NCBI GenBank assembly: GCA_963705355.1 | Contig: OY970070.1 | Span: forward strand, 1,906,960-1,970,959 | DNA: 64,000 nucleotides | Reading direction: 5' to 3' | Source of the DNA: an uncultured Thermoplasmata archaeon | GTDB taxonomy: Archaea > Thermoplasmatota > Thermoplasmata > UBA10834 | In this document: in pieces, positions 1 to 64,000 of the stretch | How positions within the stretch are numbered: position 1 is the stretch's first letter | How the letters are laid out: every line of letters begins with the position of its first letter | The notes under the pieces: generated by a model | Database searches by the model: none | Told to the model about the DNA's origin: nothing | Seen by the model: the letters and a program-made list of their open reading frames with translations, nothing else | Made by a program: the position numbers and the translations under genes

Positions 1-6
1 AAAGGT

Positions 7-516
7 GTGAAGAGTCATCCACGGAGCTTGATGCCAAGCGATTCCTCTATAGATGCGCCGGTCGAGGGAGAGGGCATCGATGCCAGAATGCTCCTCACCA
101 GCGAAGAGAGGGCCAAGATGCTCGCCCGCATCCACTCGCTTGTCTACTGGGTCGGGATGTTGATTCCGGAGCGCGAGATCCTCGACGATTCAGAAATCGA
201 TCTTCGGGAAGTCGTGTACAATCTAACCAGCAAGGAGAAGCTCACGCCGGATGACATCGCCCAGGTCAACGAGCTGATCAGGGTTCTCAAAGCGAAGGAG
301 CGTGGCCTCGAGAAGAGCCTCGCTCACGATCCCATGACATTGGACGGCGCGAAGGGTCTTCTGGAGGAGATATGCGGTCTCCTCCGTGCCATCGACGAAC
401 TACGCTCTGTCGAGACGCCCGAGAAGGCGGAGTTCAGAAAGAGGGATGTCCTGAGCAGGATCGAGGACGCGAAGAGGTGGCAGAAGTTCGTCGAGTCGAT
501 CAAGCCAACGAAGTGA
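7..516 (+). CDS. hypothetical protein (GTG start at window edge, may extend upstream)
   Basis: 169-aa ORF with no recognisable motif. The frame is open to the window start. Confidence 0.35.
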   Translation: MKSHPRSLMPSDSSIDAPVEGEGIDARMLLTSEERAKMLARIHSLVYWVGMLIPEREILDDSEIDLREVVYNLTSKEKLTPDDIAQVNELIRVLKAKERGLEKSLAHDPMTLDGAKGLLEEICGLLRAIDELRSVETPEKAEFRKRDVLSRIEDAKRWQKFVESIKPTK

Positions 517-531
517 ACGATCGTCCGCTCT

Positions 532-1968
532 TCAGTCCTCATACTTTTCCAAGATGCAGTTAATCTGCTTCTGGGTCTGCTTGTCCACCTGTTCCGGGAT
601 ATGCGACGAAATGATCTTCTTCGCTCTGTCTTTCGCCCTCTCGACCATGTCCTTCCTGGACTTGTCCAGACGATAGAATGCGAGATTGTCAGTCTTGTCC
701 TGACTCTGAATGAAGAGTTCCTTCCTCATGTTCCTCGCGGTGTGCATCTCCTTCAGGAAGCTGCCTCCGGGACCGACCTTCCTCACAAGATCGACTGCGA
801 AATGCTCGTCATCAAAGGCAACATCTCTTCGCAATTCCCGAACGTTTTCCCAGAGGTCGCAATCGATTATGATCTGCTCCAGCGACGCGCCCAACGCCTG
901 ATCGAGCCCGCCGATTCCCGATGCGAAATCTGTCAGAGCCAGAGACGTGAGGCTCGTGAACAAGAGTTCCGCCGGATCGAAATACACTCCTGGCGATTCT
1001 CCGCCGAGCCCGACCCCGAAACCGCCGACCATCGTGGAAGCGCCGTAGTACTTTGCCATCTGTGCGGCCGCGCTCGCGATCAAAGCCTCTTCGACAGCAC
1101 CGTAGTGTATCTCTCCCGTCCTCATGTTCGGCGAGGTCGATTCCGAGCTGTATACGACGGGCGCTCCAGCCTTTGTTATCTGGGATATTGCGAAGCTAGC
1201 GAGATTCTCCGCATTCACGATCGCTATTGTGGAAGCTAGGGTGACGGGAGATGTGAGCCCTGTCAGAGCCATCGACATCGAGACGACTGGTATCCCAGCG
1301 CTCGCGAATTCCATCAGGGCTTCGACCGAGCCCTTCTCGAACTCCAGCGGGCAAATGGGACACTGGACCACCGAGAACAAAGGCCTCTTGGCAAGCGCAT
1401 CCTCTCCGCCGGCGATTGCTGCGGCAACCTCGACTTCCGCTCTCGCCTCCTCCGCAGACATAGCCTCTCCTTGGACATGCTTGGTCGTGTTCAGAAGGGA
1501 AATCGTGAGTTCGCTCAAGGCATGGGTTCTGTCCGGAGCGTCATGCGCAGTAACGATCGGCCAGACATAATCGAGCGGATCCATCGCGTCGCAGAGTACC
1601 ATGAAATCCTTGAGATCCTTGCCCAGCGTGGTGTGCTTCTCCCCGGTCTCGAGATCGGTCATGTAGACGGCGGTGCCGTTCGTCGCCATATATGGTGGTC
1701 CAGTCTTCGGAGCTAGCATGTCTTGTTTCGGATTCCTCGCGCAAAGATTCACGGTCTTCGGAAGCTTTTTCACAGTCTCCTTGACCAAGCTTTCTGGAAT
1801 GCTAGCATGCATGCCCTTTCTGTCTATCTTTGCCCCGCCGCTCTCAAGCATCTTGAGCGCTCTCTCGCTTCGAACCATCACGCCTGGGTTCTCCAATATG
1901 CGCAGCGTCTTTTTGTGAACAAGTTCTATGTCACTCTTCGACAGAATGCTTATCTGGGCTACCGCCAT
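532..1968 (-). CDS. trimethylamine/quaternary-amine methyltransferase MttB-superfamily protein (non-pyrrolysine type)
   Basis: 478 aa. Length and conserved blocks are typical of the MttB family (VVQCPICPLEF..., GGFGVGLGGESPGVYFDP). The ORF is uninterrupted, with no in-frame TAG. Confidence 0.7.
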   Translation of the reverse strand: MAVAQISILSKSDIELVHKKTLRILENPGVMVRSERALKMLESGGAKIDRKGMHASIPESLVKETVKKLPKTVNLCARNPKQDMLAPKTGPPYMATNGTAVYMTDLETGEKHTTLGKDLKDFMVLCDAMDPLDYVWPIVTAHDAPDRTHALSELTISLLNTTKHVQGEAMSAEEARAEVEVAAAIAGGEDALAKRPLFSVVQCPICPLEFEKGSVEALMEFASAGIPVVSMSMALTGLTSPVTLASTIAIVNAENLASFAISQITKAGAPVVYSSESTSPNMRTGEIHYGAVEEALIASAAAQMAKYYGASTMVGGFGVGLGGESPGVYFDPAELLFTSLTSLALTDFASGIGGLDQALGASLEQIIIDCDLWENVRELRRDVAFDDEHFAVDLVRKVGPGGSFLKEMHTARNMRKELFIQSQDKTDNLAFYRLDKSRKDMVERAKDRAKKIISSHIPEQVDKQTQKQINCILEKYED

Positions 1969-2023
1969 TCTCCCGCTCCGAGAACCGAGATTGAGAGTGA
2001 GGTAATTAATCCATTGGCCCCCA

Positions 2024-3304
2024 GTGGATGACTATCTCAACGATCTCTTCGGACCAAGTGGACAAATGGTGTTCGAGACTCTCAGGGCATATCCCAGGGC
2101 TTTCAAGGTGCTCGTGGCGAGCGCACTGATCGAGAACATGGCTTTTGGCCTCATAATTCCGTATTTGACGATTTATATGACTGCTGATATCAAAATCTCG
2201 GATGCGGCCGCGGGTGTCGTGCTAATGGGCTATACTCTTTCGGGCATACCCGCTGCGATATTCGGCGGCATGCTCGCCGACAAGATCGGAAGGAGGACCG
2301 TCCTTCTCATCAGCCTGGGTTTGATGGCGATCACGATATTCATGTATTGGTTCGCCTTCGATTTCGTCTCCTTGCTCGCGATCGCCCTTGCGGACTCCTT
2401 TGTTGGCTCGCTTTACATGCCCGCTGCGAACGCGATGATAGCTGATGTGATTCCGTCGGAGAAGAGGCCTCAAGCCTACAGCACGCAGAGGATCGCTTGG
2501 AATGTCGGCTTGATATTCGGCCCCGCGGCGGGTGCAGCCATCGTCGCAAGCAGCTCCATACAGCATCTGTTCGCATTCGGCTCCGTGATCCTTGCGGTGG
2601 CCTTCACGATGAACTTCTTCTTCATCCCGGAGACAAAGCCAGACAAGACCGGTGAAGAGGTGACCTTCAGGAAAGTGGCTGAGGTCCGTAAGAACAGGCC
2701 GTTCCTCCTCCTGTGCGCGATGAGCGGCATATTTTGGTTCGGTTCGACCCAGTTCATGTCTGCATTCCCAGTGTACGTCACCAGGGAACTCGCTCTTCCC
2801 AATACTGACCCTGGGGTTCTGTGGGCGATAAATGGTGCGATGATCGTCCTGCTCCAGCTCTGGGTCACATCGAAGGCTGTGAAGCTCAGAAGATCCGTCG
2901 TCCTAACGGCCGGACAAATCGTTAGTTCGGTCGGATTGGGCCTACTGTTCTTCGCAGCCGGTCTACCTGAGTTGATCGCGTTCATCGTCGTCATGACAAT
3001 AGGTGAACTCATCTACATGTCAATCCTCTCTGCGGTCATCGCTGACATGTCGCCTGAGGACAAGCGCGGCATCTACATGGGCTTCGCTGGATTCATGCAG
3101 ACCCTCGGCATGGGCGCGGGCATGCTCGTCGGCATGTGGCTCCTGGGGGCCCTCGCATCCCAGAGCGCCTATCTCTGGGCGTTCTTTGGAGTCGTGGGCG
3201 TATCGACGAGCCTCGCATACTTGGTCTTCGGCCGGATGGTCGGACCTGAGAAGGATCATCCATCGAAGTTCGGAGTCCCCGCTCCTTCAATGCAGTTGCA
3301 CTGA
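2024..3304 (+). CDS. MFS transporter
   Basis: 426 aa with about 12 predicted TM helices. An MFS signature lies between TM2 and TM3 (GMLADKIGRR). Confidence 0.8.
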   Translation: MDDYLNDLFGPSGQMVFETLRAYPRAFKVLVASALIENMAFGLIIPYLTIYMTADIKISDAAAGVVLMGYTLSGIPAAIFGGMLADKIGRRTVLLISLGLMAITIFMYWFAFDFVSLLAIALADSFVGSLYMPAANAMIADVIPSEKRPQAYSTQRIAWNVGLIFGPAAGAAIVASSSIQHLFAFGSVILAVAFTMNFFFIPETKPDKTGEEVTFRKVAEVRKNRPFLLLCAMSGIFWFGSTQFMSAFPVYVTRELALPNTDPGVLWAINGAMIVLLQLWVTSKAVKLRRSVVLTAGQIVSSVGLGLLFFAAGLPELIAFIVVMTIGELIYMSILSAVIADMSPEDKRGIYMGFAGFMQTLGMGAGMLVGMWLLGALASQSAYLWAFFGVVGVSTSLAYLVFGRMVGPEKDHPSKFGVPAPSMQLH

Positions 3305-3384
3305 GAACAAGAGAAATCCAAAAGGTGAAGGGGTTTTCCAGCCCATCCTCTTGGGATGAACTGATTCAGCAATGCGAAGCGATC

Positions 3385-3942
3385 CTAGAATCGTCTTCGG
3401 CCCTTGTTCATGTAGCTGGGCCTGTCGCTGCTATCTCTGTCTCCGCCTCTGTCGCCATAGCCGCCGCGCCTCTCGCGACCGCCACCATAGCCACCGCGGC
3501 TTCCGCCTCCGCCGAAGCTCCTGCGCTCCTGTTCGTACTCCTTGTCGCTCATGTTCAGCGCGGTGCTTGAGCCGTCAAGCGGCTTCTCGCTCTTTGTGAG
3601 CTGGCCGTACTTGCCGACGTTCAGGCGCATGTGTCCCCTGACCAGCGAGACGTAACCGTTCTTGATCGCCATCACATCGTCCTTGACAATGCTTCCGATC
3701 TGGTTGTCCCACAGGGAGAGGATGATCGCACCCGTCTCGTCCGCTACAGTCGCCTCTGCGACCTTTCTGGAGTTCCCGAACTTTCCGGGGATGTCCTTTG
3801 GCTCGCTGACCTCAAGGCACTTGGCCAATACGTCCACTCTCTTCGATTGTGGCGTGAGGTCCTTTATCTTCGTCTCTACGCTTGCTTGCTCTTCCGAGCT
3901 TTGTCCAACGCTCTCTTCCATGTCTATTCTTCCTTTGTGCAC
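3385..3942 (-). CDS. OB-fold ssDNA-binding (SSB/RPA-like) protein with C-terminal RGG/Gly-rich tail
   Basis: OB-fold core resembling euryarchaeal SSBs (KFGNSRKVAEATVADETGAIILSLWDNQ...). The tail is Gly/Arg-rich (GGGGSRGGYGGGRERRGGYGDRGGDRD). The start is probably Met8 (3921). Confidence 0.55.
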   Translation of the reverse strand: MHKGRIDMEESVGQSSEEQASVETKIKDLTPQSKRVDVLAKCLEVSEPKDIPGKFGNSRKVAEATVADETGAIILSLWDNQIGSIVKDDVMAIKNGYVSLVRGHMRLNVGKYGQLTKSEKPLDGSSTALNMSDKEYEQERRSFGGGGSRGGYGGGRERRGGYGDRGGDRDSSDRPSYMNKGRRRF

Positions 3943-4336
3943 AATTGTCTCCGGCTAGCACGCGAGTCAAACTATCGGCTTCAAAACATCAGCGATGTTC
4001 GGCTTGTCGTATCACTCGGCACAACTAGTGCTGGTTTAACGACTGTGCATGACACTATTAATAATCTTGCCCGATACTAGGCCAACGTGCGGCCGTCATT
4101 GTGCCGATTTGCGCAATCCCAGCTTCAGTCAGCGCGTTCAACTAGACGGCTCTGCTCTGAGAAACAGCTATATATACTCCTGTGCGTACGGCGTTACCTG
4201 TTTGAGGAGCATAGCGCCGTTGAGACCTGCAAGGACACTCCGCACGGAGGTCTGCTCCCCGCCGGAGCAGTGGGTTCATGATGCTCGCGATCGATTCACG
4301 GAAGGGACTTTGAGGACCGCATGTCCCTGAGGGGGG

Positions 4337-6337
4337 ATGCACATGGTTGACGACGGTGTAGGCCGGGCTATTTACCCTGGTGCGGCACCCTCTCCCGCCC
4401 CCCCTACCGAGTTCTCGCCAAAACCTGAACGGCATGAGGGCGGGATCGCAGCCGAAATCGCTGCTCTTGGGATAGAAAATCTGCGCGTTGCGGTTGCTTC
4501 CGGCGAGCGGCTCCTGTACTCACGCGACCAATCTGAGATCCCGCGCTTCCTCAGAGAGATCATGTTCAACTCGGTCCCCGAGGCAGTTGTTCTGGCGAAA
4601 TCGGCTGAGGCGGTCTCGGCCGTTGTTCGATTCGCCTCTTCGAATGGCATCACTGTCATACCCAGAGGTTCAGGCTCGTCGCCCTTCGGCGGTTCGGTCC
4701 CTGTCTCCGGAGGCATCGTGATCGATGTCTCGGGCATGGACAGGATCATCAACATCGATGTTCCAGGCAAGACGGCGAGTGTCGAGGCGGGAGCGAGATG
4801 GGCAGACCTGGATCATGAGCTGGAGAAGCACGGCCTATGCCTGAACACGAGTCCGTCGAGCAAGTTCTCGACCGTCGCGGGATGGGTCGCGACGGGCGGG
4901 ATGGGATTGAACAGCTTCTCGAAGGGTCATCTGAGTTCGAGTGTTCTGTCGGTCGATGTCGTGACTCCAGACGGGCTGAAGAGGACGGTCCAGAGCGGCG
5001 ACCCGATGTTCCCCGCGATCTTCGGAAGTGAAGGGCAGCTCGGGGTGATCACGGCAGTGACTCTTGGCGTCCGCAAGATCCCGAAGAGATTCAAGCCGCA
5101 TTTGATATTCTTCAAAGACCCGAAGAGCGCCTTGAACTTCACACGCTCTCTGGCAGAGAGTGGAGTCCACCCTGCTCACATCTTGTACGAGAGCGCCGCG
5201 AAGTTCTCTCTCATCAACAGGATGCTAGGCCAGAGCCGCTTCAGCGCCGCTGACGCCATCATCGTGAGCATCGAGGGCGAGGAGTCGGAGCAGCTTTACC
5301 AGAGCTTCACGAAGGCCGCGGGTCTCAAGGAGGAGAAGGAGTACCTCGCGCGGTACATGTGGAACGAGAGGTACTTCCCCATGAAGGTTCGCAAGTTCGG
5401 ACCGGGGATGCTTGGATCCGAGGTTATGGTGCCTCAGAGACTTCTTCCAGATGTTCTCACGAAGGCTGCCGACCTGTGCCAAGAGCTCGGGCTCGAGCCC
5501 CTCTTTGAGATACACTTCACCAATGAAGGCCATGGTCTGCTCCTGTGTTACTACGTGACGGACCAGGGCAACACGATAGGCTACACCCTGGACGCGCTCA
5601 AGTCCATGCTTCTCACATCGATGCTGATTGAGAGCGGCGCAAAGCCATACTCTGTCGGCATTTGGAACCATCCGTTCTCGAACGCCGAAGAGCGACCACG
5701 CGTCGATCGCCTGCGACAAGCGAAGGCTACAATGGATCCAAAGGGCGTCATGAACTCTGGAAAGTACTTCTCGCTCTCTGGAAGATTCGGCGGACTCGCC
5801 GCGATGGCCTTCAATCCCAGATTGATGAGGCCAGTGCTGAAGACGATGCGGGTCTTCTCCCCGATCACCATGCGATTCATGCGGATGGGATATGGTTTCG
5901 CTGCCAGGAGGCTGAAGCCGAAGTCAAGGAGCGAACTTCTTCGGATTGCAGACGAGTGCGCCATGTGCGGAGCTTGTGTGAGCGTCTGCCCGGCTTACCT
6001 CGTCGTGGGCGATGAGAGGGTCACCGGAAGAGGGAAGCTGTTGACTGTCAAGGCGATGGCGCGCGGCGCCAAGATATCGAAGGAGCACTCGGACAGGATC
6101 TTCCTGTGCATGAAGTGCAAGGCGTGCGAGCAGGTCTGTCAATCGAAGCTCGAGCTCGTCAAAGCCTACGAAGCACTTGAGAAGGAACTTGAGCAGATTC
6201 ACGGCAAGGACGCTCAGGAGATCGAGAAGTTCATCCGGTACGTGGAGAACACCTCCGAGTACGATGAGCTTGTCGAGCGCGGTCTCGTAATAGGTGCTCC
6301 GAAGCACGGGATGGGAGGTGGTGCGGCTGACGTTTGA
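4337..6337 (+). CDS. FAD-binding (PCMH/GlcD-type) oxidoreductase fused to C-terminal 2x[4Fe-4S] ferredoxin-like domain (D-lactate/glycolate dehydrogenase-like)
   Basis: FAD_binding_4 motifs (VIPRGSGSSPFGGSV, GSEGQLGVIT). Two C-terminal Cys clusters (CAMCGACVSVCP and CMKCKACEQVCQ). Confidence 0.8.
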   Translation: MHMVDDGVGRAIYPGAAPSPAPPTEFSPKPERHEGGIAAEIAALGIENLRVAVASGERLLYSRDQSEIPRFLREIMFNSVPEAVVLAKSAEAVSAVVRFASSNGITVIPRGSGSSPFGGSVPVSGGIVIDVSGMDRIINIDVPGKTASVEAGARWADLDHELEKHGLCLNTSPSSKFSTVAGWVATGGMGLNSFSKGHLSSSVLSVDVVTPDGLKRTVQSGDPMFPAIFGSEGQLGVITAVTLGVRKIPKRFKPHLIFFKDPKSALNFTRSLAESGVHPAHILYESAAKFSLINRMLGQSRFSAADAIIVSIEGEESEQLYQSFTKAAGLKEEKEYLARYMWNERYFPMKVRKFGPGMLGSEVMVPQRLLPDVLTKAADLCQELGLEPLFEIHFTNEGHGLLLCYYVTDQGNTIGYTLDALKSMLLTSMLIESGAKPYSVGIWNHPFSNAEERPRVDRLRQAKATMDPKGVMNSGKYFSLSGRFGGLAAMAFNPRLMRPVLKTMRVFSPITMRFMRMGYGFAARRLKPKSRSELLRIADECAMCGACVSVCPAYLVVGDERVTGRGKLLTVKAMARGAKISKEHSDRIFLCMKCKACEQVCQSKLELVKAYEALEKELEQIHGKDAQEIEKFIRYVENTSEYDELVERGLVIGAPKHGMGGGAADV

Positions 6338-7718
6338 GCGATACCACATACCCCTCAATACGGTTCAGGGAAGAGCGACACCAGTCCCGAAGTTCGTGAT
6401 AACGCGCACGGATAACTGCATCAACTGCGGCAAGTGCGAGAAGGCCTGCATCTATGGCGTGCACAAGAGGAGCGAGCAAGACCTGCGCAAGATGGCCGAC
6501 CCCATCAATCAGCTCTGCAAGAACTGCTTCAGATGCATAGAGGATTGCCCTCAGAGATCATTGTCAATGGCCCCTGGCACGGAATACAAGTCCTTGGGGC
6601 GCGGGACCTGGACCCCGCTGAGGATAACGACGATCTGGGGCGAGGCGGAGACAGGCAAGATTCCCGTTCTTGGCGCTGGCTACCGCGGCATGTTCGCTGG
6701 ACCTGGCTACGACGGCATGTGGACGGACATGTCCGAGATAGTCAGGCCCACGCGTGACGGTATCCACGGCAGAGAATTCATCTCAACGAGCGTCGACATC
6801 GGCAGAAAGCCCGCTTGGCTTGAGTTCGGGAAGAACGGCAATGTCCTCACCGAGATCCCGCCTATCATCGAGTTGCCCATACCTGTGATAGTGGACGTAA
6901 CGAGGCTGAGGTCGGTGAGCGATGATATGATGACTGGCTTCGCCCGCGCGGCAAAGCATCTGAACACTCTCATCCTGGCCTCTCCGGGTTCTCCGCTTTC
7001 TCAGGCGTCCGCGGAGCTCAACAGCCATTACGTCCCGGTGTTCCCGGAAGGCGCGGATGTTCGCACCATCGAGATACCCAAAGGGGTCCAGATGGTCGAA
7101 CTGCAATACGGATCTGGATGGAGAGGGGACGCGAATCTGTTCAGGTCGAGGTTTCCCGGTGTTGTCCTCTCCTTCAGGATGGAGTCCGGCAGAGGCATCG
7201 AGCAAAAGATCCTCGAGCTTGTCCAGGCCAAGGTCGACGCCGCCCATGTCCTCTATGACGAGGAGAGCGCGGAGCTCGACAGGAACGATTTCAGGCACGC
7301 TAAGGACAGCCTGCGTGCTATCCACAGAGCGCTGGTCGCAAGGGCGATTCGCGACCAGATCACTCTAATCGCTGGAGGAGGGATCGCCGCTGCGGAGCAT
7401 GTTCCGAAGAGCATCATCTGCGGTGCGGACATCGTCGCGCTCGAGAAGGCGCTGGTCATAGCGCTCGAGTGCAGAGATTGTATCAGTTGCTCGAAGGGCT
7501 CGTGCCCCATAAACCTGCACAGCGCGCCCCTAGATTGGGTCGAAGGGCGCGTGACCAACATGATTGGCGCTTGGAGAGACCAGCTTCTCGAGGTTCTCGG
7601 AGCCATGGGCCTCAGGGAAGTCCGAAGGCTGAGGGGAGAGTTTGGCAGGGCGATCTTCTATGAGGACGTCGAGCGAGAAGCGTTCTCGGAGATAGAAGGA
7701 GGCGAGACGAATGGCTGA
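6294..7718 (+). CDS. glutamate synthase large-subunit domain-2 (FMN) paralog with N-terminal 4Fe-4S ferredoxin domain
   Basis: N-terminal CINCGKCEKAC...CKNCFRCIEDCP. The C-terminus is a TIM-barrel like GltB domain 2 (IAGGGIAAAEHVPKSIICGADIVALEKA...CRDCISCSKGSCP) but lacks the canonical GGTGA block. It overlaps the next gene, suggesting an operon. Confidence 0.65.
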   Translation: MLRSTGWEVVRLTFERYHIPLNTVQGRATPVPKFVITRTDNCINCGKCEKACIYGVHKRSEQDLRKMADPINQLCKNCFRCIEDCPQRSLSMAPGTEYKSLGRGTWTPLRITTIWGEAETGKIPVLGAGYRGMFAGPGYDGMWTDMSEIVRPTRDGIHGREFISTSVDIGRKPAWLEFGKNGNVLTEIPPIIELPIPVIVDVTRLRSVSDDMMTGFARAAKHLNTLILASPGSPLSQASAELNSHYVPVFPEGADVRTIEIPKGVQMVELQYGSGWRGDANLFRSRFPGVVLSFRMESGRGIEQKILELVQAKVDAAHVLYDEESAELDRNDFRHAKDSLRAIHRALVARAIRDQITLIAGGGIAAAEHVPKSIICGADIVALEKALVIALECRDCISCSKGSCPINLHSAPLDWVEGRVTNMIGAWRDQLLEVLGAMGLREVRRLRGEFGRAIFYEDVEREAFSEIEGGETNG

Positions 7719-9222
7719 GGCCGAGAAGGTCTGCCCTAAGGATATCCCGGAGGCAGCCCTCATCCCCTCCGAGCATCTCAAGTTCGTCAACCGATTCACG
7801 GTGAAGAGGGCAGACACCTGCATCTCGTGCGGCACTTGCGCGAGTCTGTGCCCCTACGGAGTTCACAAGAGGATCGAGGGCCACGCAAAGATCCTCCCGC
7901 CAGACGATAGGAAGTGCATTGGACCGTCCTGCGAGGTTAACTACTTCTTCTGCGTCGCGAACTGCCCAACGAACTCGCTTTCAGTGAGCACAAGCGAGAC
8001 CTTCTTCAGCCTCGGCGACCCGCGTTGGACCTCTGAGATGATACTCGCCACTTGGGCCATGGCTGAGACCGGGAGGCCACTTCCGCTCGATCATCCCGGA
8101 AACGTCGGAGCTTCTGAGGGCGGGTTTGACAGACTGCAGTTCAAGCTCCCCGAACCGAAGGGGGGGTTCGAACCAGCGGAGATATGCACGGCTATCGACC
8201 TCAACAGGCGTGATTCTGGGGCGATGATCAGGATACCCATTCCGATCTACGGCGGGGGAATGTCATTCGGCTCTGTGAGCGTCTACACGATGGTCGCTAG
8301 GGCGAAGGCTGCCAAGAAGTGGAGCACATTCACCTGCACGGGAGAGGGAGGCTATCCAGACGCGCTGATCCCGTACAAGGACCATGTCATCACACAGATC
8401 GCCACTGGCCTGTTCGGCGTCCGCGAGGAGACCATCCAGCGCACTAGGATCGTCGAGTTCAAGTACGCTCAGGGGGCGAAGCCTGGCCTCGGGGGCCACC
8501 TGCTCCACGACAAGAACACGCCTGAAGTCGCGAGGATGCGAGAGGCCGTGCCGTATACGAGCCTGTTCTCACCGTTCCCGTTCCACAGTGTCTACTCGGT
8601 CGAGGACCACAAGAAGCATCTGGACTGGGCGCATGCGATCAATCCGACTGCACTTCTCGCGGTGAAGGTGTCGACGCCGAACGATGTCGAGATGGTGTCG
8701 GTCGGAAGCTACTACGCTGGAGCGCACATCGTCCATCTCGACGGCGGCTACGGAGGGACAGGCGCTGCGCCCGAGATCGCTAAGAAGAACATCGCGATGC
8801 CGATAGAGTATGCCATCCCGAAGGTCCATAAATTCCTCGTCAACGAGGGTATCCGAGACCAGATCACGCTGCTGGCCAGCGGAGGCCTCAGGACCGCGCT
8901 GGACGTCGCCAAGGCGATCGCCCTGGGAGCTGATGGTGCGGTCATCGGGACCGCGGACCTCGTTGCCCTCGGGTGCGTCAGATGCGGCAACTGCGAGAGC
9001 GGCCGAGGCTGTCCTCGTGGCATCGCGACTACAGACCCCATCCTGGACAAGCTGACAGATGCCGACTGGGGCGCCGAAAGGATCTCCAATCTCTACAGCG
9101 CCTGGAGGCTGCAGTGGTGCGAACTCCTTTCTAGGTTCGAGATGTCCGATATCGCGGAGCTGCGCGGCCGGACGGACTTGCTGAGGAACTCAGGCAACCC
9201 GGCGAAGGAGGTGGGCAGGTGA
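7711..9222 (+). CDS. gltB: glutamate synthase FMN-binding subunit (GltB domain 2, archaeal split type) with N-terminal ferredoxin domain
   Basis: Core FMN-domain blocks (HIVHLDGGYGGTGAAP, LLASGGLRTALDVAKAIALGADGAVIGTADLVALGCVRCGNCESGRGCPRGIATTD). N-terminal CISCGTCASLCP. Confidence 0.85.
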   Translation: MAEAEKVCPKDIPEAALIPSEHLKFVNRFTVKRADTCISCGTCASLCPYGVHKRIEGHAKILPPDDRKCIGPSCEVNYFFCVANCPTNSLSVSTSETFFSLGDPRWTSEMILATWAMAETGRPLPLDHPGNVGASEGGFDRLQFKLPEPKGGFEPAEICTAIDLNRRDSGAMIRIPIPIYGGGMSFGSVSVYTMVARAKAAKKWSTFTCTGEGGYPDALIPYKDHVITQIATGLFGVREETIQRTRIVEFKYAQGAKPGLGGHLLHDKNTPEVARMREAVPYTSLFSPFPFHSVYSVEDHKKHLDWAHAINPTALLAVKVSTPNDVEMVSVGSYYAGAHIVHLDGGYGGTGAAPEIAKKNIAMPIEYAIPKVHKFLVNEGIRDQITLLASGGLRTALDVAKAIALGADGAVIGTADLVALGCVRCGNCESGRGCPRGIATTDPILDKLTDADWGAERISNLYSAWRLQWCELLSRFEMSDIAELRGRTDLLRNSGNPAKEVGR

Positions 9223-11852
9223 CCGAAGATACCAAGGCCTTGCTCGAATCACGGGAATGGATGACCTCGTTGAGGACCAACACATCGGCCCACTCTCAAG
9301 AGGCTGAGGGCGGCTGCGGTGTTGTCGGGATAGCCAGTTCCGTCCCTCTCGCGGGGAAGCACATCCTCGGTCCGCTGGTGCAGATGCACAACAGAGGGAA
9401 CGGGAAGGGCGGAGGCATCGCAGCGGTCGGCCTCTCACCAGAGCAGATGGGCGTGCCGAAGAGGGTTCTTGAAGAGGACTACCTTGTCCAGGTCGCCTAT
9501 CTCAAGCCTGCGATACGCGAAGCCCTTGAGGAGGAGTTCATCAAGCCGAACTACAGGATAGAGAGGAAGTACAAGGTCGAGATTAGCACCGACAAGGCGC
9601 TCATTTCATCACTGGAAATCACTCCGCCTGAAGTCTGGAGGTACTTCTGCAGGGCGAAGAAGGAGGCTCTCGACAACTTCGTCAGGAGGCATAAGCTCGA
9701 AAGGCTCGAGCCGCGCAAGGCGGAGGACGAGCTCGTCTATCAGACAAGCTTCAGCATCAACAAGAAGTACTACGCGACATCCGACATGTCCGCCTTCGTC
9801 ATGTCCCACGGAAGGAACATGATTGTGATGAAGATCGTCGGATATGCCGAGGACGTCATCAGGTACTACAAGCTCGAGGATTTGAAAGCGTATGTGTGGA
9901 TCGGGCACCAGAGATACCCGACCAAGGGAAGGGTCTGGCATCCTGGAGGGGCGCACCCGTTCGTGGGCCTTGACGAGGCCCTTGTGCACAACGGCGACTT
10001 CGCCAACTACTACTCAGTTTCCGAGTACCTCGCGCAGAGAAACGTCGTCCCCCTGTTCCTCACGGACACGGAGGTCTCGGTCCTCCTATTCGATGTCCTG
10101 AACAGGGCATACGGCTACCCGCTCGAGTACATCATAGAAGCTTTTGCCCCGACGACCGAGCGCGACTTCACGCTGCTGCCGGAGGAGAAGCAGAAGGTCT
10201 ACAGGGCGATCCAGGCGACGCACATCCATGGTTCCCCAGACGGCCCGTGGTTCTTCATAATCGGCAGGAACTGTTTCTACGAGAACAAGTTCCAGCTGAT
10301 GGGCATCACGGACACATCGATGTTGAGACCACAGGTCTTCGCCCTGGTCGATGGTGGCATTCAGCTCGGCCTCATCGCATCTGAGAAACAGGCGATCGAT
10401 GCCGCTCTCAAGAGCGTCTCCTCAGAATTCCCGTCCGTGCCTGGATATGCCGACATGTACTGGAACGCGAGAGGCGGCAGCCACACGGACGGCGGAGCGT
10501 TCATCTTCAGCCTGTACCCCGAGAAGGGCACTGCGGATGGCATGCGGCTCATATGCACGAACAAGTTCGGAACGCCGGTCACGAGCCCGTCGATGGATTG
10601 GAGCAGGGAGGACGACCTAGCGCTCGCCGAGCCGTTGCCAAGCAGGCCAAAGGTGAGCGACCTGGCGAAGGAGCTGATGGCGAAGAAGAACCCAAGAAGC
10701 GCGCTGGATCTCCTCGTCAGCAAGTTCGGTGAGCTCTCGGGCTCGGAACTCAACGACATCTTCTCCTTCATCGTCCAGCACGCAGCGAAGAGTGATTCGA
10801 CCATGGACGACGGCGTCGAGCTGCTCACCGCGATCATAGACCGCAGGTACTCGTCCGGCAAGTTCAGGCGGAGCAGGATCAACAGGAAGGCGAACGAGGC
10901 TGTCGAGAAGATCCTGAGATCGGCCAGGAGGATCGAGAAGAGCGGCCACTCACTCTATTCTCTAATCGACCTCAAGAACATGGAGAAGCTCGGTGAAGCT
11001 ATCTCGCCATACGACAAGCTCGTCATTGACTGCGCTGGTTTCCCCATGGAAGGCGATGGCGGAGTCTCCTTCGCGATCAAGAGGGCAAGGGACCTCGGAT
11101 GGAACCGCGTGGTCGTCGTCGGCGTTCACGGGCAGAGATTCATCGGTGCTGGTCTCGGGCCGAGGACCAGAGGATTCAAAGTAGATGTGTTTGGCAGCCC
11201 AGGCGATTATCTCGGTTCAGGACTGGACGGAGCAGAGGTCGTCGTTCATGCGAACGGACAGGACCAGCTGGGACAGATTCTCAGCGAGGGCAAGCTGGTC
11301 GTCCACGGGGACGTCGGACAGACTTTCCTGTACGGCGCGAAAGGCGGCGAGGCATACGTTCTCGGCAACGCCGCTGGCAGGCCTTTGATCAACGCTGTCG
11401 GAAAGCCCAAGGTCGTGATAAACGGAACATGCCTCGATTACCTGGCAGAATCGTTCATGGCGGGCAACCCGCTCTACGGCGGAGGGTTCGTCGTCCTGAA
11501 CGGAATGACATTCGATGGCAGAGGAAAGCCGATGGATCTCCCGGCTCCATATCCGGGCGGCAATTTGTTCTCGCTTGCCTCTGGAGGCGCTATCTATGTT
11601 CGAGACCCGAAGAAGCTGGTCGGGGAGGAACAATTGAACGGCGGCAGGATCTCCAGACTTACGAGAGCCGATTGGAACCTGATCCTGCCGCACCTGGAAG
11701 AGAACGAGCGACTCTTCGGAATCTCGGTTGAGGATTTCCTGCTGAAGGTCGACGGCGCGAGCAGACCGCCAGAAGAGATCTACAGGAAGATCGAGGCAGT
11801 GCCGCTGGTCACTCTTGCAGGCACAGCTCAGATGCAGGAGACAGGCGACTAG
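9219..11852 (+). CDS. gltB: glutamate synthase subunit: class-II glutamine amidotransferase domain fused to GXGXG (GltB domain 3) domain
   Basis: N-terminal catalytic Cys in GCGVVGI (Ntn-type GATase II). The C-terminus carries GXGXG repeats (VVVVGVHGQRFIGAGLGPR..., VVHGDVGQTFLYGAKGGEAYVLGNAAGRPL). 4-nt overlap with the upstream gene. Confidence 0.85.
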   Translation: MTEDTKALLESREWMTSLRTNTSAHSQEAEGGCGVVGIASSVPLAGKHILGPLVQMHNRGNGKGGGIAAVGLSPEQMGVPKRVLEEDYLVQVAYLKPAIREALEEEFIKPNYRIERKYKVEISTDKALISSLEITPPEVWRYFCRAKKEALDNFVRRHKLERLEPRKAEDELVYQTSFSINKKYYATSDMSAFVMSHGRNMIVMKIVGYAEDVIRYYKLEDLKAYVWIGHQRYPTKGRVWHPGGAHPFVGLDEALVHNGDFANYYSVSEYLAQRNVVPLFLTDTEVSVLLFDVLNRAYGYPLEYIIEAFAPTTERDFTLLPEEKQKVYRAIQATHIHGSPDGPWFFIIGRNCFYENKFQLMGITDTSMLRPQVFALVDGGIQLGLIASEKQAIDAALKSVSSEFPSVPGYADMYWNARGGSHTDGGAFIFSLYPEKGTADGMRLICTNKFGTPVTSPSMDWSREDDLALAEPLPSRPKVSDLAKELMAKKNPRSALDLLVSKFGELSGSELNDIFSFIVQHAAKSDSTMDDGVELLTAIIDRRYSSGKFRRSRINRKANEAVEKILRSARRIEKSGHSLYSLIDLKNMEKLGEAISPYDKLVIDCAGFPMEGDGGVSFAIKRARDLGWNRVVVVGVHGQRFIGAGLGPRTRGFKVDVFGSPGDYLGSGLDGAEVVVHANGQDQLGQILSEGKLVVHGDVGQTFLYGAKGGEAYVLGNAAGRPLINAVGKPKVVINGTCLDYLAESFMAGNPLYGGGFVVLNGMTFDGRGKPMDLPAPYPGGNLFSLASGGAIYVRDPKKLVGEEQLNGGRISRLTRADWNLILPHLEENERLFGISVEDFLLKVDGASRPPEEIYRKIEAVPLVTLAGTAQMQETGD

Positions 11853-12086
11853 CGCGACAATTGTGCCTATTCAAATCGGCTCATTTCCAAACGGCATCGG
11901 CGTTTTTAGAAATGTTTCCGAAATCGAACCTGAAACGTCCCTCTCCATCGGAAGAAACTGCTCCAGACAACTGTGTTCGCGGCAAGCTTAAATACGGACG
12001 TTTTAATCACGCGACCGATAGACATCACGGCCTCGTTCCAAGCCCTCGGGCCGCGCTTCCTGGCCGAGGGCGGGAAGAGTGTTCAA

Positions 12087-12914
12087 ATGTACGAGATAGT
12101 GAAGTCGGAGAAGCTCACTCCGGATGTCATAAGACTGGAGATACGCGCGCCTCAAATCGCGAAGAAGGCGAAAGCGGGACAGTTCGTCATGGTGACACCG
12201 ACTGAGCACGGGGAAAGGATCCCGCTCACCATGGCGGACTTCTCACCGGACGATGGAACGGTCACGATAGCAGCGCTGGAGGTCGGCAAGACCACCAAGG
12301 AGCTCGGCAAGATGAAGGCCGGGGACAAGGTCTTCAGCCTGGTCGGCCCGCTCGGACTCCCGACTCACCTGAAGCAATATGGGAACGTCGTCAGCATCGG
12401 CGGCGGCATAGGCCTCGCTCTGATGTACCCGGTCGTGCGCGCTTTCAAACAGTCCGGCAACCACACAATCAACATCGTCGGCGCAAGGAACGAGAAGCTG
12501 CTGATGTACGAGAAGGAGATCCAGTCCGTCAGCAACGAATTCTTCGTCTGCACCGACGACGGCTCCAAGGGCCACCATGGGTTCGTGAGCGACATCCTGA
12601 AGAAGCTGATTGCCGAGAACAAGAAGATCGACCTCGTCTACGCTGTCGGTCCGATCATCATGATGAAGGTCATCGCTAACATAACGAAGCCATACAACAT
12701 CCCGACAGTCGTCAGCCTCAACCCGATCATGGTCGACGGGACCGGCATGTGCGGCTCGTGCAGGGTGATCATCGCGGGCGAGACCAAGTTCGGCTGCGTA
12801 GACGGGCCCGAGTTCGATGGCCACAAGGTCGACTTCGACAACCTCACGGCCAGGAACAAGAGGTACATCCCCGAGGAGCAGATCTCGCTGAGGAGATTCC
12901 AGGAGACGAAGTAG
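12087..12914 (+). CDS. NfnA/SudB-like ferredoxin-NAD(P)+ reductase small subunit (PyrK-type FAD/[2Fe-2S])
   Basis: PyrK/SudB blocks (RIPLTMADF, GPLGLP, VSIGGGIGLALMYPV). C-terminal CGSCRV...GCVDGPEFDG. The ORF opens at 11973, but Met at 12087 fits the family length. Confidence 0.8.
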   Translation: MYEIVKSEKLTPDVIRLEIRAPQIAKKAKAGQFVMVTPTEHGERIPLTMADFSPDDGTVTIAALEVGKTTKELGKMKAGDKVFSLVGPLGLPTHLKQYGNVVSIGGGIGLALMYPVVRAFKQSGNHTINIVGARNEKLLMYEKEIQSVSNEFFVCTDDGSKGHHGFVSDILKKLIAENKKIDLVYAVGPIIMMKVIANITKPYNIPTVVSLNPIMVDGTGMCGSCRVIIAGETKFGCVDGPEFDGHKVDFDNLTARNKRYIPEEQISLRRFQETK

Positions 12915-14384
12915 ATGGCCGAGGAAGAGAAGAAGCCCAAGAAACTCGTCCCCAAGAAGTACCCGATGCCCGAGCAGGACCCGAAGGAGCGCGTGCACAA
13001 CTTCAACGAGGTGCCGCTTGGTCAGGACGCTCAGGTGGCGATAGCAGAGGCGCAAAGGTGCCTCCAATGCAAGCGCGGGCCGAACAGGAAGGTCTGCATG
13101 GACGGCTGCCCGGTCGAGATCGACATCCCGGTCTTCATCAAAAGGGTCCAAGAGGGGAACTTCGAAGAAGCCATAAGGATCATCAGAGAGAAGCAGAACT
13201 TGCCAGCGGTCTGCGGCAGGGTTTGCCCGTACGAGAACCAGTGCGAGGGCGTCTGCATCGTCGGCAAGAAGAACGAGCCCGTCGGGATCGGCAGGCTTGA
13301 GAGATACCTTGCGGACTGGGAGAGGAAGCAGGGCAAGACGGGCAAGATCGAGGTTCCTCCGCCGACAGGGAAGAAGATCGCAGTTGTGGGCGGCGGTCCA
13401 GCGGGTCTCACGGTCGCGGGCGACCTCGCCAGACTGGGCCACAAGGTGACCATCTTCGAGGCGCTGCAGTACTGCGGCGGCGTGCTGATCTACGGCATCC
13501 CAGAGTTCAGGCTTCCGAAGGAGATCGTGAGAGCAGAGGTCGACTACATCAGGAGGATGGGAGTCGAGATTTTCAACGACTTCGTCGTCGGCAAGCTCGA
13601 GACCGTCGATGAGATGCTGGAGGACTACGACGTTGTCTTCGTGGGAACCGGCGCTGGTCTTCCCGACTGGACCGGCCTTCAGGGGGAGAACCTGAACGGC
13701 ATCATGTCCGCCAACGAGTTCCTGACAAGGGTCAATCTGATGAAGGGCTACAAGTTCCCGGAGTACGACACCCCAATACGCGTGGGCGAGCGCGTGGTCA
13801 CCATCGGCGGAGGCAACGTCGCAATGGACTGCGCGAGGACTTCGCTCAGGCTGGGCTGCAAGGAATCGGTCATCCTCTACAGGAGATCGGACGCAGAGCT
13901 GCCGGCCAGACGCGAGGAGATACACCACGCCAAGGAGGAGGGCGTCAGGTTCGAGCTGCTCGCAGCTCCGCTCGAGTTCATCGGAGACGAGTGCGGCAAC
14001 GTGAAGCAGGTCAAGGCCATCCGCATGCAGCTCGGTGAGCCGGACGCGTCGGGAAGGAAGAGGCCGATCAAGATCCCCGGCTCGGAGTTCCTGATCGATG
14101 CTCAGACAGTCCTGATCGCCATTGGCCAGAGCCCGAATCCGCTGGTCCCGATGACAACGCCCGACCTCAAGACGACCAAGGAGGGCACGATAGCTGTCGA
14201 CCCCGAGGGCAGGACCTCGAAGAAAGGAGTTTTCGCAGGCGGAGACATAGCGTCAGGCGCTGCGACCGTCATCCTTGCAATGGGGGACGGAAAGCGCGCC
14301 GCGAAGGCCATGCACAAGTACCTCACTGAGGACCCGTCTTGGCCGTCACCCGAAGTGTTCGAGAAGCTATCTTGCGAGATCTAG
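12915..14384 (+). CDS. NfnB/SudA/GltD-like NADPH-dependent oxidoreductase (glutamate synthase small-subunit family)
   Basis: N-terminal Cys clusters (CLQCKRGPNRKVCMDGCPVEIDIP, CGRVCPYENQCEGVC). Two dinucleotide folds (KIAVVGGGPAGLTVAGDL, VVTIGGGNVAMDCART). Starts 1 nt after the nfnA stop. Confidence 0.85.
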   Translation: MAEEEKKPKKLVPKKYPMPEQDPKERVHNFNEVPLGQDAQVAIAEAQRCLQCKRGPNRKVCMDGCPVEIDIPVFIKRVQEGNFEEAIRIIREKQNLPAVCGRVCPYENQCEGVCIVGKKNEPVGIGRLERYLADWERKQGKTGKIEVPPPTGKKIAVVGGGPAGLTVAGDLARLGHKVTIFEALQYCGGVLIYGIPEFRLPKEIVRAEVDYIRRMGVEIFNDFVVGKLETVDEMLEDYDVVFVGTGAGLPDWTGLQGENLNGIMSANEFLTRVNLMKGYKFPEYDTPIRVGERVVTIGGGNVAMDCARTSLRLGCKESVILYRRSDAELPARREEIHHAKEEGVRFELLAAPLEFIGDECGNVKQVKAIRMQLGEPDASGRKRPIKIPGSEFLIDAQTVLIAIGQSPNPLVPMTTPDLKTTKEGTIAVDPEGRTSKKGVFAGGDIASGAATVILAMGDGKRAAKAMHKYLTEDPSWPSPEVFEKLSCEI

Positions 14385-14482
14385 GACGGCATTCTCGGAC
14401 CATATCAAACCTCTTGATCATCTGATTTCCATCATTGGATAAAAGTGCAGTTCATGCAACATCTAGAACCAATTTGAACAAT

Positions 14483-16309
14483 TTACGCGGGCTTCTGTTT
14501 CAGGGGCAGAGCCATGTGGAATGTGCTCCCGACTCCCTTCTTGCTCTCGAACCACATCTCCCCGCCATGCCTCTTGACGATCTCCCTGCTCGTGTAGAGG
14601 CCTATGCCCACTCTTCCGTCCGCCCTTACCAGGCCAGCGTCCGCGAGGAAGAACCTGTCGAACAGTTTGTCGCGGTCCTCTTCGGCAATGCCTATCCCAG
14701 TGTCCCTCACCCAGATGTGCACCTTCCCGCCCAGGATGTCCGCTCCGATCGTTATCTTGCCGCCCGGGTCAGTGTACTTCACCGCGTTGCTGACGAGGTT
14801 CTCGATGACGTCGTGGATCCTGAGCCGGTCGGCCCGAACGACCGGCAGCTCGGTCCCGAAGAGCACGTTGACCGCATGATTCTTGCCCTTGACCTCGCGG
14901 TCCAGGTCAGCGACTACCTCCTTCGTGACCATCGCGAGGTTGACCGACTCGAAGTCCAGTGCCAGGGTCTTGTTCTGCAGCCTGGACATCTCAAGCATCG
15001 CCGAGATCAGTGAGTTAATCCTGTTGACCTGCTCGAGAATGCTATTGAACTTGTCCTTCATCTTCGGGCTGATGTCACCGTACATCCCGGCTGAGGCCAT
15101 CTCTAGATACCCGAGGATGGTGGTCAGGGGAGTCCTCAGCTCGTGCGATATGGTGTCGACCAGGCTGTCCTTCATCTTGTCCAGGTCCTTCATCTCCTCC
15201 AACGCCCGCTGGACCTGCTCGAAGTTCTGCTGCAGCTCCTCCCTAAGCCTCGCGTTCTCAAGGGCGATTGCAGCGTGGGCGGCGAAAGGCTCCGCGACGG
15301 CGTACTCGACCCCCGTGAACTTCCTGCTCTTGTCCCTGTAGAGCTCAAGTACTCCCTCTACGCCATGCTGTCCCTTCAGCGGAATCGCCATGATGGTTTG
15401 GCGGACCTCGATGTCCTCGATTCCGGGGATGTCTTCCACTCTGGAATCGTCCATGGAGTCCTCGACGATGTCGACCTTGCCAGTCTGGGCGACCTCTCCA
15501 GCGAGACCTGAAATAGGACCTACGTCGGCCATGACCTCGTCTGCATAGGGGCCGGTCGCGTGAACGGGAACAAGCAGTCCCTTGTTCCAATCGACGAGAT
15601 AGACGCTCACCTCGTCAAAAGGCACGAGATCGTTCAGCCTCTCGGCTATGACCTTCAAGGTCTCCTTGAGGTCGACTGGCTGTTGCATCGCAACTGTCGT
15701 GTCGAGCAGAGCTCTGAACAACTTCACCGTTCTGTTCAGCGCCCCGACGAGCCTGGCGTTCGTGATGGCAATCGATGCCAGCCTGGCGAACACCTCCATC
15801 TGGACGACGAACTGCGCAGATGGTATCTTCCGGTTTCTGGGGCCGTCGGGCTCAAGCCAGCCGACCATGTTCCCGTCGGCATCCTCGAAGACCACATAGA
15901 GCACATCGAGCTCGTGCCAATCGTCTGGATTCTCTCTCGGCAGCTTCACCCTGTCAGGGTGGAGCACGCTGTAGTAGTCGCTGGAGTTCGCTCCCGCCTC
16001 TGATTTCATGAAGTAGGTGAGCTTTCCGATCCTCTGCGCGTTCGCCAGGTCGCTTTTGATGGTTTGGCGAGACTTGGTCAATCCCTCGATCTTCTTTGAC
16101 ACTTCTATGGGGAATCCCTTGCTCGTCTTGAGCACGAAGTTGTCGTGCTCCTCGTCGTACAGGAAGGCGTCACAGGCCTCGAAGCCGAATTCGTCCGTGA
16201 TGTCGTCGATGATCAACTTCAGGATCGTGTCGACATCCCGGGTGTTCATAATTGCTGTGGCAAGTTCGAGGGTCTTGCCCAGCATGTCCTCTTGCACAGA
16301 CTCGTTCAT
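14483..16309 (-). CDS. cytoplasmic sensor histidine kinase with two GAF domains
   Basis: 608 aa. HisKA H-box SHELRTPLTTILGYLEM. HATPase_c blocks (NLVSNAVKYT, DTGIGIAEEDRDKLFDRF, GIGLYTSREIVKRHGGEMW). Two GAF-like regions. No TM segment. Confidence 0.8.
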   Translation of the reverse strand: MNESVQEDMLGKTLELATAIMNTRDVDTILKLIIDDITDEFGFEACDAFLYDEEHDNFVLKTSKGFPIEVSKKIEGLTKSRQTIKSDLANAQRIGKLTYFMKSEAGANSSDYYSVLHPDRVKLPRENPDDWHELDVLYVVFEDADGNMVGWLEPDGPRNRKIPSAQFVVQMEVFARLASIAITNARLVGALNRTVKLFRALLDTTVAMQQPVDLKETLKVIAERLNDLVPFDEVSVYLVDWNKGLLVPVHATGPYADEVMADVGPISGLAGEVAQTGKVDIVEDSMDDSRVEDIPGIEDIEVRQTIMAIPLKGQHGVEGVLELYRDKSRKFTGVEYAVAEPFAAHAAIALENARLREELQQNFEQVQRALEEMKDLDKMKDSLVDTISHELRTPLTTILGYLEMASAGMYGDISPKMKDKFNSILEQVNRINSLISAMLEMSRLQNKTLALDFESVNLAMVTKEVVADLDREVKGKNHAVNVLFGTELPVVRADRLRIHDVIENLVSNAVKYTDPGGKITIGADILGGKVHIWVRDTGIGIAEEDRDKLFDRFFLADAGLVRADGRVGIGLYTSREIVKRHGGEMWFESKKGVGSTFHMALPLKQKPA

Positions 16310-16428
16310 GCGGTGTAGTATATTTCCTTTTTTTGCACAGACAATTCAGTCATGAGGACGTCTGCTGAGAATGGTGATTATGGAGGTTTAGTCAGGTCCT
16401 AGAGGCTCCGTCTTCACATGAAAGCCGT

Positions 16429-16839
16429 TCAGACCTTCTTCCAGAACAGCCCGCAGTAGCATTTGCCGTGCCGTTCCACGTCCCCGCCCCTGGTCGGCTT
16501 GCAGGGACACTGGTATTCCGGAACGTGTTCCATCCTGCACGGGCAGTAGAAGTCGCCGAATCTCTTGTTCTTCCCGAGGAGGCCCTCGATCAATTCCTCC
16601 TTCATGTCGTTGAACAGGTATCCGTGGAGTCTGGCGTACTCGTCGACCCTTTCTCGGATCTCCTTCTCGGCTCCCTTTTCGGGTCTTTCGCCGACCCATC
16701 CCTCGGGGGAACGCTTCAGCCTCAGCTTCTGCCCGCAGATCGGGCATATGACTATGCTGCCTTCCTTCCAGCCATCGACGAACTTGAACCTCGCGAGACA
16801 CACGGGGCAGTATATCCTCTCTGGCTGTTTCCCATTCAT
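16429..16839 (-). CDS. ferredoxin:thioredoxin-reductase catalytic-subunit-like protein (FTR/FDR-like) with N-terminal rubredoxin-like zinc ribbon
   Basis: CPC...CPC...CxC pattern (CPCRMEHVPEYQCPCKPTRGGDVERHGKCYCG) typical of the FTR catalytic subunit. N-terminal CPVC...CPIC. Confidence 0.65.
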   Translation of the reverse strand: MNGKQPERIYCPVCLARFKFVDGWKEGSIVICPICGQKLRLKRSPEGWVGERPEKGAEKEIRERVDEYARLHGYLFNDMKEELIEGLLGKNKRFGDFYCPCRMEHVPEYQCPCKPTRGGDVERHGKCYCGLFWKKV

Positions 16840-17096
16840 ACCTTCAGAGCCTTCCTCAGCTTGTCCTCGTCGTGCCCAACGATGATCTCTTTTCCGATTA
16901 TGACCACTGGGAACGATCTCTTACCTGTGAGCTTCTCTATCTCCTCCAGAACCTCGTCCTGCTTCGCATCGTCCAGGAGGTCCACATCAGTGCAGTCGTA
17001 GGCGATCTTGTGCTCATCCAAGAACCGTTTCGTCCTCTTGCAGTAGGGACAGGTGCTCAACGCATAGACTTTTGGCTTCTCTTTCATCATCATCAC
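16836..17096 (-). CDS. glutaredoxin-like protein (CPYC active site)
   Basis: 86 aa. STCPYCKRTKRFL with a thioredoxin fold. 4-nt overlap with the FTR-like gene. Confidence 0.75.
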   Translation of the reverse strand: MMMMKEKPKVYALSTCPYCKRTKRFLDEHKIAYDCTDVDLLDDAKQDEVLEEIEKLTGKRSFPVVIIGKEIIVGHDEDKLRKALKV

Positions 17097-17195
17097 TCAC
17101 TCCGAACAGCATCTCAGCGATCTCGATGCTTTGTTGTCGGTGAAAGGATAGGAGTAGGATAAATCGTTTGTCCAGAACATGCGCTCATTTGAGAC

Positions 17196-18296
17196 CTAGC
17201 CTGCAGTCTTGCCCAGTATCCTGCGGCATAGCTCCAGCTGCCTCGACACGGTCGGATGCTTCTCCTCATTAACGAACTTAACCTTCACATTCTCACCCAT
17301 GTAGTCGGAGCTGCTCTTGCCTCCCCACTCTCCGTACACCAGTATCTCCTCGTTGTCAAGCGAGACCAATCCGAAAGTGACCGCGAGGTCGTAGATCAGG
17401 TCTGAGGTCTTCCACGGGTCTATCCTCGCATGTTCGGGGACGGCGAATGGCAGCTCTAGCTGCATGGTCATGAGCTCGCTGGTTCTGGCGTGATTCACCA
17501 TGTCCTCGTCTGCTGTGAGCAGGAACACGTCGTAGTCTCCGCCCCTCGCCCAGTACTTGTACGACTGCGCGATCTCAATGTCGTTCCTCTCCTTGCCCTT
17601 GGCCGCAGTTCCCTTGACCCTCAGCGCTCTGAGATCCGTGAGCAGATAGTTCATCTCGTTGAAGGCCAGCTTCGCGATCCTTGTGCGTCTTCCGCTTCCG
17701 TTCGAGAACTCCTTCAGCAGCTCGGGATGCGCAAGGACCTGCCCCAGAGCTTGGATCTCATCTCTGGAGTACTTGTGTGTGATCTTCGAATCGAGCTCCA
17801 TCTGGACGACCTCGCTCAGAACATATCTGAAATCCGTCGCCTCGATTGTTCGCCCGGAGAAATCATCCTTCAGTGGCAGGTGCCTGGATAGGAATCGGTC
17901 GTAGAGGATGTTCGTGTCCACCGCGACGAACACTGGTCGTGGCCGCTTGTTCGGATCCCTCGCCTCGTCCCTTAGCTCGATGAGCTTCTTGGTGATCTCT
18001 GTTTCGTTCTTGTAGTTGAGGAAACCGGAGGAGAGCAGACAGTTCCTGAGATCCGTATAGCTCGGCAGCTCGTCCGCGCTCACAGCTCTGTCAAGTGGCT
18101 TCTTGGTCGTCCTCATCCAGTCAAATGCGTCCGGCCTCACTATCTTCGTGAGCTCTGGTTTTTCGATATCCAGCGTGAAAAGCTCGACTTCATAGAACGG
18201 ATACGAGACATGGACATACCTCTTGTCTCCGCGGTAGATTGCGTTGGTGAGTATCTGGAGCTCGTTCCTGGACATCACGAGCTCCTTCACTTCCAC
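17196..18296 (-). CDS. PIN-domain protein with uncharacterised N- and C-terminal extensions
   Basis: Central PIN acidic residues (VFVAVDTNILYD, SEVVQMELD, LLTADEDMV). The roughly 120-aa N-terminus and 80-aa C-terminus are unassigned. 10-nt overlap with the upstream CARF-like gene. Confidence 0.6.
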   Translation of the reverse strand: MEVKELVMSRNELQILTNAIYRGDKRYVHVSYPFYEVELFTLDIEKPELTKIVRPDAFDWMRTTKKPLDRAVSADELPSYTDLRNCLLSSGFLNYKNETEITKKLIELRDEARDPNKRPRPVFVAVDTNILYDRFLSRHLPLKDDFSGRTIEATDFRYVLSEVVQMELDSKITHKYSRDEIQALGQVLAHPELLKEFSNGSGRRTRIAKLAFNEMNYLLTDLRALRVKGTAAKGKERNDIEIAQSYKYWARGGDYDVFLLTADEDMVNHARTSELMTMQLELPFAVPEHARIDPWKTSDLIYDLAVTFGLVSLDNEEILVYGEWGGKSSSDYMGENVKVKFVNEEKHPTVSRQLELCRRILGKTAG

Positions 18297-18793
18297 ACCT
18301 CCTCTTTGAGGTCCACGAAGTGCTGGAGATGGAAGGGTATCATCGGGTAGGGGTTGGTGGCGTTCCTCATGTCCTCGAGGTAGAGATAGTAGACGTGGTC
18401 CACCTGCTTCTGCCAGGCGGAAAGAAGTGCCGACGAGATAATGGCCTTCCTTCCTGGCGTGATGTCTATCGCCACCTCGTTCCCCGCAGCTCTCTCCTCC
18501 TCCATGACTGCCGTGATCTTCTTCCCCGACGACGTGAAGTCGCCCTCGTCTATCGTCCTAAGCACAGGCTCGATCCTCTTGCCGTAGGATTCCGTCAGGG
18601 TCCTTATCCATTCTGAGAGAGCGCGAGCATCATTTTCCCTGCCAAGTGTGACGAAAAGATAGATCTTGTCAGGCAGGTAGCCCTTGCAGCAGATCGCCGC
18701 CCAGAGGCTGTTGAGAACAGGCCACTTGCTGATGCCTGTCATCGTGATGTAGATCTTCTGAGCCATTCCCGTCAAGATAACGGCTATGTCCAT
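18287..18793 (-). CDS. minimal CARF-like Rossmann-fold domain protein (putative ligand sensor)
   Basis: Starts at Met56 of the 223-aa ORF (MDIAVILTGMA...). The N-terminal strand plus TG resembles CARF (hhhhS-hG). Signature EVAIDITPGRKAI resembles Csm6/Csx1 IDhTGGTK. The upstream 55 codons are low-complexity and unlikely to be coding. Confidence 0.45.
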   Translation of the reverse strand: MDIAVILTGMAQKIYITMTGISKWPVLNSLWAAICCKGYLPDKIYLFVTLGRENDARALSEWIRTLTESYGKRIEPVLRTIDEGDFTSSGKKITAVMEEERAAGNEVAIDITPGRKAIISSALLSAWQKQVDHVYYLYLEDMRNATNPYPMIPFHLQHFVDLKEEVWK

Positions 18794-19313
18794 GATAAAA
18801 TCCTTGCCGACAATAAGGGCCGCGGAGACGATTGGCGTCTTTCTGCGTGATTGTTGAGTCGAGGATTGGTGTCGAAACCTTTCTTCCAGAGCGCCGGAGC
18901 TCGGCTTTGTTTCCGCCAGAAGGTTCCGGAATCTCGAATCGAGAATCGACCACTGCACAACTTTGGTCGTTCAACGTTTGTGTTGCTTGCGGATAGGCCC
19001 ATAGAACACTACAAATAGATGCATGCTATTTCTTGACTCGGGGGTGAAAGCCTGAGGAGAATTTGGATAGTCGTAGCCGGAGTGCTAGCATTGGGGGTAA
19101 CTGTCGCACTCGCTGTTGTCGGTGTCGCTCCTGACGGAGGACACACATGGTTGCATGCAATCCATACTGCAGTGAGCTCTGTTGCCGACAAGGTTAGCGC
19201 AACTGGCGGCCACACATGGCTCACCTGAGTGTGAAAACCGAAATGGGCGACGTTTCAGTAGACGTCCCCATCCTAAACCAATAATCTTGCCAGGTTCGAC
19301 GGGAGAGTGTTAC

Positions 19314-20615
19314 TCAGCATCCTGCGAGAGTGGCCTCTGCCTTCCTGGCAAGGGCAACGTTGCCTATCTCTCTGTAGACGACGGAAGACTTCTTCAGTAG
19401 CTTCTTTGCCAACTTGGGATCGATTGCCGATTTCAATAGTGCCATTCCGTATTCGTAACAGCAAGCTGCGAAAGTATCCTCCACGCCAGAGGATCTCGCA
19501 GCTCTTACGCTCTTCTCAAACCATTCGAACCCCATCTGCAAGTTCGAGTTGTGGAATTCTACATACCCGTAGTTCCTGTAAGCAAGGGCAAGCATGTTCA
19601 GGTTGTTTGGTTCTTTGAAAACCGTAACCGCCTCGTCGGTGTATCTCAGTGAAGTGTCAATATCCCCAGCGCGTGCGCAGCAGTACCCAGCGTTCACAAG
19701 CGCAGCACCCAGAACCTCCATATTCCTGGTTGTCCTGCATGCAGAGATGGTCTTCTCGAAATACTCGGCAGCGTCTGTGAATCTCTCCCTCGACATGTTC
19801 AACACGCCGAGGTTGTTTGATATCCTGCACGAGTATTGCATATCCCCAATCTCAAGGAAATACTTCAAGCAGTTCTTGCTTGCATTCTCCGATTCTTCGG
19901 TTCTGCCCTCCAGGTCGTAGATGATTGCTAGGTTACCAAGAGCTTTTGCCTCTGCGTGTTTGTCTCCGATGGCCTTTGCCATAGATAGGCTGCTTTCGAA
20001 GCATCGGATTGCCGAAGCGTGGTCTCCCTTGTTGCCATACACGATTCCCATAGCTCCGTTCGTGAGACATACGCCTCTCCGGTCGCCCGCTTCCATGTAT
20101 TTCTCGATCGCGTTCAGGTATGACTCCAGTGCCTCATCCCAGCGGTTCTGCGCGACCTCTACTCTGCCCTGATAGAACAATGCGAATGCGAAGCTCTCGA
20201 CATCCTTTGTCCTCTCTGCAAGTCTCTTCAGCTCAAAACAGTTGAGCAATGCGCTATCCCAGTTGCTCGTATCACACTGTAGCGCCACGAGTTTCTTCAG
20301 GGCTTCCTTCCTCGTTCCATTGGATCCTCCATCGACGTCTCTTAAGGCGGCGACGTGTTCCTGAAGACTCCTATCAAGAGCCTTGATCTCTGGATGATTA
20401 GCAACAATTCCTCTGCCTTCCTTCGTCAGCGAGTAGCTTTCCTCATAATCCGCAAGGCCACCGTGGCCGATCCAACCTAGATCCTGCAAGCCCCTGAGCG
20501 CAGTCACACGGGCTTCTTTGGGAACTCCGTCAAGGCCGGATTTGATCAGCAATTGCCTGTTGTTCTCGCCGAGAACATAGAAGATGAGACTCTCTATCTC
20601 GTTTCTAGTGGCCAT
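19314..20615 (-). CDS. TPR-repeat protein
   Basis: 433 aa. Multiple TPR-like repeats (AxxxYxxAIxxY..., GNLAIIYDLEGRTEES). Confidence 0.7.
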   Translation of the reverse strand: MATRNEIESLIFYVLGENNRQLLIKSGLDGVPKEARVTALRGLQDLGWIGHGGLADYEESYSLTKEGRGIVANHPEIKALDRSLQEHVAALRDVDGGSNGTRKEALKKLVALQCDTSNWDSALLNCFELKRLAERTKDVESFAFALFYQGRVEVAQNRWDEALESYLNAIEKYMEAGDRRGVCLTNGAMGIVYGNKGDHASAIRCFESSLSMAKAIGDKHAEAKALGNLAIIYDLEGRTEESENASKNCLKYFLEIGDMQYSCRISNNLGVLNMSRERFTDAAEYFEKTISACRTTRNMEVLGAALVNAGYCCARAGDIDTSLRYTDEAVTVFKEPNNLNMLALAYRNYGYVEFHNSNLQMGFEWFEKSVRAARSSGVEDTFAACCYEYGMALLKSAIDPKLAKKLLKKSSVVYREIGNVALARKAEATLAGC

Positions 20616-20817
20616 GCTCTCTCCGGGAAGGGAATTACGTTATCAGCTTATGGAATAGATATAGCTTTTCCATGAGAAACCATGGTTCACATGTGGCTGT
20701 TCCCAGAATACTGACGACCTCTGCTTCCTGTGGAGCATCGTTCCCCAGATTGCAGCATCGCATGACTGGGGCAGGAAGGCGGAATCAATATGCCTCCGCA
20801 TCCCGAATCGGTGCCTG

Positions 20818-21429
20818 ATGAACCGAAAGAAGTCCTCTTCCGAGAGTCGTCATGGTATCAGTGAGGGCCACCGCTTTTCTGCCGAAGGCGACTTCATCGA
20901 GCGCCTAGAAGGCTCGGAGCGCAGGGAGAGCATACCTATCGAGCGCATTCTGCCAAACCTGGGTCTCAGAAGGGAAGATGTCGTGGCAGACTTGGGCTCG
21001 GGGATCGGCTACTTCTCGCTCCCCGTTGCAGAGCACGTCCGAGAGGTTATTTCGATCGACCAAGAGCCGAAGATGCTCAGAGTGCTCTCGGAGCGACTGC
21101 ATGAGGGAGACTTGCGGAATGTCAGCCTTGTCCGAGGAGAGATTACCGGTCTACCGGTTGCGGATTCGTCGATAGACCACGTTCTTGCGGCGTTTGTCTA
21201 TCACGAAGTCCCCAGCCAAGAGGGGCTTATTCGCGAATGCGCTCGGATACTCAGAGAGGACGGGTTCCTGACCGTGATCGACTTCCAGAAACGAAGCACG
21301 TCTTTTGGCCCGCCCGTCAAAGAAAGGAAGAAGCCCGAGCACGTCCTGAGAACCTCGAGAGAATGGTTCAGATTGGCCTCACGACATGAGACCGAGGTCT
21401 ACTATCAGCTGCTCCTGACGCGCATCTGA
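20818..21429 (+). CDS. class I SAM-dependent methyltransferase
   Basis: Motif I VADLGSGIGYFSLPVA. Motif post-I/II ISIDQEP. Rossmann MTase layout. Confidence 0.75.
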   Translation: MNRKKSSSESRHGISEGHRFSAEGDFIERLEGSERRESIPIERILPNLGLRREDVVADLGSGIGYFSLPVAEHVREVISIDQEPKMLRVLSERLHEGDLRNVSLVRGEITGLPVADSSIDHVLAAFVYHEVPSQEGLIRECARILREDGFLTVIDFQKRSTSFGPPVKERKKPEHVLRTSREWFRLASRHETEVYYQLLLTRI

Positions 21430-21435
21430 AGAAGG

Positions 21436-21511
21436 TGGCGCCCCGGTCGGGATTCGGACCCGAGTCCCGAGCTCGACAGGCTCGGATGATAGGCCGCTAC
21501 ACTACCGGGGC
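21436..21511 (-). tRNA. tRNA-Asp (anticodon GTC), CCA encoded
   Basis: Manual fold of the reverse complement: acceptor GCCCCGG/CCGGGGC, anticodon stem CGAGC/GCTCG, loop CTGTCGA (GTC), T stem TCGGG/CCCGA, discriminator G, CCA. The T-loop reads TCCGAAT, i.e. C at position 55 instead of the near-universal U. Confidence 0.75.
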
Positions 21512-21630
21512 TTGTGGACAAGCGCTGGAATAGCGGCTTACAAAGCGTCGTCTTGAGGCAAAAGCGAACTGCGTATATAAGCGTTGGCGGGTTGCAGAAA
21601 TGCTGGCTTCAGTGCGATCTGAGCGTGCGC

Positions 21631-21834
21631 TCAGACCTTCTTCTCCTCCGGCTTGGCCGGAGTCGCAGGTGCCGGCTTCGGCTCGTCCTTGAACTCCTCG
21701 ACAGGCCTTGTCGTGTACACGCCGCACTTCATGCAGTAGAATGTGACGAAATCGTCGTCCTTGTCGTCGGCGATGAGTTCCTTGCCGCACATCCTGCATT
21801 TGGTCTTCATGTCTATCAGTTTCATGTGCACCAA
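21631..21834 (-). CDS. small zinc-ribbon protein
   Basis: 67 aa with CRMCGK...CMKCGV (C4 ribbon) and an acidic/Pro-Lys-rich tail. Confidence 0.4.
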   Translation of the reverse strand: MVHMKLIDMKTKCRMCGKELIADDKDDDFVTFYCMKCGVYTTRPVEEFKDEPKPAPATPAKPEEKKV

Positions 21835-21894
21835 CCTGTGAGCGGCCTCTGAATGACAGCTTGTTCTTTAAGCTTTGTGGAATCCAGCAGGAGC

Positions 21895-22923
21895 CTACTT
21901 CCAGTTCACCAGGATTTCCTCTCTGTTGAAGACCTTGAGGCTCAGGAGGACCACTCCAGCATCGACCGCGATGACTGCAAGCGAGAAGACGATCATCGGC
22001 AGCAGCGCCGTCGACAGAACGCCTGCCAAGCTGAAGAAGAAGAACAGCAGGACGGGAAGGATGAGCACACCACCGATTTGCTGCGACACCCTCACGTCAT
22101 TCACCCTCGAGGAGATAATCACGTTCGCCAGTATGCTCATGAGACACATCCCCGGTGCGAGCAGCAGTATGCCAACGATCCAGTACGCGTTGGGCAGCGG
22201 ATAGTATCCAAGGAACGGCTTGGTGAGAACATCGACCATGACCACCGCGACTATGAACGAGATCCAAGTCGCTCCCATGCTCACTGCGAATATCGAACCA
22301 GACTTCCCCGCAAGCAGTTCTAGGTCGGTTGTGGGAGTCGCCAAGAGCGGTTCAAGGCTCCTGTTGACCTTCTCGCCCACGAAGCTGTATGACGCAGTGA
22401 CGGTCGGTATTGTGACCGGTGTCATTATGAGGAGGATCAGCAGCACGTTGAACATGAGTGCCTTGAGCTGCTCGAGCTCGTGGCTTCCACCGGCATATTG
22501 CGATGAGCGGACCGTGTTGCCGACATCGCTTGAGAGATTGACCAGGTAGCACTGGTCGAGCATGCTGCTTCGGACGGACGAATAGGCTATGCGCGACTCG
22601 TTCAGGTTGGAATTGACTATCGTGCAGTTCTCAACTATGCTATTCCTGATGACGCTGTTCGTTATGTTCACGTACTGCAGCCTCGCGTTGACCACCGTAG
22701 CGTCCGTCAGTGTTGCGTTGTCCAGGATGTAGCTGATGTCGAACTTCAGATCTAATTGGGCCTGGCTTTGCCGGCTTAACTGGTTGATCGGGACAACATA
22801 CACGACCGGCAGGATCACGGATGCGAAGAGAGGCATGAGCACGATCGTCAGCATGATGTACCTGTTCTTGCGGAACTCAGACAGATCCTTCTTGGCGACG
22901 ATTATCGCTCGATCCATCCTCAT
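21895..22923 (-). CDS. ABC-2 family transporter permease with about 100-aa pentapeptide-repeat insertion in first extracellular loop
   Basis: 6-TM ABC-2 topology. Between TM1 and TM2: TVVNA RLQYV NITNS VIRNS IVENC TIVNS NLNES RIAYS SVRSS MLDQC YLVNL, about 11 tandem pentapeptides with many N-x-S/T sequons. Confidence 0.75.
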   Translation of the reverse strand: MRMDRAIIVAKKDLSEFRKNRYIMLTIVLMPLFASVILPVVYVVPINQLSRQSQAQLDLKFDISYILDNATLTDATVVNARLQYVNITNSVIRNSIVENCTIVNSNLNESRIAYSSVRSSMLDQCYLVNLSSDVGNTVRSSQYAGGSHELEQLKALMFNVLLILLIMTPVTIPTVTASYSFVGEKVNRSLEPLLATPTTDLELLAGKSGSIFAVSMGATWISFIVAVVMVDVLTKPFLGYYPLPNAYWIVGILLLAPGMCLMSILANVIISSRVNDVRVSQQIGGVLILPVLLFFFFSLAGVLSTALLPMIVFSLAVIAVDAGVVLLSLKVFNREEILVNWK

Positions 22924-23846
22924 CGGCTTCCGCCTCCGATGAGCTTCATGTAGACATCCTCGAGCGACCTCTTGAGCTCTGTAACGTACTCTATCTTCGC
23001 CCCCGCCCGCGCGAGCCTCTCAACGATGACCGGATTCCTAGTCTCCGGATCATCCAGATCCACGAGGATCCGGCCATCTTCAACCCGAACGTTCGAAGCG
23101 AATTCGAGACCGCGGACGATGTCGACGTACGAAGTATCTGGGGAAGCCAGCTCTATCACAGTCGTCCTGCCCCAGTACCTCCTCGCGAGTTCCTTGGGCG
23201 AGCCTATGGCAAGTGCTGTTCTGTTCATCACAGCGATCCTGTCGCAGAGTCTCTCCACCTCGTCGAGGTGGTGGCTGTTGATGAACACCGTTCTCCCCTC
23301 TTTCTTCAGGGCTACGAGGAACTCCCGAACTGTCAGTGAGGCCTGAGGGTCGAGGCCAGCTGTCGGCTCATCCAGGAAAACCACCTGTGGATCGTGAACG
23401 AAAGCGCGGGCGATCGCAATCTTCTGCTTCATGCCCTTGGAGTAGGTCGCTATCGGCTCTTCCCTGCGGTCCCAGAGATCGAGCATCTTCAGGAGCTCCT
23501 CGATCCTCTTTTCCCTGCGGTCCTTCGGAACGCCGTAAAGCTGCGCGAAGAAGTCGAGATTCTTGTTTGCGCTCAGGGACTCATACAACCCTGGCGACTC
23601 GGGAAGGACGCCCACAATCCCTCGGATCTTCTGCGATTCGACCTCCTTGTTGATCTCGAAGCCGTTGACAAAAGCCGTTCCAGAAGTCTGCTTGATCAAA
23701 CACGCGAGCATCCTGATTGTGGTGGTCTTGCCCGCGCCGTTCGGCCCGAGCAGTCCGAAAACCTCTCCCTGCTCGACCTTCAGGTTCAGGTCCTCGACTG
23801 CAACCTTTCCGTCGAAGGTTCGGCCGAGGCCAACAGTCTCAATCAT
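22920..23846 (-). CDS. ABC transporter ATP-binding protein
   Basis: Walker A GPNGAGKTTT. Signature LSGGMKQKIAIARA-like (YSKGMKQKIAIARA). Walker B VVFLDEPTAGLD. 4-nt overlap with the permease. Confidence 0.9.
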   Translation of the reverse strand: MIETVGLGRTFDGKVAVEDLNLKVEQGEVFGLLGPNGAGKTTTIRMLACLIKQTSGTAFVNGFEINKEVESQKIRGIVGVLPESPGLYESLSANKNLDFFAQLYGVPKDRREKRIEELLKMLDLWDRREEPIATYSKGMKQKIAIARAFVHDPQVVFLDEPTAGLDPQASLTVREFLVALKKEGRTVFINSHHLDEVERLCDRIAVMNRTALAIGSPKELARRYWGRTTVIELASPDTSYVDIVRGLEFASNVRVEDGRILVDLDDPETRNPVIVERLARAGAKIEYVTELKRSLEDVYMKLIGGGSR

Positions 23847-23929
23847 CGCGATGTCACTCCGTCAGCTTGCCGTGCTGACACAGACGCTTGCATCTGATAA
23901 AGAATACGGTGGGACTATCATTTTGCGCC

Positions 23930-24298
23930 TTACATGCGAGAGGACATGATCTTCAATATCGCCTCTGCGGGAGCACCGTCTGTCTCCTGAAGGGCCTTCC
24001 TGGCTTCGGCCGGCGTGCAGCCAGTCTGTGATACCACCAACTTGATGTCGTCCTCTGGAATGCCGCCCTCCTTGCCCTCTTCCCGCTTGCGCTCTCTCTC
24101 CTGCGGCGTGCCCACAATCTGGTAGGTCTTCTGTCCCTGGACGGTGACGGCGGTGACCGCAGCGTCCTTGAAAACGAGCTCCTTAGTCCTGGTCTTGATG
24201 ACGACCTCTTCGACCTCAGGCATTTCCTCTTGGTCGATCCCCATCCGCTTCATCATCGCTTTCATCTGCTTGGGGTTCATCCTTCCGCCGGGCATCAT
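23930..24298 (-). CDS. nac: nascent polypeptide-associated complex protein (archaeal alpha-NAC) with UBA domain
   Basis: NAC domain (IKTRTKELVFKDAAVTAVTVQGQKTYQIVG). C-terminal UBA-like (EDDIKLVVSQTGCTPAEARKALQETDG). Start taken at Met25 (MMPGG). Confidence 0.8.
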   Translation of the reverse strand: MMPGGRMNPKQMKAMMKRMGIDQEEMPEVEEVVIKTRTKELVFKDAAVTAVTVQGQKTYQIVGTPQERERKREEGKEGGIPEDDIKLVVSQTGCTPAEARKALQETDGAPAEAILKIMSSRM

Positions 24299-24409
24299 TC
24301 TGGGCACCTCTCGCGGCTCGCATCCTCTGCAACAGGCAATCTTCATAAAAGGGTTTTGGGCCATTTCCATTTATTCTACGAAGTAAGTACTGTTCCGGAG
24401 TTGTCGGAC

Positions 24410-25045
24410 ATGTCGGAAGAGATCGCGGATCCTCGAAGTGCGAAGCGGCTGAGGCTCTGGTATTTGGTGATAGTCATTGCCGTCGCCGCGATACTCGGGT
24501 TCTCGATGTTGTCGGTGCTCCTATATCGCCAAATGCAGGACTATCATGATGCCAAGTACAGGTCCCAGTATGTCATCGTCGGCGATATCAGCACCTACGC
24601 CCAGTTGGTCGATTCGCACGTCGCCACAATGACAAATACCAGCATCACTCTGAATGACAGAGCGATTGCAGGCACTTCTGCGGTCAATGACCTGAGATAT
24701 CTCTCATCTCTGGTCCGCGCAATTCGAGAAATGTACCTTGCTGATTCGGAGAAGAACGATACGCTCTACATTCTTGGACAGGCGGTCGATACTCTGGGCA
24801 TGAACGCCGAGACGGTGTATGACAACTTGCTGAGGAATCTCACCGATGGCGTCCCCATGCTCGAGCATCCGGCTCTGAATGCCAAGCTTGAGACGGCCGC
24901 CGCTCTGATCGGCAGCCTGTCCCCGGTCCTGGACGCCGGATTCAAAGAGGGCGTGGATTTCGAGAAGCATCCGTATTCCATCGTGAACAATCTGGATCTG
25001 GCATCGATTCGGAGCATTTCCGTCTCGGTCATCAATGCATTCTGA
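24410..25045 (+). CDS. membrane-anchored hypothetical protein
   Basis: A single N-terminal TM (LWYLVIVIAVAAILGFSMLSVLLY) followed by a soluble domain. Start at internal ATG 24410. Confidence 0.4.
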   Translation: MSEEIADPRSAKRLRLWYLVIVIAVAAILGFSMLSVLLYRQMQDYHDAKYRSQYVIVGDISTYAQLVDSHVATMTNTSITLNDRAIAGTSAVNDLRYLSSLVRAIREMYLADSEKNDTLYILGQAVDTLGMNAETVYDNLLRNLTDGVPMLEHPALNAKLETAAALIGSLSPVLDAGFKEGVDFEKHPYSIVNNLDLASIRSISVSVINAF

Positions 25046-25136
25046 TCGATGCCATAAGGACATTCTACGATCCTTCACGATTCCTTCGAGGAAACGTTTT
25101 ATACGCCCCTCGAACATTGATGATGCACTCTCGCGA

Positions 25137-25643
25137 ATGTCAAGGTCGATGGATATGGCCGGTATCGAGAAGGACTTGATGGATGCGCAGGACGCGATGG
25201 CGAGCGGCGACTTCGACGGTGCCATCTCGAAGTACAATAAGGTCCTCAAGGCGGACCCGAAACGCGCAGATGCATATTTCGGAAAGGCCGAGGCGTCTGT
25301 AGGAGTTCCGAAGATGACGCCCGAAGAGGTCATGGAGCTCTACAAGAAAGCCGTCGAACTGGACCCCAAGAACCCGATCTATCAGTCCTCATATGCCGCG
25401 TACCTCATCGAGATTGGGAGGTTCAACGAAGCCGAGGCGGCGTATCTGAAAGCCGCTGAGCTGGATCCGGACAACGCAAGATACTACTTCTCAGAATTCG
25501 GAGTCGAGTACATTCAGCGAGCTCCAGTGGTGATGGAGAAGTTCCTTGACGACAAGACCAAGGAGATGATCCTCAAGAAGGGTCTGAAGTACCTCCTGAA
25601 AGCAGCAGGCATCACAGAGGAAGAGGCGAAGAAGCTCCTCTGA
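25137..25643 (+). CDS. TPR-repeat protein (short)
   Basis: Three to four TPR-like helices (ADAYFGKAEA..., YQSSYAAYLIEIGRFNEAEAAYLKAAELDP). Confidence 0.5.
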   Translation: MSRSMDMAGIEKDLMDAQDAMASGDFDGAISKYNKVLKADPKRADAYFGKAEASVGVPKMTPEEVMELYKKAVELDPKNPIYQSSYAAYLIEIGRFNEAEAAYLKAAELDPDNARYYFSEFGVEYIQRAPVVMEKFLDDKTKEMILKKGLKYLLKAAGITEEEAKKLL

Positions 25644-25649
25644 TAGTGC

Positions 25650-25805
25650 TCAGGTCAGTCGTTTTACCCTCTTCTGTCCTCCAGCGCAAGTCCTGCAAAC
25701 ATGCGTGACCGGATCGGAATCCTGAGGGCAGACAAGCCTTCCGCAGAGAGGGCAGGTCGTCGCAGCGGGCCGGCCGCATATGCTGCAAATACCGATCATC
25801 GACAT
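25650..25805 (-). CDS. small C4 zinc-finger protein
   Basis: CSICGRP...CPLCGRLVC...CRTCAG. The longer 109-aa ORF would overlap the HAD gene out of frame, so the Met59 start was chosen. Confidence 0.3.
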   Translation of the reverse strand: MSMIGICSICGRPAATTCPLCGRLVCPQDSDPVTHVCRTCAGGQKRVKRLT

Positions 25806-25849
25806 GGCGGACTGTGAAGCGATTCGCAGCGAGATAAAACCTTCCGAAT

Positions 25850-26563
25850 CTAGCGCTCTGTGAGCCCGAGCCACACGAGACCTTCGATAACGCCTTTTCC
25901 GTCCGATCCCTTGGCGACGAATGATGCTACCCGCTTCGTGCCCTCGAACGCATTCCCTACTGCTATCCCGTACCCGCACTCACGGATCATCATCTCGTCA
26001 TTGTCAGAGTCGCCTATTGCGGCGACATCCTTGACCGATATCCCGAGAAGCTCGCATCCCTTCTGGATCCCGCGGAACTTGTTCATCCCCTTCTCCATTA
26101 TGTGCACTGCCCAGCCGGTCGTCTGCACATCCACGGGCCAGTCCTTCAGAATCTCCTTGACCTTCTCGAGGCTCACGTCTCGTTTCAGCCCGATCTCGGT
26201 CTCGCGCCATTTGTCGGTGAAAAGCCTCTCGGCGTCCATCTTGGTCCTGAGGAAGTCGTATGCCTTTCGCGGGCCTTCCAGAGCTCCAAGGGTCCATGTC
26301 TTCTGCTGGTAGGACACGATCCCGCCGTTCTCGGCAATGATAGGGCCCTTGAACCCCAGATAGTTGGACAGGGCATAGGCGATGGGGAGGACATTCCCGC
26401 TCGCCAACATGATTGGCATTCCAGAATCTTGTACGTCGCGGAGTGCTGCCACCGCCTCGAGGTCAACCCTCCTGGAATCGTCCGCGAGCGTGCCGTCAAC
26501 ATCCACCGCGAGAGCCTTGATCTCCTCTGGGTTCGGCCTACGCTTCCTTCTGCCAGCGCTCAC
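25850..26563 (-). CDS. phosphoglycolate phosphatase (HAD-IIB/Cof-type, archaeal PGPase)
   Basis: HAD motif I VDVDGTLAD. Motif III/IV (KGSDGKGV...GDSDNDEMM). Length 237 aa. Confidence 0.8.
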   Translation of the reverse strand: MSAGRRKRRPNPEEIKALAVDVDGTLADDSRRVDLEAVAALRDVQDSGMPIMLASGNVLPIAYALSNYLGFKGPIIAENGGIVSYQQKTWTLGALEGPRKAYDFLRTKMDAERLFTDKWRETEIGLKRDVSLEKVKEILKDWPVDVQTTGWAVHIMEKGMNKFRGIQKGCELLGISVKDVAAIGDSDNDEMMIRECGYGIAVGNAFEGTKRVASFVAKGSDGKGVIEGLVWLGLTER

Positions 26564-27456
26564 TTGCTCCTCAGCTCGCCAAGGGTAGTGACTCTCTCCG
26601 CAAAAGCGTTGTGTTTGTGTATGGATTCCTCGCTCTCGCTGCGGACCGTCACATGTACGGAATCGTCCAGGTGCTTGTACTTCTTCAGCAGCTTGCCCAG
26701 AATGTCCCTGACGACATCCTCGACGAACTTCGGGTTCTCGTGCGCCTTCAGGACAACATTCGCCTCATCTTTGCGCTTCAGAATGCCGTATGTGGGGCTG
26801 CTGAGCGAACTCTCCACGATCTCGACCAGGTCGTCGGCCTCGACCTCGACATGCTCGGGCACCTCGATCATCAGCGAAGTCCTGTTGCGCTGGTTGTGCG
26901 ATATCATCGGGACATCGGAAGGCACCCGCTTCAGTTCAGGATGCTTCGCCGTCAGCTGGTGCCTGACGGTTTCCATGGCGCATGGACAAGCGGTCATGCC
27001 CTGAACCTCGACCCCGACCAACTTCATGAGGCCGTTGCCTCGCATCGCAGTGGCCTTCGCCATCAGCTTGAACGGCTCGAGCGACGCCTTCCCACCGTCC
27101 GGCCTTCGCTCGAGAAAATAGTCCGCGGACATCTGGACCTCGGCGAAGCTCGCGTAGTCGTGCCTCACGAGCAGCTTCTTGCACAGGTTCGCCGCTAACT
27201 GCTCGAGGCTCGCCACCTTTGTCCTCACGCTCTCCTCGAGCATCTCGGTGATCACCTCGACGTTCCGGGACATGTGCGACCCTCTCTGTGTCGATGGGAG
27301 GTCGACGAAAGCATCGATGACCGCGGTGAGGTGGTTGTCCTTGCCGTCCCTGTGGACCACTATCGGCTTGCGGACTCCAGTGATCCCCACCCGCGTCAGC
27401 TTGAAACTGTTCTCAAGCCTCTTGGCCTGACAATCCAGCCTGTCCTTTTGCGTCAA
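26560..27456 (-). CDS. mptA: GTP cyclohydrolase MptA/FolE2 family (GTP cyclohydrolase IV)
   Basis: FolE2/MptA block STQRGSHMSRNVEV. Length is about 300 aa. 4-nt overlap with the PGPase gene. Confidence 0.7.
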   Translation of the reverse strand: MTQKDRLDCQAKRLENSFKLTRVGITGVRKPIVVHRDGKDNHLTAVIDAFVDLPSTQRGSHMSRNVEVITEMLEESVRTKVASLEQLAANLCKKLLVRHDYASFAEVQMSADYFLERRPDGGKASLEPFKLMAKATAMRGNGLMKLVGVEVQGMTACPCAMETVRHQLTAKHPELKRVPSDVPMISHNQRNRTSLMIEVPEHVEVEADDLVEIVESSLSSPTYGILKRKDEANVVLKAHENPKFVEDVVRDILGKLLKKYKHLDDSVHVTVRSESEESIHKHNAFAERVTTLGELRSK

Positions 27457-27534
27457 CGCGCGGGCATAACCTGGCCTGAATAATAAATAGTGGTGAATTT
27501 ACTATTCGAACGGTAGCTCAGCCTTGCTTTTTAT

Positions 27535-28317
27535 TCACTCGTACCGCTGGCAACGGTAGCAGAAGTATCTGTTGTACTCGGGGATGTATTTCAGCGATCC
27601 GCCGCATCTCGGGCAGGTCCTGCCAGGCATCGGCGGAGCCACAGGAGGCGTGACAGCGGTGGCAGCGACGGCCGAGCTCGAGCCCACATGCTGCACCATG
27701 CGCCTGCGTTCGGCCTCATCCTTCAGAGCTATCATCTGAAACGCTCCTCCGAAAACCATGACGGCCAAGATGCTCAACACGACCAACATCATCTGCTGAT
27801 CTGTCAGCAACAGCCCAAACCCGACGAGCAGCCCGCCCACGACGGCCGTCACGATGCCGATCGCCGCCTCGATGTAGACGAATGTGACGGCAAACGCGAT
27901 CACGCCGATCACGAGCGCGACGAGGGTGTTCGTCACGAGGAGGTCAGCTACCACGAAACCGAGCACGCCTGCAACGATGCCGATCCCGAGCCTCGCCAGG
28001 AAGATGAACAGCGCGCTCCCGACGATCGAAGCGAGAACCCCGACGATGAATCCCACGAGTATCCCGCCTATCGCAGTCCCGATGGCGAACCCGATCAGGC
28101 CCCCGATGATGGCGCCGATGAACGACATGACGCGCTTCCATATCCTACGGCCTGAGAATGCGAGGAACAGCCCGACTATCACCAGCAATACCGCGACAAT
28201 CAGCAACAGCTCCTTGTTCGTGCTCAGGTCCAGCCCCAATATGTCCTGTTGCGCCCTAGCGATCATCCTCGACAATATCGCCCAGAAGGACAATAAGCCT
28301 TTCCGGGCAGAACTCAA
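27535..28317 (-). CDS. polytopic membrane protein with C-terminal cytoplasmic zinc ribbon
   Basis: Multiple Gly-zipper TM helices. C-terminal CPRCGGSLKYIPEYNRYFCYRCQRYE. Confidence 0.5.
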   Translation of the reverse strand: MSSARKGLLSFWAILSRMIARAQQDILGLDLSTNKELLLIVAVLLVIVGLFLAFSGRRIWKRVMSFIGAIIGGLIGFAIGTAIGGILVGFIVGVLASIVGSALFIFLARLGIGIVAGVLGFVVADLLVTNTLVALVIGVIAFAVTFVYIEAAIGIVTAVVGGLLVGFGLLLTDQQMMLVVLSILAVMVFGGAFQMIALKDEAERRRMVQHVGSSSAVAATAVTPPVAPPMPGRTCPRCGGSLKYIPEYNRYFCYRCQRYE

Positions 28318-28340
28318 AACCTCTATCTACGCTCTGCCCC

Positions 28341-28991
28341 ATGCGAGGAAGGATGATATGCGGGGTCGATGAGGCGGGCAGAGGGCCGGTGATCGGCCCG
28401 ATGGTGGTCTGCGCGATCGCGGTCGACTCAGACGCCTCCCTCATCCGCCTCGGCGTCAAAGACTCAAAGAAGCTCGCGCCACATAAACGCGAAGAGCTCG
28501 CACCCAAGATACGCAAGCTGGCCCAGGTCGAACTCATCGAGGTGTCCGCGGAGGAGATCGACCTGAGAGGCTGCTCCCTGAACGAGCTCGAAGCGGATGT
28601 CTTTGCGAAGCTCATCGAACGGATCTCTCCGGACGTGGCATACGTCGATGCGGCAGATGTGAGCGAGGAGCAGTTCGCGAAAATGATCCAAACGAAGATG
28701 AAATGCAAACCGAGGATCGTCTCAGAGCACAAAGCGGACGACACCTACCCCGTCGTCATGGCGGCCTCGATCATCGCCAAAGTCACTAGGGACGCCCGCG
28801 TGAGAGAGATAGAGAAGGAACTCGGCGAGCCCATTGGCTCGGGCTACGCGCATGACGAGATCACCATAGCATTCCTTGAACGGTTCATAGCAGACCACAA
28901 GTGCTGCCCCCCGTACACCCGCAAGTCCTGGGAGACAGCCAAAAACCTAATGATGTTGAACTCTTTGCGGAAGCTCGATACATTCAAGTGA
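28341..28991 (+). CDS. rnhB: ribonuclease HII
   Basis: N-terminal ICGVDEAGRGPVIGPMVVCAIAV (DEAGRG catalytic motif). Length 216 aa. Confidence 0.9.
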   Translation: MRGRMICGVDEAGRGPVIGPMVVCAIAVDSDASLIRLGVKDSKKLAPHKREELAPKIRKLAQVELIEVSAEEIDLRGCSLNELEADVFAKLIERISPDVAYVDAADVSEEQFAKMIQTKMKCKPRIVSEHKADDTYPVVMAASIIAKVTRDARVREIEKELGEPIGSGYAHDEITIAFLERFIADHKCCPPYTRKSWETAKNLMMLNSLRKLDTFK

Positions 28992-28995
28992 TCAA

Positions 28996-29328
28996 ATGGT
29001 CGAAGAGCTCCTGAAAGAGACCATCGCGAGGTTCAACAAGAAGGCGGCCGAGGACCCCAACTTGCGGGCGGAACTCCAGAACATCAAGAAGACGATTCAG
29101 ATAGAGGTCACTGACGGGCAGCTGTACCACTTCGTCCTCGAGAACGCGCACGTGGGCGAGCTGAACAAAGGTCCGGCGCAGAATCCGGACATCAGGATCA
29201 TCGCGAGCAAGGAGACGATTCATCAGCTGAGGAGCGGGGAACTGAGAGTCATGAAAGCCTATGCAACCAGAAGACTCCAGGTGAAGGGTTCGATAGAGGA
29301 TTTGCTCAGGCTCAGGAAGTTCTTTTGA
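28996..29328 (+). CDS. SCP2 sterol-carrier-like domain protein
   Basis: 110 aa. SCP-2-like pattern (KKTIQIEVTDGQLYHFVLENAHV...RLQVKGSIEDLLRL). Confidence 0.65.
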   Translation: MVEELLKETIARFNKKAAEDPNLRAELQNIKKTIQIEVTDGQLYHFVLENAHVGELNKGPAQNPDIRIIASKETIHQLRSGELRVMKAYATRRLQVKGSIEDLLRLRKFF

Positions 29329-29389
29329 AACGATTCACCGCTCTGTCACACGGATACTTTTAACTACACAATCATCGTTAGTCGGAAAC

Positions 29390-29464
29390 AGCGGGGTGGG
29401 GTAGCTTGGAAATCCCATCAGGCTCATAACCTGAAGATCGCTAGTTCAAATCTAGCCCCCGCTA
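29390..29464 (+). tRNA. tRNA-Met (CAT), initiator-like (A1:U72), no encoded CCA
   Basis: Acceptor AGCGGGG/CCCCGCT with an A1-U72 pair as in archaeal initiators. Anticodon stem TCAGG/CCTGA, loop CTCATAA. T arm GCTAG-TTCAAAT-CTAGC. Discriminator A. Confidence 0.85.
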
Positions 29465-29493
29465 ATTAGAGCTTTTATATAATAATGTCCGAA

Positions 29494-30663
29494 TTATATA
29501 TTGCCAGATTGCAGAATGAGTCTCTTTCTTTCTTGGATCACCAGCGCCAATCCAACCAGTCTTCTTGCATCATGAGAACAGAATCTCAACTCCCAAATGC
29601 AACTCCAGAATCCGTCATTCTTCAGGGCAAGTCTGGAGACTCCGCAATTCGGTGCCATTCCGAGTCTTGTGAACAGAAGCCTGACGTCATCCAGGATTTC
29701 ACTCCTGCAGGACGAGGCACAGTAGTCATGGACTGACACTCCGAAGACCGTCGAGTCCCTGAGGGTGCCTTTCGATATGCGCCTTGGATCTTTCTCGGTT
29801 GGAGGGGAGGGCAGGATTCCAAGATCAAGGTGTGTGTGTCTGGACTGGGCGATCACGAATGATTTGTTTCCTGTCGAGTGCAATCCGCTGGCGCTCCCTT
29901 CGCCATCGCACCAGGGCTGGAGCGCAGCGATCCATGTCAGCCTATCGTTGGATTTCATGACCCAGGTTGGCAGATGAAGCTCCCTTGCGGACTTGTCGCC
30001 GGGCAAGACTCCGTTCTCAATGAGCCATTCGGCAACGAACCTTGAATAGATGAATCCTCTGATTGCGGCTGCCCCATTCCCCGGCTTCTGTGGGGGCCCA
30101 ATGTCATGAAGGAAGACGTCCCTGCACAGCGACCTAAAGTGATCATATAAATCAGTCTCGTGCGCGGCGAATGTGACATTGACCGCGCATTCTCCCCATT
30201 TCTGCTTCTGGAGCCACACAGACCCTTCGGCCAAGACGTATGAGACGATAGCCGCTGCCTTCCTTCTGAGGTCGTCATCTTTCTCCAGCTCATCTTTGGT
30301 CGGCAGCCTCAACTTGTCCCGGCACATCTCACGAAAAACGCTGATTGCATGCTCGTTCGCCCAGGTCCTATCCTTGGTTATCCCTTTGCCCGTGATTCTC
30401 TCCCCAAGGTCTTTGTCTCCTGCAATCTGGAGCATCTGGTTGAGTATGGAAATCGGCATCGTGAGTCTCCCGATTCGATAGTAGTATACGGACGATTTCG
30501 GCATGTTCAGGTGCTTGGCCAGCTCTTGGCAGTTGCCGAATTTCGCTGCGGCCTTTTCGACCAGTTCCTTCTGCAGTTCCTGTGGCAGTGCGATTCTGTC
30601 CTCTTTTCTGTACGCGCCTCTGGTGCCTCGTGTTGTCATGGTATCCAGAGGGTTGATTCTCAC
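29494..30663 (-). CDS. HTH-containing protein with two LAGLIDADG-like motifs (homing-endonuclease-like, free-standing)
   Basis: Motif 1 IVSYVLAEGSVWL and motif 2 WIAALQPWCDGEGSASG, each retaining the terminal acidic residue. N-terminal HTH-like segment (FGNCQELAKHLNMPKSSVYYYRIG). Its 3' end lies 30 nt from the tRNA-Met 3' end. Confidence 0.55.
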   Translation of the reverse strand: MRINPLDTMTTRGTRGAYRKEDRIALPQELQKELVEKAAAKFGNCQELAKHLNMPKSSVYYYRIGRLTMPISILNQMLQIAGDKDLGERITGKGITKDRTWANEHAISVFREMCRDKLRLPTKDELEKDDDLRRKAAAIVSYVLAEGSVWLQKQKWGECAVNVTFAAHETDLYDHFRSLCRDVFLHDIGPPQKPGNGAAAIRGFIYSRFVAEWLIENGVLPGDKSARELHLPTWVMKSNDRLTWIAALQPWCDGEGSASGLHSTGNKSFVIAQSRHTHLDLGILPSPPTEKDPRRISKGTLRDSTVFGVSVHDYCASSCRSEILDDVRLLFTRLGMAPNCGVSRLALKNDGFWSCIWELRFCSHDARRLVGLALVIQERKRLILQSGNI

Positions 30664-30705
30664 ATAGCCAGATAGTAGCCAGCACTACCTGCAGGCTACA
30701 TCCAG

Positions 30706-31026
30706 ATGTTTGGAAAACAGGCTCCGCTCGGGCCCATCAATAGAAATTCTGATATAGCGGATAAGACACATACGAGGCCCGTGACTTTTCACCAGACATG
30801 CAAGGATGTCAAGAAGGTGCGGCAGCTGTGTCCTGTCTGTCTATTTTGGGATCCGCGTCCCGAGGAGGGGTCTGGCCCGGGTTTCGGGTACTGCGAGAAG
30901 AAGGACTTGATGACTCGGATCAGGTGCGAGTGCGATGTGTTTGAGGAGGCCACGCAGATGAAGGTCGAGGCCCGCAACAGGAAGATCTATGGTCAGATCA
31001 ACGAGGAAGGCGAAGAGGAGGATTGA
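30706..31026 (+). CDS. hypothetical Cys-rich small protein
   Basis: 106 aa with CPVC...YCEK...RCEC and an acidic C-terminus. Weak support. Confidence 0.3.
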   Translation: MFGKQAPLGPINRNSDIADKTHTRPVTFHQTCKDVKKVRQLCPVCLFWDPRPEEGSGPGFGYCEKKDLMTRIRCECDVFEEATQMKVEARNRKIYGQINEEGEEED

Positions 31027-31094
31027 TTGCTGGCCTGTGGTGCGCAACCATTAAGTGGCGGCACTCATGTAGGTTTTTGTCCGGTGGGTTTCTG

Positions 31095-32285
31095 ATGAAG
31101 GCGGTAGTGCTGGCTGCGGGGGAAGGCATGAGGCTTCGGCCGCTGACGGTGTCTGAGCCGAAGGTCATGATCCCGATTGCCAACCGGCCGATATTGGAGT
31201 ACGTTGTCGATTCTCTCGTGAAGAACGATGTTCACGAGATCATCATGGTCGTGGGCTATCGCAAGGAGCGGATAATGTCCCACTTCGAGGACGGGAAGAA
31301 GTTCGGTGCGAAGATCGAGTATGTCGTGCAGGAGAAGCAGCTGGGGAACGGGCATGCGCTTTCCTGCGCGAAGGACCGGCTGTCCGGGGAGTTTCTCGTG
31401 CTTCCAGGGGACAATGTGATTGACAGGCGCGCGGTCAGCGACCTTCTTAGGGCTAGAGCATGTCCAAGCGCGCTCGTTGTCGAGAGCGAGAACCCGTCGA
31501 AGTACGGCGTTGTGACGCTCGAGAAGGGCGCGATCAAGGGGGTTTACGAGAAGCCGACCGAGATGATATCCAACATCATCCTCACGGGCATGTACTGCCT
31601 GAGCGACAGGATATTCCAGTTCGTCGACCAGTGCATTTCCATGGGCGAATATGGCCTCAGCAACGCGGTCCAGGCCAGCTTGGGGTACGATCCTCTGACA
31701 CCTGTGTTCTCGGACGGTCTGTGGATTGACGCGGTGTATCCTTGGGATTTGCTAGAGCTGAACGCGGCCGCGCTCGAGAACCTGCCCGTGCGCACCGCCG
31801 GCAAGATAGAGTCTCAGGTCGTGATCCAGGGACCCGTCGGCATCGGCGAGGAGACGGTGATCAGGGCGGGCACGACGATCTACGGGCCTGTGCTCATAGG
31901 CGACGGTTGCGACATCGGGCCCAATGTGACGATCTTTCCGTCCACTAGCATCGGGAACAGCGTCACGGTCGAGCCTTACACGGTCGTCAAGAACAGCATA
32001 CTGATGAGCAACTGCAGCATCGGAGCGCACTCGTACCTGTCTCACTGCGTGCTCGGATATGGCGTGAAGTCGCAGTCTCACCTGATGGGCGCTGGCGCCG
32101 AGGCCTACGTCAATATCGGGGACGAGTTCTTCAAGGTCCCCCACATAGGATCGATAATGGGCGAGGACACTGCATTCGGCACGGGCGTCTCCGTCGAGCC
32201 TGGGACGATCGTCGGTGCTGGATGCAAGATATCGAGCGGGTCGAAGATCATCAGGAACCTGCCGAACAGGTCGCTCGTCACCTAG
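31095..32285 (+). CDS. glmU: bifunctional sugar-1-phosphate nucleotidylyltransferase/acetyltransferase (archaeal GlmU-like)
   Basis: N-terminal MKAVVLAAGEGMRLRPLT (NTP-transferase G-loop). C-terminal left-handed beta-helix hexapeptide repeats. It sits immediately upstream of glmS. Confidence 0.8.
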   Translation: MKAVVLAAGEGMRLRPLTVSEPKVMIPIANRPILEYVVDSLVKNDVHEIIMVVGYRKERIMSHFEDGKKFGAKIEYVVQEKQLGNGHALSCAKDRLSGEFLVLPGDNVIDRRAVSDLLRARACPSALVVESENPSKYGVVTLEKGAIKGVYEKPTEMISNIILTGMYCLSDRIFQFVDQCISMGEYGLSNAVQASLGYDPLTPVFSDGLWIDAVYPWDLLELNAAALENLPVRTAGKIESQVVIQGPVGIGEETVIRAGTTIYGPVLIGDGCDIGPNVTIFPSTSIGNSVTVEPYTVVKNSILMSNCSIGAHSYLSHCVLGYGVKSQSHLMGAGAEAYVNIGDEFFKVPHIGSIMGEDTAFGTGVSVEPGTIVGAGCKISSGSKIIRNLPNRSLVT

Positions 32286-32297
32286 AGGTCATTTCGA

Positions 32298-34088
32298 ATG
32301 TGTGGCATAGTTGGTTACGCGGGGTGGCGCGATGCGCAGCCCATACTCTTGGATTGCCTGAAGCGGCTGGAGTACAGAGGGTACGATTCGGCTGGGCTGG
32401 CGGTCGTTGGAGACCAGCTCCAGCTGTTCAAGAGCAAGGGCGAGATCGCGGTGCTCGAGGCCGAGATGCCCGTGATGAAGGGCGTCGTGGGGATCGCGCA
32501 CACGAGGTGGGCCACGCAGGGTAAACCGACCACGGAGAACGCGCACCCCCTCGCCGACTGCTCGAACAGGCTGGCCGTCGCTCATAACGGCATCATCAGC
32601 AACTTCATGGATGTGCGTGAGGAGCTGCAGAAGAGCGGCCACAACTTCACATCGGACACCGACACCGAGGTGTTCGCGCACTTGGTGGAGTCGGAGTTCA
32701 AGGATGACCTCGTGAAGGCCGTGCGGAAAGCGCTCGAAAAGGTCGACGGGACGTATGCTTTCGCAGTCGTCTGCGCGGGGTGTGACCAAGTCGTCGCAAC
32801 GAGGCGCGAGAGCCCGCTCGTGGTCGGGCTGGGCGAGGGCGAGAACTTCATCGCCAGCGATGTCACCGCTCTGCTGAAGTACACCAACCGGATGATCTAC
32901 ATCCACGACGGCGAGGTCGTCAGCATCACGAAAGATTCGGTGAGAATAATAGATAGTCAAGGCAACGAGGTCCAAAGGGAGCCAGAGAAGATCACCTGGA
33001 GCCTCGAGGACGCCGAGAAGGGCGGATACCCGCACTTCATGCTCAAGGAGATCTTCGAGCAGCCCGATGCGATCCATGATTCGCTGCTTGGCAGGATCGA
33101 GTCGGTCGAGCCGGAGCCGTTCTTGCAGGGCGACCACTTCTCGAGCGTGAAGATAGTCGCGTGCGGAACATCCTATCATGCTGGCCTCGTCGGCAAGTAC
33201 ATCATCGAGGAGCTTGCGCGGATCCCGACGACTGTCCAGATATCTTCCGAGTACAGGTATTCGTCCGTTTCGAGGGAGAATCCGCTTGTCGTGTTGATCA
33301 CTCAGAGCGGTGAGACCGCAGACACCCTCGGGGCGGCGAGGGAGGCCAAGAAGCGCGGCAACAAGACGCTTGGCATCGCGAATGTGGTCGGGTCTGCGAT
33401 CACCAGGGAGGTGGACCGTACCATTTACACTCGAGCTGGGCCCGAGATCGGCGTCGCGGCGACCAAGACCTTCGTGACCCAGCTCGTTGCGCTGTATCTT
33501 CTGGCCATGGAGCTCGGGATCGAGAACAGGTCATTGACCGCGCAGGCGAGGAGGTCCATGATTGGGATACTGAGGAACCTGCCCAGGTCGGTGCAGGACG
33601 TGCTGAACCAGGCCTCGGAGATCGAGGCGCTGGCAAACAAGTACGCCTCGGCCCGAGACATGTTCTTCATCGGCAGGAGCATAAACTATCCGACAGCCCT
33701 CGAGGGCGCTCTAAAGACAAAGGAGATCTCGTATATCCACGGAGAGGGGTTCCCCGCGGGCGAGCTGAAGCATGGACCGCTGGCTCTGATCTCGAAGGAC
33801 TCCCCAGTGGTGGCTGTCGCCATCAGGGACCACACGTACGAGAAGATGCTTGGGAACATTAGCGAGGTCTCCGCTAGGGGAAGTCCCGTTATTGCGATAG
33901 GTTTCGAGGGAGACACGGAGCTCCCGAGGTACGTGGACGACGCCATCTGGATAAGGGAGATTCCGCCCGTGTTCTCGCCCGTGCCTGTGATCGTCGTGTT
34001 GCAGCTATGGGCATATTACTTAGCCAAGGCGCGTGGGTGCCCGATCGACAAGCCAAGGAACATCGCTAAGACGGTGACGGTGGAGTAG
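32298..34088 (+). CDS. glmS: glutamine--fructose-6-phosphate aminotransferase (isomerising)
   Basis: N-terminal MCGIVGY (Ntn Cys). Two SIS domains. C-terminal ...PRNIAKTVTVE. 596 aa. Confidence 0.9.
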   Translation: MCGIVGYAGWRDAQPILLDCLKRLEYRGYDSAGLAVVGDQLQLFKSKGEIAVLEAEMPVMKGVVGIAHTRWATQGKPTTENAHPLADCSNRLAVAHNGIISNFMDVREELQKSGHNFTSDTDTEVFAHLVESEFKDDLVKAVRKALEKVDGTYAFAVVCAGCDQVVATRRESPLVVGLGEGENFIASDVTALLKYTNRMIYIHDGEVVSITKDSVRIIDSQGNEVQREPEKITWSLEDAEKGGYPHFMLKEIFEQPDAIHDSLLGRIESVEPEPFLQGDHFSSVKIVACGTSYHAGLVGKYIIEELARIPTTVQISSEYRYSSVSRENPLVVLITQSGETADTLGAAREAKKRGNKTLGIANVVGSAITREVDRTIYTRAGPEIGVAATKTFVTQLVALYLLAMELGIENRSLTAQARRSMIGILRNLPRSVQDVLNQASEIEALANKYASARDMFFIGRSINYPTALEGALKTKEISYIHGEGFPAGELKHGPLALISKDSPVVAVAIRDHTYEKMLGNISEVSARGSPVIAIGFEGDTELPRYVDDAIWIREIPPVFSPVPVIVVLQLWAYYLAKARGCPIDKPRNIAKTVTVE

Positions 34089-34092
34089 CAGC

Positions 34093-35109
34093 TCACGCGA
34101 GCCTTTCCGGGCACGCTTCTCTTCGGGAGCAGTTCCTGCACTTGCCCGGCCTCTCATGGTTCCTGTGCGCGTTCCCAGTCTCCATGGTCTTCCGCATCTC
34201 ACCCAGCTTCTCCAGGAGCACTTTCTTGAGATCCTCATTGAACTCGATCTCGTGCTCGTGCTCCGGATACCTGATGATTCCGTAAGGCGGAGCCTTGCCC
34301 GTGCTCTCCTCGATAAGCAGAGAGTACGCCGCGACCTGAAGGATGTGCGAGAACAACGGCCCTCGCGGAGTCCTGCCGGTCTTAACCTCGACAGGGATCA
34401 GGTTCTGGTTTGCCTTGATCACGTAGTCCGGTCTTCCCGATAGACCGTACTTCTCGGACTTGAAGACCTTCGATTCGCCCATGTCGATATACTCTATCTT
34501 CCCTCGGACACTGTATTCTTTCTTCAGGGACTCGACGATGCCGGTAGATCTCAGAGTCCTGTACATGAAAAACGACGCCCCCACCAGCCATATGATCGCA
34601 GTCGCCTCCAGCGCCTCAGCAAGCCTGACATCTGTTATCAGGAACGCGACGGCGTTGACGGCGATGAGCACTGCTATGATCGCGAAAGTGAGAATGAGTT
34701 TCTCGTAGTTCACAACGCTGCTGTGAATTGTCGACTTCGTTGCCCTGTACAAGAAGTAAGTTGCTGCGAGCATCCAGATTAGCGCAACCACACCGAGCAC
34801 TTGACTGAGGGTCAGCGAGTTCTTCGTGGGAAGAACATCCAGCCCGACAATGGAGATGAGGGTGGCCACGACTGCCCACCAGAAAACAAGCCTCTCCGAC
34901 TCCCGGGCGGTCTTCTCGCCCGAGTCGATCTTCCAAAGGGATTTGCCGAGCTTTTCGTGACCCTTGATTCCCTCCGCGAGCTCCTGGGTCTCCCCTTCGA
35001 AATCCTGGCTCAGCCACCAGCTCAGGGGGCAATAGCTGTACTTCTCGAGATCCCCGGCCGAGATGAACTTGCTCGGGCCACGCGCCATGCGTGAAATTAC
35101 AATTGTCAA
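34093..35109 (-). CDS. Cas4-like PD-(D/E)XK nuclease with Fe-S Cys cluster, interrupted by about 4 TM helices (membrane-embedded)
   Basis: N-terminal YCPLSWW (Cas4/DUF83 first Cys). Core GRPDYVI, PVEVKTG (ExK), HILQVAAYSLL (QxxxY), PPYGIIRY. C-terminal CRNCSRREAC. Four hydrophobic helices lie between the N-terminal Cys and the nuclease core. Confidence 0.55.
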   Translation of the reverse strand: MTIVISRMARGPSKFISAGDLEKYSYCPLSWWLSQDFEGETQELAEGIKGHEKLGKSLWKIDSGEKTARESERLVFWWAVVATLISIVGLDVLPTKNSLTLSQVLGVVALIWMLAATYFLYRATKSTIHSSVVNYEKLILTFAIIAVLIAVNAVAFLITDVRLAEALEATAIIWLVGASFFMYRTLRSTGIVESLKKEYSVRGKIEYIDMGESKVFKSEKYGLSGRPDYVIKANQNLIPVEVKTGRTPRGPLFSHILQVAAYSLLIEESTGKAPPYGIIRYPEHEHEIEFNEDLKKVLLEKLGEMRKTMETGNAHRNHERPGKCRNCSRREACPERLA

Positions 35110-35112
35110 GAG

Positions 35113-35928
35113 TTAATAATGTTTGCCAGGCACGTGGTCCCGTTTGCGGTCGTCGAAGAATGTGCCTGGTAGGAGCATGACGCCTTCGGGTGGCTCTATC
35201 CCTTCGACGAACCCGAACCAGTACACGACGGCTCCCGTGCCGAACATCTCCGTGTAGGGCTTCAGCTGCCTGCGAACATTCTTGCGCAGCTCTATGTCGT
35301 CCCCGAACGAGGCCTTCGACTCGATCCAATGAATCTTCATCCCATCGATCTGGATTGGCTTGTCCAGGAGGCAGTCCGGAGTTTTCTTGTGGGTGTTCCT
35401 GAGGTCGATCTCGGTCCTGTACTTCAGCTGTCTCGCGTCCAACCAGTCTTGGAGCTTCTTCTCACCCCAGACGCCTCTCTCGGTCTGGATCTGAGCCCCT
35501 CTGGGGGAGTAGATCATGTCCTCCTCGGCGATCTGTATTAGCTCCTTTCTTAAACGCCTGTCATGGCACGAGTCCGGGTCTCTGATGTACTTCCAGAACT
35601 GCTTCCTGGGGAGCCCGATTTCCGAGCCCAACATAAGCCCGAGGAGCACCGGAGGGAAGTTGATCATCCTGGCAATCTTGGCCATCGAGGTGTCTCTTCG
35701 CCATTCTCTCGCGATCTTCTTGATGTCCTTCTTGACGATGTAGAACCTTCGCGTCGCATCCCTGACGGTCCTTTGAGTGTAGAGGACCAGGAGGAATTCG
35801 CGGTCCACGCCTAGCTTCTGCGCGAGATGATCTATGTCAGAGGGTTTCTTCAGCTGAGAATATATGTTCTTGTAGTCTTCGTACTTCATCAGTTCACAGT
35901 CCAGCAAGCTGCTGAACGAAATGTTCAA
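35113..35928 (-). CDS. TPD-motif / CDIN1 (C15orf41)-like putative PD-(D/E)XK nuclease with N-terminal helical (HTH-like) region
   Basis: KKTPDCLLD...IQIDG...HWIESKAS matches the D...D...ExK arrangement and the Pfam 'TPD' motif family. It lies 3 nt upstream of the Cas4-like gene. Confidence 0.45.
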   Translation of the reverse strand: MNISFSSLLDCELMKYEDYKNIYSQLKKPSDIDHLAQKLGVDREFLLVLYTQRTVRDATRRFYIVKKDIKKIAREWRRDTSMAKIARMINFPPVLLGLMLGSEIGLPRKQFWKYIRDPDSCHDRRLRKELIQIAEEDMIYSPRGAQIQTERGVWGEKKLQDWLDARQLKYRTEIDLRNTHKKTPDCLLDKPIQIDGMKIHWIESKASFGDDIELRKNVRRQLKPYTEMFGTGAVVYWFGFVEGIEPPEGVMLLPGTFFDDRKRDHVPGKHY

Positions 35929-36093
35929 TATGCTTGATTCTGAGGCTGCGTTATAGTCTCACTCTACTTATGCCTTTGCGGAATACCATTATATTCTCCC
36001 AGTTCTCAAGCACCGCAAGCCTGCCTGCACAACCTTGAAATGGACATAAGTCATGGGCGTTGATGCGACGCGAGGTTTTTGAGGGGTGTTTGA

Positions 36094-37191
36094 TTGCCAG
36101 AAAGTGGCACCAGGAAGATGATCCTGCCGGCGAAGTACGTCCAGGGCCCGGGCGTGCTCAACCAGTTGGGCGCGCACGTCAAGCAGTACGGAGAGAGGCC
36201 GTTCGTCGTGAGCGGCCGGACGAGCTTCTCGAAGGTCAAGGCCCGAGTGCAGGCTAGCCTTTTGTCGGCGGGGATTCCGTTGGTCGGCTTCGACGATGGC
36301 GTCTCAGAATGCACTCGCGCCAAGATCAACGAGGTCTCGGAAAAGGCCCAGGAGCTTGATGCGGACGTCGTCATCGGCTGCGGTGGCGGGAAGGCCGTCG
36401 ATACCGCGAAGGCTGTCGCGGAGAAGCTCCACGTTCCTTCGATATCGGTTCCAACTCAATGCGCGACCAACGCGGACGGGATGGCAGATGCTGTGATCTT
36501 CACGGAGGATCACAACTTCCTTGAGGACTTCTACCTGAGCAGAGCTCCTGTCCTCGTGCTCGTCGATACTGAGGTGGTGGGGAGAGCGCCTCCTCAGTAC
36601 ATCGTTCAGGGCATGGGGGACGCGCTGGCATGCGCCTTCGAGAAGCCGGCCTACGCCGAGTCTCAGAGAGCGAAGAGGGCGAGCGATCAGGCGACGACCG
36701 CCGCTCTTGAGGTCAACCTCAGTTGTTTTCAGACGCTGATGGCCCACGGACTGCAGGCCAAGAAGGATGTCGAATCCGGCAAGATCACCGAAGCTGTCGA
36801 AGCAGTGGTCGAGGCCATCAAGCTCAAGAGCGGATTCGGATTCGGAGGCGGAGGCTGCGCTGCTGCTCATGCTGTCCACAACGGTCTAACGGTAGTGCCT
36901 GGAATCGCCAGGAAGCACGGCGAGATCGTGGCCTTCGGCACCCTTGTCCAGATGATCCTGGAGAGGCGCCCGTTGGGCGAGATAGAGAGAGTCATGCGGT
37001 GGTGCAAATCAATAGGCCTCCCCGTACGACTTCAGGACCTCGGAAAGCTCGACAGGAGTCACTTGTCGCTTGCGGCTGAGAAGGCGTGCGATCCGAAGGA
37101 TTCGATGGCTAGCATGCCATTCCTCGTGACGCCCAAGATGGTCCTCGACGCGATCGACGAAATCGATAGGTTGGGAAATGCACTGTCATAG
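36094..37191 (+). CDS. gldA: glycerol dehydrogenase (iron-containing ADH family, GldA-type)
   Basis: Near-identical blocks to GldA: GCGGGKAVDTAKAVA, EAVVEAIKLKSGFGFGGGGCAAAHAVHNGLT, GEIVAFGTLVQMILE. Confidence 0.85.
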   Translation: MPESGTRKMILPAKYVQGPGVLNQLGAHVKQYGERPFVVSGRTSFSKVKARVQASLLSAGIPLVGFDDGVSECTRAKINEVSEKAQELDADVVIGCGGGKAVDTAKAVAEKLHVPSISVPTQCATNADGMADAVIFTEDHNFLEDFYLSRAPVLVLVDTEVVGRAPPQYIVQGMGDALACAFEKPAYAESQRAKRASDQATTAALEVNLSCFQTLMAHGLQAKKDVESGKITEAVEAVVEAIKLKSGFGFGGGGCAAAHAVHNGLTVVPGIARKHGEIVAFGTLVQMILERRPLGEIERVMRWCKSIGLPVRLQDLGKLDRSHLSLAAEKACDPKDSMASMPFLVTPKMVLDAIDEIDRLGNALS

Positions 37192-37320
37192 GCCCGGGCC
37201 GATGTCCAGGGTCAGGTTGCTGGCCGATGTTAGATAAGCCTATATATGGCCATCACGATTCTTGAGTGAAGTCGTCTTCGGACGGCGTAAGAAGGGATGA
37301 GTTAGAGGAGGCATTCGAAA

Positions 37321-37956
37321 ATGAACAGTCCAATGGGCACGATTTTCGCTCACGGAACCACACCACCGTGGCTTCCGCGAGAGGTTGCTGAAGGCCGCAA
37401 GTTTGCATGGTGGGCACAGATAATGTTCTTCTTGATGGCAGCTGTATGGTTCATCTTGGCCATTGCATCCATCACAATCTACGTCGCCGACGGCGGTCGC
37501 GGTGTGCTCATCGTTGGTGTCTTCGGGTTCTTCGGTATGCTCATCTGCTTCCTGGCTGGCGTGTTCATGAAGAAGACGGTCATCGACGCGATAGACCAGG
37601 GCAGGTTCCATGACGCGAAGAACGACAGCCTCGTTTGGATCATATTCGGGCTTGTCGGATTCGTCATACCCGCGCTCTTCCTGATACTCACATACGCGAA
37701 GCTCGGGGACGCCCTGGCAACGCAGGCGCCTGTAGGCTACCAGCCATATTCGCCTGGGACTGTGGCAGTCCAGCAGCCGGCTCCTTACGCTCCGCCGCCT
37801 GCGCCGATCCAGTCGCCTGCACCGGTCCAGCCAGCCGCGCAGGGCCCACCGCAGTACCATGCGCACCAGACCCCGATGGTCAGGTGCAAGAACTGCAATG
37901 TGCAGTACCCTGTGTTCATGCACTCCTGTCCGAACTGTGGCGCGCCAAAAGAGTAA
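37321..37956 (+). CDS. membrane protein with Pro-rich linker and C-terminal zinc ribbon
   Basis: 3-4 TM helices, a P/A/Q-rich segment, then CKNCNVQYPVFMHSCPNCGAP. Confidence 0.5.
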   Translation: MNSPMGTIFAHGTTPPWLPREVAEGRKFAWWAQIMFFLMAAVWFILAIASITIYVADGGRGVLIVGVFGFFGMLICFLAGVFMKKTVIDAIDQGRFHDAKNDSLVWIIFGLVGFVIPALFLILTYAKLGDALATQAPVGYQPYSPGTVAVQQPAPYAPPPAPIQSPAPVQPAAQGPPQYHAHQTPMVRCKNCNVQYPVFMHSCPNCGAPKE

Positions 37957-38006
37957 AACTATTTCCCTTTCCATCCTTTTCTGCTTTTCACGGGTTAGTG
38001 TGAATC

Positions 38007-38726
38007 ATGACCGATATGCTCTACATGAAGGATGTGGAATCGAACTACATCAAGGAGTTCGATGCCAAGGTCATCGAACGCGGCTTCGACTATGTGGTTC
38101 TTGATCGCACTGCATTCTATCCCCTCGGCGGCGGCCAACCTTCGGATACTGGTCAGCTTGTATGGCTAGGCGGGAAGGCCGAGGTCAAAGAGGTCACCAA
38201 GAAGGAAGGCGTTAGGCATCATCTCGTTCAGAACCCAGACTTGGTTCCAGAGGCTGTTCACGGAGTGCTCAACTGGGAGCGGAGGTACGCGCACATGAGG
38301 ATGCACACGGCGCAGCACATTCTCTCCGGAGTCGTGTACGATCTATACAAGGCCCGGACTGTCGGGAACCAGCTCTACCACGATCGCTCTCGGATCGACT
38401 TCGCTCCCGTGAAGTTCACGGACGAGATGGTCGCCGAGGTCGAGAGACGCACGAACGAGATCTTGGCTACGGGAGCCAAGGTTGAGATATGCACCGAGTC
38501 TCGGACCGAGATCGAGAAGAACGTCGACGTCCAGAGGGCCAACCTGGACCTTCTTCCGAAGTCCGTTCAGGAGCTGAGAGTGGTCAAGGTGGAGCAGTAC
38601 GATGTATGTCCTTGCGCCGGAACTCATGTCCGTTCCCTCTCCGAGGTCGGCAGCATGAAGGTGACGAAGCGGGAGAACAAGGGCAAGGACCGGGAACGCA
38701 TCACCTACGAGCTCGTCCGTCCCTAG
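38007..38726 (+). CDS. alaX: alanyl-tRNA editing protein AlaX-M (AlaRS editing-domain homolog)
   Basis: HxxxH zinc motif (HTAQHILSGVV) and CxxxH (CPCAGTHV). 239 aa. Confidence 0.85.
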   Translation: MTDMLYMKDVESNYIKEFDAKVIERGFDYVVLDRTAFYPLGGGQPSDTGQLVWLGGKAEVKEVTKKEGVRHHLVQNPDLVPEAVHGVLNWERRYAHMRMHTAQHILSGVVYDLYKARTVGNQLYHDRSRIDFAPVKFTDEMVAEVERRTNEILATGAKVEICTESRTEIEKNVDVQRANLDLLPKSVQELRVVKVEQYDVCPCAGTHVRSLSEVGSMKVTKRENKGKDRERITYELVRP

Positions 38727-38790
38727 GTTTCTGGGCAATCCAGCTAAACCCTTAAGTACACAGCCGTGAAATATTCGCCCCAGGGGTCAA

Positions 38791-39039
38791 ATGGTCGAAG
38801 TGCAAACCACAAACGAAGTATCAAGAATGTCGGTCTGGTTCAGCGCGGTCTTCGCCGTGATAGGCGTAGGGCTGCTCTATCTGGCTATCGCCATTTCCGG
38901 CGCGTCCGAGACAGTGAAGGTGCTTTGGGCGAGCGGTCTTTCGCTGACGGTGGCTTTCACGTTCCTGATCATATGGACAATGGCCAGGGATGCGATGAGG
39001 GTTCACGAGCGCGAATCCAGGCGAAGAATCGTTCCGTGA
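38791..39039 (+). CDS. small two-TM membrane protein
   Basis: 82 aa with two hydrophobic helices. Confidence 0.3.
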   Translation: MVEVQTTNEVSRMSVWFSAVFAVIGVGLLYLAIAISGASETVKVLWASGLSLTVAFTFLIIWTMARDAMRVHERESRRRIVP

Positions 39040-39052
39040 GCCTGTTCAAACC

Positions 39053-40207
39053 CTAACCTGCTTTCTTGTTCTGTCCATTGTTCTTCTCGATATCCTGAGC
39101 AGCGTCCAGCAGAAGCTCCATCAGATCGACGACTTTGGTTCCCGGAATCGTTCTGAGCTGAGTCTCGCAGAATGGGCACGAGGTCACGAGCGTCGTCGCG
39201 CCGGTCGACCTCGCCTCTGCGATCCTCTTGGATGCCAGGTCTTTCGAGAGTTTCGGGAATGCCGTCTGCAGACCAGCTCCTGCTCCACAGCACCTTGATT
39301 CGTACCTGTTGTTCGGCATCTCGACGAGAGTAGCAACTGAACTGACGATGACCCTTGGCTCCTCGAAAATGCCGCCCAGTCTTCCGAGGTGGCAGGGGTC
39401 ATGGTATGTCACCCGCTCGGTCGACTTCCTCACCTTGATCTTCCCATCTTTGACCAACTGCGCGATATCCTGTGCAGCATGCGTCACCTTGATGTTTGAT
39501 CCCGCCTTCTCAAGCGACTTCTTGAGCGTCGTGTAGCACCCAGGACATGTGGTGACGATCTTCTTCACGCCGAGTGATTCGAACTTCTTTATGTTCTCCT
39601 TCGAGAGCTCGTCGAACGCCTCTGTCTGCCCGACCCTTTGCAACGTGGAGCCGCAACACGGTTCGTCTTGTCCCATCGTCGCGAACTTCAGTCCCGCCTT
39701 CTGAAGAAGCTTCGCGCTCGCCACCAGGCTGCGGTTCAGCGGCTTTGTGACCGCGGAAGTGCATCCTGCGAAGAATAGCACTTCATGAGACCCAGGCGTG
39801 GCCTTTGGGATATTCAGCCCCTTCGACCATCTGTTTCTCGCGCTCCTCGGCTGGAACCACGGGTTGCCGTAGTTCTTGAGGCTCAGCGCGAGCGATGAGT
39901 GCTCCTTCATCGGCTCCACGCCGTGCTTGAGGAGGTATTCCCTGAATGCCTGCGTGTGCTCGGTGTTCTTGAGGGAGCACCACCTGTCGCAGTTTCCGCA
40001 GAGCGTGCACTCGAACGCTGCTTGGACGACCGCAGGCGTGATCTCGAACTTGCCCTGGAGGAGGCCGAGCATGGTTCTGTTCCTTCCCCTCATGCAAAGG
40101 GTCTTGACTTTGAGGTCCTGGTAGACTGGACAGCCCCTCTCGCAGAAACCGCAAGAGGTCCCGAAGCATGTCTCGAGCTCTTCCTTGAACTCCTCTAGGC
40201 CACTCAT
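39053..40207 (-). CDS. HdrD/GlcF-like Fe-S oxidoreductase (2x[4Fe-4S] plus two CCG domains)
   Basis: CxxCxxCxxxCP motifs near the N-terminus. Two CCG motifs (PCCGST, RCCGAGAG). 4-nt overlap (ATGA) with the upstream GlcD-like gene. Confidence 0.8.
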   Translation of the reverse strand: MSGLEEFKEELETCFGTSCGFCERGCPVYQDLKVKTLCMRGRNRTMLGLLQGKFEITPAVVQAAFECTLCGNCDRWCSLKNTEHTQAFREYLLKHGVEPMKEHSSLALSLKNYGNPWFQPRSARNRWSKGLNIPKATPGSHEVLFFAGCTSAVTKPLNRSLVASAKLLQKAGLKFATMGQDEPCCGSTLQRVGQTEAFDELSKENIKKFESLGVKKIVTTCPGCYTTLKKSLEKAGSNIKVTHAAQDIAQLVKDGKIKVRKSTERVTYHDPCHLGRLGGIFEEPRVIVSSVATLVEMPNNRYESRCCGAGAGLQTAFPKLSKDLASKRIAEARSTGATTLVTSCPFCETQLRTIPGTKVVDLMELLLDAAQDIEKNNGQNKKAG

Positions 40208-41649
40208 TTTCGGCCGCCTTCTCTGAGGAATTTCTTGCCTGGATTGAGGATGCCCTTCGGGTCGAAGATTCTCTTCACCTCTCTCATGTACCTGAGAGAC
40301 GCCCCGTGCTCCAACTCGAGGTACGGGGCCTTCTGGTAGGTGTCGCTCATGAATGTGCTCATGGTCCCTTCGAACGCGACGGCCAACTTGCTGAGCTCAT
40401 CGTGGAACTCCCTGAATCTCCCCACCTCCTCAGCGCTTCTGTAGTCCACGAAAACGGCGCACGAAAGGGAGAAGCCGATGCTATTTGGATGCTCGAGATA
40501 CGCATTCATGCCGATGATCTCGAGTTTGTGTTTCTCGGCGATCTCGACGAACTTATGATAGAACTCCTCGAGCCTCCCCACTGGCACGCCTGGATCCGCA
40601 GCTCCGAACTTCTTCTGCTTCTGGGAGTCCGGCCATTTCTGTTTGAAGGGTTCGAAGTCGAGCGTGTACTTGGAAGCCCACCACGCCTCAACGATCTCAC
40701 GTTCTTCGACCAATTGCCCTTCGAAGTCCTTCGCGATCCTGAGCGCATAGCTTCTCTGCATATCCACAACTTCGGAATCGCCTGCGAATGCGATTGCCAG
40801 AAGAGCCTCCGCCCACGCCGGAATCTCCGGGTCTTTTCCGTACTTCTGCCTGTAGCTGTGTGTGTAGAACTTCAGTCTCCTCTTGCAGTTGATGTGAGCA
40901 GCCTCTATGCACAGGCCGGCCTTCAACAGCCTGCTCAGATAATCCACAGCCGCTCCCATTCTTGGAAAGACAAGCATGTCCACCTTGCGTGATGCGGGGA
41001 TCGGCTCGAGCTTGAGCGTAGCTTCGGTGATGACGCCAAGAGTGCCCTCGCTTCCGGCTAGAAGGTCTTTGAGCTTGTACCCGGACGATGTGAAGTGGGC
41101 CTTCCTGTGGCCCAGCTCTAGGACCTCGCCTGTCCCTGTGACTATCTCCGCGCTCAGAAGGCAGTTGAGTATCTTACCGTACCTGACGCCGAATGTGGAA
41201 TCGTTGTCGCAGGCTATCGCCGAGCCGACCGTGCTGACCCATTTCGACTCGGGTTGGTGTGGAAGCCACAGGTCGTATGGCTGGATGGCGTCATTGACTT
41301 CCTGGAGGGTCGCCCCGGCCTGGACTCTCACAGTCTGGTTCTTAGCGTCGATCTCGATGACTGAGTTCAGCGTCGTGGTATCGATGTATATGCCTCCGTA
41401 GATTGGCACAGCGCCGCCCAGCATTCCAGTGAGCCCGCCCCCTGCGGTCACCGGGATCTCATGGGCATATGCGATCTTGACTATCCTTTGAACATCTCTC
41501 GTAGTCCTCGGCAGAACGACGACATCTGGCGGGACGAATTCGTCGGGAGTCCTGGGGCTCCAGTCAGCGCCATAAACGAACTTCTCCGAAGGGTCCGTGA
41601 GGACTTTCTCCTTCCCCAGAGCCGTTACGAGCTCGTCGATGTAGGACAT
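40204..41649 (-). CDS. FAD-linked oxidase GlcD/D-lactate dehydrogenase-like subunit
   Basis: Starts at internal Met (MSYIDELVTALGKEKVL...) of the 916-aa ORF. FAD_binding_4 blocks (VLPRTTRDVQRIVKIAYAHEIPVTAGGGLTGMLGGAVP, GSEGTLGVITEATLKL). The ORF's upstream 435 codons are low-complexity and antisense to the HD-domain gene. Confidence 0.8.
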   Translation of the reverse strand: MSYIDELVTALGKEKVLTDPSEKFVYGADWSPRTPDEFVPPDVVVLPRTTRDVQRIVKIAYAHEIPVTAGGGLTGMLGGAVPIYGGIYIDTTTLNSVIEIDAKNQTVRVQAGATLQEVNDAIQPYDLWLPHQPESKWVSTVGSAIACDNDSTFGVRYGKILNCLLSAEIVTGTGEVLELGHRKAHFTSSGYKLKDLLAGSEGTLGVITEATLKLEPIPASRKVDMLVFPRMGAAVDYLSRLLKAGLCIEAAHINCKRRLKFYTHSYRQKYGKDPEIPAWAEALLAIAFAGDSEVVDMQRSYALRIAKDFEGQLVEEREIVEAWWASKYTLDFEPFKQKWPDSQKQKKFGAADPGVPVGRLEEFYHKFVEIAEKHKLEIIGMNAYLEHPNSIGFSLSCAVFVDYRSAEEVGRFREFHDELSKLAVAFEGTMSTFMSDTYQKAPYLELEHGASLRYMREVKRIFDPKGILNPGKKFLREGGRK

Positions 41650-41793
41650 ATCCGCTTGCTTGTCAGCGGAGTGCCCATACAAAAGCTTGATTGATGTACA
41701 GTACTGTGCTTTCGATTCCGCAATTCTGAACGGGCAAGGATTCAATACCCTACCTCCGCATTCGAGGCATCGGGAAAAAGCTGGTGCGATGCT

Positions 41794-42690
41794 ATGTCTG
41801 AACAGGATTTGGGAAGCGGCTTGCTGTACGGCCTGAAGATGCCTTCTTCCTATACCGCGCTGGAAGAGAAATCGATCAAGACGATCAACGAGGGTCTCGA
41901 GAGGCATCCTAACGCGCTCAGGGTGTTCAATATGCTCCAGAGCGACGAGGAAACGAACACATATCTGAGCCTCGCGAACTACATAGCCGTTCGGAAGCTG
42001 GGCTACAACGACCATGGCCCGCTCCACGCTCGGATCGTCACCGCAAACGGCGTCAGGCTGCTCAGGATCATTTTGGACAGCAAGCAACTGCAGGTCGATT
42101 CGATCAGCGGCCTGGGGATGTCGGAGGATGACGCCTATGTCATCATTGTTGCTGGCTGCATGTTGCACGACATCGGAAATGCGGTTCACCGGGAGGAGCA
42201 CGAGATCTTCAGTGTCATTCTCGCGAAGGGGATTCTCGAGAGGCTGCTCCCTGCGATATATCCGGACCTGCCAAAGAGAACTGCCGTGATAGAGCAGATT
42301 CTCCATGCGCTCTATGCTCACGATGTCGGCGAGAATGCGCTCACAATCGAGAGTGCGATCGTTGTCATCGCAGACGGGTGCGACATAACGAAAGGCAGAG
42401 GTAGGTTGTCTTTCGACCTGGGCAAACACGATATCCACTCTATCTCTGCTCTTTCGATCGAGTCTGTAGACATCCACAAGGGCAAGACGAAGTTGGTCGA
42501 GATAGAGGTCAACATGTCCAACTCGGCTGGGATTTACCAAGTCCAGGAGACTCTTGCGAACAAGGTCGCGAAGAGCGTCCTGAGAGACTATGTCGAGATC
42601 GTTGCGGAACTCACTCCGTCGAAGACGCCGCCTGAACTCAGGATCCTGGACAGAATTGTCTTCTCTGACGGCAAGTACAAGAACGTCTAG
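41794..42690 (+). CDS. HD-domain metal-dependent phosphohydrolase
   Basis: GPLHARIV... then CMLHDIGNAVHREEHE (HD motif). Confidence 0.7.
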   Translation: MSEQDLGSGLLYGLKMPSSYTALEEKSIKTINEGLERHPNALRVFNMLQSDEETNTYLSLANYIAVRKLGYNDHGPLHARIVTANGVRLLRIILDSKQLQVDSISGLGMSEDDAYVIIVAGCMLHDIGNAVHREEHEIFSVILAKGILERLLPAIYPDLPKRTAVIEQILHALYAHDVGENALTIESAIVVIADGCDITKGRGRLSFDLGKHDIHSISALSIESVDIHKGKTKLVEIEVNMSNSAGIYQVQETLANKVAKSVLRDYVEIVAELTPSKTPPELRILDRIVFSDGKYKNV

Positions 42691-43547
42691 AGCGAGAAGA
42701 GCGGTACTGAGATGAAGAGCATCGCAAGCGCGATGATCTGTCTCAGGTTCAGCTGTTCTCTCAATCTCACCTTGGCAGCAGCGATCGTGACCAGAGGATA
42801 TAGGTTCGTTATCGGAGACACGATAGAGACATTGCCGTTCTGGATTGCAAGGTACAGCGTGATGCCGCCGCCAGCGAGGCACAGAAAGGAGAGTTCGAGC
42901 AACCATACATTCGATTTTGGCCTCTCGAACTTCGCCTTTTCGCGGGCGAGCCAATAGGCGACCCAGATCGATGGACAGACGAGGGCATAGACTCCGATGA
43001 AGTTGGTATCACCGATGTCGGATATCACGCCCTTGGCCATCGCGGCAGATGTCCCCCAGAAGAAGAGCGAGGCAATTGCAAACGCGATCCCCAATAGTTC
43101 GGTCTTCTTCTTGTCATTGCTCCCGTTCCCAGTGGCGTATGTGAATACCAGCATGCTGGTGACGACGAGAACGACGCCGGCTCCCTCACTGAGGCTCATG
43201 GTCTCCCCAAGGAATACAAGCGCAAGCAGGACTGTCCAGGGCGCATAGGCCCCGGCGATCGTACCGACGATGCTGACCTTCCCATGCTTGAGCGATTCAT
43301 AGTATGTCACAAATGCCGCTCCAGAGAGCGCAGCAGCTCCAGCCGCCCGAAGCCATGTTTCAGCAGGGAATGATCCGGGCTCTCTGAACAGAAGCCAATA
43401 GGCGAGCCAGATCACGAAGATGTTGCCACCCAGCAGCAGCAGGATATTGGCCGATGAGACGTTGGTCCTTGTCTCCTTGGCAAGCACCTGGCCAAAGCCA
43501 TACATGATTATAGTTGCGATTGAAAAGGGCAGCCAGAGGAGCTCCAT
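42687..43547 (-). CDS. EamA/DMT-family transporter
   Basis: 10 TM helices in two EamA-like halves. 286 aa. Confidence 0.7.
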   Translation of the reverse strand: MELLWLPFSIATIIMYGFGQVLAKETRTNVSSANILLLLGGNIFVIWLAYWLLFREPGSFPAETWLRAAGAAALSGAAFVTYYESLKHGKVSIVGTIAGAYAPWTVLLALVFLGETMSLSEGAGVVLVVTSMLVFTYATGNGSNDKKKTELLGIAFAIASLFFWGTSAAMAKGVISDIGDTNFIGVYALVCPSIWVAYWLAREKAKFERPKSNVWLLELSFLCLAGGGITLYLAIQNGNVSIVSPITNLYPLVTIAAAKVRLREQLNLRQIIALAMLFISVPLFSL

Positions 43548-43587
43548 GATGCGCTCGCATGTGCAAGGCCTAGATATATCTTTTCAG

Positions 43588-43863
43588 TCATGTGAGTTCT
43601 TTGGCTCTTGCATTCTTCTCGAAGAGGGTCCTCCCTCTGTAGTCTATTCTTAGGATGCGGTGATACGGAATAGTCGCTTCATCCGTTTCGAAGAAGGCTC
43701 TTCCGAGCGAATTGATGTTGGCTCCCGTGATCTTCTTCGCATCCCCTGGTGCGCCTCTGTGGATATACCAGATCACCGCTTCTTCCAGGGACGCGCCCTC
43801 AGTCCAACGGAGCCGGTTGAGCACGTCTCTCGGGTAGACCATCGTGGAAGTGAGGTGCGACAA
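43588..43863 (-). CDS. DUF504/UPF0248-like small protein
   Basis: 91 aa with RDVLNRLRW...IPYHRILRI, resembling the archaeal UPF0248 family. Confidence 0.45.
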   Translation of the reverse strand: MSHLTSTMVYPRDVLNRLRWTEGASLEEAVIWYIHRGAPGDAKKITGANINSLGRAFFETDEATIPYHRILRIDYRGRTLFEKNARAKELT

Positions 43864-43938
43864 GAAGATATCATGATTTCGACGCGAGAGCGAAGTGAAA
43901 TGAAAATAAAATTGAAGGAAAGAGATTTCTCGATCGCC

Positions 43939-45135
43939 CTAGAGCTGCTTCAACTTCTCTTCGATCTTGTTAGCCAAGTCCGCAACTTTGTCGAACTCGG
44001 CTTGCTTTGGCGGACCCTTGACTTCGACTACTCCGAGCACTTCCAGCTTCGAGCCCTCAAGCAATGCCTGGATCTGCTTCACGGCGCCGCCAGACCATCC
44101 GAACGAGGTGAGGACGGCACCGTACTTCGTGGGCGCCCTCAATGTCTTCACTAACAGAGTCGCGTAGGCCGCGACTGGGTGAACGCCTCCCAGGACGGTT
44201 GGGCCTCCGACCACGACAACCGGGGTGTCAACCAATTCCTTGGCGACGTGCCCGATCTCTGTGTTTGTGAGGTCGAACACGTTGACCGAGATCCCCTTCT
44301 TGACAAGCGCCTCATTGAGTGCCTTCACCATCTTCTCGGTGCTGCCCCACATGCTCACGTAGGCAATCATCACTTTCTTTTCCATCTTCTCGGAGGTCCA
44401 CTTTATGTATTCGTCCAGTATGACCTTTGGATCCCTCCAGATGACTCCGTGCGAAGGGGCGATCATCTTCGGACCGAGCTTGTTGACCTTCTCTATTGCG
44501 TTCTGGCCGGGCTTCCTGAACGGCATCATGATCTCGGCGAAGTACAGCTTCGCCATGTCCAGCGATTCCGCATCCCCGTACTCGTCTGCGAAGAACGCTC
44601 CGACTGCGAGGTGCGAGCCGAAGAAGTCACAGGGGAAGAGGATCTTGTCTTCCTCGAGATATGTGAATATCGTCTCCGGCCAGTGAAGCCACGGAGCATC
44701 GACAAACCTCAGGGTCTTCCCGCCCAGATCGATCCGCGAATTCTCATCCACAACCTCGATCCTGGCGGCATCGATGTCAAAGTACATCATCGCCGCCTCT
44801 TTTCCCTTCGCGCCCGCGACGAGCTTCGCGTTCTTCGCGATGCTCAGCATATGTTTCGCCGCATTCGCGTGGTCTGGCTCAGCGTGATTCATTATGACAT
44901 AGTCGATCTTGGTCGGATCCACATGCTGAGCGATCTTGTCGACGAGTTCCTGCTCGAAGCCAGGATTGACCGTGTCGATGAGGGCTATCTTGCTTTTTCC
45001 GACGATCAAATAGGCGTTGTAGCTCGTCCCGTGCGGTAGCGGGATCAATCCGTCGAAAAGCCTCCTGTTGTAGTGCTTGACCCCCACCCAATAGACGTCG
45101 GGGGCAATGGCTATTGTTCCCATTGTCTTGGCCAT
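43939..45135 (-). CDS. fprA: flavodiiron protein (FprA-type; metallo-beta-lactamase plus flavodoxin domains)
   Basis: MBL diiron motif NHAEPDHANAAKH. C-terminal flavodoxin domain (LVVGGPTVLGG...). Confidence 0.85.
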   Translation of the reverse strand: MAKTMGTIAIAPDVYWVGVKHYNRRLFDGLIPLPHGTSYNAYLIVGKSKIALIDTVNPGFEQELVDKIAQHVDPTKIDYVIMNHAEPDHANAAKHMLSIAKNAKLVAGAKGKEAAMMYFDIDAARIEVVDENSRIDLGGKTLRFVDAPWLHWPETIFTYLEEDKILFPCDFFGSHLAVGAFFADEYGDAESLDMAKLYFAEIMMPFRKPGQNAIEKVNKLGPKMIAPSHGVIWRDPKVILDEYIKWTSEKMEKKVMIAYVSMWGSTEKMVKALNEALVKKGISVNVFDLTNTEIGHVAKELVDTPVVVVGGPTVLGGVHPVAAYATLLVKTLRAPTKYGAVLTSFGWSGGAVKQIQALLEGSKLEVLGVVEVKGPPKQAEFDKVADLANKIEEKLKQL

Positions 45136-45372
45136 GATTTTAGCCTCCTGGGTCCGCGAATGTTTCAGGGGTTATTAGACTTGGCGACGTCTGCGTTTGA
45201 ATAGCATCTCAGCTGTCTGGAATTCCCTCTCGTCTTCCTTCGCTCATGAGGGCCCAACAATCGAGATGGTCAAGAAGGTTATTTATTCTGAAAGTAGTTG
45301 GCGAGGTCAGAGTGGAAGAGCCTTGGACGCGGCCATCTGCTGAAGGGCCTTCTCGCGCAAGGTGATAGCATC

Positions 45373-45903
45373 ATGGATCTGAAGACAAAGATCAGGTGGA
45401 TTCCTGAGCACAAGGGAGTTGTCTTCTGGGACATCACGCCGTTGCTGAAGGACAGGCACGCGTTCAGAGAATGCGTCAGAGGATTGGCCGATCACTACAG
45501 GGACGCGCGCATCGATGTCGTGGTCTCCAACGAGGCCAGAGGTTTCATCATCGGAGCACCTGTTGCCCATGAACTCGGCGTCGGGTTCGTGCCCATCAGG
45601 AAGAAAGGCAAACTGCCGCACAAGGTCGCGAGTCTGAGCTACATCAAGGAATATGAGTCAGACGTGATCGAAATTCACGAAGACGCGATAAAGCCCGGCG
45701 ACAGGGTTCTTCTCATAGACGACTTGTTGGCGACTGGAGGGACCATCAAAGCGAATGCCGACTTGGTGGAGAAGCTGGGCGGCAAGGTTGTGGGGATGGG
45801 CTTCCTCGTCGAGCTGGAGTACCTGCGCCCGAGAGAGTACTTGGGCGGGAAGTACGACGTCTTCTCTCTCATCAGCTGCAAGACGACCACCGAGCAGGGC
45901 TGA
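45373..45903 (+). CDS. apt: adenine phosphoribosyltransferase
   Basis: PRPP-binding motif VLLIDDLLATGGT. About 176 aa from Met26 of the ORF. Confidence 0.8.
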   Translation: MDLKTKIRWIPEHKGVVFWDITPLLKDRHAFRECVRGLADHYRDARIDVVVSNEARGFIIGAPVAHELGVGFVPIRKKGKLPHKVASLSYIKEYESDVIEIHEDAIKPGDRVLLIDDLLATGGTIKANADLVEKLGGKVVGMGFLVELEYLRPREYLGGKYDVFSLISCKTTTEQG

Positions 45904-46029
45904 GAGGTCTGCTTCCAGGGATCCAGCGACTCCGCTGTTCAACATGACTTCAAGTTTGTGGATGCTCCAAGTTCGTCCGAGCACAGCCGAGAAAGAAGGT
46001 TTAATATCTGGTCCGTGATTGCACAATCC

Positions 46030-46593
46030 ATGGCTCTTGAAGCGCTGAAATCGTCACTTCTTGATTCTCCTGTCGTGAAGCGCGGCGACTATGACTATGA
46101 CTATCTGGTGCACCCGATAACGGATGGCATACCATCCATCGACCCTGCGATCCTGAAGGAGGTCACGGATGCGATCATGGAAATCGGCAATTTCGACTGC
46201 GACATGATCACAACGATCGAGGCCCTCGGCATACCGCTCGCAACGTGCCTTTCATTGAGGACTGGCAAGCCTTTCAACATCGTCAGGAAGAAGATGTACG
46301 GACTCCCTGGCGAGGTCAGCATAACCCAGGTCACGGGCTACTCGAAATCCGCACTCTTCATCAACGGACTGAAGGCGGGGGATAGTGTAGTGATCGTTGA
46401 CGACGTTGTCAGCACTGGCGGGACGCTTTGGGCGCTCGTTGAGGCTCTCAAGTCCATGCAGGTCAAGATCGTCGACATCATCGTGGTGATCGAGAAGACG
46501 GACAAGAAAGCAGAGCTCGAGAGGAAGATCGGCATGCCTATCAAGACCCTGGTCAAGGTCGATATCGTCAACGGCAAGGTTCGTGTGCTTTGA
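46030..46593 (+). CDS. purine phosphoribosyltransferase-family protein (archaeal HGPRT/GfcR-like)
   Basis: PRTase motif VVIVDDVVSTGGT. Start at Met25. Confidence 0.65.
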   Translation: MALEALKSSLLDSPVVKRGDYDYDYLVHPITDGIPSIDPAILKEVTDAIMEIGNFDCDMITTIEALGIPLATCLSLRTGKPFNIVRKKMYGLPGEVSITQVTGYSKSALFINGLKAGDSVVIVDDVVSTGGTLWALVEALKSMQVKIVDIIVVIEKTDKKAELERKIGMPIKTLVKVDIVNGKVRVL

Positions 46594-46729
46594 TTCTTGA
46601 TGGCTAATTTTGGTTCATTATCCTAAGGAACCGCTCTCATGTTGGACAATAAATGAACACTATCCGCAAGCCTCGCGAATACTTACTGCAGTGCGCGCGC
46701 GCATCAACGATTCCACTAATCTGTGACGC

Positions 46730-48130
46730 GTGTCTGGGCTAGGCCTGCTTCTATCACTTGGGCTTTCGACCGTTGCGGGATTCTCGGTGGGCTTCCTTGC
46801 GGGGCTCGTGCCGGGGCTTCATATGAACAACATCGCTGCCGCCCTGACTGCCTATGGGGGCGCGTCTGTCATGGCCTTCGGGGCACTTGGCGCTGCATTA
46901 GGAGAATGCGAAAACGCTCTTCTGATCTCCTGTTTCATTTCCGCAGCACTGATTGCTCATCTGTTTGCAGAGTCGATTACCTCGACGTATGTCGGGATTC
47001 CATCGGAGGACGTGGTCTCTGTCCTTCCCGCGCACAGACTAGCTATGGCCGGTCTGGGGCCAACCGCTGTCAGGTCCTCAGCCGATGGCGCTTTGGCAGG
47101 AGTCATTGTTTCGGCAGTACTTCTGTTCCCCATCTGCATCGTGATGGGACCGCCACTGGGGATCTACGAGGTTCTGAGGAAGATCATGGCTTTCATCATC
47201 ATCTTCTTCTCAGCCGTGCTTCTTCTCTCCGAGGGTTTTTCAGGCCTCCGATGCAGACCTAGAGATCGGCGTCCACTTCGCAAAACCATGAATGCCTGCG
47301 TGATCTTCCTGTTGGCTGGCATTCTGGGTACGATAGTCTTTAGGACGAACTACTGCGCGTGTCACATTCCCGATATGCCATGGTTGCCTGGTGATTTCGT
47401 GCCGAGATCATCGTTGCTTCTCCCGATGTTCGCCGGCCTCTTTGGGATCCCCGGCCTTTTATTGAGTTTCGGGTCTAGGGCGGTCTTCGACATCGACCGC
47501 AACTCCGTCGGCTCGATTGTGCATCAGGCGCGATCCGGCGATTTCATCCTGTCCTCAGTCGGCGGCATCATTGTCGGATGGCTCCCGGGAATGACATCAG
47601 GGTCCGCCGCGACGCTTTGCGTTCCGACAGCAGGAGAAGTCAACCAGAATGACGAGGTGGGAAGCTCTCTTCGATTCATCTGGCTCTACTCATCCATCTC
47701 GGCTGCGGGAGCGGTATTTGCTGTCGGCGCGCTGTTCGTCATAGGGCGCGCAAGAAGCGGGTCTATGGATGCAGTCGCCTTCTTCCTGGGCGACGATGCC
47801 ATGACGAGCTCCATGACTTCCAACATCCTCCCAATCCTCTCTATCCTGCTTGCGATGATCCTTTCCGCCTTGGTTTCTCACAGCGTCCTCGTCAGATTTC
47901 AGTCCGGGCTCTCGAACCTGCGCAGATTCCTTTGCTCGAAGGAGCTCGCCCTCGCCTCGCTGTTGTTCGTTGCTTCCCTGTCGATCGTTTTGACTGGGAC
48001 TCGGGGTGCTCTCCTGATGGCAACCTCAGCCATCCTCGGCCTTATCCCACCTTTGACCGGCGTCCGCAGAATACAGTTGATGGGATGCCTGCTGGTGCCT
48101 ATAGCGACCCTCTTGCTGTCCATGCTGTGA
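46730..48130 (+). CDS. TctA-family (DUF112) transport membrane protein
   Basis: 466 aa with many TM helices and Gly-rich motifs (GLVPGLHMNNIAA, LPGMTSGSAAT) typical of the TctA large subunit. Confidence 0.55.
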   Translation: MSGLGLLLSLGLSTVAGFSVGFLAGLVPGLHMNNIAAALTAYGGASVMAFGALGAALGECENALLISCFISAALIAHLFAESITSTYVGIPSEDVVSVLPAHRLAMAGLGPTAVRSSADGALAGVIVSAVLLFPICIVMGPPLGIYEVLRKIMAFIIIFFSAVLLLSEGFSGLRCRPRDRRPLRKTMNACVIFLLAGILGTIVFRTNYCACHIPDMPWLPGDFVPRSSLLLPMFAGLFGIPGLLLSFGSRAVFDIDRNSVGSIVHQARSGDFILSSVGGIIVGWLPGMTSGSAATLCVPTAGEVNQNDEVGSSLRFIWLYSSISAAGAVFAVGALFVIGRARSGSMDAVAFFLGDDAMTSSMTSNILPILSILLAMILSALVSHSVLVRFQSGLSNLRRFLCSKELALASLLFVASLSIVLTGTRGALLMATSAILGLIPPLTGVRRIQLMGCLLVPIATLLLSML

Positions 48131-48471
48131 TCTGATGGTCGTTGATTGGAAACGGAGCAGATGTTATCAGAGGAAGGGGCCGCCTTACTCCCCCCGAATT
48201 TGCAGTACCCGGCTTGGGAGCTCTTTCCTCGGCCTTGTTAGTCGCCCTTACCGGACGGAGGTCGAGGAACAATATGAGCCCCGTTGGGCATCCTGCCCAA
48301 GGCGGTCTCCCTTCCTCCTTTATCGTCAGTTGAGATCCGAGGAGTTCATCAGAGCCAGGGCAACTTATGAAGTCGCGAACACCAGTACCGCTGTCGGTAT
48401 TGCTAGCATTGCGCACTTCGACCCCAGCAAATCAGTCTCCCCCTTTTGTGTGCTCATCACCCGTTTCGACG

Positions 48472-50949
48472 CTATGCTATATAGGCTTGTCGGCGAGTCA
48501 GTGCGTTTCTTGGCGCAAAACGCGAATTTGCCTTTTTTCTGGGGTTCTTGGAGCTGAAAAGCTCGGAGAGCTTCTCTATATTGTATCCGAAAGGAAGGAG
48601 CATGCCCTCTGCTCCTCGCAGAAGTAGATCGACATAAGCATCCATATCGTACGCCTCATCTCCCGAGATGAACGAATCGACCTTCACTCGCTTGCGCGGG
48701 TCCTTGCTCTTGCAGTCGCATATCAAGAACCTCACGGCCTCTCCCGGGTTCACGTCAAAACCCTCGTCGTCCAGCTGCATGAGGGCTGCGACGCGGTCGT
48801 TGAACTGCTGATAGGCCCCGAGTCCCTGTGACACCCGCTTGGTCATCAGCAGCTTGCTCAGCGGAACCGCTTGAGACCTGACGGTCTCGACATAATCGTT
48901 CACGATGTCCAGCGCGGACGGTATGAGTTCTATGAACTGCTGCGAATCGTCCGCCTTTGAGAAGTTCGCGAGCAGCTCGTTCTGCATGTCCTTCACCAGC
49001 TCCGTCGTGTCGTGCTTCCTGAGCTCGATCCCGCGCAGTTTCAACTTCCCGTCCTCGAACATACCATAGTATCTGTTCAGAACGCCGACGCCGTTCGACC
49101 TGTGCGGCAGAAACACTATCCACTTGTATATCCCCTCCGGCTCGAGCGGGATGCCTATGTGGCCAGACACATGCTCGCAGAACTTCTCTGGATCGCCGTT
49201 CCCTTTCAGCCAGAGCGAATCCACGATTCCGTGGAGTATCTCGAACCCGTGCGCCTCTGCCATCTCGGACGCCTGCAGCATTATCTCCCTTCCGTACGCG
49301 TTGATGGCCTCGTGGCATTCTATTCTCCCGAACCTCGCGTTCCTGTAGCCCGTGTATCCGAAGCAGTTGTGCGTGAGCACCCCGTTGGCGAGCGCGAACC
49401 CGTGCAGCGGTTCGTCCACTCCGAGACAGTAGACATGGTCTCCAGACGGCCTGATTCTGCGCACGGACATCACGCGCATGTGGGTTATCGAGTTGCCGGA
49501 GCTGGATGCGCTGCTGTAGAGAGGCATGAGCGCTGGGAGCAGGCTTCCCTCTGTAACCCTGTCAGCTCTCTTCAGCACGAGCCGGTCCCCGTTCATGACA
49601 TAGCACGGATGGTCTGGTGTCAGTCTGATCCTGCTCTCTGCGAGGTTCAGCTCGATCATGTGCTCAGGTGCCGGGAACTTGAAGACCTTCGAGACGGTCT
49701 TCAGCGAAGGCTCCAGATTCCGGTCCAGCCCGAACGCCTCGAGCTTGTCATTGACCGTGCACTCGTCAGAATCTCCGCGAACATACCTCTCAACGATCTC
49801 GCCGACGGTGCGGACATCGAACCTTCCGCGCCTTCTGAACGGTATTTCGGTGTCAGAGTCCAGGCAGGTCACGAGCAACCATTTCAGAATGTCTACCCTC
49901 TCCTTGTAGAGCTTCGTATCCCCTATCCCGGCCTTCACCATCCTCTTGAGTCTCGTCCTGCGCTCCACCACGGGTTTGAGCACGCGCGGTATCAGTCCCA
50001 GTCGTTTGTCACATATGCCATATCCAAGAACAGGCACCCGTCTGGTGGGCTCGGGACAACAAGAGCATGTGACCGTCTCAGGCGAGATGTTGAACCTCAC
50101 CATGATGTTCGGATACAGCGATGTGAAATCCACTTCCAGAACGCGGTCGTGTATCCCGACCGCGGGCTCGTAGATGAAACCTCCGCGGTCTGATATGACG
50201 AGCTCCTCCGCGGTCTTGAACTTCTCCGGGAGGTTCTTCTTCCACATTATGACGCAGCCATCTTTGAGCGCGAGATTGGCCTGCATCGCGCTGATCGCGC
50301 TCCCAGGAGAGAGCCTCGCAAGTTCCTGGACGGGCACGCCAGATATGCGAGAGAGATCGGTCAGGCCGCCCAGGCCGCTCTCCATGAACATGAATGAGCT
50401 TGAGCGATCGATGTGGATCCTCCCGCGGAACTTGTACGATGGGGGCTTGTACTTGATCTGCCCGTATGTGAAGTATGATTTGCCCTTCCGGTCGGTCCTC
50501 TGGTCGTCGACGTCCCTACCCAACATGATCCCCTTGAGGCCGACATGCCTCGCCCGCTGGTACAGGTACGGGATGAGGAAGGCGTCTCCGTTGTCTGTGT
50601 AGATCACATCTGGATCCCCAGCTTTGACGATCTCTTGGATCCCTTCGAGGATAGTCTCCTCGTCACCGTCTACAACTTCGTCCCCTACTTTGGCAGAGAT
50701 CAGCTTGTCATCGAAAGTCGGTATTCCCTTCTTGGCTTCCGGCACAGCGCTTAGCTCAATTCCAGAGAGCGGAGGCATCTCGTAATCGATTTCGTACGGA
50801 TCGTCTATCATCCGCGGCCTCGGTCTGAACTCCAGCAGGCCCATGGGAAAGATGCTCTTCTCGCAGAAGTACCGCTGGCTGAATCTCAGATCGACAGTTG
50901 AACAACGTGTAATCTTTGTACCTTCCGCGATTGTCGATAGTATGCGCAA
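48472..50949 (-). CDS. family-B DNA polymerase homolog with disrupted catalytic motifs (inactivated PolB type), containing a mini-intein
   Basis: Motif A DFTSLYPNIM is intact. Motif B reads KWLLVT|CFGYTGY (the Asn of KxxxNSxYG is replaced). Motif C reads HGIVDS (first Asp of DTD lost). Exo I reads SGIELS (D to G). Exo II reads NGDAFLIPYL (D to L). The N-terminal domain lies in another frame (next feature). Confidence 0.7.
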   Translation of the reverse strand: MRILSTIAEGTKITRCSTVDLRFSQRYFCEKSIFPMGLLEFRPRPRMIDDPYEIDYEMPPLSGIELSAVPEAKKGIPTFDDKLISAKVGDEVVDGDEETILEGIQEIVKAGDPDVIYTDNGDAFLIPYLYQRARHVGLKGIMLGRDVDDQRTDRKGKSYFTYGQIKYKPPSYKFRGRIHIDRSSSFMFMESGLGGLTDLSRISGVPVQELARLSPGSAISAMQANLALKDGCVIMWKKNLPEKFKTAEELVISDRGGFIYEPAVGIHDRVLEVDFTSLYPNIMVRFNISPETVTCSCCPEPTRRVPVLGYGICDKRLGLIPRVLKPVVERRTRLKRMVKAGIGDTKLYKERVDILKWLLVTCLDSDTEIPFRRRGRFDVRTVGEIVERYVRGDSDECTVNDKLEAFGLDRNLEPSLKTVSKVFKFPAPEHMIELNLAESRIRLTPDHPCYVMNGDRLVLKRADRVTEGSLLPALMPLYSSASSSGNSITHMRVMSVRRIRPSGDHVYCLGVDEPLHGFALANGVLTHNCFGYTGYRNARFGRIECHEAINAYGREIMLQASEMAEAHGFEILHGIVDSLWLKGNGDPEKFCEHVSGHIGIPLEPEGIYKWIVFLPHRSNGVGVLNRYYGMFEDGKLKLRGIELRKHDTTELVKDMQNELLANFSKADDSQQFIELIPSALDIVNDYVETVRSQAVPLSKLLMTKRVSQGLGAYQQFNDRVAALMQLDDEGFDVNPGEAVRFLICDCKSKDPRKRVKVDSFISGDEAYDMDAYVDLLLRGAEGMLLPFGYNIEKLSELFSSKNPRKKANSRFAPRNALTRRQAYIA
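49366..49866 (-). mobile_element. mini-intein (about 167 aa, Hint domain only) inserted in PolB motif B
   Basis: It begins CLDSDTEIP after ...WLLVT. Block B is TPDHPCYV. It ends ...GVLTHN followed by Cys+1 (CFGYTGY). No LAGLIDADG or HNH endonuclease insert. Confidence 0.7.
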
Positions 50950-51229
50950 CGTCCTCGACTTTCGCGTAGTCTCTTATCGTGATCCCGAGCACTTCGCGTT
51001 CGTCATCTCCGAGCCATGTCCGTTTCATCTCCCGCCCGGTCGCGCTCACTTCGTCTAGAATCGGAAGCGCTCTCTCGAGATCGTCGAGGTTTTCGGGAGT
51101 GGAGTGCACGAATATCTTCGGGCGGAACGCCCGATCTACGATCTTGTTCGCGCCCTTTCGGGTTCTTACCCAGTATACGATGGAGTTTGTCTCGTACTCT
51201 GGGTAAATGTCGAGGAGCCAGCCTCTCAT
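50756..51229 (-). CDS. PolB N-terminal domain fragment in a different frame (apparent frameshift with downstream PolB ORF)
   Basis: MRGWLLDIYPEYETNSIVYWVRTRKG...FRPKIFVH matches the PolB N-terminal domain (LDIDY...IRLF...F.PYFY). The main ORF resumes with the RYLIDKGLIPM-equivalent (RYFCEKSIFPMG) in another frame. The overlap is 50756-50949. Confidence 0.5.
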   Translation of the reverse strand: MRGWLLDIYPEYETNSIVYWVRTRKGANKIVDRAFRPKIFVHSTPENLDDLERALPILDEVSATGREMKRTWLGDDEREVLGITIRDYAKVEDVAHTIDNRGRYKDYTLFNCRSEIQPAVLLREEHLSHGPAGVQTEAADDRRSVRNRLRDASALWN

Positions 51230-51516
51230 CTTTTGGACTCACTGCTCCCGATTCCCCCATCCTGGATTCCGTTGCTTTCATTCTCTTCTTTGAGATTCTT
51301 TTTCAGAGCTAGTATCTCCTTCTCGTGTTCCAGGAGCATCGAGAGAAGGGCCGACTCTGTTGGGTCGAGGCTTATCGCGTATGTCGATGCGGAAGCGTGC
51401 ATGCGCGCCCTGGTCACCAGAGAATCGAATGCTTCCCGGTCTCCACTCCTGAGCGCTCTCCGAAAATCGTTCCACTGCTGGGTCATCGCCTCAAGGGCCA
51501 AGCGGTATGTAGGCAC
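51226..51516 (-). CDS. small hypothetical protein (operonic with PolB)
   Basis: 96 aa. It overlaps its neighbours by 4 and 26 nt. No known motif. Confidence 0.3.
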   Translation of the reverse strand: MPTYRLALEAMTQQWNDFRRALRSGDREAFDSLVTRARMHASASTYAISLDPTESALLSMLLEHEKEILALKKNLKEENESNGIQDGGIGSSESKR

Positions 51517-52270
51517 CGTTCTTCCCGTCGGAATCCCCCCTGAACTCGTCTAGCGTTGCTTGGTTCCAAGGCACGGGCGAGAACACGATCTCCCGCTCCG
51601 CCCTCGGCAGCCGGAAGAGCAAGCCATCTCTTCTGGTGCGCATCTGAACGATCTGGTCCGAGTGTTCGTACAGCAATGCTGCCAGTTTCGGGCTTGGACG
51701 GACCTGCTGATGAGTGTTGTTCGTGAGCATGGAGATAGTCTCGTGCTCCTTCGTCACCCTGGATATGTCCTCTAGACACCTCCTCAGGAGCTGGTGTGAT
51801 TCCATCCACTTCATGTCCTTGTCGAGGAACATCTCGGTTATGGATGACACTATGACGGCGCACGGCGAGCTTCTCTCGACCTGTTCCTCGAGCTTCTCGT
51901 CGATCAGAGTCACGAGCTGATACGCAGTGAACGCCCTGGACACGTTCACGCGCGACAGGATCTCCCGCTTGTTTAGCCTCAGTCGCTTGCACAGAGAGCT
52001 GATGGCATATGGATCGATGGCATTCCCGCCGTCTATCCAGACGACCTCCTCGTCGAATTGCGAGATCGCGCGGACGCAGAGCAGGTGCAAAAGGCTGGAG
52101 GCGTAGCTGCTGTCGCTGTCGAGCAGCGCGACCTGGGCTGAACGGAAGCCGCCTATGAGCTCGTCTAGCTGCAGGATCGAGGTTTCCAGAACCCTCTCAT
52201 GGAGCAGCGGCTCCTCGCCGACTATCTGCACCAGCGGTTGTTCGAGCGCTGCTGTTCTCTGGATCTGCAA
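51491..52270 (-). CDS. RadA/RadB-like RecA-fold paralog with Walker A and B ablated (inactivated recombinase-like)
   Basis: It aligns with RadA/RadB blocks: LDELIGGF, VVWIDGGNAIDP, VSRAF (RadA VARAF), LTNNTHQQV (VTNQV). Walker A GxxGxGKT is replaced by LLDSDSSYASS. The Walker B Asp is Ser (AVIVSSIT). Confidence 0.55.
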   Translation of the reverse strand: MQIQRTAALEQPLVQIVGEEPLLHERVLETSILQLDELIGGFRSAQVALLDSDSSYASSLLHLLCVRAISQFDEEVVWIDGGNAIDPYAISSLCKRLRLNKREILSRVNVSRAFTAYQLVTLIDEKLEEQVERSSPCAVIVSSITEMFLDKDMKWMESHQLLRRCLEDISRVTKEHETISMLTNNTHQQVRPSPKLAALLYEHSDQIVQMRTRRDGLLFRLPRAEREIVFSPVPWNQATLDEFRGDSDGKNGAYIPLGP

Positions 52271-52474
52271 GCAGTGTCACCAGCATCGCATTATCGGTCG
52301 TTCTGGAGTTAAACGGCTGCAGGGGGGAGCATGGTGAAACTAGTGAACCCGATAAAATCCAGCAAGTCCAATCGCACGCGAAACAGCGCACGGAAGCCCG
52401 TCTTTCTGTGGAAACGGTGTGTTAATGTTTAAGTACACTAAGGGTGTTTTTCACTCAACTATTCCAGAGGATCG

Positions 52475-55363
52475 TTGAGATTCATCGGGAAGGGACAGAG
52501 GAAAATGGCTTCCAGATCATCTTCCAGAAAGCAAACACCACCGTCGAGGCCCCCGCCGACTCAGAGGACCTACGCGGCGCAAATAGAATCCACAGAGGTG
52601 AAGAGGTCGCGCAAGGCCGCCATACTTCAGCTCAAGATGGGCCGGCTAGCACACACGATAGGCATCGCATCCGGCCTCGCGCTAGCACTGACGGCCATAA
52701 TCGCGTACGGCATCATCAACTGGGAATTCCTCCGGAATGCTCCCGATATATTCGCCACTCTGAAATGGATAATTCCGCTAGTCGCAGGCGTGGTAGTCGC
52801 TGCGGTCGCACTCGCGATCAAATGGGAACCGTATTTCACGGACAGGGAGGAGCCGCACTTCGCGATGAGCATCGTCGCGCTCGTGGCTCCTGCCTTCATC
52901 ATAGCGCTCATAGTCCTGGACGAGTACGACTACGTGCAGCTCGGCAGGCCTGCTTGGCTCTATCCTGCCTCTCTCCTGGGGATATGTCTCACAGAGATAT
53001 CGCTCGCGATGACTTGGGAGGGTTCGAGTCCTCGCCGGACCGTCAGCATCGTCTCTGCGATCTTCCCGATTGTCCTGCTCGTATTCCCCATGGTCTACCG
53101 CTTCACGCCCGAGGAATTAGCCAGCACTCTTCCGATGGCATATCTCGGCAGCGCGGTCGCGATCCAGCTCAGCGGCTCGATGCTGCACATCATTGCGAGC
53201 TCGACATCTGTGCAGCAGCGAGAGGTTCTCAAGGCGAGCGACAGCAAACTGCGCGAGGAGCTCCAGGAACTCGAAAAGAAGCGGCACGCGCTGATATACA
53301 GAGAGGACGCGCTAAGATCCAAGGAGTCCGACCTCGAGACCCTTGAGAAGCGGCTCAGCGATGAGACGGCTTCGATAGAGGAAAGGAAGACCCAGGTAGC
53401 CGCGGCCGAGGCGGAGGCGGAGCAGCGTTTCCTGCAGTTGCGCGATGAGAGACAGAAAACCGCGAAGCAGCAGGCGGAGATAGAGGATGCCAAAGAGGCC
53501 CTGAAGCTGAGGCAATCCGATCTAGAGGCTCAGAGAAGGGAGCTGGAGAAGCGCTCCAAGGCGCTGCTCACGAAGGAAGAAGCTGTCTCCACTAGGGAGA
53601 GGGACGCCAACAGGATATTGATCGATGCTCAGGCCAAGGAGCGGGACATAAGGAACAGGCTCTCCGAGGTCGAGGCGGAAGAGAAGGCTCTCGATACCAT
53701 GCGCCAGGAGATCGACGAGCTTCAAGGGGCACTTGCGGACCGCGAGAAACAAGTGGGCGTCCGAGAGAGCGCGCTGGACATGAAGGTTCTGGAGATTGCG
53801 GCAGCGAGGGAAGAGCTTGGGACGGTTGCCAAAGAGAAGACTTCTGTCAAGACCCTCGAGCAGCAGTTGCTGATGAGGCAGGAGTCTCTCGCAGAAAAGG
53901 AAATCGCTCTTAAGACGTCTGAGGACGAGCTGCGTAAGAAATCCGAGCGTGCTGAGAGGCTGATTGCGAGAGCCGACAAGCAGATGAACGAGCTCATCGA
54001 GAAGGAGAACACACTCTTGGCTCGCGAAAAGACTGTCACCGACAATGAGTCCCAGCTGAGGGCGGAGGTCGAAGGCTTGAACGCCAAGCTGGAGGAGATG
54101 CAGAGCGCGCGTGAGTCGGTCACCGACAGGGAGAAGGAGTATCACAGTCTAACCGAGACCACCAGAACAAGACTCTCAACAGTGACATCTCAAGAGGAGG
54201 AGATCGTAAGGAAGATGGCCGCTCTCGAGCGAAGGGAGGAGAAGATCCGGGAGCTCGAGACGAGGCTCAGAACCGAGCACGACACGATGAGCTCCAAACT
54301 GAGGGAGATGCTCGAGAAGGAGAAGGATCTCAGCGCCCACGAAGACGAGATGAACCTGCGCTATGCGGAGCTCAAGGCGATGGAACGAGGGGTTCTGGAG
54401 AGCGTGGACGAGGTCGAGGCGGCCAGGACGTCCTTCGAGGTGCCAGAGGAGGGCGAACAGACTAAGACCTTGGCCTACAGAGAGAGGCGTTTGATTGAGA
54501 AAGAGCAGGAGATGAAGTCGCGGCTCTACCAGCGCGAGAAGGAGCTGGAGGCGCGCGAGCAGTCCCTGCGCGCGCATCTGAAGAAAGACATCGAGGGGAT
54601 GGAAGAGGCCGTCGAGAAGGAGTACGCTGAGGAGAAGGTCAAGACGGGAATAGAACGTCTGGACGCCCTGCTCATGGGCGGCATGCCCTTCGGGTCCAAC
54701 ATCACGTACGTCGGACCGCCATTCATAGGAAAGGAGACCGCCATCCTGTTGTTCTTGGCCGAGGGCCTCAAGAAGGGCATTCCAGCAGTGATTGTGACAA
54801 CCTCAAAATCCCCCGAAGAGATCTCCAAGGATATGGCGCCGATACTACCTACGTTCAAGGAATTCGAGCAGCTCGGTCTCGTGAACTGGGTAGACGCCAC
54901 CGGACTTCAGAGAGCCCCGAGCGCGAGAACTGGAAAACCCAGTCTCATTGCAGCGTTGGGCTCGGGAGATCTGGGCGGGATCGGCAAGGCGATCGACGGA
55001 TGCGTTAACAAGATACAGAAGCAGAGGCACCCATACTTCAGGTTCGCCTACATGTCTCTCTCGATGAGCGTGACGCAGTCGAACGAGAAGGACTCGTTCC
55101 AGTTCGTGCAGACCTTGGTCGGCAAGCTGCGGCAGGCCAACGCGATTTCGGTCTTTGCGCTCGAGCGCGGGATGCACACGGAGCAGCAGCTCGAGTCGAT
55201 TCAGCATCACATGACCGGCGCGATCCAGTTCAAAACGGACAAGCAGAAGACTCTGATAAGCGTCCAGGGCGTAGGCGATGCGCAGACCAGGGACTGGATC
55301 GAGTACAAGCACACGAACAGGGCCCTCATGATCGGAGCATTTTCACTTGAGAGGATAAGGTAG
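52475..55363 (+). CDS. membrane-anchored long coiled-coil protein with C-terminal KaiC/RadA-like domain (degenerate P-loop)
   Basis: About 6 N-terminal TM helices. About 520 aa of heptad-rich coiled coil (E/K/R/L-rich). The C-terminal domain has LDALLMGGMPFGSNITYVGPPFIGKETAILLFLAEGLKKGIPAVIVT (compare KaiC GPPGTGKT). The Walker B position lacks Asp (VFALERG). Confidence 0.65.
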   Translation: MRFIGKGQRKMASRSSSRKQTPPSRPPPTQRTYAAQIESTEVKRSRKAAILQLKMGRLAHTIGIASGLALALTAIIAYGIINWEFLRNAPDIFATLKWIIPLVAGVVVAAVALAIKWEPYFTDREEPHFAMSIVALVAPAFIIALIVLDEYDYVQLGRPAWLYPASLLGICLTEISLAMTWEGSSPRRTVSIVSAIFPIVLLVFPMVYRFTPEELASTLPMAYLGSAVAIQLSGSMLHIIASSTSVQQREVLKASDSKLREELQELEKKRHALIYREDALRSKESDLETLEKRLSDETASIEERKTQVAAAEAEAEQRFLQLRDERQKTAKQQAEIEDAKEALKLRQSDLEAQRRELEKRSKALLTKEEAVSTRERDANRILIDAQAKERDIRNRLSEVEAEEKALDTMRQEIDELQGALADREKQVGVRESALDMKVLEIAAAREELGTVAKEKTSVKTLEQQLLMRQESLAEKEIALKTSEDELRKKSERAERLIARADKQMNELIEKENTLLAREKTVTDNESQLRAEVEGLNAKLEEMQSARESVTDREKEYHSLTETTRTRLSTVTSQEEEIVRKMAALERREEKIRELETRLRTEHDTMSSKLREMLEKEKDLSAHEDEMNLRYAELKAMERGVLESVDEVEAARTSFEVPEEGEQTKTLAYRERRLIEKEQEMKSRLYQREKELEAREQSLRAHLKKDIEGMEEAVEKEYAEEKVKTGIERLDALLMGGMPFGSNITYVGPPFIGKETAILLFLAEGLKKGIPAVIVTTSKSPEEISKDMAPILPTFKEFEQLGLVNWVDATGLQRAPSARTGKPSLIAALGSGDLGGIGKAIDGCVNKIQKQRHPYFRFAYMSLSMSVTQSNEKDSFQFVQTLVGKLRQANAISVFALERGMHTEQQLESIQHHMTGAIQFKTDKQKTLISVQGVGDAQTRDWIEYKHTNRALMIGAFSLERIR

Positions 55364-55512
55364 TTAGAGCCTCGCCTCGGAAAAGCCCATAGGGGAGGAA
55401 AGGCTATCACCGATAAGGGAGGTAATGGCGTGAGTTCAGGTGGAATTGACGATAACACATCCTTCAGATATGCCCTGATTGCCGGCATTCTGTTCGTAGT
55501 GAGTTTCCTGGC

Positions 55513-55740
55513 ATGGTTCTTTGGGGTCATAATCTTCGGGGGGACGAATGGAGTTGGCAGTCGGCATATGCTACATTGGGTGCCATGACGAGCGTGTTCC
55601 TGCTTTGCTCGATTCTGTTCACCATGCTTGGCAAGAGAGAGCTGTCACGAAAGTCACTCGTTGTTGGAGTCCTGCTGTTAATAGGACTGATATTGCTGTT
55701 CGCAATTCGCACAATCACATATCAGCCTGGGTCTGTCTAG
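55513..55740 (+). CDS. small membrane protein
   Basis: 75 aa with two hydrophobic helices. Weak support. Confidence 0.3.
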   Translation: MVLWGHNLRGDEWSWQSAYATLGAMTSVFLLCSILFTMLGKRELSRKSLVVGVLLLIGLILLFAIRTITYQPGSV

Positions 55741-55815
55741 CCCGAGAAAAGACCTCTATGTTGATGTGTCCCCGCCTCAGCATAACATCCACAGGGGAGG
55801 AAAGGCGATTCGGAC

Positions 55816-56319
55816 CTATTGTGACCCCACAGGAACCGGTTTTCTAGCCCTGTAATTAACTGACAACCAGCGAGCTGCAATGGGAACCGAAATCCCCAAG
55901 ACGAGCGTGCCATATTGCATGATGCTGATGCTTGAGTTGGTTCCTGTCCCCATCGCGAAGACGAACCCCCCTGCGGTAAGAACGAGGCCAAGGATGTATT
56001 CATTCGTACCGTGTTTCTCCTCGTCCTTCACATACAGAGGTTTCGATATGAACCACACACCTACCCACATGAAGAAAGTGCAAGCACCCACGAATCCAAT
56101 CGTGAGTTCTCGGTCAAATAGCGCAGCAACCAGCTTGCTCTGTCCAAACAAGGCGAGAACAACTCCAATCAAGAAGACTGCCACATACACTGGTCTCCTG
56201 AGGACTAGTTCCTTTCCTCGCTTCTCAAGGTCGAGCAAGACAAGCGCGAGTACCACTCCCATCAAGACGCCTGTAACCGCAGCGTCGTACAGGTCTTTCA
56301 GCAGCATTACTTCGTCCAT
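55816..56319 (-). CDS. polytopic membrane protein, hypothetical
   Basis: 167 aa with 4-5 TM helices. Confidence 0.45.
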   Translation of the reverse strand: MDEVMLLKDLYDAAVTGVLMGVVLALVLLDLEKRGKELVLRRPVYVAVFLIGVVLALFGQSKLVAALFDRELTIGFVGACTFFMWVGVWFISKPLYVKDEEKHGTNEYILGLVLTAGGFVFAMGTGTNSSISIMQYGTLVLGISVPIAARWLSVNYRARKPVPVGSQ

Positions 56320-56445
56320 TTGCCATTTTCTCCGAGCGCCTGGTTGTGCACCATACGCTCGGCATAGGTATCACATTCGGCATTATTAGCGCTCTGCTTC
56401 ATTTCGCGATTGACTCCTATGAGGCGGTTCCTTGCTAGGAAGAAG

Positions 56446-56520
56446 GGGTTTGCGGCAGCCCGCAAGCCTCTTTGATTGATTCTCAGCCAGTCATCGGAGT
56501 TCAAATCCCGGCGGGAGCAC
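56446..56520 (+). repeat. 75-nt structured direct repeat, copy 1 (tRNA T-arm-like GTTCAAATC core)
   Basis: gggtttgcggcagcccgcaagcc...gccagtcatcggagttcaaatcccggcgggagcac. The hairpin GCGG-cagc-CCGC covaries with GCAG-caac-CTGC in copy 2. Confidence 0.5.
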
Positions 56521-56570
56521 TTCTTCGATCCGGCGGCGACGGGAGCCGTCTGTGCTGGGATGTCATCACC

Positions 56571-57131
56571 TTAGAGGAAGTACTTCGGCCCTGTACTCCA
56601 CGCGTAGAGTACCCCTTCGTCAATCACGAAATCGTAGCTTGTCCAATAAGAGTTGGGGCCTCCCCTCCATGTCACGGTCAGCATGTATGTTACTTCCTCC
56701 ACGAATCCTGAACCGTTCACGACCGAGATCACGAAGTAGTCCTCCTGGCCGAAAGCGCCGTCCCCTGTGATGTCGGTGAGATTCAGCGAGAGAGTGAGGT
56801 TGCCTGCGGTCCTAGTTCCAAGGTTCACCGTCGCGGAACGACCTGTGTTAAGCAACTGTGAGGCATTGAGTGCGTCCCAGCTGCTGCTTCCATTAGAAAA
56901 GCTTATCCAAGGAGCACCGTAATGGTACTGGACCAGGGCAGCGTTATCTCCCGTCCACTTGATACCTTCTGGGACAAGCGACAACGGAGTGTGTTCTGAT
57001 GGAAACTCAGGCTTGGAGAGTATCGTATACAAAGCGTAGGAGACCCCACTGGCAAGGATGCAAACACACAGTACGACCACTATGAAGATCCTTGGTCGTC
57101 GATGCGCGAATTGCCGAACCCTTTCCGTCAT
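56571..57131 (-). CDS. signal-anchored extracellular protein, hypothetical
   Basis: N-terminal TM anchor (IFIVVVLCVCILASGVSYALY), then a beta-rich domain with N-x-S/T sequons. The ORF opens at 57242 (TTG), and Met38 is the likelier start. Confidence 0.45.
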   Translation of the reverse strand: MTERVRQFAHRRPRIFIVVVLCVCILASGVSYALYTILSKPEFPSEHTPLSLVPEGIKWTGDNAALVQYHYGAPWISFSNGSSSWDALNASQLLNTGRSATVNLGTRTAGNLTLSLNLTDITGDGAFGQEDYFVISVVNGSGFVEEVTYMLTVTWRGGPNSYWTSYDFVIDEGVLYAWSTGPKYFL

Positions 57132-57251
57132 GGAGCCGCTAGCCACTCCTCCTAGAACGCATTGCCTGTTCCGTCTCATATAGCTTCGTCTCCCGATGAC
57201 GAAACGGTCAAGAACGAGTAAACAGCCCGAATAAACAACCAATAGAGCGAT

Positions 57252-57322
57252 GGGTTTGCAGCAACCTGCATTCCGATTGACTGTCGAGCCAGTCGTCAGA
57301 ATTCAAATTCAGGCAGGAGCAC
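57252..57322 (+). repeat. 71-nt structured direct repeat, copy 2
   Basis: gggtttgcagcaacctgcattcc...gccagtcgtcagaattcaaattcaggcaggagcac. About 75% identity to copy 1, with the same flanks gggtttgc...gccagtc...ttcaaat...ggagcac. Confidence 0.5.
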
Positions 57323-57497
57323 CTAATCTCATGTTGTTGGAGAAGAATGCGAAAGGGTTTGGGGGGACGGACGACGAATGTTGAGCGTTTGCAGCATGTT
57401 GTTGTTTATACTTTCGACTTCCTCGGTGTAAGGTAGTTTATACCCTCTGCACCTTGTAGCTCCTTGATCTGCCGAGCGTGCTGAAAGTGGGAGAAGA

Positions 57498-58460
57498 ATG
57501 ATCCAGCTGGGCAACGGCATCCTGATCGAGGTTGATGGCTGCTCGTTCAGGTTCGATCCGAAGCGAGTTCTTCTCGGCGAGACGAGCATGATATCTCACG
57601 CCCACTCAGACCACCTTCCGAGTTCTTTCAAGCAGATGTCGGCGATATGTTCTCCTGTCACGAGAGATTTCATCAAGGCGCGGAGGAACAAGGAGATCGG
57701 GATAGACTCCGATGACCGTGTGAAGGAGCTTGAGGCCGGGCACATCGCGGGCTCGAGAATGTTCTTCGTTAGCGGGGACACGCGGGTCCTGTACACGGGC
57801 GATTTCTGCACGAGGGAGAAAGCAAACACAGAAGCAGCAAAGCCGCACAAATGCGACATCCTGATCACCGAGGCAACCTACGGCAAACCGCAGTACATCT
57901 TTCCAGACCACGAAGAGATCATGTCAGTCGCAAGGGATTGGGTGCGAGACATAGTGAAGAGGGATGGATGCGCAGTCCTCTTCGCTTATCCACTCGGAAA
58001 GTCACAGGAGCTCACGGCCTACTTCAGAGATCTTCCGTTGGTCCTTCACCCTGCGATTGCCGAGAACAACCGGATACTCAGGAGGCATGGCTACGAGCTC
58101 GCCCAGACGGAATTCGATGCTCATCGGACGAAGCCGCCGTTCGTGTACATCACGTCTGGATTGGGCAAGGACGCGCCTCGTGTGCAGTCGTTGAGAAAGC
58201 ACGGAGCCAAGACGGCAGCATTCTCAGGATGGGCATTGGAGAAGGGTTTCAGATACCAGTCCGGGGTCGACGAAGCGTTCCCGGTTTCGGACCATTGCGG
58301 TTTCGACGAACTCACGGAGTTCATCAGAAGGTGCAGTCCCCAAAACGTTTTCACGAATCACGGGTTCTCAAAAGAGTTGGCGATGCATGTGCGTCGCTCG
58401 CTGGGGATTCAGGCTCAGCCGTTGGTTGCCAGGCAGAGGACTTTGGATCACTTCTGCTGA
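57498..58460 (+). CDS. MBL-fold metallo-hydrolase (possibly beta-CASP-related)
   Basis: HAHSDH motif plus downstream His/Asp ligands. 320 aa. Confidence 0.65.
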   Translation: MIQLGNGILIEVDGCSFRFDPKRVLLGETSMISHAHSDHLPSSFKQMSAICSPVTRDFIKARRNKEIGIDSDDRVKELEAGHIAGSRMFFVSGDTRVLYTGDFCTREKANTEAAKPHKCDILITEATYGKPQYIFPDHEEIMSVARDWVRDIVKRDGCAVLFAYPLGKSQELTAYFRDLPLVLHPAIAENNRILRRHGYELAQTEFDAHRTKPPFVYITSGLGKDAPRVQSLRKHGAKTAAFSGWALEKGFRYQSGVDEAFPVSDHCGFDELTEFIRRCSPQNVFTNHGFSKELAMHVRRSLGIQAQPLVARQRTLDHFC

Positions 58461-59422
58461 TCTTCCTGGGCAGAGCTGCCCCAAGATCTCAAGTATGTCC
58501 CCGTGGGCATGAACACCCTCGAGACATCGACCGCGAATCCTTCCGAGCGCTTCATGATCTCCTCGGAATCCATGAGCGACGTGCCAAGGGCGACGCCCTC
58601 TCCGCTGAGGGTCATGATCGCAACAGTTCCCCTCTTCTTGATGCGTTCGTCTAGAGACACTATCCCGGGGACGGCGAGGTTCGCACCGTGGCAGATCGCA
58701 TCGACCGCAGAGTCCTTGATCTCGATCTTGGGCATCTGGGCAAGAAGTACTTCCTTCGGCCTCAGCATCTTCCTGAGCGGACCGCTATCGCCAGCTTTGT
58801 GCTCCTCGTAGGCGTCCTTGAGGTCATGCAGAGAGACGGCGTCGTCCTCCGTCAGCACCCCCGCCCTCGTTCGCCTGAGATCCTGAAGATGCGCTCCCAG
58901 AGCTATGGCATCGCCGATGTCGACGCATAGGCTGCGGATGTAGGTCCCCGCCTCGCAGTCGACCTTGAAGAGCACATCACGGCCGGAGATCTCCAGCAGC
59001 GAGAGAGAGGTTATCCTTCTCGTCCTCAACTCTCTCTTGACGGCGGAACGCATGGGCGGGGTCTGATAGATCTCGTCTGTGAACTCCTTGAAGATCTCCT
59101 CCAGCCGTTTCCGATCGGCGTTGCCATGCATTCGCATCACGCCGACGTACGCCTTGGTCCCGTAGTGCAGCGTATCCATCGCGCGCACCGCGTTCCCCAA
59201 TCCAACCGGCAGAACGCCCGTGACTCGAGGGTCCAGAGTGCCTCCGTGGGCGGACTTCTTGGCGCCGACCATGTCCCCAACCCAGCTAGTTACTTGGTGT
59301 GAAGTCGGACCAGCCGGCTTGTCGATGACGACAACGCCGTCCTCCAGGAGCTCGTCGACCGTGCGTTCCTCGGGCCTTTTGCCCTTTCCTGAGCTAATCG
59401 GCCTCTTGGATTTCACGAGCAT
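58448..59422 (-). CDS. cbf5: H/ACA RNP pseudouridine synthase Cbf5 (TruB family plus PUA domain)
   Basis: TruB catalytic block GTLDPRVTGVLPV (catalytic Asp). C-terminal PUA. 324 aa. Confidence 0.9.
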   Translation of the reverse strand: MLVKSKRPISSGKGKRPEERTVDELLEDGVVVIDKPAGPTSHQVTSWVGDMVGAKKSAHGGTLDPRVTGVLPVGLGNAVRAMDTLHYGTKAYVGVMRMHGNADRKRLEEIFKEFTDEIYQTPPMRSAVKRELRTRRITSLSLLEISGRDVLFKVDCEAGTYIRSLCVDIGDAIALGAHLQDLRRTRAGVLTEDDAVSLHDLKDAYEEHKAGDSGPLRKMLRPKEVLLAQMPKIEIKDSAVDAICHGANLAVPGIVSLDERIKKRGTVAIMTLSGEGVALGTSLMDSEEIMKRSEGFAVDVSRVFMPTGTYLRSWGSSAQEDQQK

Positions 59423-59960
59423 GTTCCACCTCTGCCTTCCTTGCCTTCTCCACGATCAACTCCGCGATCTTGTCTGCAGGGGTGCTTGAGGAGTCGACCC
59501 ACAAATCATAGACTGCTCTATCCGAAGGATCTACGCCATAATACGCGAGGTACCTCTTCTTTTCCGATCTCTCTCGTGAACGAATGTCCTTCAGCACCGA
59601 ATCGGCGCTCTTGCCCTCCCTGCGGGCTATCCTATCGGCCCTTACCTGCTCTGAAGCTTCGATGAACGCTGCGAACACAGGGACTCTCTTCGCCTTCAGG
59701 ATAAGACCTGCCAGCCTTCCCTCGATGACGATGTTTTCATTCGCCTTGGCGAGCGCGACCATGCGCTCGTCCAGCTCCTTGTCGATGGTCTCGTCCTCCT
59801 CGGCAAGCCTCCCGAAGGTCTCGAGGTCCACCTTGCGCTCCATCGCCATCTGTCTGAAGATCTGGCCCACGAGGATGAAATCGCAGTCGAGCCGGTTTGC
59901 GACGAGCATGCATATGGTTGTCTTTCCGCTTCCAGGTGGTCCGGAAATCGCTATCCTCAT
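59394..59960 (-). CDS. cmk: cytidylate kinase (archaeal Cmk)
   Basis: P-loop ISGPPGSGKTT. About 188 aa. It lies between cbf5 and the DUF106/secY genes, as in archaeal ribosomal clusters. Confidence 0.75.
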   Translation of the reverse strand: MRIAISGPPGSGKTTICMLVANRLDCDFILVGQIFRQMAMERKVDLETFGRLAEEDETIDKELDERMVALAKANENIVIEGRLAGLILKAKRVPVFAAFIEASEQVRADRIARREGKSADSVLKDIRSRERSEKKRYLAYYGVDPSDRAVYDLWVDSSSTPADKIAELIVEKARKAEVEHAREIQEAD

Positions 59961-60673
59961 CGGCGGGCTCCCACTTCTTCAGGCTCCGTCTCACGCGTCT
60001 CTTCAATCGCCCCCGACTCCAGTTCGCGCAGCCTTCTGCCAAAACTGAAGTACTTCAGGACCCTCGTGAGGACCTGCCCGAACGGCAGAGTCAAGAGCGA
60101 GTAGAGCAGGATCCAGTTGGGCAGCACATTCGAGTGCTTCATGTCAGCGTTGAAGGCCCACGGGACCGAGAAAGCGGTCGATTGCAGGTCAAGATACACG
60201 AAGTTCGCGAGCCATGCGAATATCGGGATTATCACAAGCATGGTCACGGGCATCAGCTTCAGCTGCGTCTGGGAAGCCTTGAGCGACTGCGCCATGATCT
60301 GAGGCTGCAGCTCTGTCAGCTTCTTCAGCTTGTACGTGTTGTTGCTGGTTCTGGCCTCTCGGAGCTCCTTTTGAAAGGCAGATGTGATCCTGGCGTTCCT
60401 GGCCTGCCCAATCCAGTCCGAGAACAGATGTCTCACGGTGATGCTGAAGAAGCTCATCAGCAGACCCGTGAGCAGGAGGGTGAGGATCGGCTCGTGCCCG
60501 TTGAAACCAACCAAGGGCGTGAGCGGTATACCCACCAGCTTTCCGAGCCCCTGCCGCAGGTTCTGGTCGAACATCACGATCATCGCCGTGATGAACGCCA
60601 TCATGACGATCATCTGGTTGCCGACGCCTGCAGTCGGCGGTCTCGGTCCTCGAGGAGCGCCCGAGCTAGCCAT
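59957..60673 (-). CDS. DUF106 / EMC3-Get1-YidC-like archaeal membrane insertase homolog
   Basis: 238 aa with 3 TM helices and a coiled-coil cytoplasmic hairpin (ELREARTSNNTYKLKKLTELQPQIMAQ). Conserved position next to secY. Confidence 0.7.
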   Translation of the reverse strand: MASSGAPRGPRPPTAGVGNQMIVMMAFITAMIVMFDQNLRQGLGKLVGIPLTPLVGFNGHEPILTLLLTGLLMSFFSITVRHLFSDWIGQARNARITSAFQKELREARTSNNTYKLKKLTELQPQIMAQSLKASQTQLKLMPVTMLVIIPIFAWLANFVYLDLQSTAFSVPWAFNADMKHSNVLPNWILLYSLLTLPFGQVLTRVLKYFSFGRRLRELESGAIEETRETEPEEVGARR

Positions 60674-60677
60674 CTGT

Positions 60678-62261
60678 TCACTCGCCTCCGAAGAAGCCTC
60701 TCAGCACTGGATGCATCTCCATCATCTGCTCGCGGCCGATCGCGTCGTACAGTTGGATCATGATGCCCACTGAAAGCAGCACGCCTGTGCCTGAAGCGTT
60801 TCCGACGGTTCCTATGAGATCCGCGCCTGATGCCAGCGCGCCAACAGTCGCTCCAGAAATGACTGTCACCACGGGGATGTACCTCTCGAGCACTCTTTTG
60901 AGCACCCTCGGGTCCCTCCTGAATCCGGGGATCTGCATCCCGCTCGACTCGATCTGGCCCGCAACCGCTTCCGGGCCCATGTTCGTGGTTTCGATCCAGA
61001 ATCTGGCAAACAGCACGGAACCGCCCACCATGACGCCGACGTAGATGAGCACATGTATGGCTATCTGAAGCCTGGTCTTGTTCAGCCCCGTGGCATTGAG
61101 ATAGCTGTTGCTGAGCAGAGGCAAGAGCCAATCGCCCACGCCGTTCGACGACGACACGTAATAAGCCAGCCCACCGGACGGATGCGTTTTGCCCGCTGCA
61201 TAGTATCCGAGCATCCAGTTGTGGCCCAGTATCGGCACATGCTCAAATGCGGGGTGGCTCCAGAATAGCATTGAGAACATGCTCACGTTCGCCAGCAGGG
61301 CCGCCATGAGTATGACCGGTATGTTGGACGCGTAGATCAGCTTGATCGGGTACCTGCCCCTCGCACCCCGCGCGGTCCCGTGTGCGAGCGGGAGTTCGAT
61401 TCTGCTGGATTCCGTGTACGCGACGAAGAAGAAAATGGCGACAGTACCTATGAGCGCGACCATAGGGTTCGGCTGCGCGAGGAATATGCGTTCATAGCCT
61501 CCGTTCGAAAGCTGAGCGGCGGACATGTGGTGGAACAGGTAGATCGTCTTCGGGATGGTCCCCGCAGGAGGATTGCTGGACATGTCCAGCGGCTTCGAGC
61601 CATCGACAGGGTGCCAGTTGATCGATCCCGTGAAGATCTGCTGCGCTACCCCCGCGGCGATGAACAGGGATATGCCGCTCCCGATCCCCCACTTTGAGAC
61701 CACCTCGTCCATCAGGAACACAAGGTACGAGCCGACGAACAGCTGAATGACTATGAGGGACCTCGCGAAACTCGCACCATGTCCCGTCCAGAAGCTCTCC
61801 ATGTTGCTGACGAATTTTGTGGAGGGTTCCATGAAGCCGTAGACCTGGGGCGCGGCCTCGACGACTATCATGATGATGACCATGAGCTTCTGCGTGCCCT
61901 GGTAGACCGCCTTGTCCTCTTCTTTCTTCAGATCGAGCTTGATGATCTTCGCGCCCGTGAAGAGCTGCATGATGATCGAGCCGGTGACGATGGGACCGAT
62001 TCCGAGGTGCATCAACGAGAATTGCGCACCCGCGAGTATCGCCCTGTACTGGGCGAACAGATCGACTCCTCCTGTCGTGCTCAGCCCATAGATCATGATG
62101 TTGGTCATCGCGAAGTAAAGCACTAGTATGAGGATGATCCACATCATCTTCGTCCGGAAGTGCACGTGCCCTTCAGGCCTCGTCACCGCGGGCAGCCTGT
62201 CCGTCAGTGGCTTGAGCTTGTAGAGCATGCTCTTCTCTTCGTCCTCCTCAGCCATCTGCAC
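60678..62261 (-). CDS. secY: preprotein translocase subunit SecY
   Basis: 10 TM helices with SecY blocks (LKPLTDRLPAVTRPEGHVHFRTKMMWI, GIGSGISLFIAAGV). Confidence 0.9.
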   Translation of the reverse strand: MQMAEEDEEKSMLYKLKPLTDRLPAVTRPEGHVHFRTKMMWIILILVLYFAMTNIMIYGLSTTGGVDLFAQYRAILAGAQFSLMHLGIGPIVTGSIIMQLFTGAKIIKLDLKKEEDKAVYQGTQKLMVIIMIVVEAAPQVYGFMEPSTKFVSNMESFWTGHGASFARSLIVIQLFVGSYLVFLMDEVVSKWGIGSGISLFIAAGVAQQIFTGSINWHPVDGSKPLDMSSNPPAGTIPKTIYLFHHMSAAQLSNGGYERIFLAQPNPMVALIGTVAIFFFVAYTESSRIELPLAHGTARGARGRYPIKLIYASNIPVILMAALLANVSMFSMLFWSHPAFEHVPILGHNWMLGYYAAGKTHPSGGLAYYVSSSNGVGDWLLPLLSNSYLNATGLNKTRLQIAIHVLIYVGVMVGGSVLFARFWIETTNMGPEAVAGQIESSGMQIPGFRRDPRVLKRVLERYIPVVTVISGATVGALASGADLIGTVGNASGTGVLLSVGIMIQLYDAIGREQMMEMHPVLRGFFGGE

Positions 62262-62306
62262 CCTTCCTTGATCCAGGCGTTTCCGGTCTTACCTCTGGTC
62301 CGATTC

Positions 62307-62732
62307 TCATTCGTTGATTAACGCCCCGCCGGCGCCCTTAAGCTTCTCCTGCGCCGATGCGGAAGCCTCCGCCACCCTCACCGATATAGCGGTCGTGATC
62401 CTGCCCGACCCGAGCAGCTTGTCGACGCCCATCTTGGTCAGGTCCACGCTCCACTTTCCGTCCTTCTGAACCGCGAACCCATCCTTCGCCAGCGACGGGA
62501 GCGCTTGTTCGACCTCAGAGAGGTTCATGGTGACCTTGTCGCTCACGACGGACTGCGGTCTTTTGAACCCGTGGTGGCCGAAATAATCAGGACAGTATTT
62601 AACGACGCTTATCCACTTGTGCTTGTGAAGTCCGGCATTCCCTCGGCCGCCCCTGAGGCCAGCTCCTCGTCCGGCCTTCTTGCCGCGACCGTGCGTTCTG
62701 CTACCTCTGAACTTGCTCGTCCTGCTGACCAT
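62307..62732 (-). CDS. rpl15: 50S ribosomal protein uL15 (L15P)
   Basis: KFRGSRTHGRGKKAGRGAGLRGGRGNAG is Gly/Arg-rich as in uL15. Confidence 0.9.
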   Translation of the reverse strand: MVSRTSKFRGSRTHGRGKKAGRGAGLRGGRGNAGLHKHKWISVVKYCPDYFGHHGFKRPQSVVSDKVTMNLSEVEQALPSLAKDGFAVQKDGKWSVDLTKMGVDKLLGSGRITTAISVRVAEASASAQEKLKGAGGALINE

Positions 62733-63221
62733 CTACTTCCCCTCCGAGGGCTTGGCAAGCATTCGGTCTAGCAGCTTCTCGATCTCCGCGCCTCTATATC
62801 CGAGCGAGCCGCGGTCGACGTACGATCGCTTCGTGTTTCTGTAGCCTTGCCTCGGCGGCGGGAGCCTGAGGACCGGCTTCAGCCCCTTCACATCTGTGAG
62901 CTTCGCCTCTCCCTTGTCGATCGCCTTCGCGAGCGACAGTATCGAAGTGTACTCCGAGTTATCTTTGACGTATGCGTCTGTCACCCTGCCGCCTCCGACG
63001 ACCTCGCCTCTCTGGAACAGCAGCCGCGCGAGCGTCTCGTGCGTGAGTTCTCCCCAGGTGACATAGTCCTTCACGACCTGGAGCATCCCGTTTGTGGTGT
63101 CGTTCTGCGGGAGCACGACACAGTGGTTCACTCTTGTCAGCTTCATCATGTCCATGGTCTCGACGGCCTGGTGCTGAATCTTCGCGTGCCCTCGGACCCT
63201 CACTATGGCCAATGCCGGCAT
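62733..63221 (-). CDS. rpl30: 50S ribosomal protein uL30 (L30P)
   Basis: MPALAIVRVRGHAKIQHQAVETMDMMKLTRVNHCVV. Start at Met27 of the ORF. Confidence 0.85.
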   Translation of the reverse strand: MPALAIVRVRGHAKIQHQAVETMDMMKLTRVNHCVVLPQNDTTNGMLQVVKDYVTWGELTHETLARLLFQRGEVVGGGRVTDAYVKDNSEYTSILSLAKAIDKGEAKLTDVKGLKPVLRLPPPRQGYRNTKRSYVDRGSLGYRGAEIEKLLDRMLAKPSEGK

Positions 63222-63222
63222 C

Positions 63223-63942
63223 CTACTTCGCCTCCTTCGGCCCTTCCGGGGCATCCTCTGCCGTCTCCGGTGGCTCCTCTTGTGAAGTGCCAGCGACATG
63301 GATTTGGACAGGCCCGGTCATTATCTGGAGCCTGCTCTTCTGCTCGTCCGTGACCCTCAACTGTGAGGTTCTCCTGAGGGCCTCGAACGCCGCGATCGAG
63401 TTGTTGATGGTCGTCTTGGTGTGGCCCTTCGTGAAGCCCCACGCGTCCTTTATCCCGGCCATGCGCAGCACGCTCTTCGCGATGTCCCCCACGGCCAGCC
63501 CAGTGCCGCGAGGGGCGGGCTTTAGAGTCACGACGACGGAACCTGAGTGGCCGGTCACCTCGAACGGAAGCGAGTGAGGTGTCAAGCAGCCGCATTGCCA
63601 CGAGCCGCAGCCTCTCTTGATCTCGATGACGTTCAGCTTGGCGACGTCGATCGCCGCCCTGATGGCGGGCCCGACCTCCTTTCCTTTCAGCCTTCCGAGT
63701 CCTACATAGCCGTCGTAGTTGCCCACGACGACGGTGATCGCGAACCTGACCCTCCTTCCGGAGTCCGTCATCCTCTGGACCATGTTCACATCGAGGACTT
63801 CGTCGGCCAGATCCGGAAGCAGTATGTCCACGATCTCGGGCTCCCTGAGGGGCAGCCTGGTCTTCAGCGCCTCGCTCATGGTGGCTATCTTGCCCTCGGC
63901 GACCAGCCTGCCCAGCCTCGTCTTCGGCGTCCAATCACTCAT
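63223..63942 (-). CDS. rps5: 30S ribosomal protein uS5 (S5P)
   Basis: Conserved block [44 protein letters not shown] at 63942 (the ORF opens at GTG 63951). Confidence 0.9.
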
Positions 63943-64000
63943 CAGTCGCACCTCCGATCTTGCTCTTTGCGCCTTCGAACATCGCAGCCGTGCCCTCTCG
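63935..64000 (-). CDS. rpl18: 50S ribosomal protein uL18 (L18P), 3' end only (partial at window edge)
   Basis: The frame is open to the window end, with stop TGA overlapping the rps5 ATG (ATGAGTGA). The assignment is by conserved L18-S5-L30-L15-SecY synteny. Confidence 0.4.

Follow-up and report, generated by a model that had tools for sequence, protein, structure and literature searches.

Our results point to an iron-sulfur flavoprotein glutamate synthase of a distinct architectural class, encoded by the genes O1 to O4 of the window (the whole stretch of 64,000 nucleotides, from an uncultured Thermoplasmata archaeon, that was analysed), with an NfnAB pair (O5 and O6) as its neighbour; we give this reading, including the mechanism proposed below, a probability of about 0.6. 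Nitrogen enters biomass through two routes, one of which is glutamate synthase. Its archaeal forms have mostly been recognised as open reading frames that each encode a single domain (PMC8097209), and no published description of the O1-O4 architecture was found in the literature on archaeal, Methanomassiliicoccales or Poseidoniales glutamate synthases and on links of MvhD and MetF to GOGAT, which yielded reviews and the idea of an F420-dependent GltS only; GapMind 2026 does not treat it either.

The six co-directional open reading frames of the preliminary description are all present on the forward strand, and Pfam annotation agrees with the domains assigned to them (Table 1). O1 and O2 overlap, as do O2 and O3 (by 8 nt) and O3 and O4 (by 4 nt), while O4 and O5 are separated by 120 to 234 nt, depending on whether O5 starts at 11973 or at 12087. 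An Rfam scan of the leader region upstream of O1 (3900-4400) gave no match at E≤1. Upstream of the cluster, both this genome (G000) and locus L001 carry genes for an MttB-superfamily methyltransferase and an MFS transporter.

Table 1. Genes and candidate signals of the cluster (positions in the window)
Feature	Position	Strand	Description
TATA-like box	4168..4177	+	Head of a conserved leader of ~160 nt 5' of O1; kept in both the window and L001, in otherwise diverged surroundings
O1	4337..6337	+	FAD_binding_4 (128 bits), FAD-oxidase_C and Fer4_8 (Pfam)
O2	6294..7718	+	Fer4 and C-terminal third of PF01645 only (E 7.5e-11); start within 6294-6330
O3	7711..9222	+	Fer4 and full PF01645 (289 bits)
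O4	9219..11852	+	877 aa; weak GATase_6, and GXGXG
T5 run	11903..11907	+	3' of O4; possible archaeal terminator, from sequence reading only
BRE/TATA-like box GCAAGCTTAAATA	11982..11994	+	~93 nt 5' of O5 start
O5	12087..12914	+	NfnA/SudB, PyrK-like FAD/[2Fe-2S] subunit; ORF opens at 11973, start probable
O6	12915..14384	+	NfnB/SudA, GltD-like FAD/2x[4Fe-4S] large subunit; TIGR01316, 604 bits (cut-off 472)

O4 is a single chain in which an Ntn (class II) glutaminase domain (residues ~33-450) is followed by a helical linker (~463-567) and a GXGXG beta-helix (~580-812). It has the catalytic Cys and the glutamine-binding residues of the glutaminase of glutamate synthases, Cys33 (in AEGG-C-GV) and the motifs HNRG, RYPT, HNGD and TDTE being invariant across 30 sequences; a 32-residue propeptide probably precedes Cys33 and would be cleaved off. 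The beta-helix is recognised by PF01493 (47 bits, above the cut-off of 32.5) and is present at 580-812 in the structural model (pLDDT 82), the best Foldseek matches of which are the GltS alpha structures 6s6s, 7mfm and 1ofd, across both end domains; the glutaminase fold also matches those of PurF and GlmS. It could be asked whether this fusion of glutaminase and GXGXG domains, already noticed in the preliminary description, results from a sequencing or assembly error. This is ruled out, because full-length homologues are conserved across many genomes: more than 100 of them share 63-96% identity, and the fusion is found in 17 of the 201 genomes of the phylum sample and at no fewer than 591 loci of species-representative reference genomes, its distribution spanning several lineages of archaea and many phyla of bacteria.

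The catalytic FMN domain is provided by O3, which matches residues 857-1173 of Azospirillum GltS (E 1e-46) and keeps AQGAKPG, GGTGA and ASGG as well as the Cys cluster ahead of CP.GIAT; the motifs AQGAKPGLGGHL, GGTGAAP, ASGG and C-x2-C-x2-C-x5-C-P-x-G-I-A-T are all present. Motifs, folds and domains thus agree on a glutamate synthase-type cluster with a non-classical partition of domains, as had been suspected. The classical split archaeal enzyme (L028-L032), made of separate GATase, Fer4-FMN and GXGXG proteins, also occurs in archaea and shares with the O1-O4 type the N-terminal ferredoxin domain and the four-Cys motif of the FMN subunit, as well as the substrate loop GAKPG.GGHL, which is the same in O3. 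It has, however, neither an O2 partner nor a GATase-GXGXG fusion, and O3, which is ~31% identical to the classical FMN subunit, falls into a separate clade (99 SH-aLRT) in a tree obtained by a quick IQ-TREE search, where the E. coli branch is very long and from which the well-supported clades alone are used. Both types coexist in at least two genomes (G121 and G184).

O2 had been described as a second, divergent paralogue of the FMN domain, and it proves to be a conserved component of the unit. Each of the 17 carriers in the phylum sample has the O2-O3-O4 triad, as do 45 of the 47 reference loci with enough flank, and this triad constitutes the conserved core. O2 is devoid of the GGTGA and AQGAKPG loops, and PF01645 covers only profile positions 260-367 on it, yet AF2 models it as a complete TIM barrel, with residues 788-1193 of GltS as the best match (Z 19). 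It retains a C-x2-C-x2-C-x4-C-P site, and its motifs TDMSEIVRPTRDGIHGRE and AWRDQLLE..GAMG.REVRRLRGE are invariant. O2 is fused N-terminally to O3 in L016 and L017, in more than 1000 bacterial proteins and, according to an ORF-containment test, in six reference loci. Its position is equivalent to that of the central domain, which separates the glutaminase from the FMN domain in bacterial GltB.

The literature leaves the origin of this central domain open ("duplication ... or independent origin"), and a route by duplication, fusion and deletion has already been proposed for GltB. The central-domain profile PF04898 matches the O2-O3 fusion of L016 (36 bits for a cut-off of 22.8) and many bacterial O2-O3 fusions, but gives weak matches in only 4 of 15 stand-alone O2 proteins. 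A strict sequence homology between O2 and the central domain was not borne out: an O2-domain HMM built from 135 sequences matches residues 977-1121 of E. coli GltB, i.e. the FMN domain, and leaves the central domain unmatched. VIA-align likewise places the O2 model onto the FMN domain of GltS.

When compared with bacterial GltB/GltD (Azospirillum 1ea0/6s6s and B. subtilis 7mfm) and with the ferredoxin-dependent GltS of Synechocystis (1ofd), which O4 and O2 models match best, the unit has the same catalytic motifs and the same four elements: besides the Ntn glutaminase and the GXGXG beta-helix, these are the FMN/Fe-S synthase barrel and another barrel ahead of it. In contrast to these enzymes, the glutaminase is here fused directly to the beta-helix, and the two barrels are either encoded by separate genes or fused together. 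The extra barrel is complete and Fe-S-bearing instead of being a truncated central domain, four Cys replace three at the cluster site, and both barrels carry an N-terminal 2x[4Fe-4S] domain.

O1 is a VAO/PCMH-type FAD flavoprotein fused to a 2x[4Fe-4S] domain (HdrC/GlcF-N-like), the eight Cys of which are invariant among archaeal and bacterial orthologues. In 12 of the 47 reference loci, as well as in L001, L002, L013-15, L035 and L036, O1 immediately precedes O2, often with overlapping genes, and this arrangement occurs in Thermoplasmata, Methanomassiliicoccales, ANME-1, Methanospirareceae, Desulfobacteria, Eubacteriales, Fraserbacteria, Acidobacteria and Bipolaricaulota. The idea of a re-wired enzyme therefore holds at the electron-input end, since this gene is a recurrent upstream partner in both archaea and bacteria. 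Its place is taken by MvhD-DUF5981-MTHFR-like (MvhD/MetV/MetF-like) genes in 31 of the 47 reference loci and by EtfB-EtfA(Fer4)-CCG in family f40. As other redox modules can thus occupy its position, the probable role of O1 is that of an exchangeable subunit for electron input. In families f13 and f28, where no input module is found nearby, O3 has lost its ferredoxin domain and O2 most of its cysteines.

The nearest solved relatives of O1 are LDHD, LctD and glycolate oxidase (~89 bits), with which it shares the FAD_binding_4/FAD-oxidase_C fold, and many carriers of the core do without O1; one could accordingly imagine an independent D-2-hydroxy-acid (lactate or glycolate) dehydrogenase, linked neither physically nor electronically to the synthase. 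We regard this as very improbable, as at least nine lineages of archaea and bacteria share the gene order, in many cases with the stop codon of one gene overlapping the start codon of the next, the same slot is held elsewhere by other redox modules, no CCG or membrane partner is available to receive O1 electrons, and the LDHD catalytic motif is not kept. O1 indeed scores only 119 bits with the GlcD model TIGR00387, for an equivalog cut-off of 568, and differs from LctD, LDHD and GlcD by its fused 2x[4Fe-4S] domain without CCG domains, although the LctBCD-Etf complex is reminiscent of f40, which has a ferredoxin-domain Etf at O1's place. Because of this score, and because the catalytic/metal motif GEHGIG of LDHD aligns to an invariant RPY.G.W, the donor of O1 cannot be named. 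A complex prediction for O2 and the Fe-S tail of O1 (residues 505-666) scored 0.00, which gives no verdict either way.

From the domains, motifs, folds, conservation and synteny described above, we infer subunit contacts, an electron path, a type of donor and an activity as follows. O4 would hydrolyse glutamine at an N-terminal Cys exposed by the loss of its ~32-residue propeptide, its beta-helix playing the same structural role as in GltB. The ammonia would reach O3, where FMN would reduce the 2-iminoglutarate formed from 2-oxoglutarate. O2, a putatively dead, Fe-S-bearing duplicate of the O3 barrel at the place of the bacterial GltB central domain, could act structurally, as scaffold or wall of the tunnel, and also form part of the electron wire. 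The FAD of O1 would oxidise a two-electron donor, either a 2-hydroxy-acid-like substrate or a pyridine nucleotide, and single electrons would pass through its two [4Fe-4S] clusters to the ferredoxin domains of O2 and O3. The donor would here, in contrast to GltB/GltD, not be GltD. O5/O6 would be an ordinary NfnAB transhydrogenase with its own promoter, contributing at most an indirect supply of reduced carriers.

The preliminary description had instead proposed a six-gene operon, in which a split GOGAT has a dedicated NfnAB/SudAB-like module and possibly confurcates NAD(P)H and ferredoxin electrons. O5 and O6 do lie directly downstream on the same strand, an adjacency repeated in related Thermoplasmata, and GltD-like proteins are the classical electron donors of GOGAT (PMC8097209). 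Both proteins, however, score as standard NfnAB/GltA equivalogs, above the NCBIfam cut-offs of the NfnAB/SudAB families, which include the enzymes of T. maritima and P. furiosus (for O5, 398 bits with PRK06222, NF004862, for a cut-off of 220), and their genes abut (12914/12915); the O5 start is probably the ATG at 12087, because the ORF opening at 11973 matches the family only from residue 39 onwards. O6 is present in a single copy in the genome. The pair adjoins the core in one clade only, the window's Thermoplasmata (seven loci, namely L001, from a complete genome, and six reference loci), and was not seen beside any of the bacterial, ANME-1 or Methanomassiliicoccales cores examined. NfnB homologues are located on other contigs in G121, G164 and G184 (Methanomassiliicoccales-type family), and none was found in the carrier G185 at E≤1e-20. 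Furthermore, the 234-nt spacer contains the T5 run and the GCAAGCTTAAATA block, its sole strongly conserved part between the window and L001. Taken together, these results make the six-gene operon rather improbable and the claim of a dedicated module could not be maintained: O5/O6 probably form their own transcription unit, and NfnAB adjoins the synthase, probably as a neighbour, without being a conserved part of it.

Far from being a local oddity, the cluster belongs to a large family, also present in bacteria (at least 591 reference loci). The genes glnA, amt and/or glnK adjoin the core in 15-16 loci (15 of the 47 reference loci), e.g. in the order amt-glnK-amt-glnK-glnA-[module-core]-asnB-nadE-carB in L034, and amt-PII-PII-nadE lie upstream of the cluster in L002. 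In the lineages concerned, these neighbours support a role as glutamate synthase.

In the genome of the window, which is one contig and 98.6% complete, neither a glutamine synthetase (PF00120, PF03951) nor a glutaminase was found, and the GS-GOGAT cycle therefore cannot be the role of the core there. The genome does encode at least three class-I glutamine amidotransferases, as well as a GDH ~10 kb from the cluster. Matches to PF00120 are lacking in this genome and in 10 of the 16 other carriers, hence in 11 of 17, compared to 10 of the 184 non-carriers of the phylum sample. GS is repeatedly missing in families f13 and f28, in f13 with a complementary pattern. The core could here be something other than an assimilatory glutamine:2-oxoglutarate GOGAT, using another amide donor or 2-oxo acid, for instance like N-methylglutamate synthase, or converting peptide-derived glutamine catabolically into glutamate for GDH. 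Such a role would fit the GS and glutaminase results, the nearby GDH, the methyltransferase and MFS transporter genes upstream in G000 and L001, and, in L025, the genes for oligopeptide ABC transporter ATPases close to the cluster. It nevertheless appears unlikely, as the Ntn glutamine-binding and catalytic residues are invariant, the substrate loop of O3 is that of the classical archaeal GOGAT, and the family sits in glnA/amt/glnK operons of many other lineages; the salvage version would, besides, remain a GOGAT reaction. The N-methylglutamate synthase MgsABC is a GltB-like enzyme of three subunits, associated with genes for gamma-glutamylmethylamide synthetase and NMG dehydrogenase; no GS-like (GmaS) gene was found in the genome and no Mgd-like genes in the cluster flanks. 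For a glutamate synthase, the core in GS-less genomes would imply either dependence on external glutamine or an unrecognised route or role.

One tentative possibility, which we consider well short of even odds, combines these observations: O2 would be the surviving, undeleted central domain of GltS, as an Fe-S-binding, full-barrel duplicate of the FMN domain, and the synthase would take its electrons straight from a VAO-type flavoprotein that oxidises a substrate, instead of from NAD(P)H, ferredoxin or F420, in archaea without glutamine synthetase. If so, O2 would document the duplication-fusion-deletion route, and bacterial GltB could stem from an O2-O3 fusion inserted into the linker of an O4-like gene. 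The cluster offers a testable intermediate on the question of how this central domain arose.

For methanogens and ANME, glutamate synthases that depend on F420 (FGltS) and use FrhB-like input modules have been proposed (PMC3448663, PMC9012536), and there also archaeal synthase cores would recruit different dedicated electron-input modules. No FrhB-like gene lies within our cluster, where the input is in contrast a VAO/PCMH-type FAD flavoprotein with 2x[4Fe-4S], replaced elsewhere in the family by MvhD/MetV/MetF-like or EtfAB modules. With at least three unrelated input modules on the same core, electron supply therefore appears to be tuned to the metabolism of the host. The cluster represents a third, very widespread arrangement of glutamate synthase; its carriers, at least 591 species-level genomes, are spread across anaerobic bacteria and archaea, with ANME-1 and sulfate reducers among them. 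Its proteins bear misleading annotations, such as "alpha-hydroxy-acid oxidizing protein", "glutamate synthase-related" or, for NfnB, "NADPH-dependent glutamate synthase", and these names affect the metabolic reconstructions of the carrier lineages.

The conserved unit of the cluster is O2-O3-O4, in which O3 is the catalytic FMN domain and O4 the fusion of a glutaminase with a GXGXG beta-helix. When the six proteins are mapped by tblastn onto the flanks of related loci, this triad is found in every carrier of the 201-genome phylum sample and in 45 of the 47 reference loci with at least 5.3 kb of upstream sequence. O2 and O3 are mostly neighbouring genes (45 loci); family f40 (L016/L017) and six reference loci encode them as a single chain. 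Over 1000 bacterial proteins, 930-1070 aa long and with 59-67% identity to O3, also have the fused form; the names given to them are "glutamate synthase-related protein" and "alpha-hydroxy-acid oxidizing protein". In the window, the six genes noted in the preliminary description are borne out by both the reading frames and their domain content (Table). O1/O2, O2/O3 and O3/O4 overlap, and the gap between O4 and O5 reaches up to 234 nt; the O5 start is placed at a probable ATG because its family match opens at residue 39.

Table. Features of the cluster and of its upstream region (coordinates of the window unless stated)
Feature	Position	Length	Content	Source
Upstream syntenic genes	532-3942 (L001: 1327-4682)		MttB-superfamily methyltransferase, MFS transporter, SSB-like OB-fold	
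O1 leader	4100-4336 (L001: 4900-5140)			
TATA-like box	4168-4177		conserved, in O1 leader	
Gene cluster O1-O6	4337-14384, + strand		six co-directional ORFs	
O1		666 aa	FAD_binding_4 + FAD-oxidase_C + 2x[4Fe-4S] Fer4_8 domain	Pfam/NCBIfam
O2		474 aa	ferredoxin domain + PF01645 match restricted to last third of profile	Pfam
O3		503 aa	ferredoxin domain + full PF01645, 289 bits	Pfam
O4		877 aa	weak class-II amidotransferase match + GXGXG	Pfam
O5	probable start ATG 12087		NfnA/SudB type, 398 bits, above cut-off	NCBIfam
O6			TIGR01316/NfnB type, 604 bits, above cut-off	NCBIfam

The fusion of amidotransferase and GXGXG domains, also reported initially, is genuine: full-length O4 homologues number more than 100 (63-96% identity), 17 of the 201 phylum-sample genomes hold a full-length copy (47-63% identity), and at least 591 related loci are found in the species-representative genomes scanned. 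Their hosts are archaea (Thermoplasmata, Methanomassiliicoccales, ANME-1/Methanophagales, Methanospirareceae and Bathyarchaeia) and bacteria of many phyla (Desulfobacterota, Chloroflexota, Planctomycetota, Verrucomicrobiota, Aminicenantes, Latescibacterota, Bipolaricaulota, Nitrospirota, Actinomycetota, Bacillota and Fraserbacteria). Among cultured organisms, Desulfobacca acetoxidans and a member of the Methanomassiliicoccaceae seem to have the family. The architecture is that of a large cross-domain family, not a local curiosity. Our literature search found no published description of it, which is no proof of nonexistence. The O4-type genes of two loci, L056 (ANME-1 G37) and L103 (Desulfobacteraceae), stand alone, with neither O2 nor O3 in the 9 kb to each side; some 4.8 kb downstream of the L103 gene is one of GltD-like type.

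Catalytic motifs are kept in both O4 and O3. Across 30 sequences, O4 is invariant at Cys33, within AEGG-C-GV, and in the HNRG, RYPT, HNGD and TDTE motifs, the counterparts, in line with established knowledge and an alignment to PurF, of Cys1, Arg, Asn-Gly and Asp in glutaminases of the PurF type; we infer that O4 carries a propeptide of about 32 residues. Its model (pLDDT 82, pTM 0.84) shows an Ntn domain joined by a helical linker (about 463-567) to a beta-helix; in Foldseek it matches GltS alpha subunits best, with alignments that cover both end domains (TMq 0.46-0.49). O3 aligns to residues 857-1173 of Azospirillum GltS (E 1e-46) and retains AQGAKPG, GGTGA and ASGG, together with a four-Cys cluster site ahead of CP.GIAT. 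Its substrate loop, GAKPG.GGHL, resembles that of the classical archaeal GOGAT. The latter is a family apart from O2-O3-O4: its GATase, Fer4-FMN and GXGXG proteins are separate (L028-L032), and its FMN protein is only about 31% identical to O3 and falls in a separate clade (99 SH-aLRT, quick tree). Both GOGAT types are present together in two genomes (G121 and G184).

O2 lacks the AQGAKPG and GGTGA loops but retains the strand-7 motif GGG...K..I.CGAD; in the class of the window, the C-x2-C-x2-C-x4-C-P site and the N-terminal 2x[4Fe-4S] domain are retained as well. It also has invariant motifs of its own, one of them in loop 125-162, which is disordered in the AlphaFold model and might be an interface segment. 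The model is a complete FMN-type TIM barrel, whose best match is the FMN domain of GltS (residues 788-1193, Z 19.4). Reviews describe the central domain of GltS as a truncated barrel lining the ammonia tunnel. O2 fits the pre-deletion state of this domain, since it is located directly upstream of the FMN domain or fused N-terminally to it, and since Glu_syn_central is matched by the O2 half of the L016 fusion (36.1 bits, for a Pfam gathering threshold of 22.8) and by most bacterial O2-O3 fusions. Two results speak against simply equating O2 with the GltS central domain: PF04898 (Glu_syn_central) matches only 4 of 15 stand-alone O2 proteins, and weakly, and within E. coli GltB an O2 profile picks out the FMN domain instead of the central one. 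For these reasons, O2 is called here a degenerate FMN-domain duplicate in central-domain position, and a common origin with the GltS central domain is plausible but unproven.

The preliminary description proposed a re-wired glutamate synthase with a dedicated Nfn/SudAB-like electron module, O5/O6. The dedicated module is not upheld: O5/O6 adjoin the core only in L001, the complete-genome relative, and in six Thermoplasmata reference loci. The host genome has one copy of NfnB; in three genomes (G121, G164 and G184) the gene is on a contig other than that of the core, and none was found in the carrier G185. The O4-O5 spacer contains a T5 run, and its sole conserved block, GCAAGCTTAAATA, lies about 93 nt before the O5 ATG. 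O5/O6 are read here as a putative housekeeping NfnAB with its own predicted promoter. The re-wiring itself stands, but its conserved part is O1 plus O2.

All same-class relatives (L001, L002 and L013-15) have O1, the proposed electron-input flavoprotein, immediately upstream of O2, as do 12 of the 47 reference loci (among them ANME-1, Methanospirareceae, Desulfobacteria, Eubacteriales and Fraserbacteria) and MAGs of Acidobacteria and Bipolaricaulota. The O1 flavin domain has its closest relatives in LDHD, LctD and glycolate oxidase (about 89 bits); it scores far under the GlcD cut-off, and the GEHGIG motif of LDHD is replaced by an invariant RPY.G.W. In 31 of the 47 loci, FlpD/MvhD, DUF5981 (PF12225) and MTHFR-like genes appear to take over the role of O1. 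These genes are tightly linked to the synthase core at L033, L034, L058, L060 and some 27 further reference loci, which suggests recruitment of a MetF-like flavoprotein as an electron donor and not as methylene-THF reductase; the hosts are Desulfobacterota, Chloroflexota, Planctomycetota, Verrucomicrobiota and Actinomycetota. In family f40, EtfB, an EtfA with an N-terminal ferredoxin domain and a CCG protein serve instead. This third type of input module follows the O2O3-O4 genes at L016 (6311-10097, genome G077) and L098. On the O3 tree, O1-type Thermoplasmata form one clade (99) and a second O1-type clade is nested among MvhD/MetVF-type sequences, which implies that input modules have been exchanged. 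In families f13 and f28, no module is found nearby, and the O3 ferredoxin domain and most O2 cysteines are lost, as expected if those domains receive the electrons of the module.

Gene context supports a glutamate synthase role: in many lineages the family has genes of nitrogen assimilation as neighbours. Among the 47 loci, glnA is core-adjacent in 11 and amt/glnK in 9 (15 loci in all); L034 lies within an amt-glnK-glnA...asnB-nadE-carB array, and L002 beside amt, two P-II genes and nadE. In the host genome, that of an uncultured Thermoplasmata archaeon and a single 1.98-Mb contig rated 98.6% complete (the window is C1:1906960-1970959), no match was found to glutamine synthetase (GS; PF00120 or PF03951, even at E<=1) or to glutaminase (PF04960); it encodes one GDH (C1:1897261-1897962) and at least three class-I glutamine amidotransferases. 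Within the phylum sample, a GS match is absent in 11 of 17 carriers vs 10 of 184 non-carriers, a pattern rather than a statistic, as the GS-less carriers (the host genome, both f28 genomes and all eight f13 carriers; completeness 91-98.6%) are related. As their genomes have no GS match, a GS-GOGAT cycle cannot be what the enzyme serves in these carriers. The simplest reading is that it salvages peptide-derived glutamine; possible alternatives are that it uses a different amide donor or that glutamine comes from a source not yet recognised.

Six f13 genomes have a weak GS-like match and no O2-O3-O4 cluster. Throughout the sampled f13 genomes, and even within one genus (g75: G185 vs G075 and G177), either the cluster or a weak GS-like PF00120 match (E 1e-15 to 1e-20) is present, never both. 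The f13 clusters L025, L026 and L020 share two neighbours, a PrsW-family intramembrane protease and a membrane protein with DUF92, and oligopeptide ABC transporter ATPase genes are also near L025.

Synteny between the window and L001, whose O4 proteins are 66% identical, extends beyond the cluster to the upstream genes (Table) and to downstream GAF histidine kinase, FTR-like and glutaredoxin genes. The O1 leader matched no Rfam family. Several conserved blocks, among them a GCTCC...GGAGC hairpin, lie 3' of its TATA-like box, and it could be a regulatory 5' leader.

Follow-up and report, generated by a model that had tools for sequence, protein, structure and literature searches.

A two-gene CARF and PIN pair in Thermoplasmata archaea, assigned to the Crf6/CARF_m1 family as a candidate split ligand-gated RNase

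In a 64-kb stretch of archaeal DNA, analysed in full and referred to here as the window, two overlapping minus-strand genes encode a small CARF-domain protein and a multi-domain PIN nuclease (Table 1), which profile searches place together in one catalogued family, CARF_m1 or Crf6 (CARF+PIN), in its two-gene form. We consider it probable that the pair is a split ligand-gated enzyme, with a CARF dimer gating the PIN RNase upon ligand binding. The CARF protein would dimerise and bind the PIN protein through the latter's N-terminal domain, so that the assembly resembles the fused enzyme. A small adenine-nucleotide signal—cyclic tetra-adenylate (cA4) or a close relative being the best candidate—would bind in the pocket of the dimer and allosterically turn on the PIN ribonuclease, which would then cut cellular or invader RNA; breakdown of the ligand by the CARF itself may in addition reset the switch. 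In the Thermoplasmata clade the module would be a fixed chromosomal gene pair and not a mobile cassette, with the signal-making enzyme encoded outside the window.

The pair is a real but largely ordinary family member and alone reveals no new kind of system. What the locus adds is a split two-gene form that appears to be the norm for Crf6, one archaeal clade in which the pair stays at one place on the chromosome and is subject to strong purifying selection, and a corrected gene model together with a conserved promoter. Crf6 is among the CARF families for which we found no established function, and the sole activity report that we found was negative.

Table 1. Features of the CARF–PIN locus (window coordinates)
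Feature	Coordinates	Strand	Description
CARF gene	18287..18766	(−)	159 aa (MAQKIYITMTG...EEVWK); putative standalone sensor subunit, Crf6/CARF_m1 clade
CARF motif I, T8-M-T-G-I-S13	18728..18745	(−)	loop after strand 1
CARF motif II, D101-I-T-P-G-R-K107	18446..18466	(−)	loop after strand 4
PIN effector gene	17196..18290	(−)	probably 364 aa from GTG 18290; 366 aa if GTG 18296
PIN catalytic core	17427..17939	(−)	predicted; residues ~120–290 (366-aa numbering); D127, E167, D239, D263
Gene junction	18287..18305	(−)	read directly from the sequence
Promoter 5′ of CARF gene	18776..18801	(−)	putative; compared over the 70 nt before the start with 25 related loci

Gene models and domain architecture of the two proteins

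The longest upstream open reading frame (ORF) spans 18287..18958 (−), and the initial annotation had begun the CARF gene at an ATG at 18793. We instead place the start at ATG 18766, predicting a 159-aa protein, because most homologues are 159 aa long and begin at this very methionine (MAQK...), the PADLOC family profile likewise begins there, and ATG 18793 falls inside a conserved, TATA-proximal promoter element at which the 25 related loci read ATCACC or ATCATC, not ATG. The putative promoter itself comprises a TATA-like ATTTTAT (18795–18801) and a second block, CCGTTATC (18776–18783). Consequently, the segment MDIAVILTGMA, previously taken for the N-terminal strand and glycine of the CARF fold, lies outside the conserved protein; the true first strand and glycine are K4-IYITMTG-11.

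At the ORF level the PIN frame extends over 17196..18296 (−), or 366 aa, and overlaps the CARF frame by 10 nt. While the minus-strand ORFs and this overlap were as first described, the most likely PIN start is GTG 18290, which yields 364 aa as in most homologues, and the real overlap would then be 4 nt. Here, the GTG meets the CARF stop codon (18287–18289) as GTGA, with the two ORFs in different frames, and a Shine-Dalgarno-like site, GAGGAGGT (as AGAGGAGGT at 18297–18305), stands ahead of it. Overlaps of 1–4 nt between the CARF and PIN genes also occur in related loci, and the layout of the junction suggests translational coupling. Nearby, a 71-aa minus-strand ORF (19009..19224) was rejected as a gene, as its homologues carry stop codons and the real gene lies on the plus strand.

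The small upstream protein can be assigned as a true CARF domain. It matches the PADLOC profile CARF_m1--CARF (PDLC01971) almost end to end (E = 1e-31; positions 2–153 of 156), which bears out the CARF identity first proposed; no non-CARF Rossmann family took its place in the profile search. The fold is Rossmann-like alpha/beta with a parallel core sheet, as expected of the superfamily, and strand 1 comprises residues 4–10 in the predicted model. Both loops of the ligand pocket are kept: the polar/Gly loop after strand 1, with T8, T10, G11, and S13 invariant among 39 homologues, and the D/N-x-T/S-x-G-x-K/R loop after strand 4. The latter lies within AIDITPGRKAI, the motif already singled out from the sequence, which is present in the protein and conserved in the 39 homologues, with A99, T103, G105, R106, and A108 invariant. 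In profile alignments S13 corresponds to Ser11 of Sso2081, and R106/K107 to its R105/K106 (DITGGRK). The best match of the CARF profile in the PDB is SiRe_0806 (E = 3.8e-5), whose DITPGRK motif is identical, and Foldseek returned a probability of 1.00 to both 9jxw and 9jxx, the latter being SiRe_0806 in complex with cA4. By analogy with 9jxx only, the CARF may form a homodimer that binds cyclic oligoadenylate (cOA) on its two-fold axis. One distant homologue (L046) has no TxTGxS loop, and ligand chemistry may therefore vary within the family.

The downstream protein is predicted to be a PIN nuclease with an intact, metal-binding acidic tetrad. It is built of four structural segments—an N-terminal alpha/beta domain, a helical linker, the PIN core, and a C-terminal alpha/beta domain—and D127-T128-N129, E167, D239, and D263 (in TADEDM) show little or no variation among 32 sequences, at identities down to 22%. 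The initial annotation had read the protein in much the same way, as a PIN centre (D-T-N, E, D-E-D) flanked by N- and C-terminal domains. The Pfam searches that it proposed did return CARF and PIN matches, but all below gathering thresholds: the CARF match of the window protein, PIN_12 (22.6 bits, threshold 32), and PIN_4 (16.4 bits, threshold 21.9). The PIN assignment nevertheless stands, because the fold and the active site outweigh the sub-threshold Pfam scores. An exact look-up of the PIN protein sequence found no identical protein on record, and a homology search with a diverse PIN alignment recovered the same close cluster and nothing further.

Split and fused forms of the family

The two window proteins cover complementary parts of the fused CARF_m1 profile PDLC01973 (positions 2–150 and 222–455 of 465), with E-values of 1.1e-29 (CARF) and 6.4e-27 (PIN). 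They do so from separate genes and not as one polypeptide. The initial annotation had regarded such a split arrangement as unusual; this view does not hold, since the pair belongs to a catalogued family in which the split form dominates. PADLOC already includes standalone-CARF profiles for the CARF_m1 clade, and among the 150 best representatives of the PIN partner (50%-identity clusters) only six carry a fused N-terminal CARF, ~144 being unfused, which argues that separate genes are the usual state of the clade.

Linkage of the two genes is tight. The PIN gene directly follows the CARF gene in every checkable case, that is, in 34 of 34 related genome or metagenome loci with DNA downstream of the CARF, and the adjacency persists down to 34% (CARF) and 27% (PIN) identity. 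In the reverse direction, PIN relatives at 22–25% identity also have an upstream CARF. Carriers of the pair include the complete genomes CP070739 and CP070751 and the MAG to which JBASRQ010000169 belongs. Five fusions (P0289, P0295, P0316, P0348, and P0362) show the window's CARF motifs in an N-terminal CARF, which a short linker joins to a full-length homologue of the PIN protein, and the CARF–PIN order of these minority relatives and of SiRe_0806 is that of the two window genes. Two of them, P0316 and P0289, lie on contigs of ~2.4 kb that hold no informative context.

Adjacency in every locus checked, apparently coupled translation, and natural fusions together argue that CARF and PIN work as one unit. 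They thereby speak against the notion that the CARF acts on its own, as a ring nuclease or nucleotide sponge, next to a functionally separate PIN protein, which of all the readings strikes us as the least probable. It is true that the equivalents of Sso2081 S11 and K106 are conserved, that RefSeq names the haloarchaeal homologues 'CRISPR-associated ring nuclease', and that Crf6 bears an 'r' (ring nuclease) flag; the published description credits the family with known or predicted functions as sensor, effector, and ring nuclease. However, the CARF protein stays below the cut-off of every NCBIfam ring-nuclease model (Crn1: 11.5 against 125 bits), with S13 and K107 present at the positions of the catalytic Ser and Lys in profile alignment. 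Ring-nuclease activity of the CARF would in any case be compatible with a split RNase and need not replace it.

Genomic context and selection

That no CRISPR-Cas system lies nearby, as initially stated, holds for the window. Neither TRF nor a search for spaced 16-mer repeats detected a CRISPR array in the 64 kb, no cas10, csm, or cmr gene was seen there, and a PADLOC scan of 121 window ORFs showed no Cas10 or cyclase among the matches listed (25 of 35 matching families). The sole cas-like match listed is a standalone Cas4-like PD-(D/E)XK nuclease (34093..35109), 16 kb from the pair. Matches to Cas1b and Cas1g were rejected as Cas1: they all fall on one standalone Cas4-like protein and stem from the Cas4 portion of fusion profiles. 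Among the ten largest window ORFs, PADLOC gave one homing-endonuclease-like match and nothing else. Elsewhere, no cyclase or cas10 was seen adjoining the pair in 36 species-representative loci, nor cas10, csm, cmr, or an array beside it in ten distant loci or annotated contexts. Window and related loci thus agree with the published description of Crf6 as typically not CRISPR-associated.

These surroundings weigh on the proposal that the pair is an ancillary type III CRISPR effector acting in trans, in which a distant Cas10 would make cA4 on infection and the pair would serve as an abortive-infection RNase. In its favour, the pocket residues match those of cA4-binding and cA4-cleaving CARFs, the nearest solved relative was crystallised with cA4, and lists of cOA-activated effectors include PIN RNases. 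Yet besides the missing CRISPR genes here and at related loci, the pair sits at one syntenic position, with low dN, across the whole clade. CRISPR-Cas loci are usually patchy in distribution. We regard the proposal as unlikely.

The position of the pair is fixed in ~25 species-level loci, with a methyltransferase or TPR gene on one side and glutaredoxin, FTR-B, and a GAF histidine kinase on the other. We considered whether glutaredoxin and FTR, as neighbours, are functionally linked to the pair and dismissed the idea: the synteny is gone below ~65% identity, and no such link is therefore implied. With dN/dS of ~0.04–0.16 for the CARF gene and 0.06–0.25 for the PIN gene, the pair is under strong purifying selection in the Thermoplasmata clade, comparable to that on glutaredoxin, and in each comparison at most one neighbouring gene has a lower dN than the CARF gene. 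Within this lineage the two genes seem to have descended vertically and to evolve slowly, unlike a mobile toxin cassette.

Such constancy would also fit a domesticated housekeeping switch, in which the CARF senses a CRISPR-independent nucleotide—a stress alarmone or an RNA-derived 2′,3′-cyclic phosphate oligonucleotide—and tunes the PIN RNase in RNA turnover or processing, not in defence. Fixed position and glutaredoxin-like selection agree with this, as does the lack of matches to the pair in phage genomes; in a sister lineage, a Csa3-like CARF-MarR regulator and an HFX_2341_N gene lie ahead of the pair, again with no cas genes. On the other hand, distant haloarchaeal relatives reside on megaplasmids, close to genes for BREX, restriction-modification, and helicase-nuclease functions, a typical defence-island context, and UvrD-PD-(D/E)XK and SbcCD-like genes flank the locus in Methanosarcinaceae. 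Genes for VWA, HEAT, and ADP-ribosylglycohydrolase proteins also adjoin the pair on haloarchaeal plasmids. The redox-gene synteny does not extend to lower identities, and no candidate endogenous ligand was found. On balance we hold a housekeeping role to be possible but doubtful. Somewhat more tentative still is the specific version in which the Thermoplasmata pair is a core, CRISPR-independent switch, with a messenger from an enzyme not yet tied to CARF signalling gating a housekeeping RNase. If true, this version would mean CARF second-messenger signalling outside immunity. The Thermoplasmata clade is a reasonable place to seek a non-CRISPR source of CARF ligands.

Comparison with known systems

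By gene layout, the pair resembles VapBC: a small partner gene precedes the PIN nuclease gene and overlaps it by a few nucleotides, as is usual for these modules, and VapC toxins are among the fold matches of the PIN protein. A toxin–antitoxin-like function, with the small protein neutralising a PIN toxin as VapB does VapC and ligand sensing being irrelevant, nonetheless appears highly improbable. The VapBC partner is a DNA-binding antitoxin, whereas the upstream protein here is a predicted CARF with conserved pocket residues and no DNA-binding fold; VapC is a single domain of ~130 aa, whereas the window PIN protein has 364 aa and several domains. Natural CARF–PIN fusions exist, the pair is single-copy, syntenic, slowly evolving, and apparently vertically inherited, and PADLOC made no toxin–antitoxin or VapBC assignment.

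The sensor also invites comparison with the Crn1 ring nucleases (Sso1393, Sso2081, and Sis0811; standalone or HTH-fused CARFs). The window CARF is similar in size to Sso2081 and lines up with it at two sites, the Ser that follows strand 1 and the Arg-Lys that follows strand 4, but sequence similarity to Crn1 is marginal (E = 3e-4 to 1e-2) and Crn1 proteins, unlike the window CARF, have no obligate PIN-gene partner.

The closest solved structure is that of the fused S. islandicus SiRe_0806 (PDB 9jxw, apo; 9jxx, with cA4), for which our literature search found no publication. Its 411 aa form one chain, whereas the window encodes 159 + 364 aa, and beyond the shared CARF motif the effector parts are only 13–16% identical, with a marginal profile match in the PIN half (E = 0.047). 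The one functional report on CARF–PIN proteins that we found concerns S. tokodaii ST0035, likewise fused, which bound cA4 weakly and showed no induced RNase activity (PMC6546367).

Within Crf6 itself, the probable split ligand-gated RNase of the window differs from the family name, which denotes a fusion, by its separate and apparently coupled sensor and effector genes, and the clade to which it belongs stands out by keeping the pair fixed in a housekeeping-like neighbourhood.

Identity of the CARF and PIN proteins

All peptide motifs cited in the initial annotation were found in two overlapping minus-strand ORFs (18287..18958, the longest ORF, and 17196..18296), in a region of unremarkable base composition. 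Pfam returned only sub-threshold matches (Cas_APE2256, E 8e-4; PIN_12, 1.6e-4; PIN_4, 0.012), and NCBIfam weak matches to Csa3-type CARF domains. In the PADLOC set, which includes CARF-census profiles, the upstream protein matched CARF_m1--CARF (E 1e-31, positions 2-153 of 156) and the N-terminal 150 positions of the fused CARF_m1--CARF_PIN profile (1.1e-29), while the downstream protein matched positions 222-455 of 465 of the fused profile (6.4e-27). At the level of profile comparison, we regard the PADLOC match as decisive for the family of both proteins. The best PDB match of the CARF profile was SiRe_0806, the fused CARF-PIN protein of S. islandicus (E 3.8e-5), whose DITPGRK motif is identical. 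An AlphaFold model of the CARF protein was confident (pLDDT 85.4), and Foldseek gave a probability of 1.00 to two SiRe_0806 entries, 9jxw and 9jxx, the second being the complex with cA4. When the CARF profile was aligned to the Crn1-type ring nuclease Sso2081, the invariant S13 fell opposite Ser11, and R106/K107 opposite R105/K106.

The PIN protein was also modeled confidently, with a pLDDT of 94.4 and a pTM of 0.92. D127, E167, D239, and D263, along with R206 and G326, were invariant among 32 sequences with identities as low as 22%. In the model, each of the four acidic residues lay where a strand ends or a helix begins—a predicted placement as expected for a PIN site. These data establish a CARF fold whose pocket is conserved and a PIN fold whose active site is intact, and the original reading of a small upstream CARF protein next to a protein with a central PIN nuclease is correct.

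Gene starts, junction, and promoter

The 134 CARF homologues are mostly 159 aa long and begin with the methionine of MAQK(I/V)YITMTG, where the PADLOC family profile starts as well. We compared the 70 nt 5′ of this ATG between the window and 25 related loci. Common to them are a TATA-like element ~30-38 nt 5′ of the ATG, (t/a)atatatca(c/t), a further block, (c)gattac / ccgttatc, and GGAG/GGGA immediately 5′ of the ATG. ATG 18793 falls within the TATA-proximal element, at a position where related loci have ATCACC or ATCATC. Given the homologue starts, the profile start, and the location of ATG 18793 inside a conserved promoter element, we reassigned the CARF start (see table). 'MDIAVILTG' is thus promoter or leader DNA, and the N-terminal strand plus glycine that had been read from MDIAVILTGMA must be replaced: in the model, strand 1 comprises residues 4-10 (KIYITMT), followed by G11.

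PIN homologues are mostly ~364 aa long, and their alignment begins at residue 3 of the 366-aa ORF. At the CARF/PIN junction, aaAGAGGAGGTgtggaaGTGAagg, a Shine-Dalgarno-like site precedes a GTG that shares GTGA with the CARF stop codon. Homologue lengths and junction sequence together argue that this GTG is the likely PIN start; the two genes do overlap, as annotated initially, though after start correction probably by 4 nt (GTGA), in a coupling arrangement, rather than by 10.

Features of the window and of the sister-lineage loci
Feature	Coordinates	Strand	Remark
PIN gene	17196..18290	-	likely start GTG
CARF gene	18287..18766	-	start at ATG of MAQK(I/V)YITMTG
Small gene, uncalled, 58 codons	19052..19228	+	between TPR and CARF genes, divergent from CARF
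TPR protein, 433 aa	19314..20615	-	upstream of CARF gene, same strand
Cas4-like PD-(D/E)XK nuclease, 338 aa	34093..35109	-	PADLOC Cas4 E 4e-25; Pfam Cas_Cas4, PDDEXK_1
TPD-motif protein	35113..35928	-	adjoins Cas4-like nuclease
825-aa ORF	48472..50949	-	C-terminal 300 residues match PADLOC 'homing endonuclease', E 1e-37
Csa3-like and HFX_2341_N genes	L042/L043 8584..9884; L027 6561..7878		sister-lineage loci

Linkage of the two genes across archaea

A CARF-alignment scan of GTDB species representatives yielded 36 loci, mostly from Thermoplasmata, plus Methanomassiliicoccales, one Methanosarcinaceae MAG, and one Methanoregula MAG. Wherever DNA followed the CARF gene, a PIN homologue lay directly 3′ on the same strand, and this adjacency persisted down to 34% (CARF) and 27% (PIN) identity. 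Approached from the PIN side, one distant relative (25% identity) is preceded by a 160-aa gene that overlaps it by 4 nt and matches the CARF alignment (hhalign probability 99.4%), and another (23% identity) by a CARF-like C-terminal fragment.

A phmmer search, run exhaustively against 1.84 billion cluster representatives, returned 237 relatives of the PIN protein; the best 150 of these are nearly all 330-375 aa long and align end to end. Six of the 150 (P0289, P0295, P0316, P0348, P0362, and the partial P0379) carry extra N-terminal sequence. These extensions are CARF domains in which the same motifs recur (YITMLGRSAWP..., DITPGRKA, PYPMIP), and a short linker connects them to the position matching residue 3 of the window PIN protein. 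The two genes are thus coupled, obligately adjacent, and in a few relatives naturally fused; the pair behaves as one unit, whose normal state is the split form.

By tblastn, no relatives were found in phage genomes, and ten were found on haloarchaeal megaplasmids (22-24% identity across the full length). RefSeq names the upstream CARF 'CRISPR-associated ring nuclease' in three of six inspected regions (H1, H6, H9), and the Haloferax protein matched the CARF alignment with an hhalign probability of 99.2%. The megaplasmid neighbors comprise BREX, methyltransferase-helicase, UvrD/PD-(D/E)XK, VWA, HEAT-repeat, and ADP-ribosylglycohydrolase genes, and the haloarchaeal pair may form a larger multi-gene system with its recurrent neighbors. 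Beside distant pair homologues in six inspected regions (L048-L053), we observed ADP-ribosylglycohydrolase (four regions), HEAT-repeat (three), VWA (two), and metallophosphoesterase (two) genes; the regions belong to islands that also contain the BREX, methyltransferase-helicase, and UvrD/PD-(D/E)XK genes. In the Methanosarcinaceae locus L038 (1735..6850, 10347..13391), the pair is flanked by genes for an SbcC-like AAA_27 protein (1260 aa), a metallophosphoesterase (448 aa), and a UvrD-PD-(D/E)XK helicase-nuclease (1014 aa); unlike that of the window, this neighborhood looks like a repair or defence type.

Genomic surroundings and relation to known CARF-PIN proteins

Source names assign the window to an uncultured Thermoplasmata lineage, and over the pair locus L005 is 97-99% identical to the window. 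Gene order is kept down to ~65% identity—methyltransferase, (TPR protein), CARF, PIN, glutaredoxin, then ferredoxin-thioredoxin-reductase-like, GAF histidine kinase, and glutamate-synthase genes—and the flanks differ below ~60%. In pairwise comparisons the CARF gene had a dN/dS of 0.04-0.16 and the PIN gene one of 0.06-0.25, and CARF dN ranked lowest or second lowest among seven neighboring genes in every comparison. The TPR protein (54-82% identity in closer loci) is missing from the 65-75% identity group and so is no obligatory partner. In haloarchaea and the Methanosarcinaceae locus, too, solenoid proteins of the HEAT or TPR type lie beside the pair.

In 17 related loci the uncalled small gene has an open, conserved frame (44-84% identity). 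Its product, (L/M)RRIWIVVAGVLALGVTVALAVVGVAPDGGHTWLHAIHTAVSSVADKVSATGGHTWLT, has a single transmembrane helix and, after it, two GGH(T/A)W motifs. The start position, preceded by GGGGGTGA, reads CTG in the window and, in some relatives, ATG. The antisense 71-aa ORF opposite was discarded, being interrupted by stop codons in related loci. One sister lineage within Thermoplasmata, whose CARF is 57-58% identical, has two genes directly ahead of the pair: a Csa3-like CARF-MarR/HTH gene (214 aa) and one of the HFX_2341_N family (217 aa). Two ORFs of this locus set matched PADLOC CARF3 strongly (E 4e-86, 2e-41) and are most likely these two genes, which makes three clustered CARF-type genes next to the PIN gene, without cas genes.

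As initially noted, no CRISPR-Cas lies near the pair in the window: there is neither a CRISPR-like tandem array nor any 16-mer repeated at 45-110 nt spacing, Rfam reported two tRNAs only, and PADLOC, among the 25 families listed of 35 matched in 121 window ORFs, gave the pair, a standalone Cas4-like nuclease, and generic matches, with no Cas10 or cyclase. Cas10, Csm, and Cmr were absent from the 25 families listed of 129 matched by PADLOC in 91 ORFs of ten distant loci, and from Pfam matches of the largest ORFs there. The Cas4-like nuclease has a C-terminal CxxCx5C cluster and, with the TPD-motif gene, sits in housekeeping surroundings without other cas genes nearby; Cas1b and Cas1g matches trace to the Cas4 portion of fusion profiles. 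Single-ORF matches to mad2, mad3, mad8 (MADS), pVip-kinase, AriA, and VakA (E 1e-11 to 3e-29) probably reflect generic methyltransferase, kinase, or ATPase domains, and the 825-aa ORF could be an intein or large nuclease.

We propose that a CARF dimer would dock onto the N-terminal part of its PIN partner, reproducing the fused enzyme, and that binding of a cA4-like nucleotide would switch on RNA cleavage; the CARF may cleave its ligand, too. Fixed chromosomal position and slow evolution favor a function that this clade has domesticated or, at the minimum, kept stably, and the haloarchaeal plasmid contexts favor a defence origin of the family.

CARF-PIN fusions have been recognised since 2014 (PMC4012209), and cOA-activated effectors include PIN RNases. 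The literature yielded no functional test beyond that of S. tokodaii ST0035, which cross-linked weakly to cA4 without induced RNase activity (PMC6546367). A location away from cas genes and a minimal CARF that stands alone, both initially considered unusual, are thus known or typical for the family. The original observation is real once the starts are corrected, and its significance is modest: the pair is a split, chromosomally fixed, new member of a known, poorly characterised family.

Follow-up and report, generated by a model that had tools for sequence, protein, structure and literature searches.

Two adjacent genes in a 64-kb window (the whole stretch of DNA analyzed here) from an uncultured Thermoplasmata archaeon encode a protein of the CDIN1/C15orf41 family, hereafter the TPD protein, and a membrane-embedded nuclease of the Cas4 family, hereafter Cas4TM. 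Our favored reading, in which we place moderate confidence, is that these genes form a vertically inherited housekeeping operon of Thermoplasmatota whose products would act as a membrane-tethered nuclease pair.

Gene organization of the TPD–Cas4TM locus

Both ORFs lie on the minus strand where the sequence-only reading had placed them, as established by our ORF check. The TPD gene occupies positions 35113..35928, with a longest ORF of 271 aa from TTG 35928 and a match to PF14811, and the Cas4TM gene occupies positions 34093..35109, with a longest ORF of 338 aa assigned by Cas4 profiles and Foldseek. Neither ORF is due to chance, since the databases hold 1499 homologues of Cas4TM (best E about 1e-211) and 910 homologues of the TPD protein (best E about 1e-160), the latter annotated by NCBI as 'C15orf41 family protein' or 'TPD domain-containing protein'. 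The commonest lengths of these homologues are 331 aa and 258 aa, respectively, and for this reason translation probably begins at ATG 35088 (M8) in Cas4TM and at ATG 35889 (M14) in the TPD gene, giving proteins of exactly these sizes.

With Cas4TM starting at ATG 35088, the spacer that follows the TPD stop codon (TAA, 35113-35115) spans positions 35089..35112 of the minus strand. The spacing is therefore probably 24 nt, as judged from the homologue lengths, and not the 3 nt initially proposed, which would correspond to the alternative Cas4TM start TTG 35109. A 24-nt spacer is too short to accommodate a separate promoter for Cas4TM. The putative promoter of the operon presumably resides in the divergent intergenic region (35929..36093), which contains A/T-rich TATA-like stretches and separates the TPD gene from a divergent gldA-like gene on the plus strand (36094-37191).

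Conserved synteny and vertical inheritance

Cas4TM lies directly downstream of the TPD gene and in the same orientation in 68 of the 80 species-level genomes of Thermoplasmata and Methanomassiliicoccales, that is, in 68 of the 76 in which the contig continues; the TPD gene lacks an adjacent Cas4TM in the other 8 of these 76. The spacer between them in 43 genomes has a median of 27 nt (range 3–99). This recurrent co-orientation and tight spacing support the operon that had been suggested from the single locus. A neighborhood survey of related genomes, proposed in the sequence-only reading, returned the same housekeeping synteny throughout: alaX, a membrane Zn-ribbon gene and gldA on one side of the TPD–Cas4TM pair and glmS and glmU on the other, with the same neighbors flanking the pair in 60+ genomes. 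Within this block, the pair is the sole tight co-directional one, the other genes being divergent or convergent to it. An RNase HII gene is also found 5 kb from the pair in conserved synteny. The pairwise identities of TPD, Cas4TM and GlmS correlate strongly (r = 0.95–0.97), leaving a residual TPD–Cas4TM correlation (partial r) of 0.33, and the distribution of the pair among the 80 loci is not patchy. The pair is inherited vertically in the core genome.

In agreement with the earlier observation that CRISPR elements are missing nearby, TRF detected no CRISPR-like array anywhere in the 64 kb of the window. Thirty-nine of its larger ORFs were scanned; they carry housekeeping Pfam families or match no family, with no cas or defense family among them. 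The TPD protein has zero matches to PADLOC-DB 2.0 models, and the Cas4 domain matches only the Cas4 and DruK nuclease models of that collection. Relatives of neither protein were found in the viral contigs, which were scanned for both. Furthermore, no pilus, ComEC-like or Ced-like genes occur across the 80 loci, and no adjacent helicase, Mre11/Rad50 or HerA/NurA-type partner was seen in any archaeal locus surveyed. CRISPR adaptation in trans is unlikely given that the ORFs scanned include no cas genes, the pair belongs to the core genome and Cas4TM is tethered to the membrane.

The TPD protein as a CDIN1 orthologue

The assignment of the upstream gene to the CDIN1/C15orf41 family of PD-(D/E)XK proteins holds on profile searching: PF14811 (TPD) matches the 271-aa ORF at 1e-42 (145.7 bits, cut-off 27) over profile positions 2–130 of 138. 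The nuclease domain predicted by this Pfam match (residues 123–248; 35185..35562, minus strand) contains the motifs KTPD (182–185) and ESK (203–205). Its candidate catalytic residues E156 (35461-35463), D185 (35374-35376), E203 (35320-35322) and K205 (35314-35316), all encoded on the minus strand, are invariant in alignments of 14, 58 and 35 sequences. Ahead of the nuclease core lies an all-helical N-terminal domain (residues 14–122; 35563..35889, minus strand; AF2 pLDDT 92.3), for which the AF2 model of the 258-aa form shows eight helices within residues 1–123. This domain harbors an invariant YTQRTVR motif and is the counterpart of the double helix-turn-helix domain predicted in CDIN1 (PMC7261414); the protein also gives weak Foldseek matches to HTH proteins.

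Human CDIN1 shares with the TPD protein the Pfam family, a similar length (281 vs 258 aa), the two-domain layout and the E...D...ExK spacing, which is 29/18/2 in the TPD protein and 30/18/2 in the human protein (E166, D196, E214, K216; PMC13463051), the equivalence of the residues being drawn from this spacing and the Pfam alignment rather than from aligning the two sequences directly. The product of the TPD gene is a full-length CDIN1 orthologue whose E–D–ExK site is intact. A sequence search of the PDB returned no CDIN1 structure.

Human CDIN1 is reported to act as a 3' exonuclease on the RNA of dsRNA and RNA:DNA hybrids, with an activity that a partner modulates; it gave no DNA cleavage in this 2026 study, and RNA exonuclease activity is demonstrated for the human protein only (PMC13463051). 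An earlier study detected no nuclease activity of C15ORF41 (PMC7261414), which runs counter to our favored reading. Archaeal CDIN1 orthologues had already been noted in Euryarchaeota (human–archaeal E = 1e-34), and Codanin-1 was reported to be absent from archaea (PMC7092493). Whereas Codanin-1 is the partner of human CDIN1, the conserved neighbor of the archaeal TPD gene is a membrane Cas4.

Nuclease architecture of Cas4TM

The downstream gene had been recognized as a Cas4/RecB-family nuclease with a full set of catalytic and Fe–S residues, and TIGR00372, Pfam, Foldseek and an insert-deleted profile match all bear this out. TIGR00372 matches at 85.9 bits (curated cut-off 65) over residues 193–334 of the Cas4/RecB nuclease core (residues 193–338; 34096..34533, minus strand). 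PF01930 (7e-10) and PF12705 (9e-12) also match, with a weak Exo5 Pfam match at the N-terminus, and the PADLOC Cas4 models match the core at 4e-25. Once residues 67–190 are removed, the N-terminal Cas4 segment (residues 15–66; 34912..35067, minus strand) matches the beginning of the Cas4 profile, and positions 5–179 of 180 are covered at 89.4 bits. Because the remainder of the protein matches the profile end to end, the hydrophobic block represents an insertion into an otherwise complete Cas4. In Foldseek, three Cas4 structures (8d3l, 7mi5 and 4ic1) lead the PDB matches with a probability of 1.00 and E values of 8e-5 to 9e-4; MGME1 and ACE1 come next, and AdnA is also listed. Similarity to Cas4/RecB nucleases is therefore recovered by the profile searches.

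In the 338-aa numbering, Cas4TM contains the motifs C27-P28, GRPDYVI (225–231), PVEVK (239–243), QVAAY (258–262) and PYG (275–277). The predicted catalytic residues are H51, D228, E241-x-K243 and Q258xxxY262, and H51, D228, E/D241, K243, Q258 and Y262 show no change or only conservative substitutions across alignments of 35 and 80 sequences. The putative metal-ligand histidine H51 (34957-34959, minus strand) belongs to a G47xxxH51 motif, in which both G47 and H51 are invariant in the 80 and 35 sequences; in SSO0001, His62 is quoted as a metal ligand (PMC13621843). All four cysteines of Cas4TM are invariant in the alignment. The first Fe–S cysteine, C27 in ISAGDLEKYSYC27PLSWWL (35029-35031, minus strand), is invariant in 80 and in 35 sequences, and the remaining three form the C-terminal cluster motif C324xxC327x5C333 (34111-34140, minus strand). 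These features mark Cas4TM as a complete Cas4-type nuclease with a RecB fold and a 1 + 3 cysteine arrangement for a predicted [4Fe-4S] cluster. Shortly before the cluster motif lies a family-specific H315-R-N-H318 (HRNH) motif, which 57 of 73 TM-type relatives share, compared with 10 of 53 short sequences. For Cas4TM, the AF2 model has a pLDDT of 68 overall and 86–94 in the core, falling below 50 at residues 319–328, within which C324 and C327 lie; the moderate overall score is a point against our favored reading.

Transmembrane hairpins and topology

An insertion of about 120 aa (residues ~68–189) is located between the N-terminal helices and the nuclease core. That it contains four membrane helices, as the sequence-only reading proposed, is supported by hydropathy, the AF2 helices, the hairpin HMM and a gene split within the hairpin loop of bacterial relatives. 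Hairpin repeat 1 (residues 68–127, as delimited by the hairpin HMM; 34729..34908, minus strand) comprises the predicted helices TM1 (~75–95) and TM2 (~101–121), corresponding to AF2 helices 42–92 and 95–125, and repeat 2 (residues 133–189, likewise from the HMM; 34543..34713, minus strand) comprises TM3 (~137–160) and TM4 (~168–184), corresponding to AF2 helices 131–154 and 161–198. The hydropathy of Cas4TM peaks at 1.9–2.8 (KD19), and the family-mean profile shows four hydrophobic segments. The internal repeat score is 100, compared with 27.9 ± 5.2 for shuffles (z = 13.8), and the four helices are a tandem duplicate of a two-helix hairpin module. Relatives of Cas4TM carry 1, 2 or 4 copies of the hairpin, as counted by an HMM of the hairpin unit; a hydropathy-window counter applied to 150 representatives over-split the helices.

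The loops of Cas4TM show a marked charge asymmetry. Over 80 sequences, the mean number of K+R is 0.56 in loop 1–2 and 0.47 in loop 3–4, compared with 4.0 in the N-flank, 4.05 in loop 2–3 and 5.6 in the segment after TM4, a bias of about 9-fold, and the outer loops are only about 8–12 residues long. This charge bias and the copy-number variation of the hairpin argue for transmembrane segments rather than buried core helices. The positive-inside rule, together with the even number of helices per module, suggests that the nuclease domain faces the cytoplasm.

Split bacterial relatives and other membrane Cas4 forms

Outside Thermoplasmatota, the proteins nearest to the nuclease core are split membrane Cas4 proteins of bacteria (E 1e-29 to 1e-23), found on the Anaerolineales-type contigs L088, L091 and L092. 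These three representatives, with mutual identity below 50%, are each encoded by two overlapping or adjacent genes that are split exactly in the hairpin loop, so that each half retains one TM helix. The position of the split argues that the hairpin is a real membrane element joining the two halves. The split proteins resemble Cas4TM in their N-terminal Cys/His helices, TM hairpin and core, and are colinear with the archaeal one-hairpin forms, but differ in having two genes, a single hairpin and no neighboring TPD gene. In two of the three bacterial lineages, SSB and translin genes lie upstream and nadK–recN downstream; in Chloroflexota-type bacteria, a translin-family gene and SSB precede the split membrane Cas4.

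Within Thermoplasmata, TM-Cas4 genes also occur without an adjacent TPD gene in other lineages. Some adjoin the ribosomal protein genes L15e, L40e and L7Ae, and in one subfamily two TRAM domains are fused to TM-Cas4. The gene upstream of the 8-TM relative L081 was considered as a TPD homologue and ruled out, as it encodes a lamin-tail-domain protein, and the short ORF that precedes TM-Cas4 in L085/L086 gave no Pfam match. All TM-Cas4 proteins are called 'CRISPR-associated Cas4' in the databases, a label that misleads on the genomic context of this subfamily.

Proposed function and alternatives

According to our favored reading, the Cas4TM chain would exit the cytoplasm after the N-terminal Cys/His helices, span the membrane four times as two tandem in–out–in hairpins and return ahead of the catalytic sheet, so that the assembled nuclease domain would remain attached to the membrane on its cytoplasmic side. 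For the CDIN1-like nuclease expressed alongside it, the membrane Cas4 may provide a platform, taking the partner role that Codanin-1 has in animals, and we infer that the two proteins form a complex. The pair would trim or degrade nucleic-acid ends at the membrane. Single-stranded or 5' ends would fall to the Cas4 domain, and RNA 3' ends within RNA:RNA or RNA:DNA duplexes to the CDIN1-like enzyme. Such a role would be one of constitutive nucleic-acid turnover or repair, rather than CRISPR adaptation or inducible defense.

The substrate may contain RNA, and the activity of human CDIN1, the TRAM fusion, the translin-family neighbors and the ribosomal-gene neighbors are counted as hints in this direction. 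Against an RNA substrate, characterized Cas4 enzymes, including the M. mazei solo-Cas4, cut DNA and not RNA (PMC12501428), and the bacterial relatives located by SSB and RecN point to DNA repair at least equally. With regard to the pairing, adjacency within a frozen block may partly reflect inheritance rather than function, and the TM-Cas4 genes lacking TPD elsewhere in Thermoplasmata, along with the TPD genes lacking an adjacent Cas4TM, likewise count against our favored reading.

Repair or recombination of DNA at the membrane, with Cas4 resecting ends like AddB, DNA2 and MGME1 on membrane-attached chromosomal DNA and the CDIN1-like protein acting as a structure-specific DNA or hybrid nuclease, is unlikely, if the least so of the alternatives considered. 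It draws on the cleavage of ss/dsDNA by characterized Cas4 and solo-Cas4 enzymes (PMC12501428), on MGME1 and AdnA among the Foldseek relatives, on the SSB–translin and nadK–recN surroundings of the split genes in two diverged bacterial lineages and on the nearby RNase HII gene. However, the archaeal loci lack an adjacent repair partner of the types named above, end resection offers no evident reason for a membrane anchor, the bacterial nadK–recN pairing may be independent synteny, and CDIN1 did not cleave DNA in the 2026 study (PMC13463051). It is less probable than repair that the two genes have unrelated functions and are neighbors merely through the frozen block, the entire alaX-to-glmU region being syntenic. 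The occurrence of each gene without the other (TM-Cas4 in other Thermoplasmata, TPD in 8 of 76 genomes) and the modest residual co-evolution signal would fit this explanation, but not the shared strand, a median spacer into which a promoter would not fit, or the unique tight co-directional arrangement within the block; moreover, both products are nucleases, and CDIN1 is known to need a partner.

A DNA-uptake or defense-related function, which the sequence-only reading had suggested, is not supported by the data. As an innate, CRISPR-independent immune module, the pair would destroy the nucleic acid of viruses or plasmids during its passage through the membrane. Defense systems often contain Cas4 and PD-(D/E)XK domains, PADLOC models for Cas4 and DruK recognize the Cas4 domain, a membrane location suits interception, and solo Cas4 genes are often suspected of defense roles (PMC5704561). 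We nevertheless rank this explanation below both of the preceding ones and regard it as doubtful: the pair keeps a constant place in the core genome of two orders and co-diverges with GlmS, its neighbors are glmS, glmU, gldA and alaX rather than defense genes or mobile elements, its distribution is not patchy, no viral or mobile copies were found, and TPD has no PADLOC match. Far less probable is DNA uptake or export, with the nuclease processing DNA imported during competence or packaged in vesicles. The membrane-embedded nuclease would suit such a role, and some Cas4 proteins form ring-shaped oligomers, the SSO0001 structure being called toroidal in the title of a paper listed among the references of PMC13621843 and the M. 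mazei solo-Cas4 running at 318 kDa (PMC12501428). The charge distribution, however, places the nuclease in the cytoplasm, whereas one engaged in uptake would act outside, the outer loops are very short, and the uptake genes sought are missing from the 80 loci.

Implications

Our analysis suggests that a Cas4/RecB Fe–S nuclease can be built around a TM hairpin, a module present in 1, 2 or 4 copies in archaea that doubles as the gene split point in bacteria. The hairpin duplication, its variable copy number and the bacterial gene splits lie outside the sequence-only reading, as does the reported RNA nuclease activity of CDIN1 (PMC13463051). The literature searched contains no description of a transmembrane Cas4, a TPD–Cas4 pairing or a link between the two families. 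CDIN1, a human anemia gene whose activity was reported only in 2026, gains a conserved prokaryotic operon partner, and the archaeal pair, being small and partner-defined, could be expressed to probe the function of CDIN1-type nucleases and their need for a partner. The pair also represents a candidate membrane-localized nucleic-acid processing activity for archaea, where such machinery is poorly known.

In a broader proposal, for which we see little likelihood, hairpin Cas4 proteins would be an ancient, unrecognized class of membrane-integrated Fe–S nucleases in archaea and bacteria, with the cluster assembled across the TM hairpin (in bacteria, across two polypeptides), functioning as an oligomeric membrane platform or portal and having CDIN1 as an ancestral partner in Thermoplasmatota. 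The membrane-anchored oligomer is suggested here by analogy with soluble Cas4 proteins, which form large oligomers. If this were true, a membrane-tethered module that surveyed RNA or RNA:DNA hybrids would be the ancestor of human CDIN1, and CDIN1 would have passed between Thermoplasmatota-like archaea and early eukaryotes.

Comparison with known systems

Our comparison reveals that Cas4TM shares with known Cas4 proteins (SSO0001, 4ic1; Pcal_0546, 4r5q; type I-C and Cas4–Cas1 fusion, 8d3l and 7mi5) the D, ExK and QxxxY core, the N-terminal metal-ligand histidine, and one N-terminal and three C-terminal cysteines (CX2CX5C). The differences are the two-hairpin insertion, the HRNH motif before the cluster, the core-genome location and the CDIN1-like partner of Cas4TM. 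With two TM hairpins, Cas4TM is 331–338 aa long, whereas the CRISPR Cas4 proteins are soluble, single-domain proteins of ~170–220 aa; unlike CRISPR-associated Cas4, it has no array within the 64 kb and no cas1/cas2 among the 39 ORFs scanned. The solo-Cas4 proteins (PMC5704561; M. mazei, PMC12501428) are, like Cas4TM, archaeal, located away from CRISPR-cas loci and equipped with four conserved cysteines, but those described are soluble, the M. mazei enzyme being a soluble complex of about 318 kDa (PMC12501428). The words 'transmembrane' and 'TPD' are both absent from the 2017 solo-Cas4 survey of Hudaiberdiev et al. (PMC5704561).

MGME1, EXO5, DNA2 and AddB share the fold of Cas4TM, and EXO5, DNA2 and AddB also share the split-cysteine Fe–S arrangement, whereas all four are soluble DNA-end processors, often helicase-fused, that contain no membrane insertion. 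Among the known anti-phage systems in PADLOC-DB 2.0, no single described system is matched by both genes. A functional analogy is offered by bacterial RNase Y and RNase E, which have folds unrelated to that of Cas4TM, show no sequence relationship to it and are anchored by a single N-terminal or amphipathic helix, yet are cytoplasm-facing nucleases at the inner face of the membrane that act as platforms for partner nucleases.

Architecture of the membrane-embedded Cas4

The gene at 34093–35109 (–) encodes Cas4TM, a Cas4-family protein of 338 aa in its longest ORF. Residues 193–334 match Cas4 profiles (TIGR00372, 85.9 bits with a cut-off of 65; PF01930; PF12705), and the PADLOC Cas4 models match the protein at 4e-25. 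All Cas4 hallmark residues listed in the sequence-only reading are found in the 338-aa product. Across 80 database homologues and 35 genome loci, C27, G47, H51, D228, K243, Y262, C324, C327 and C333 are invariant; position 241 holds either acidic residue (E or D), and 34 of the 35 loci keep Q258. Upon removal of residues 67–190, the rescanned protein covers Cas4 model positions 5–179 of 180 at 89.4 bits. Given this match, Cas4TM is a whole Cas4 carrying an insertion and not the C-terminal piece of one joined to another protein part. The AlphaFold2 model, built from the 80-sequence alignment and of moderate confidence (mean pLDDT 68; 86–94 in the nuclease core), places long helices at residues 42–92, 95–125, 131–154 and 161–198, followed by the alpha/beta core. 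The best Foldseek matches are the Cas4 structures 8d3l, 7mi5 and 4ic1, and then MGME1, ACE1 and AdnA.

Hydropathy lies above the usual threshold in four segments, both in Cas4TM of the window and in the family average. Residues 63–128 align to residues 129–192 with a score of 100, as compared with 27.9 ± 5.2 for shuffles (z = 13.8), which identifies the four helices as a two-helix unit present twice. The mean number of Lys and Arg residues in 80 sequences is 0.56 in loop 1–2 and 0.47 in loop 3–4, compared to 4.0 in the N-terminal flank, 4.05 in loop 2–3 and 5.6 in the segment after TM4. Read by the positive-inside rule, this distribution would place both Cas4 halves on the cytoplasmic side, and the halves would need to share one side for C27 to join C324, C327 and C333 in a single cluster. 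The predicted topology is based on hydropathy, comparative logic and charge bias.

Searched exhaustively, a set of 1.84 billion representatives yielded 86 clusters at E < 1e-30. A hairpin HMM detected 1, 2 or 4 copies of the unit in complete proteins of about 265–280, 320–365 and 516–596 aa, along with a few partial detections. As every copy adds a complete hairpin, the two soluble parts would stay on the same side at any copy number.

Bacterial 'Cas4' proteins of 170–180 aa, for example from Anaerolineales, come next in similarity to the nuclease core. They start with a single TM helix, and 42 of 46 lack the N-terminal Cys helix. At three Anaerolineales-type loci (L088:3697–4448, L091:4711–5537 and L092:3744–4528), the missing part, with the Cys/His helices, is encoded in full by an adjoining upstream ORF of 78–97 aa, overlapping the downstream ORF by 4 nt or lying 8 nt apart from it. 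The upstream product carries the motif ...ASE(I/V)G.(Y/F).(Y/F)C..AW..., then G..H and one TM helix, and the downstream product (172–178 aa) consists of one TM helix and the nuclease core. Joined end to end, the bacterial halves align colinearly with archaeal one-hairpin proteins. The split falls in the outer loop and leaves one helix in each half, an arrangement difficult to account for if the hairpin were not a true membrane element keeping the two halves together. The possibility that the hydrophobic segments are buried core helices, set against membrane anchoring in the sequence-only reading, is not upheld by hydropathy, charge bias, the repeat and the split genes. Sequence comparison thus reveals an intact Cas4 nuclease domain with predicted membrane hairpins as its tether.

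The CDIN1-family gene TPD

The upstream gene, TPD (35113–35928, –), is a CDIN1 orthologue; its longest ORF, of 271 aa, matches PF14811 (TPD) at 1e-42. Its homologues, named 'C15orf41 family protein' by NCBI, are mostly ~258 aa long, so the real start is probably M14. The AlphaFold2 model is confident (pLDDT 92.3), with an initial set of eight helices ahead of an alpha/beta nuclease domain, and the candidate catalytic residues E156, D185, E203 and K205 are invariant in the alignments. All CDIN1 features that can be assessed by sequence are present, and the gene is predicted to encode an intact CDIN1-type nuclease. No solved structure of the TPD/CDIN1 family was found in the PDB. Archaeal orthologues of CDIN1 have been noted earlier, in Euryarchaeota only, with a human–archaeal E-value of 1e-34 (PMC7092493).

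Conservation and limits of the TPD–Cas4TM linkage

TPD and Cas4TM form a closely spaced pair (34093–35928, –), which is convergent to glmS (32298–34088, +) and glmU (31023–32285, +), with a gldA-like iron alcohol dehydrogenase gene (36094–37191, +) divergent from TPD. In the nearest GTDB genome, an uncultured Thermoplasmata MAG (JBASRQ010000030.1), the proteins of the pair are 96% and 95% identical to those of the window. Using the TPD alignment as query against one genome per GTDB species, we found a relative in 293 species; the pair was surveyed in the best 80 of these (Thermoplasmata and Methanomassiliicoccales) and a handful of more distant loci. A Cas4TM homologue lies directly downstream of TPD on the same strand in 68 of the best 80 genomes, with identities down to 36–47% in complete genes; 4 of the 12 remaining contigs stop at the TPD gene, giving an adjacency of 68/76. 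Measured between the TPD stop codon and the ATG nearest upstream of the conserved ISAxDLE motif, the spacer has a median length of 27 nt (range 3–99 nt; 24 nt in the window), which suggests that the two genes are co-transcribed. The gene order is constant, namely alaX, a membrane zinc-ribbon gene, (gldA), TPD and Cas4TM, then the convergent glmS and glmU.

Membrane-embedded Cas4 without an adjacent TPD is found in other Thermoplasmata lineages. An 8-TM form on the 3.58-Mb chromosome CP070629.1 (L083) adjoins L15e and FtsZ, a 4-TM form adjoins L40e, and a 2-TM form adjoins pyruvate:ferredoxin oxidoreductase genes. In addition, a Thermoplasmata-type multi-hairpin protein (P0440; L087:5001–6908) carries two C-terminal RNA-binding TRAM domains (PF01938, 1.5e-15), and its gene, like that of the 8-TM form, neighbours the ribosomal protein L15e gene. 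In 8 genomes (L053, L066, L043, L050, L061, L063, L073 and L075) no Cas4TM adjoins TPD, and in two of them glmS lies 0–370 bp after TPD; CP070739.1 is one genome that lacks the adjacent copy. Some Methanomassiliicoccales kept TPD and lost the adjacent Cas4TM, so that glmS directly follows TPD, and in others TPD has a different context. Because each occurs without the other adjacent, TPD and membrane Cas4 are separable, and their partnership is specific to one clade.

In distant Thermoplasmata, a conserved small ORF of ~54 aa (MEELLVHFDVYKDNKKYYAKVKSE...; L085:491–697 and L086:4850–5014) precedes a 4-TM Cas4 gene beside an L40e gene, abutting the Cas4 gene in L085 and overlapping its start in L086; the ORF has no Pfam family match, and no TPD adjoins the 4-TM Cas4. 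The gene preceding an 8-TM Cas4 (L081:3–641), considered as a possible TPD, was ruled out: it encodes a lamin-tail-domain protein (PF00932, 1e-18) and overlaps the Cas4 start by 4 nt.

Surrounding genes in the window

As a whole, the window has the gene content of an ordinary archaeal chromosome, with genes for glutamate synthase subunits, SecY, an MttB-family methyltransferase, RNase HII and two tRNAs; a family-B DNA polymerase ORF (48472–50949, –) is interrupted by an intein splicing domain (PF14890). A 211-aa membrane protein (37321–37956, +) has a proline-rich linker and a C-terminal zinc ribbon (weak PF13240 match); its gene is kept in 46 loci and, in Methanomassiliicoccales, lies directly upstream of TPD in divergent orientation. 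The RNase HII gene (28341–28991, +) is separated from the operon by ~5 kb and shares its syntenic block in 11 loci. RNase H2 is reported among the top genetic co-dependencies of CDIN1 (PMC13463051), a correspondence that may be coincidence. A 389-aa ORF adjoining tRNA-Met (29494–30663, –; family f18) is kept in ~18 related loci and has no match in Pfam or PADLOC. A 962-aa protein (52475–55363, +) combines a C-terminal KaiC-like ATPase/DUF7504 with a long N-terminal region without an assigned domain. An operon-like pair (39053–42954, –) encodes a 916-aa FAD-binding oxidase (PF01565/PF02913), whose long N-terminal half has no assigned domain, and a CCG/4Fe-4S (HdrD/GlcF-like) protein; the pair (families f13 and f7) is syntenic in many loci.

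Putative function and alternative explanations

Human CDIN1 was reported in 2026 as a 3' RNA exonuclease with dsRNA and RNA:DNA hybrids as substrates, a range altered by its partner Codanin-1 (PMC13463051); an earlier study detected no activity for human C15ORF41 (PMC7261414). For complex formation, substrate and biological role, we infer a model in which the Cas4TM nuclease domain would sit at the inner membrane face on continuous helices extending from TM1 and TM4. By analogy with the partner dependence of human CDIN1, the soluble CDIN1-like enzyme could be recruited to Cas4TM, and the two would jointly process nucleic-acid ends at the membrane.

An RNA-containing substrate is plausible, because membrane Cas4 shows three independent associations with RNA-linked modules: the CDIN1 partner, the TRAM fusion and a translin-family gene (27.1 bits against a cut-off of 25.9). 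The last lies directly upstream of the split membrane Cas4 in two Chloroflexota-type lineages, which are <50% identical to each other and share the order SSB–(DUF3467)–translin-family–Cas4N–Cas4C–NAD kinase–unknown–RecN (L088:2244–7615 and L092:2676–7776). The same translin loci, with SSB upstream and nadK–recN downstream, also favour a role in DNA repair, which is the main rival given that all characterised Cas4 enzymes cut DNA (PMC12501428).

Defence at the entry point, DNA uptake, and mere synteny of the two genes with no functional coupling are less likely readings of the pair; the sequence-only reading had suggested DNA uptake or a defence-related function. No relatives of TPD or Cas4TM were found among IMG/VR viral contigs, no PADLOC model matched TPD, and the 64-kb window contains no CRISPR array and, among the ORFs scanned, no cas genes. 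In 35 complete loci, the pairwise identities of TPD, Cas4TM and GlmS correlate at r = 0.95–0.97, and with GlmS regressed out the TPD–Cas4TM correlation is 0.33. Together with the conserved gene order, these results are characteristic of housekeeping genes inherited vertically as a pair with operon-like spacing, not of a defence island or mobile element.

Comparison with known Cas4 and CDIN1 systems

Each domain of the pair comes from a known family, Cas4 or CDIN1. In the literature searched, outside which most subscription journals lie so that prior mention is possible, we found no description of the hairpin-embedded Cas4 architecture, the modular hairpin copy number, the split-gene membrane Cas4 of bacteria or the conserved Cas4TM–CDIN1 operon, and no paper on C15orf41 and Cas4 together; the word 'transmembrane' is absent from the 2017 Cas4 phylogenomics paper (PMC5704561). 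The TPD model fits the double-HTH and PD-(D/E)XK layout predicted for human C15ORF41 (PMC7261414), and its active-site spacing is 29/18/2, compared to 30/18/2 for human E166, D196, E214 and K216 (PMC13463051). Cas4TM displays the features of the Cas4 family that can be assessed by sequence and fold, and it is distinct from the CRISPR-associated Cas4 in that the window has no CRISPR array and no cas gene among the ORFs scanned, and in not being a soluble single-domain protein.
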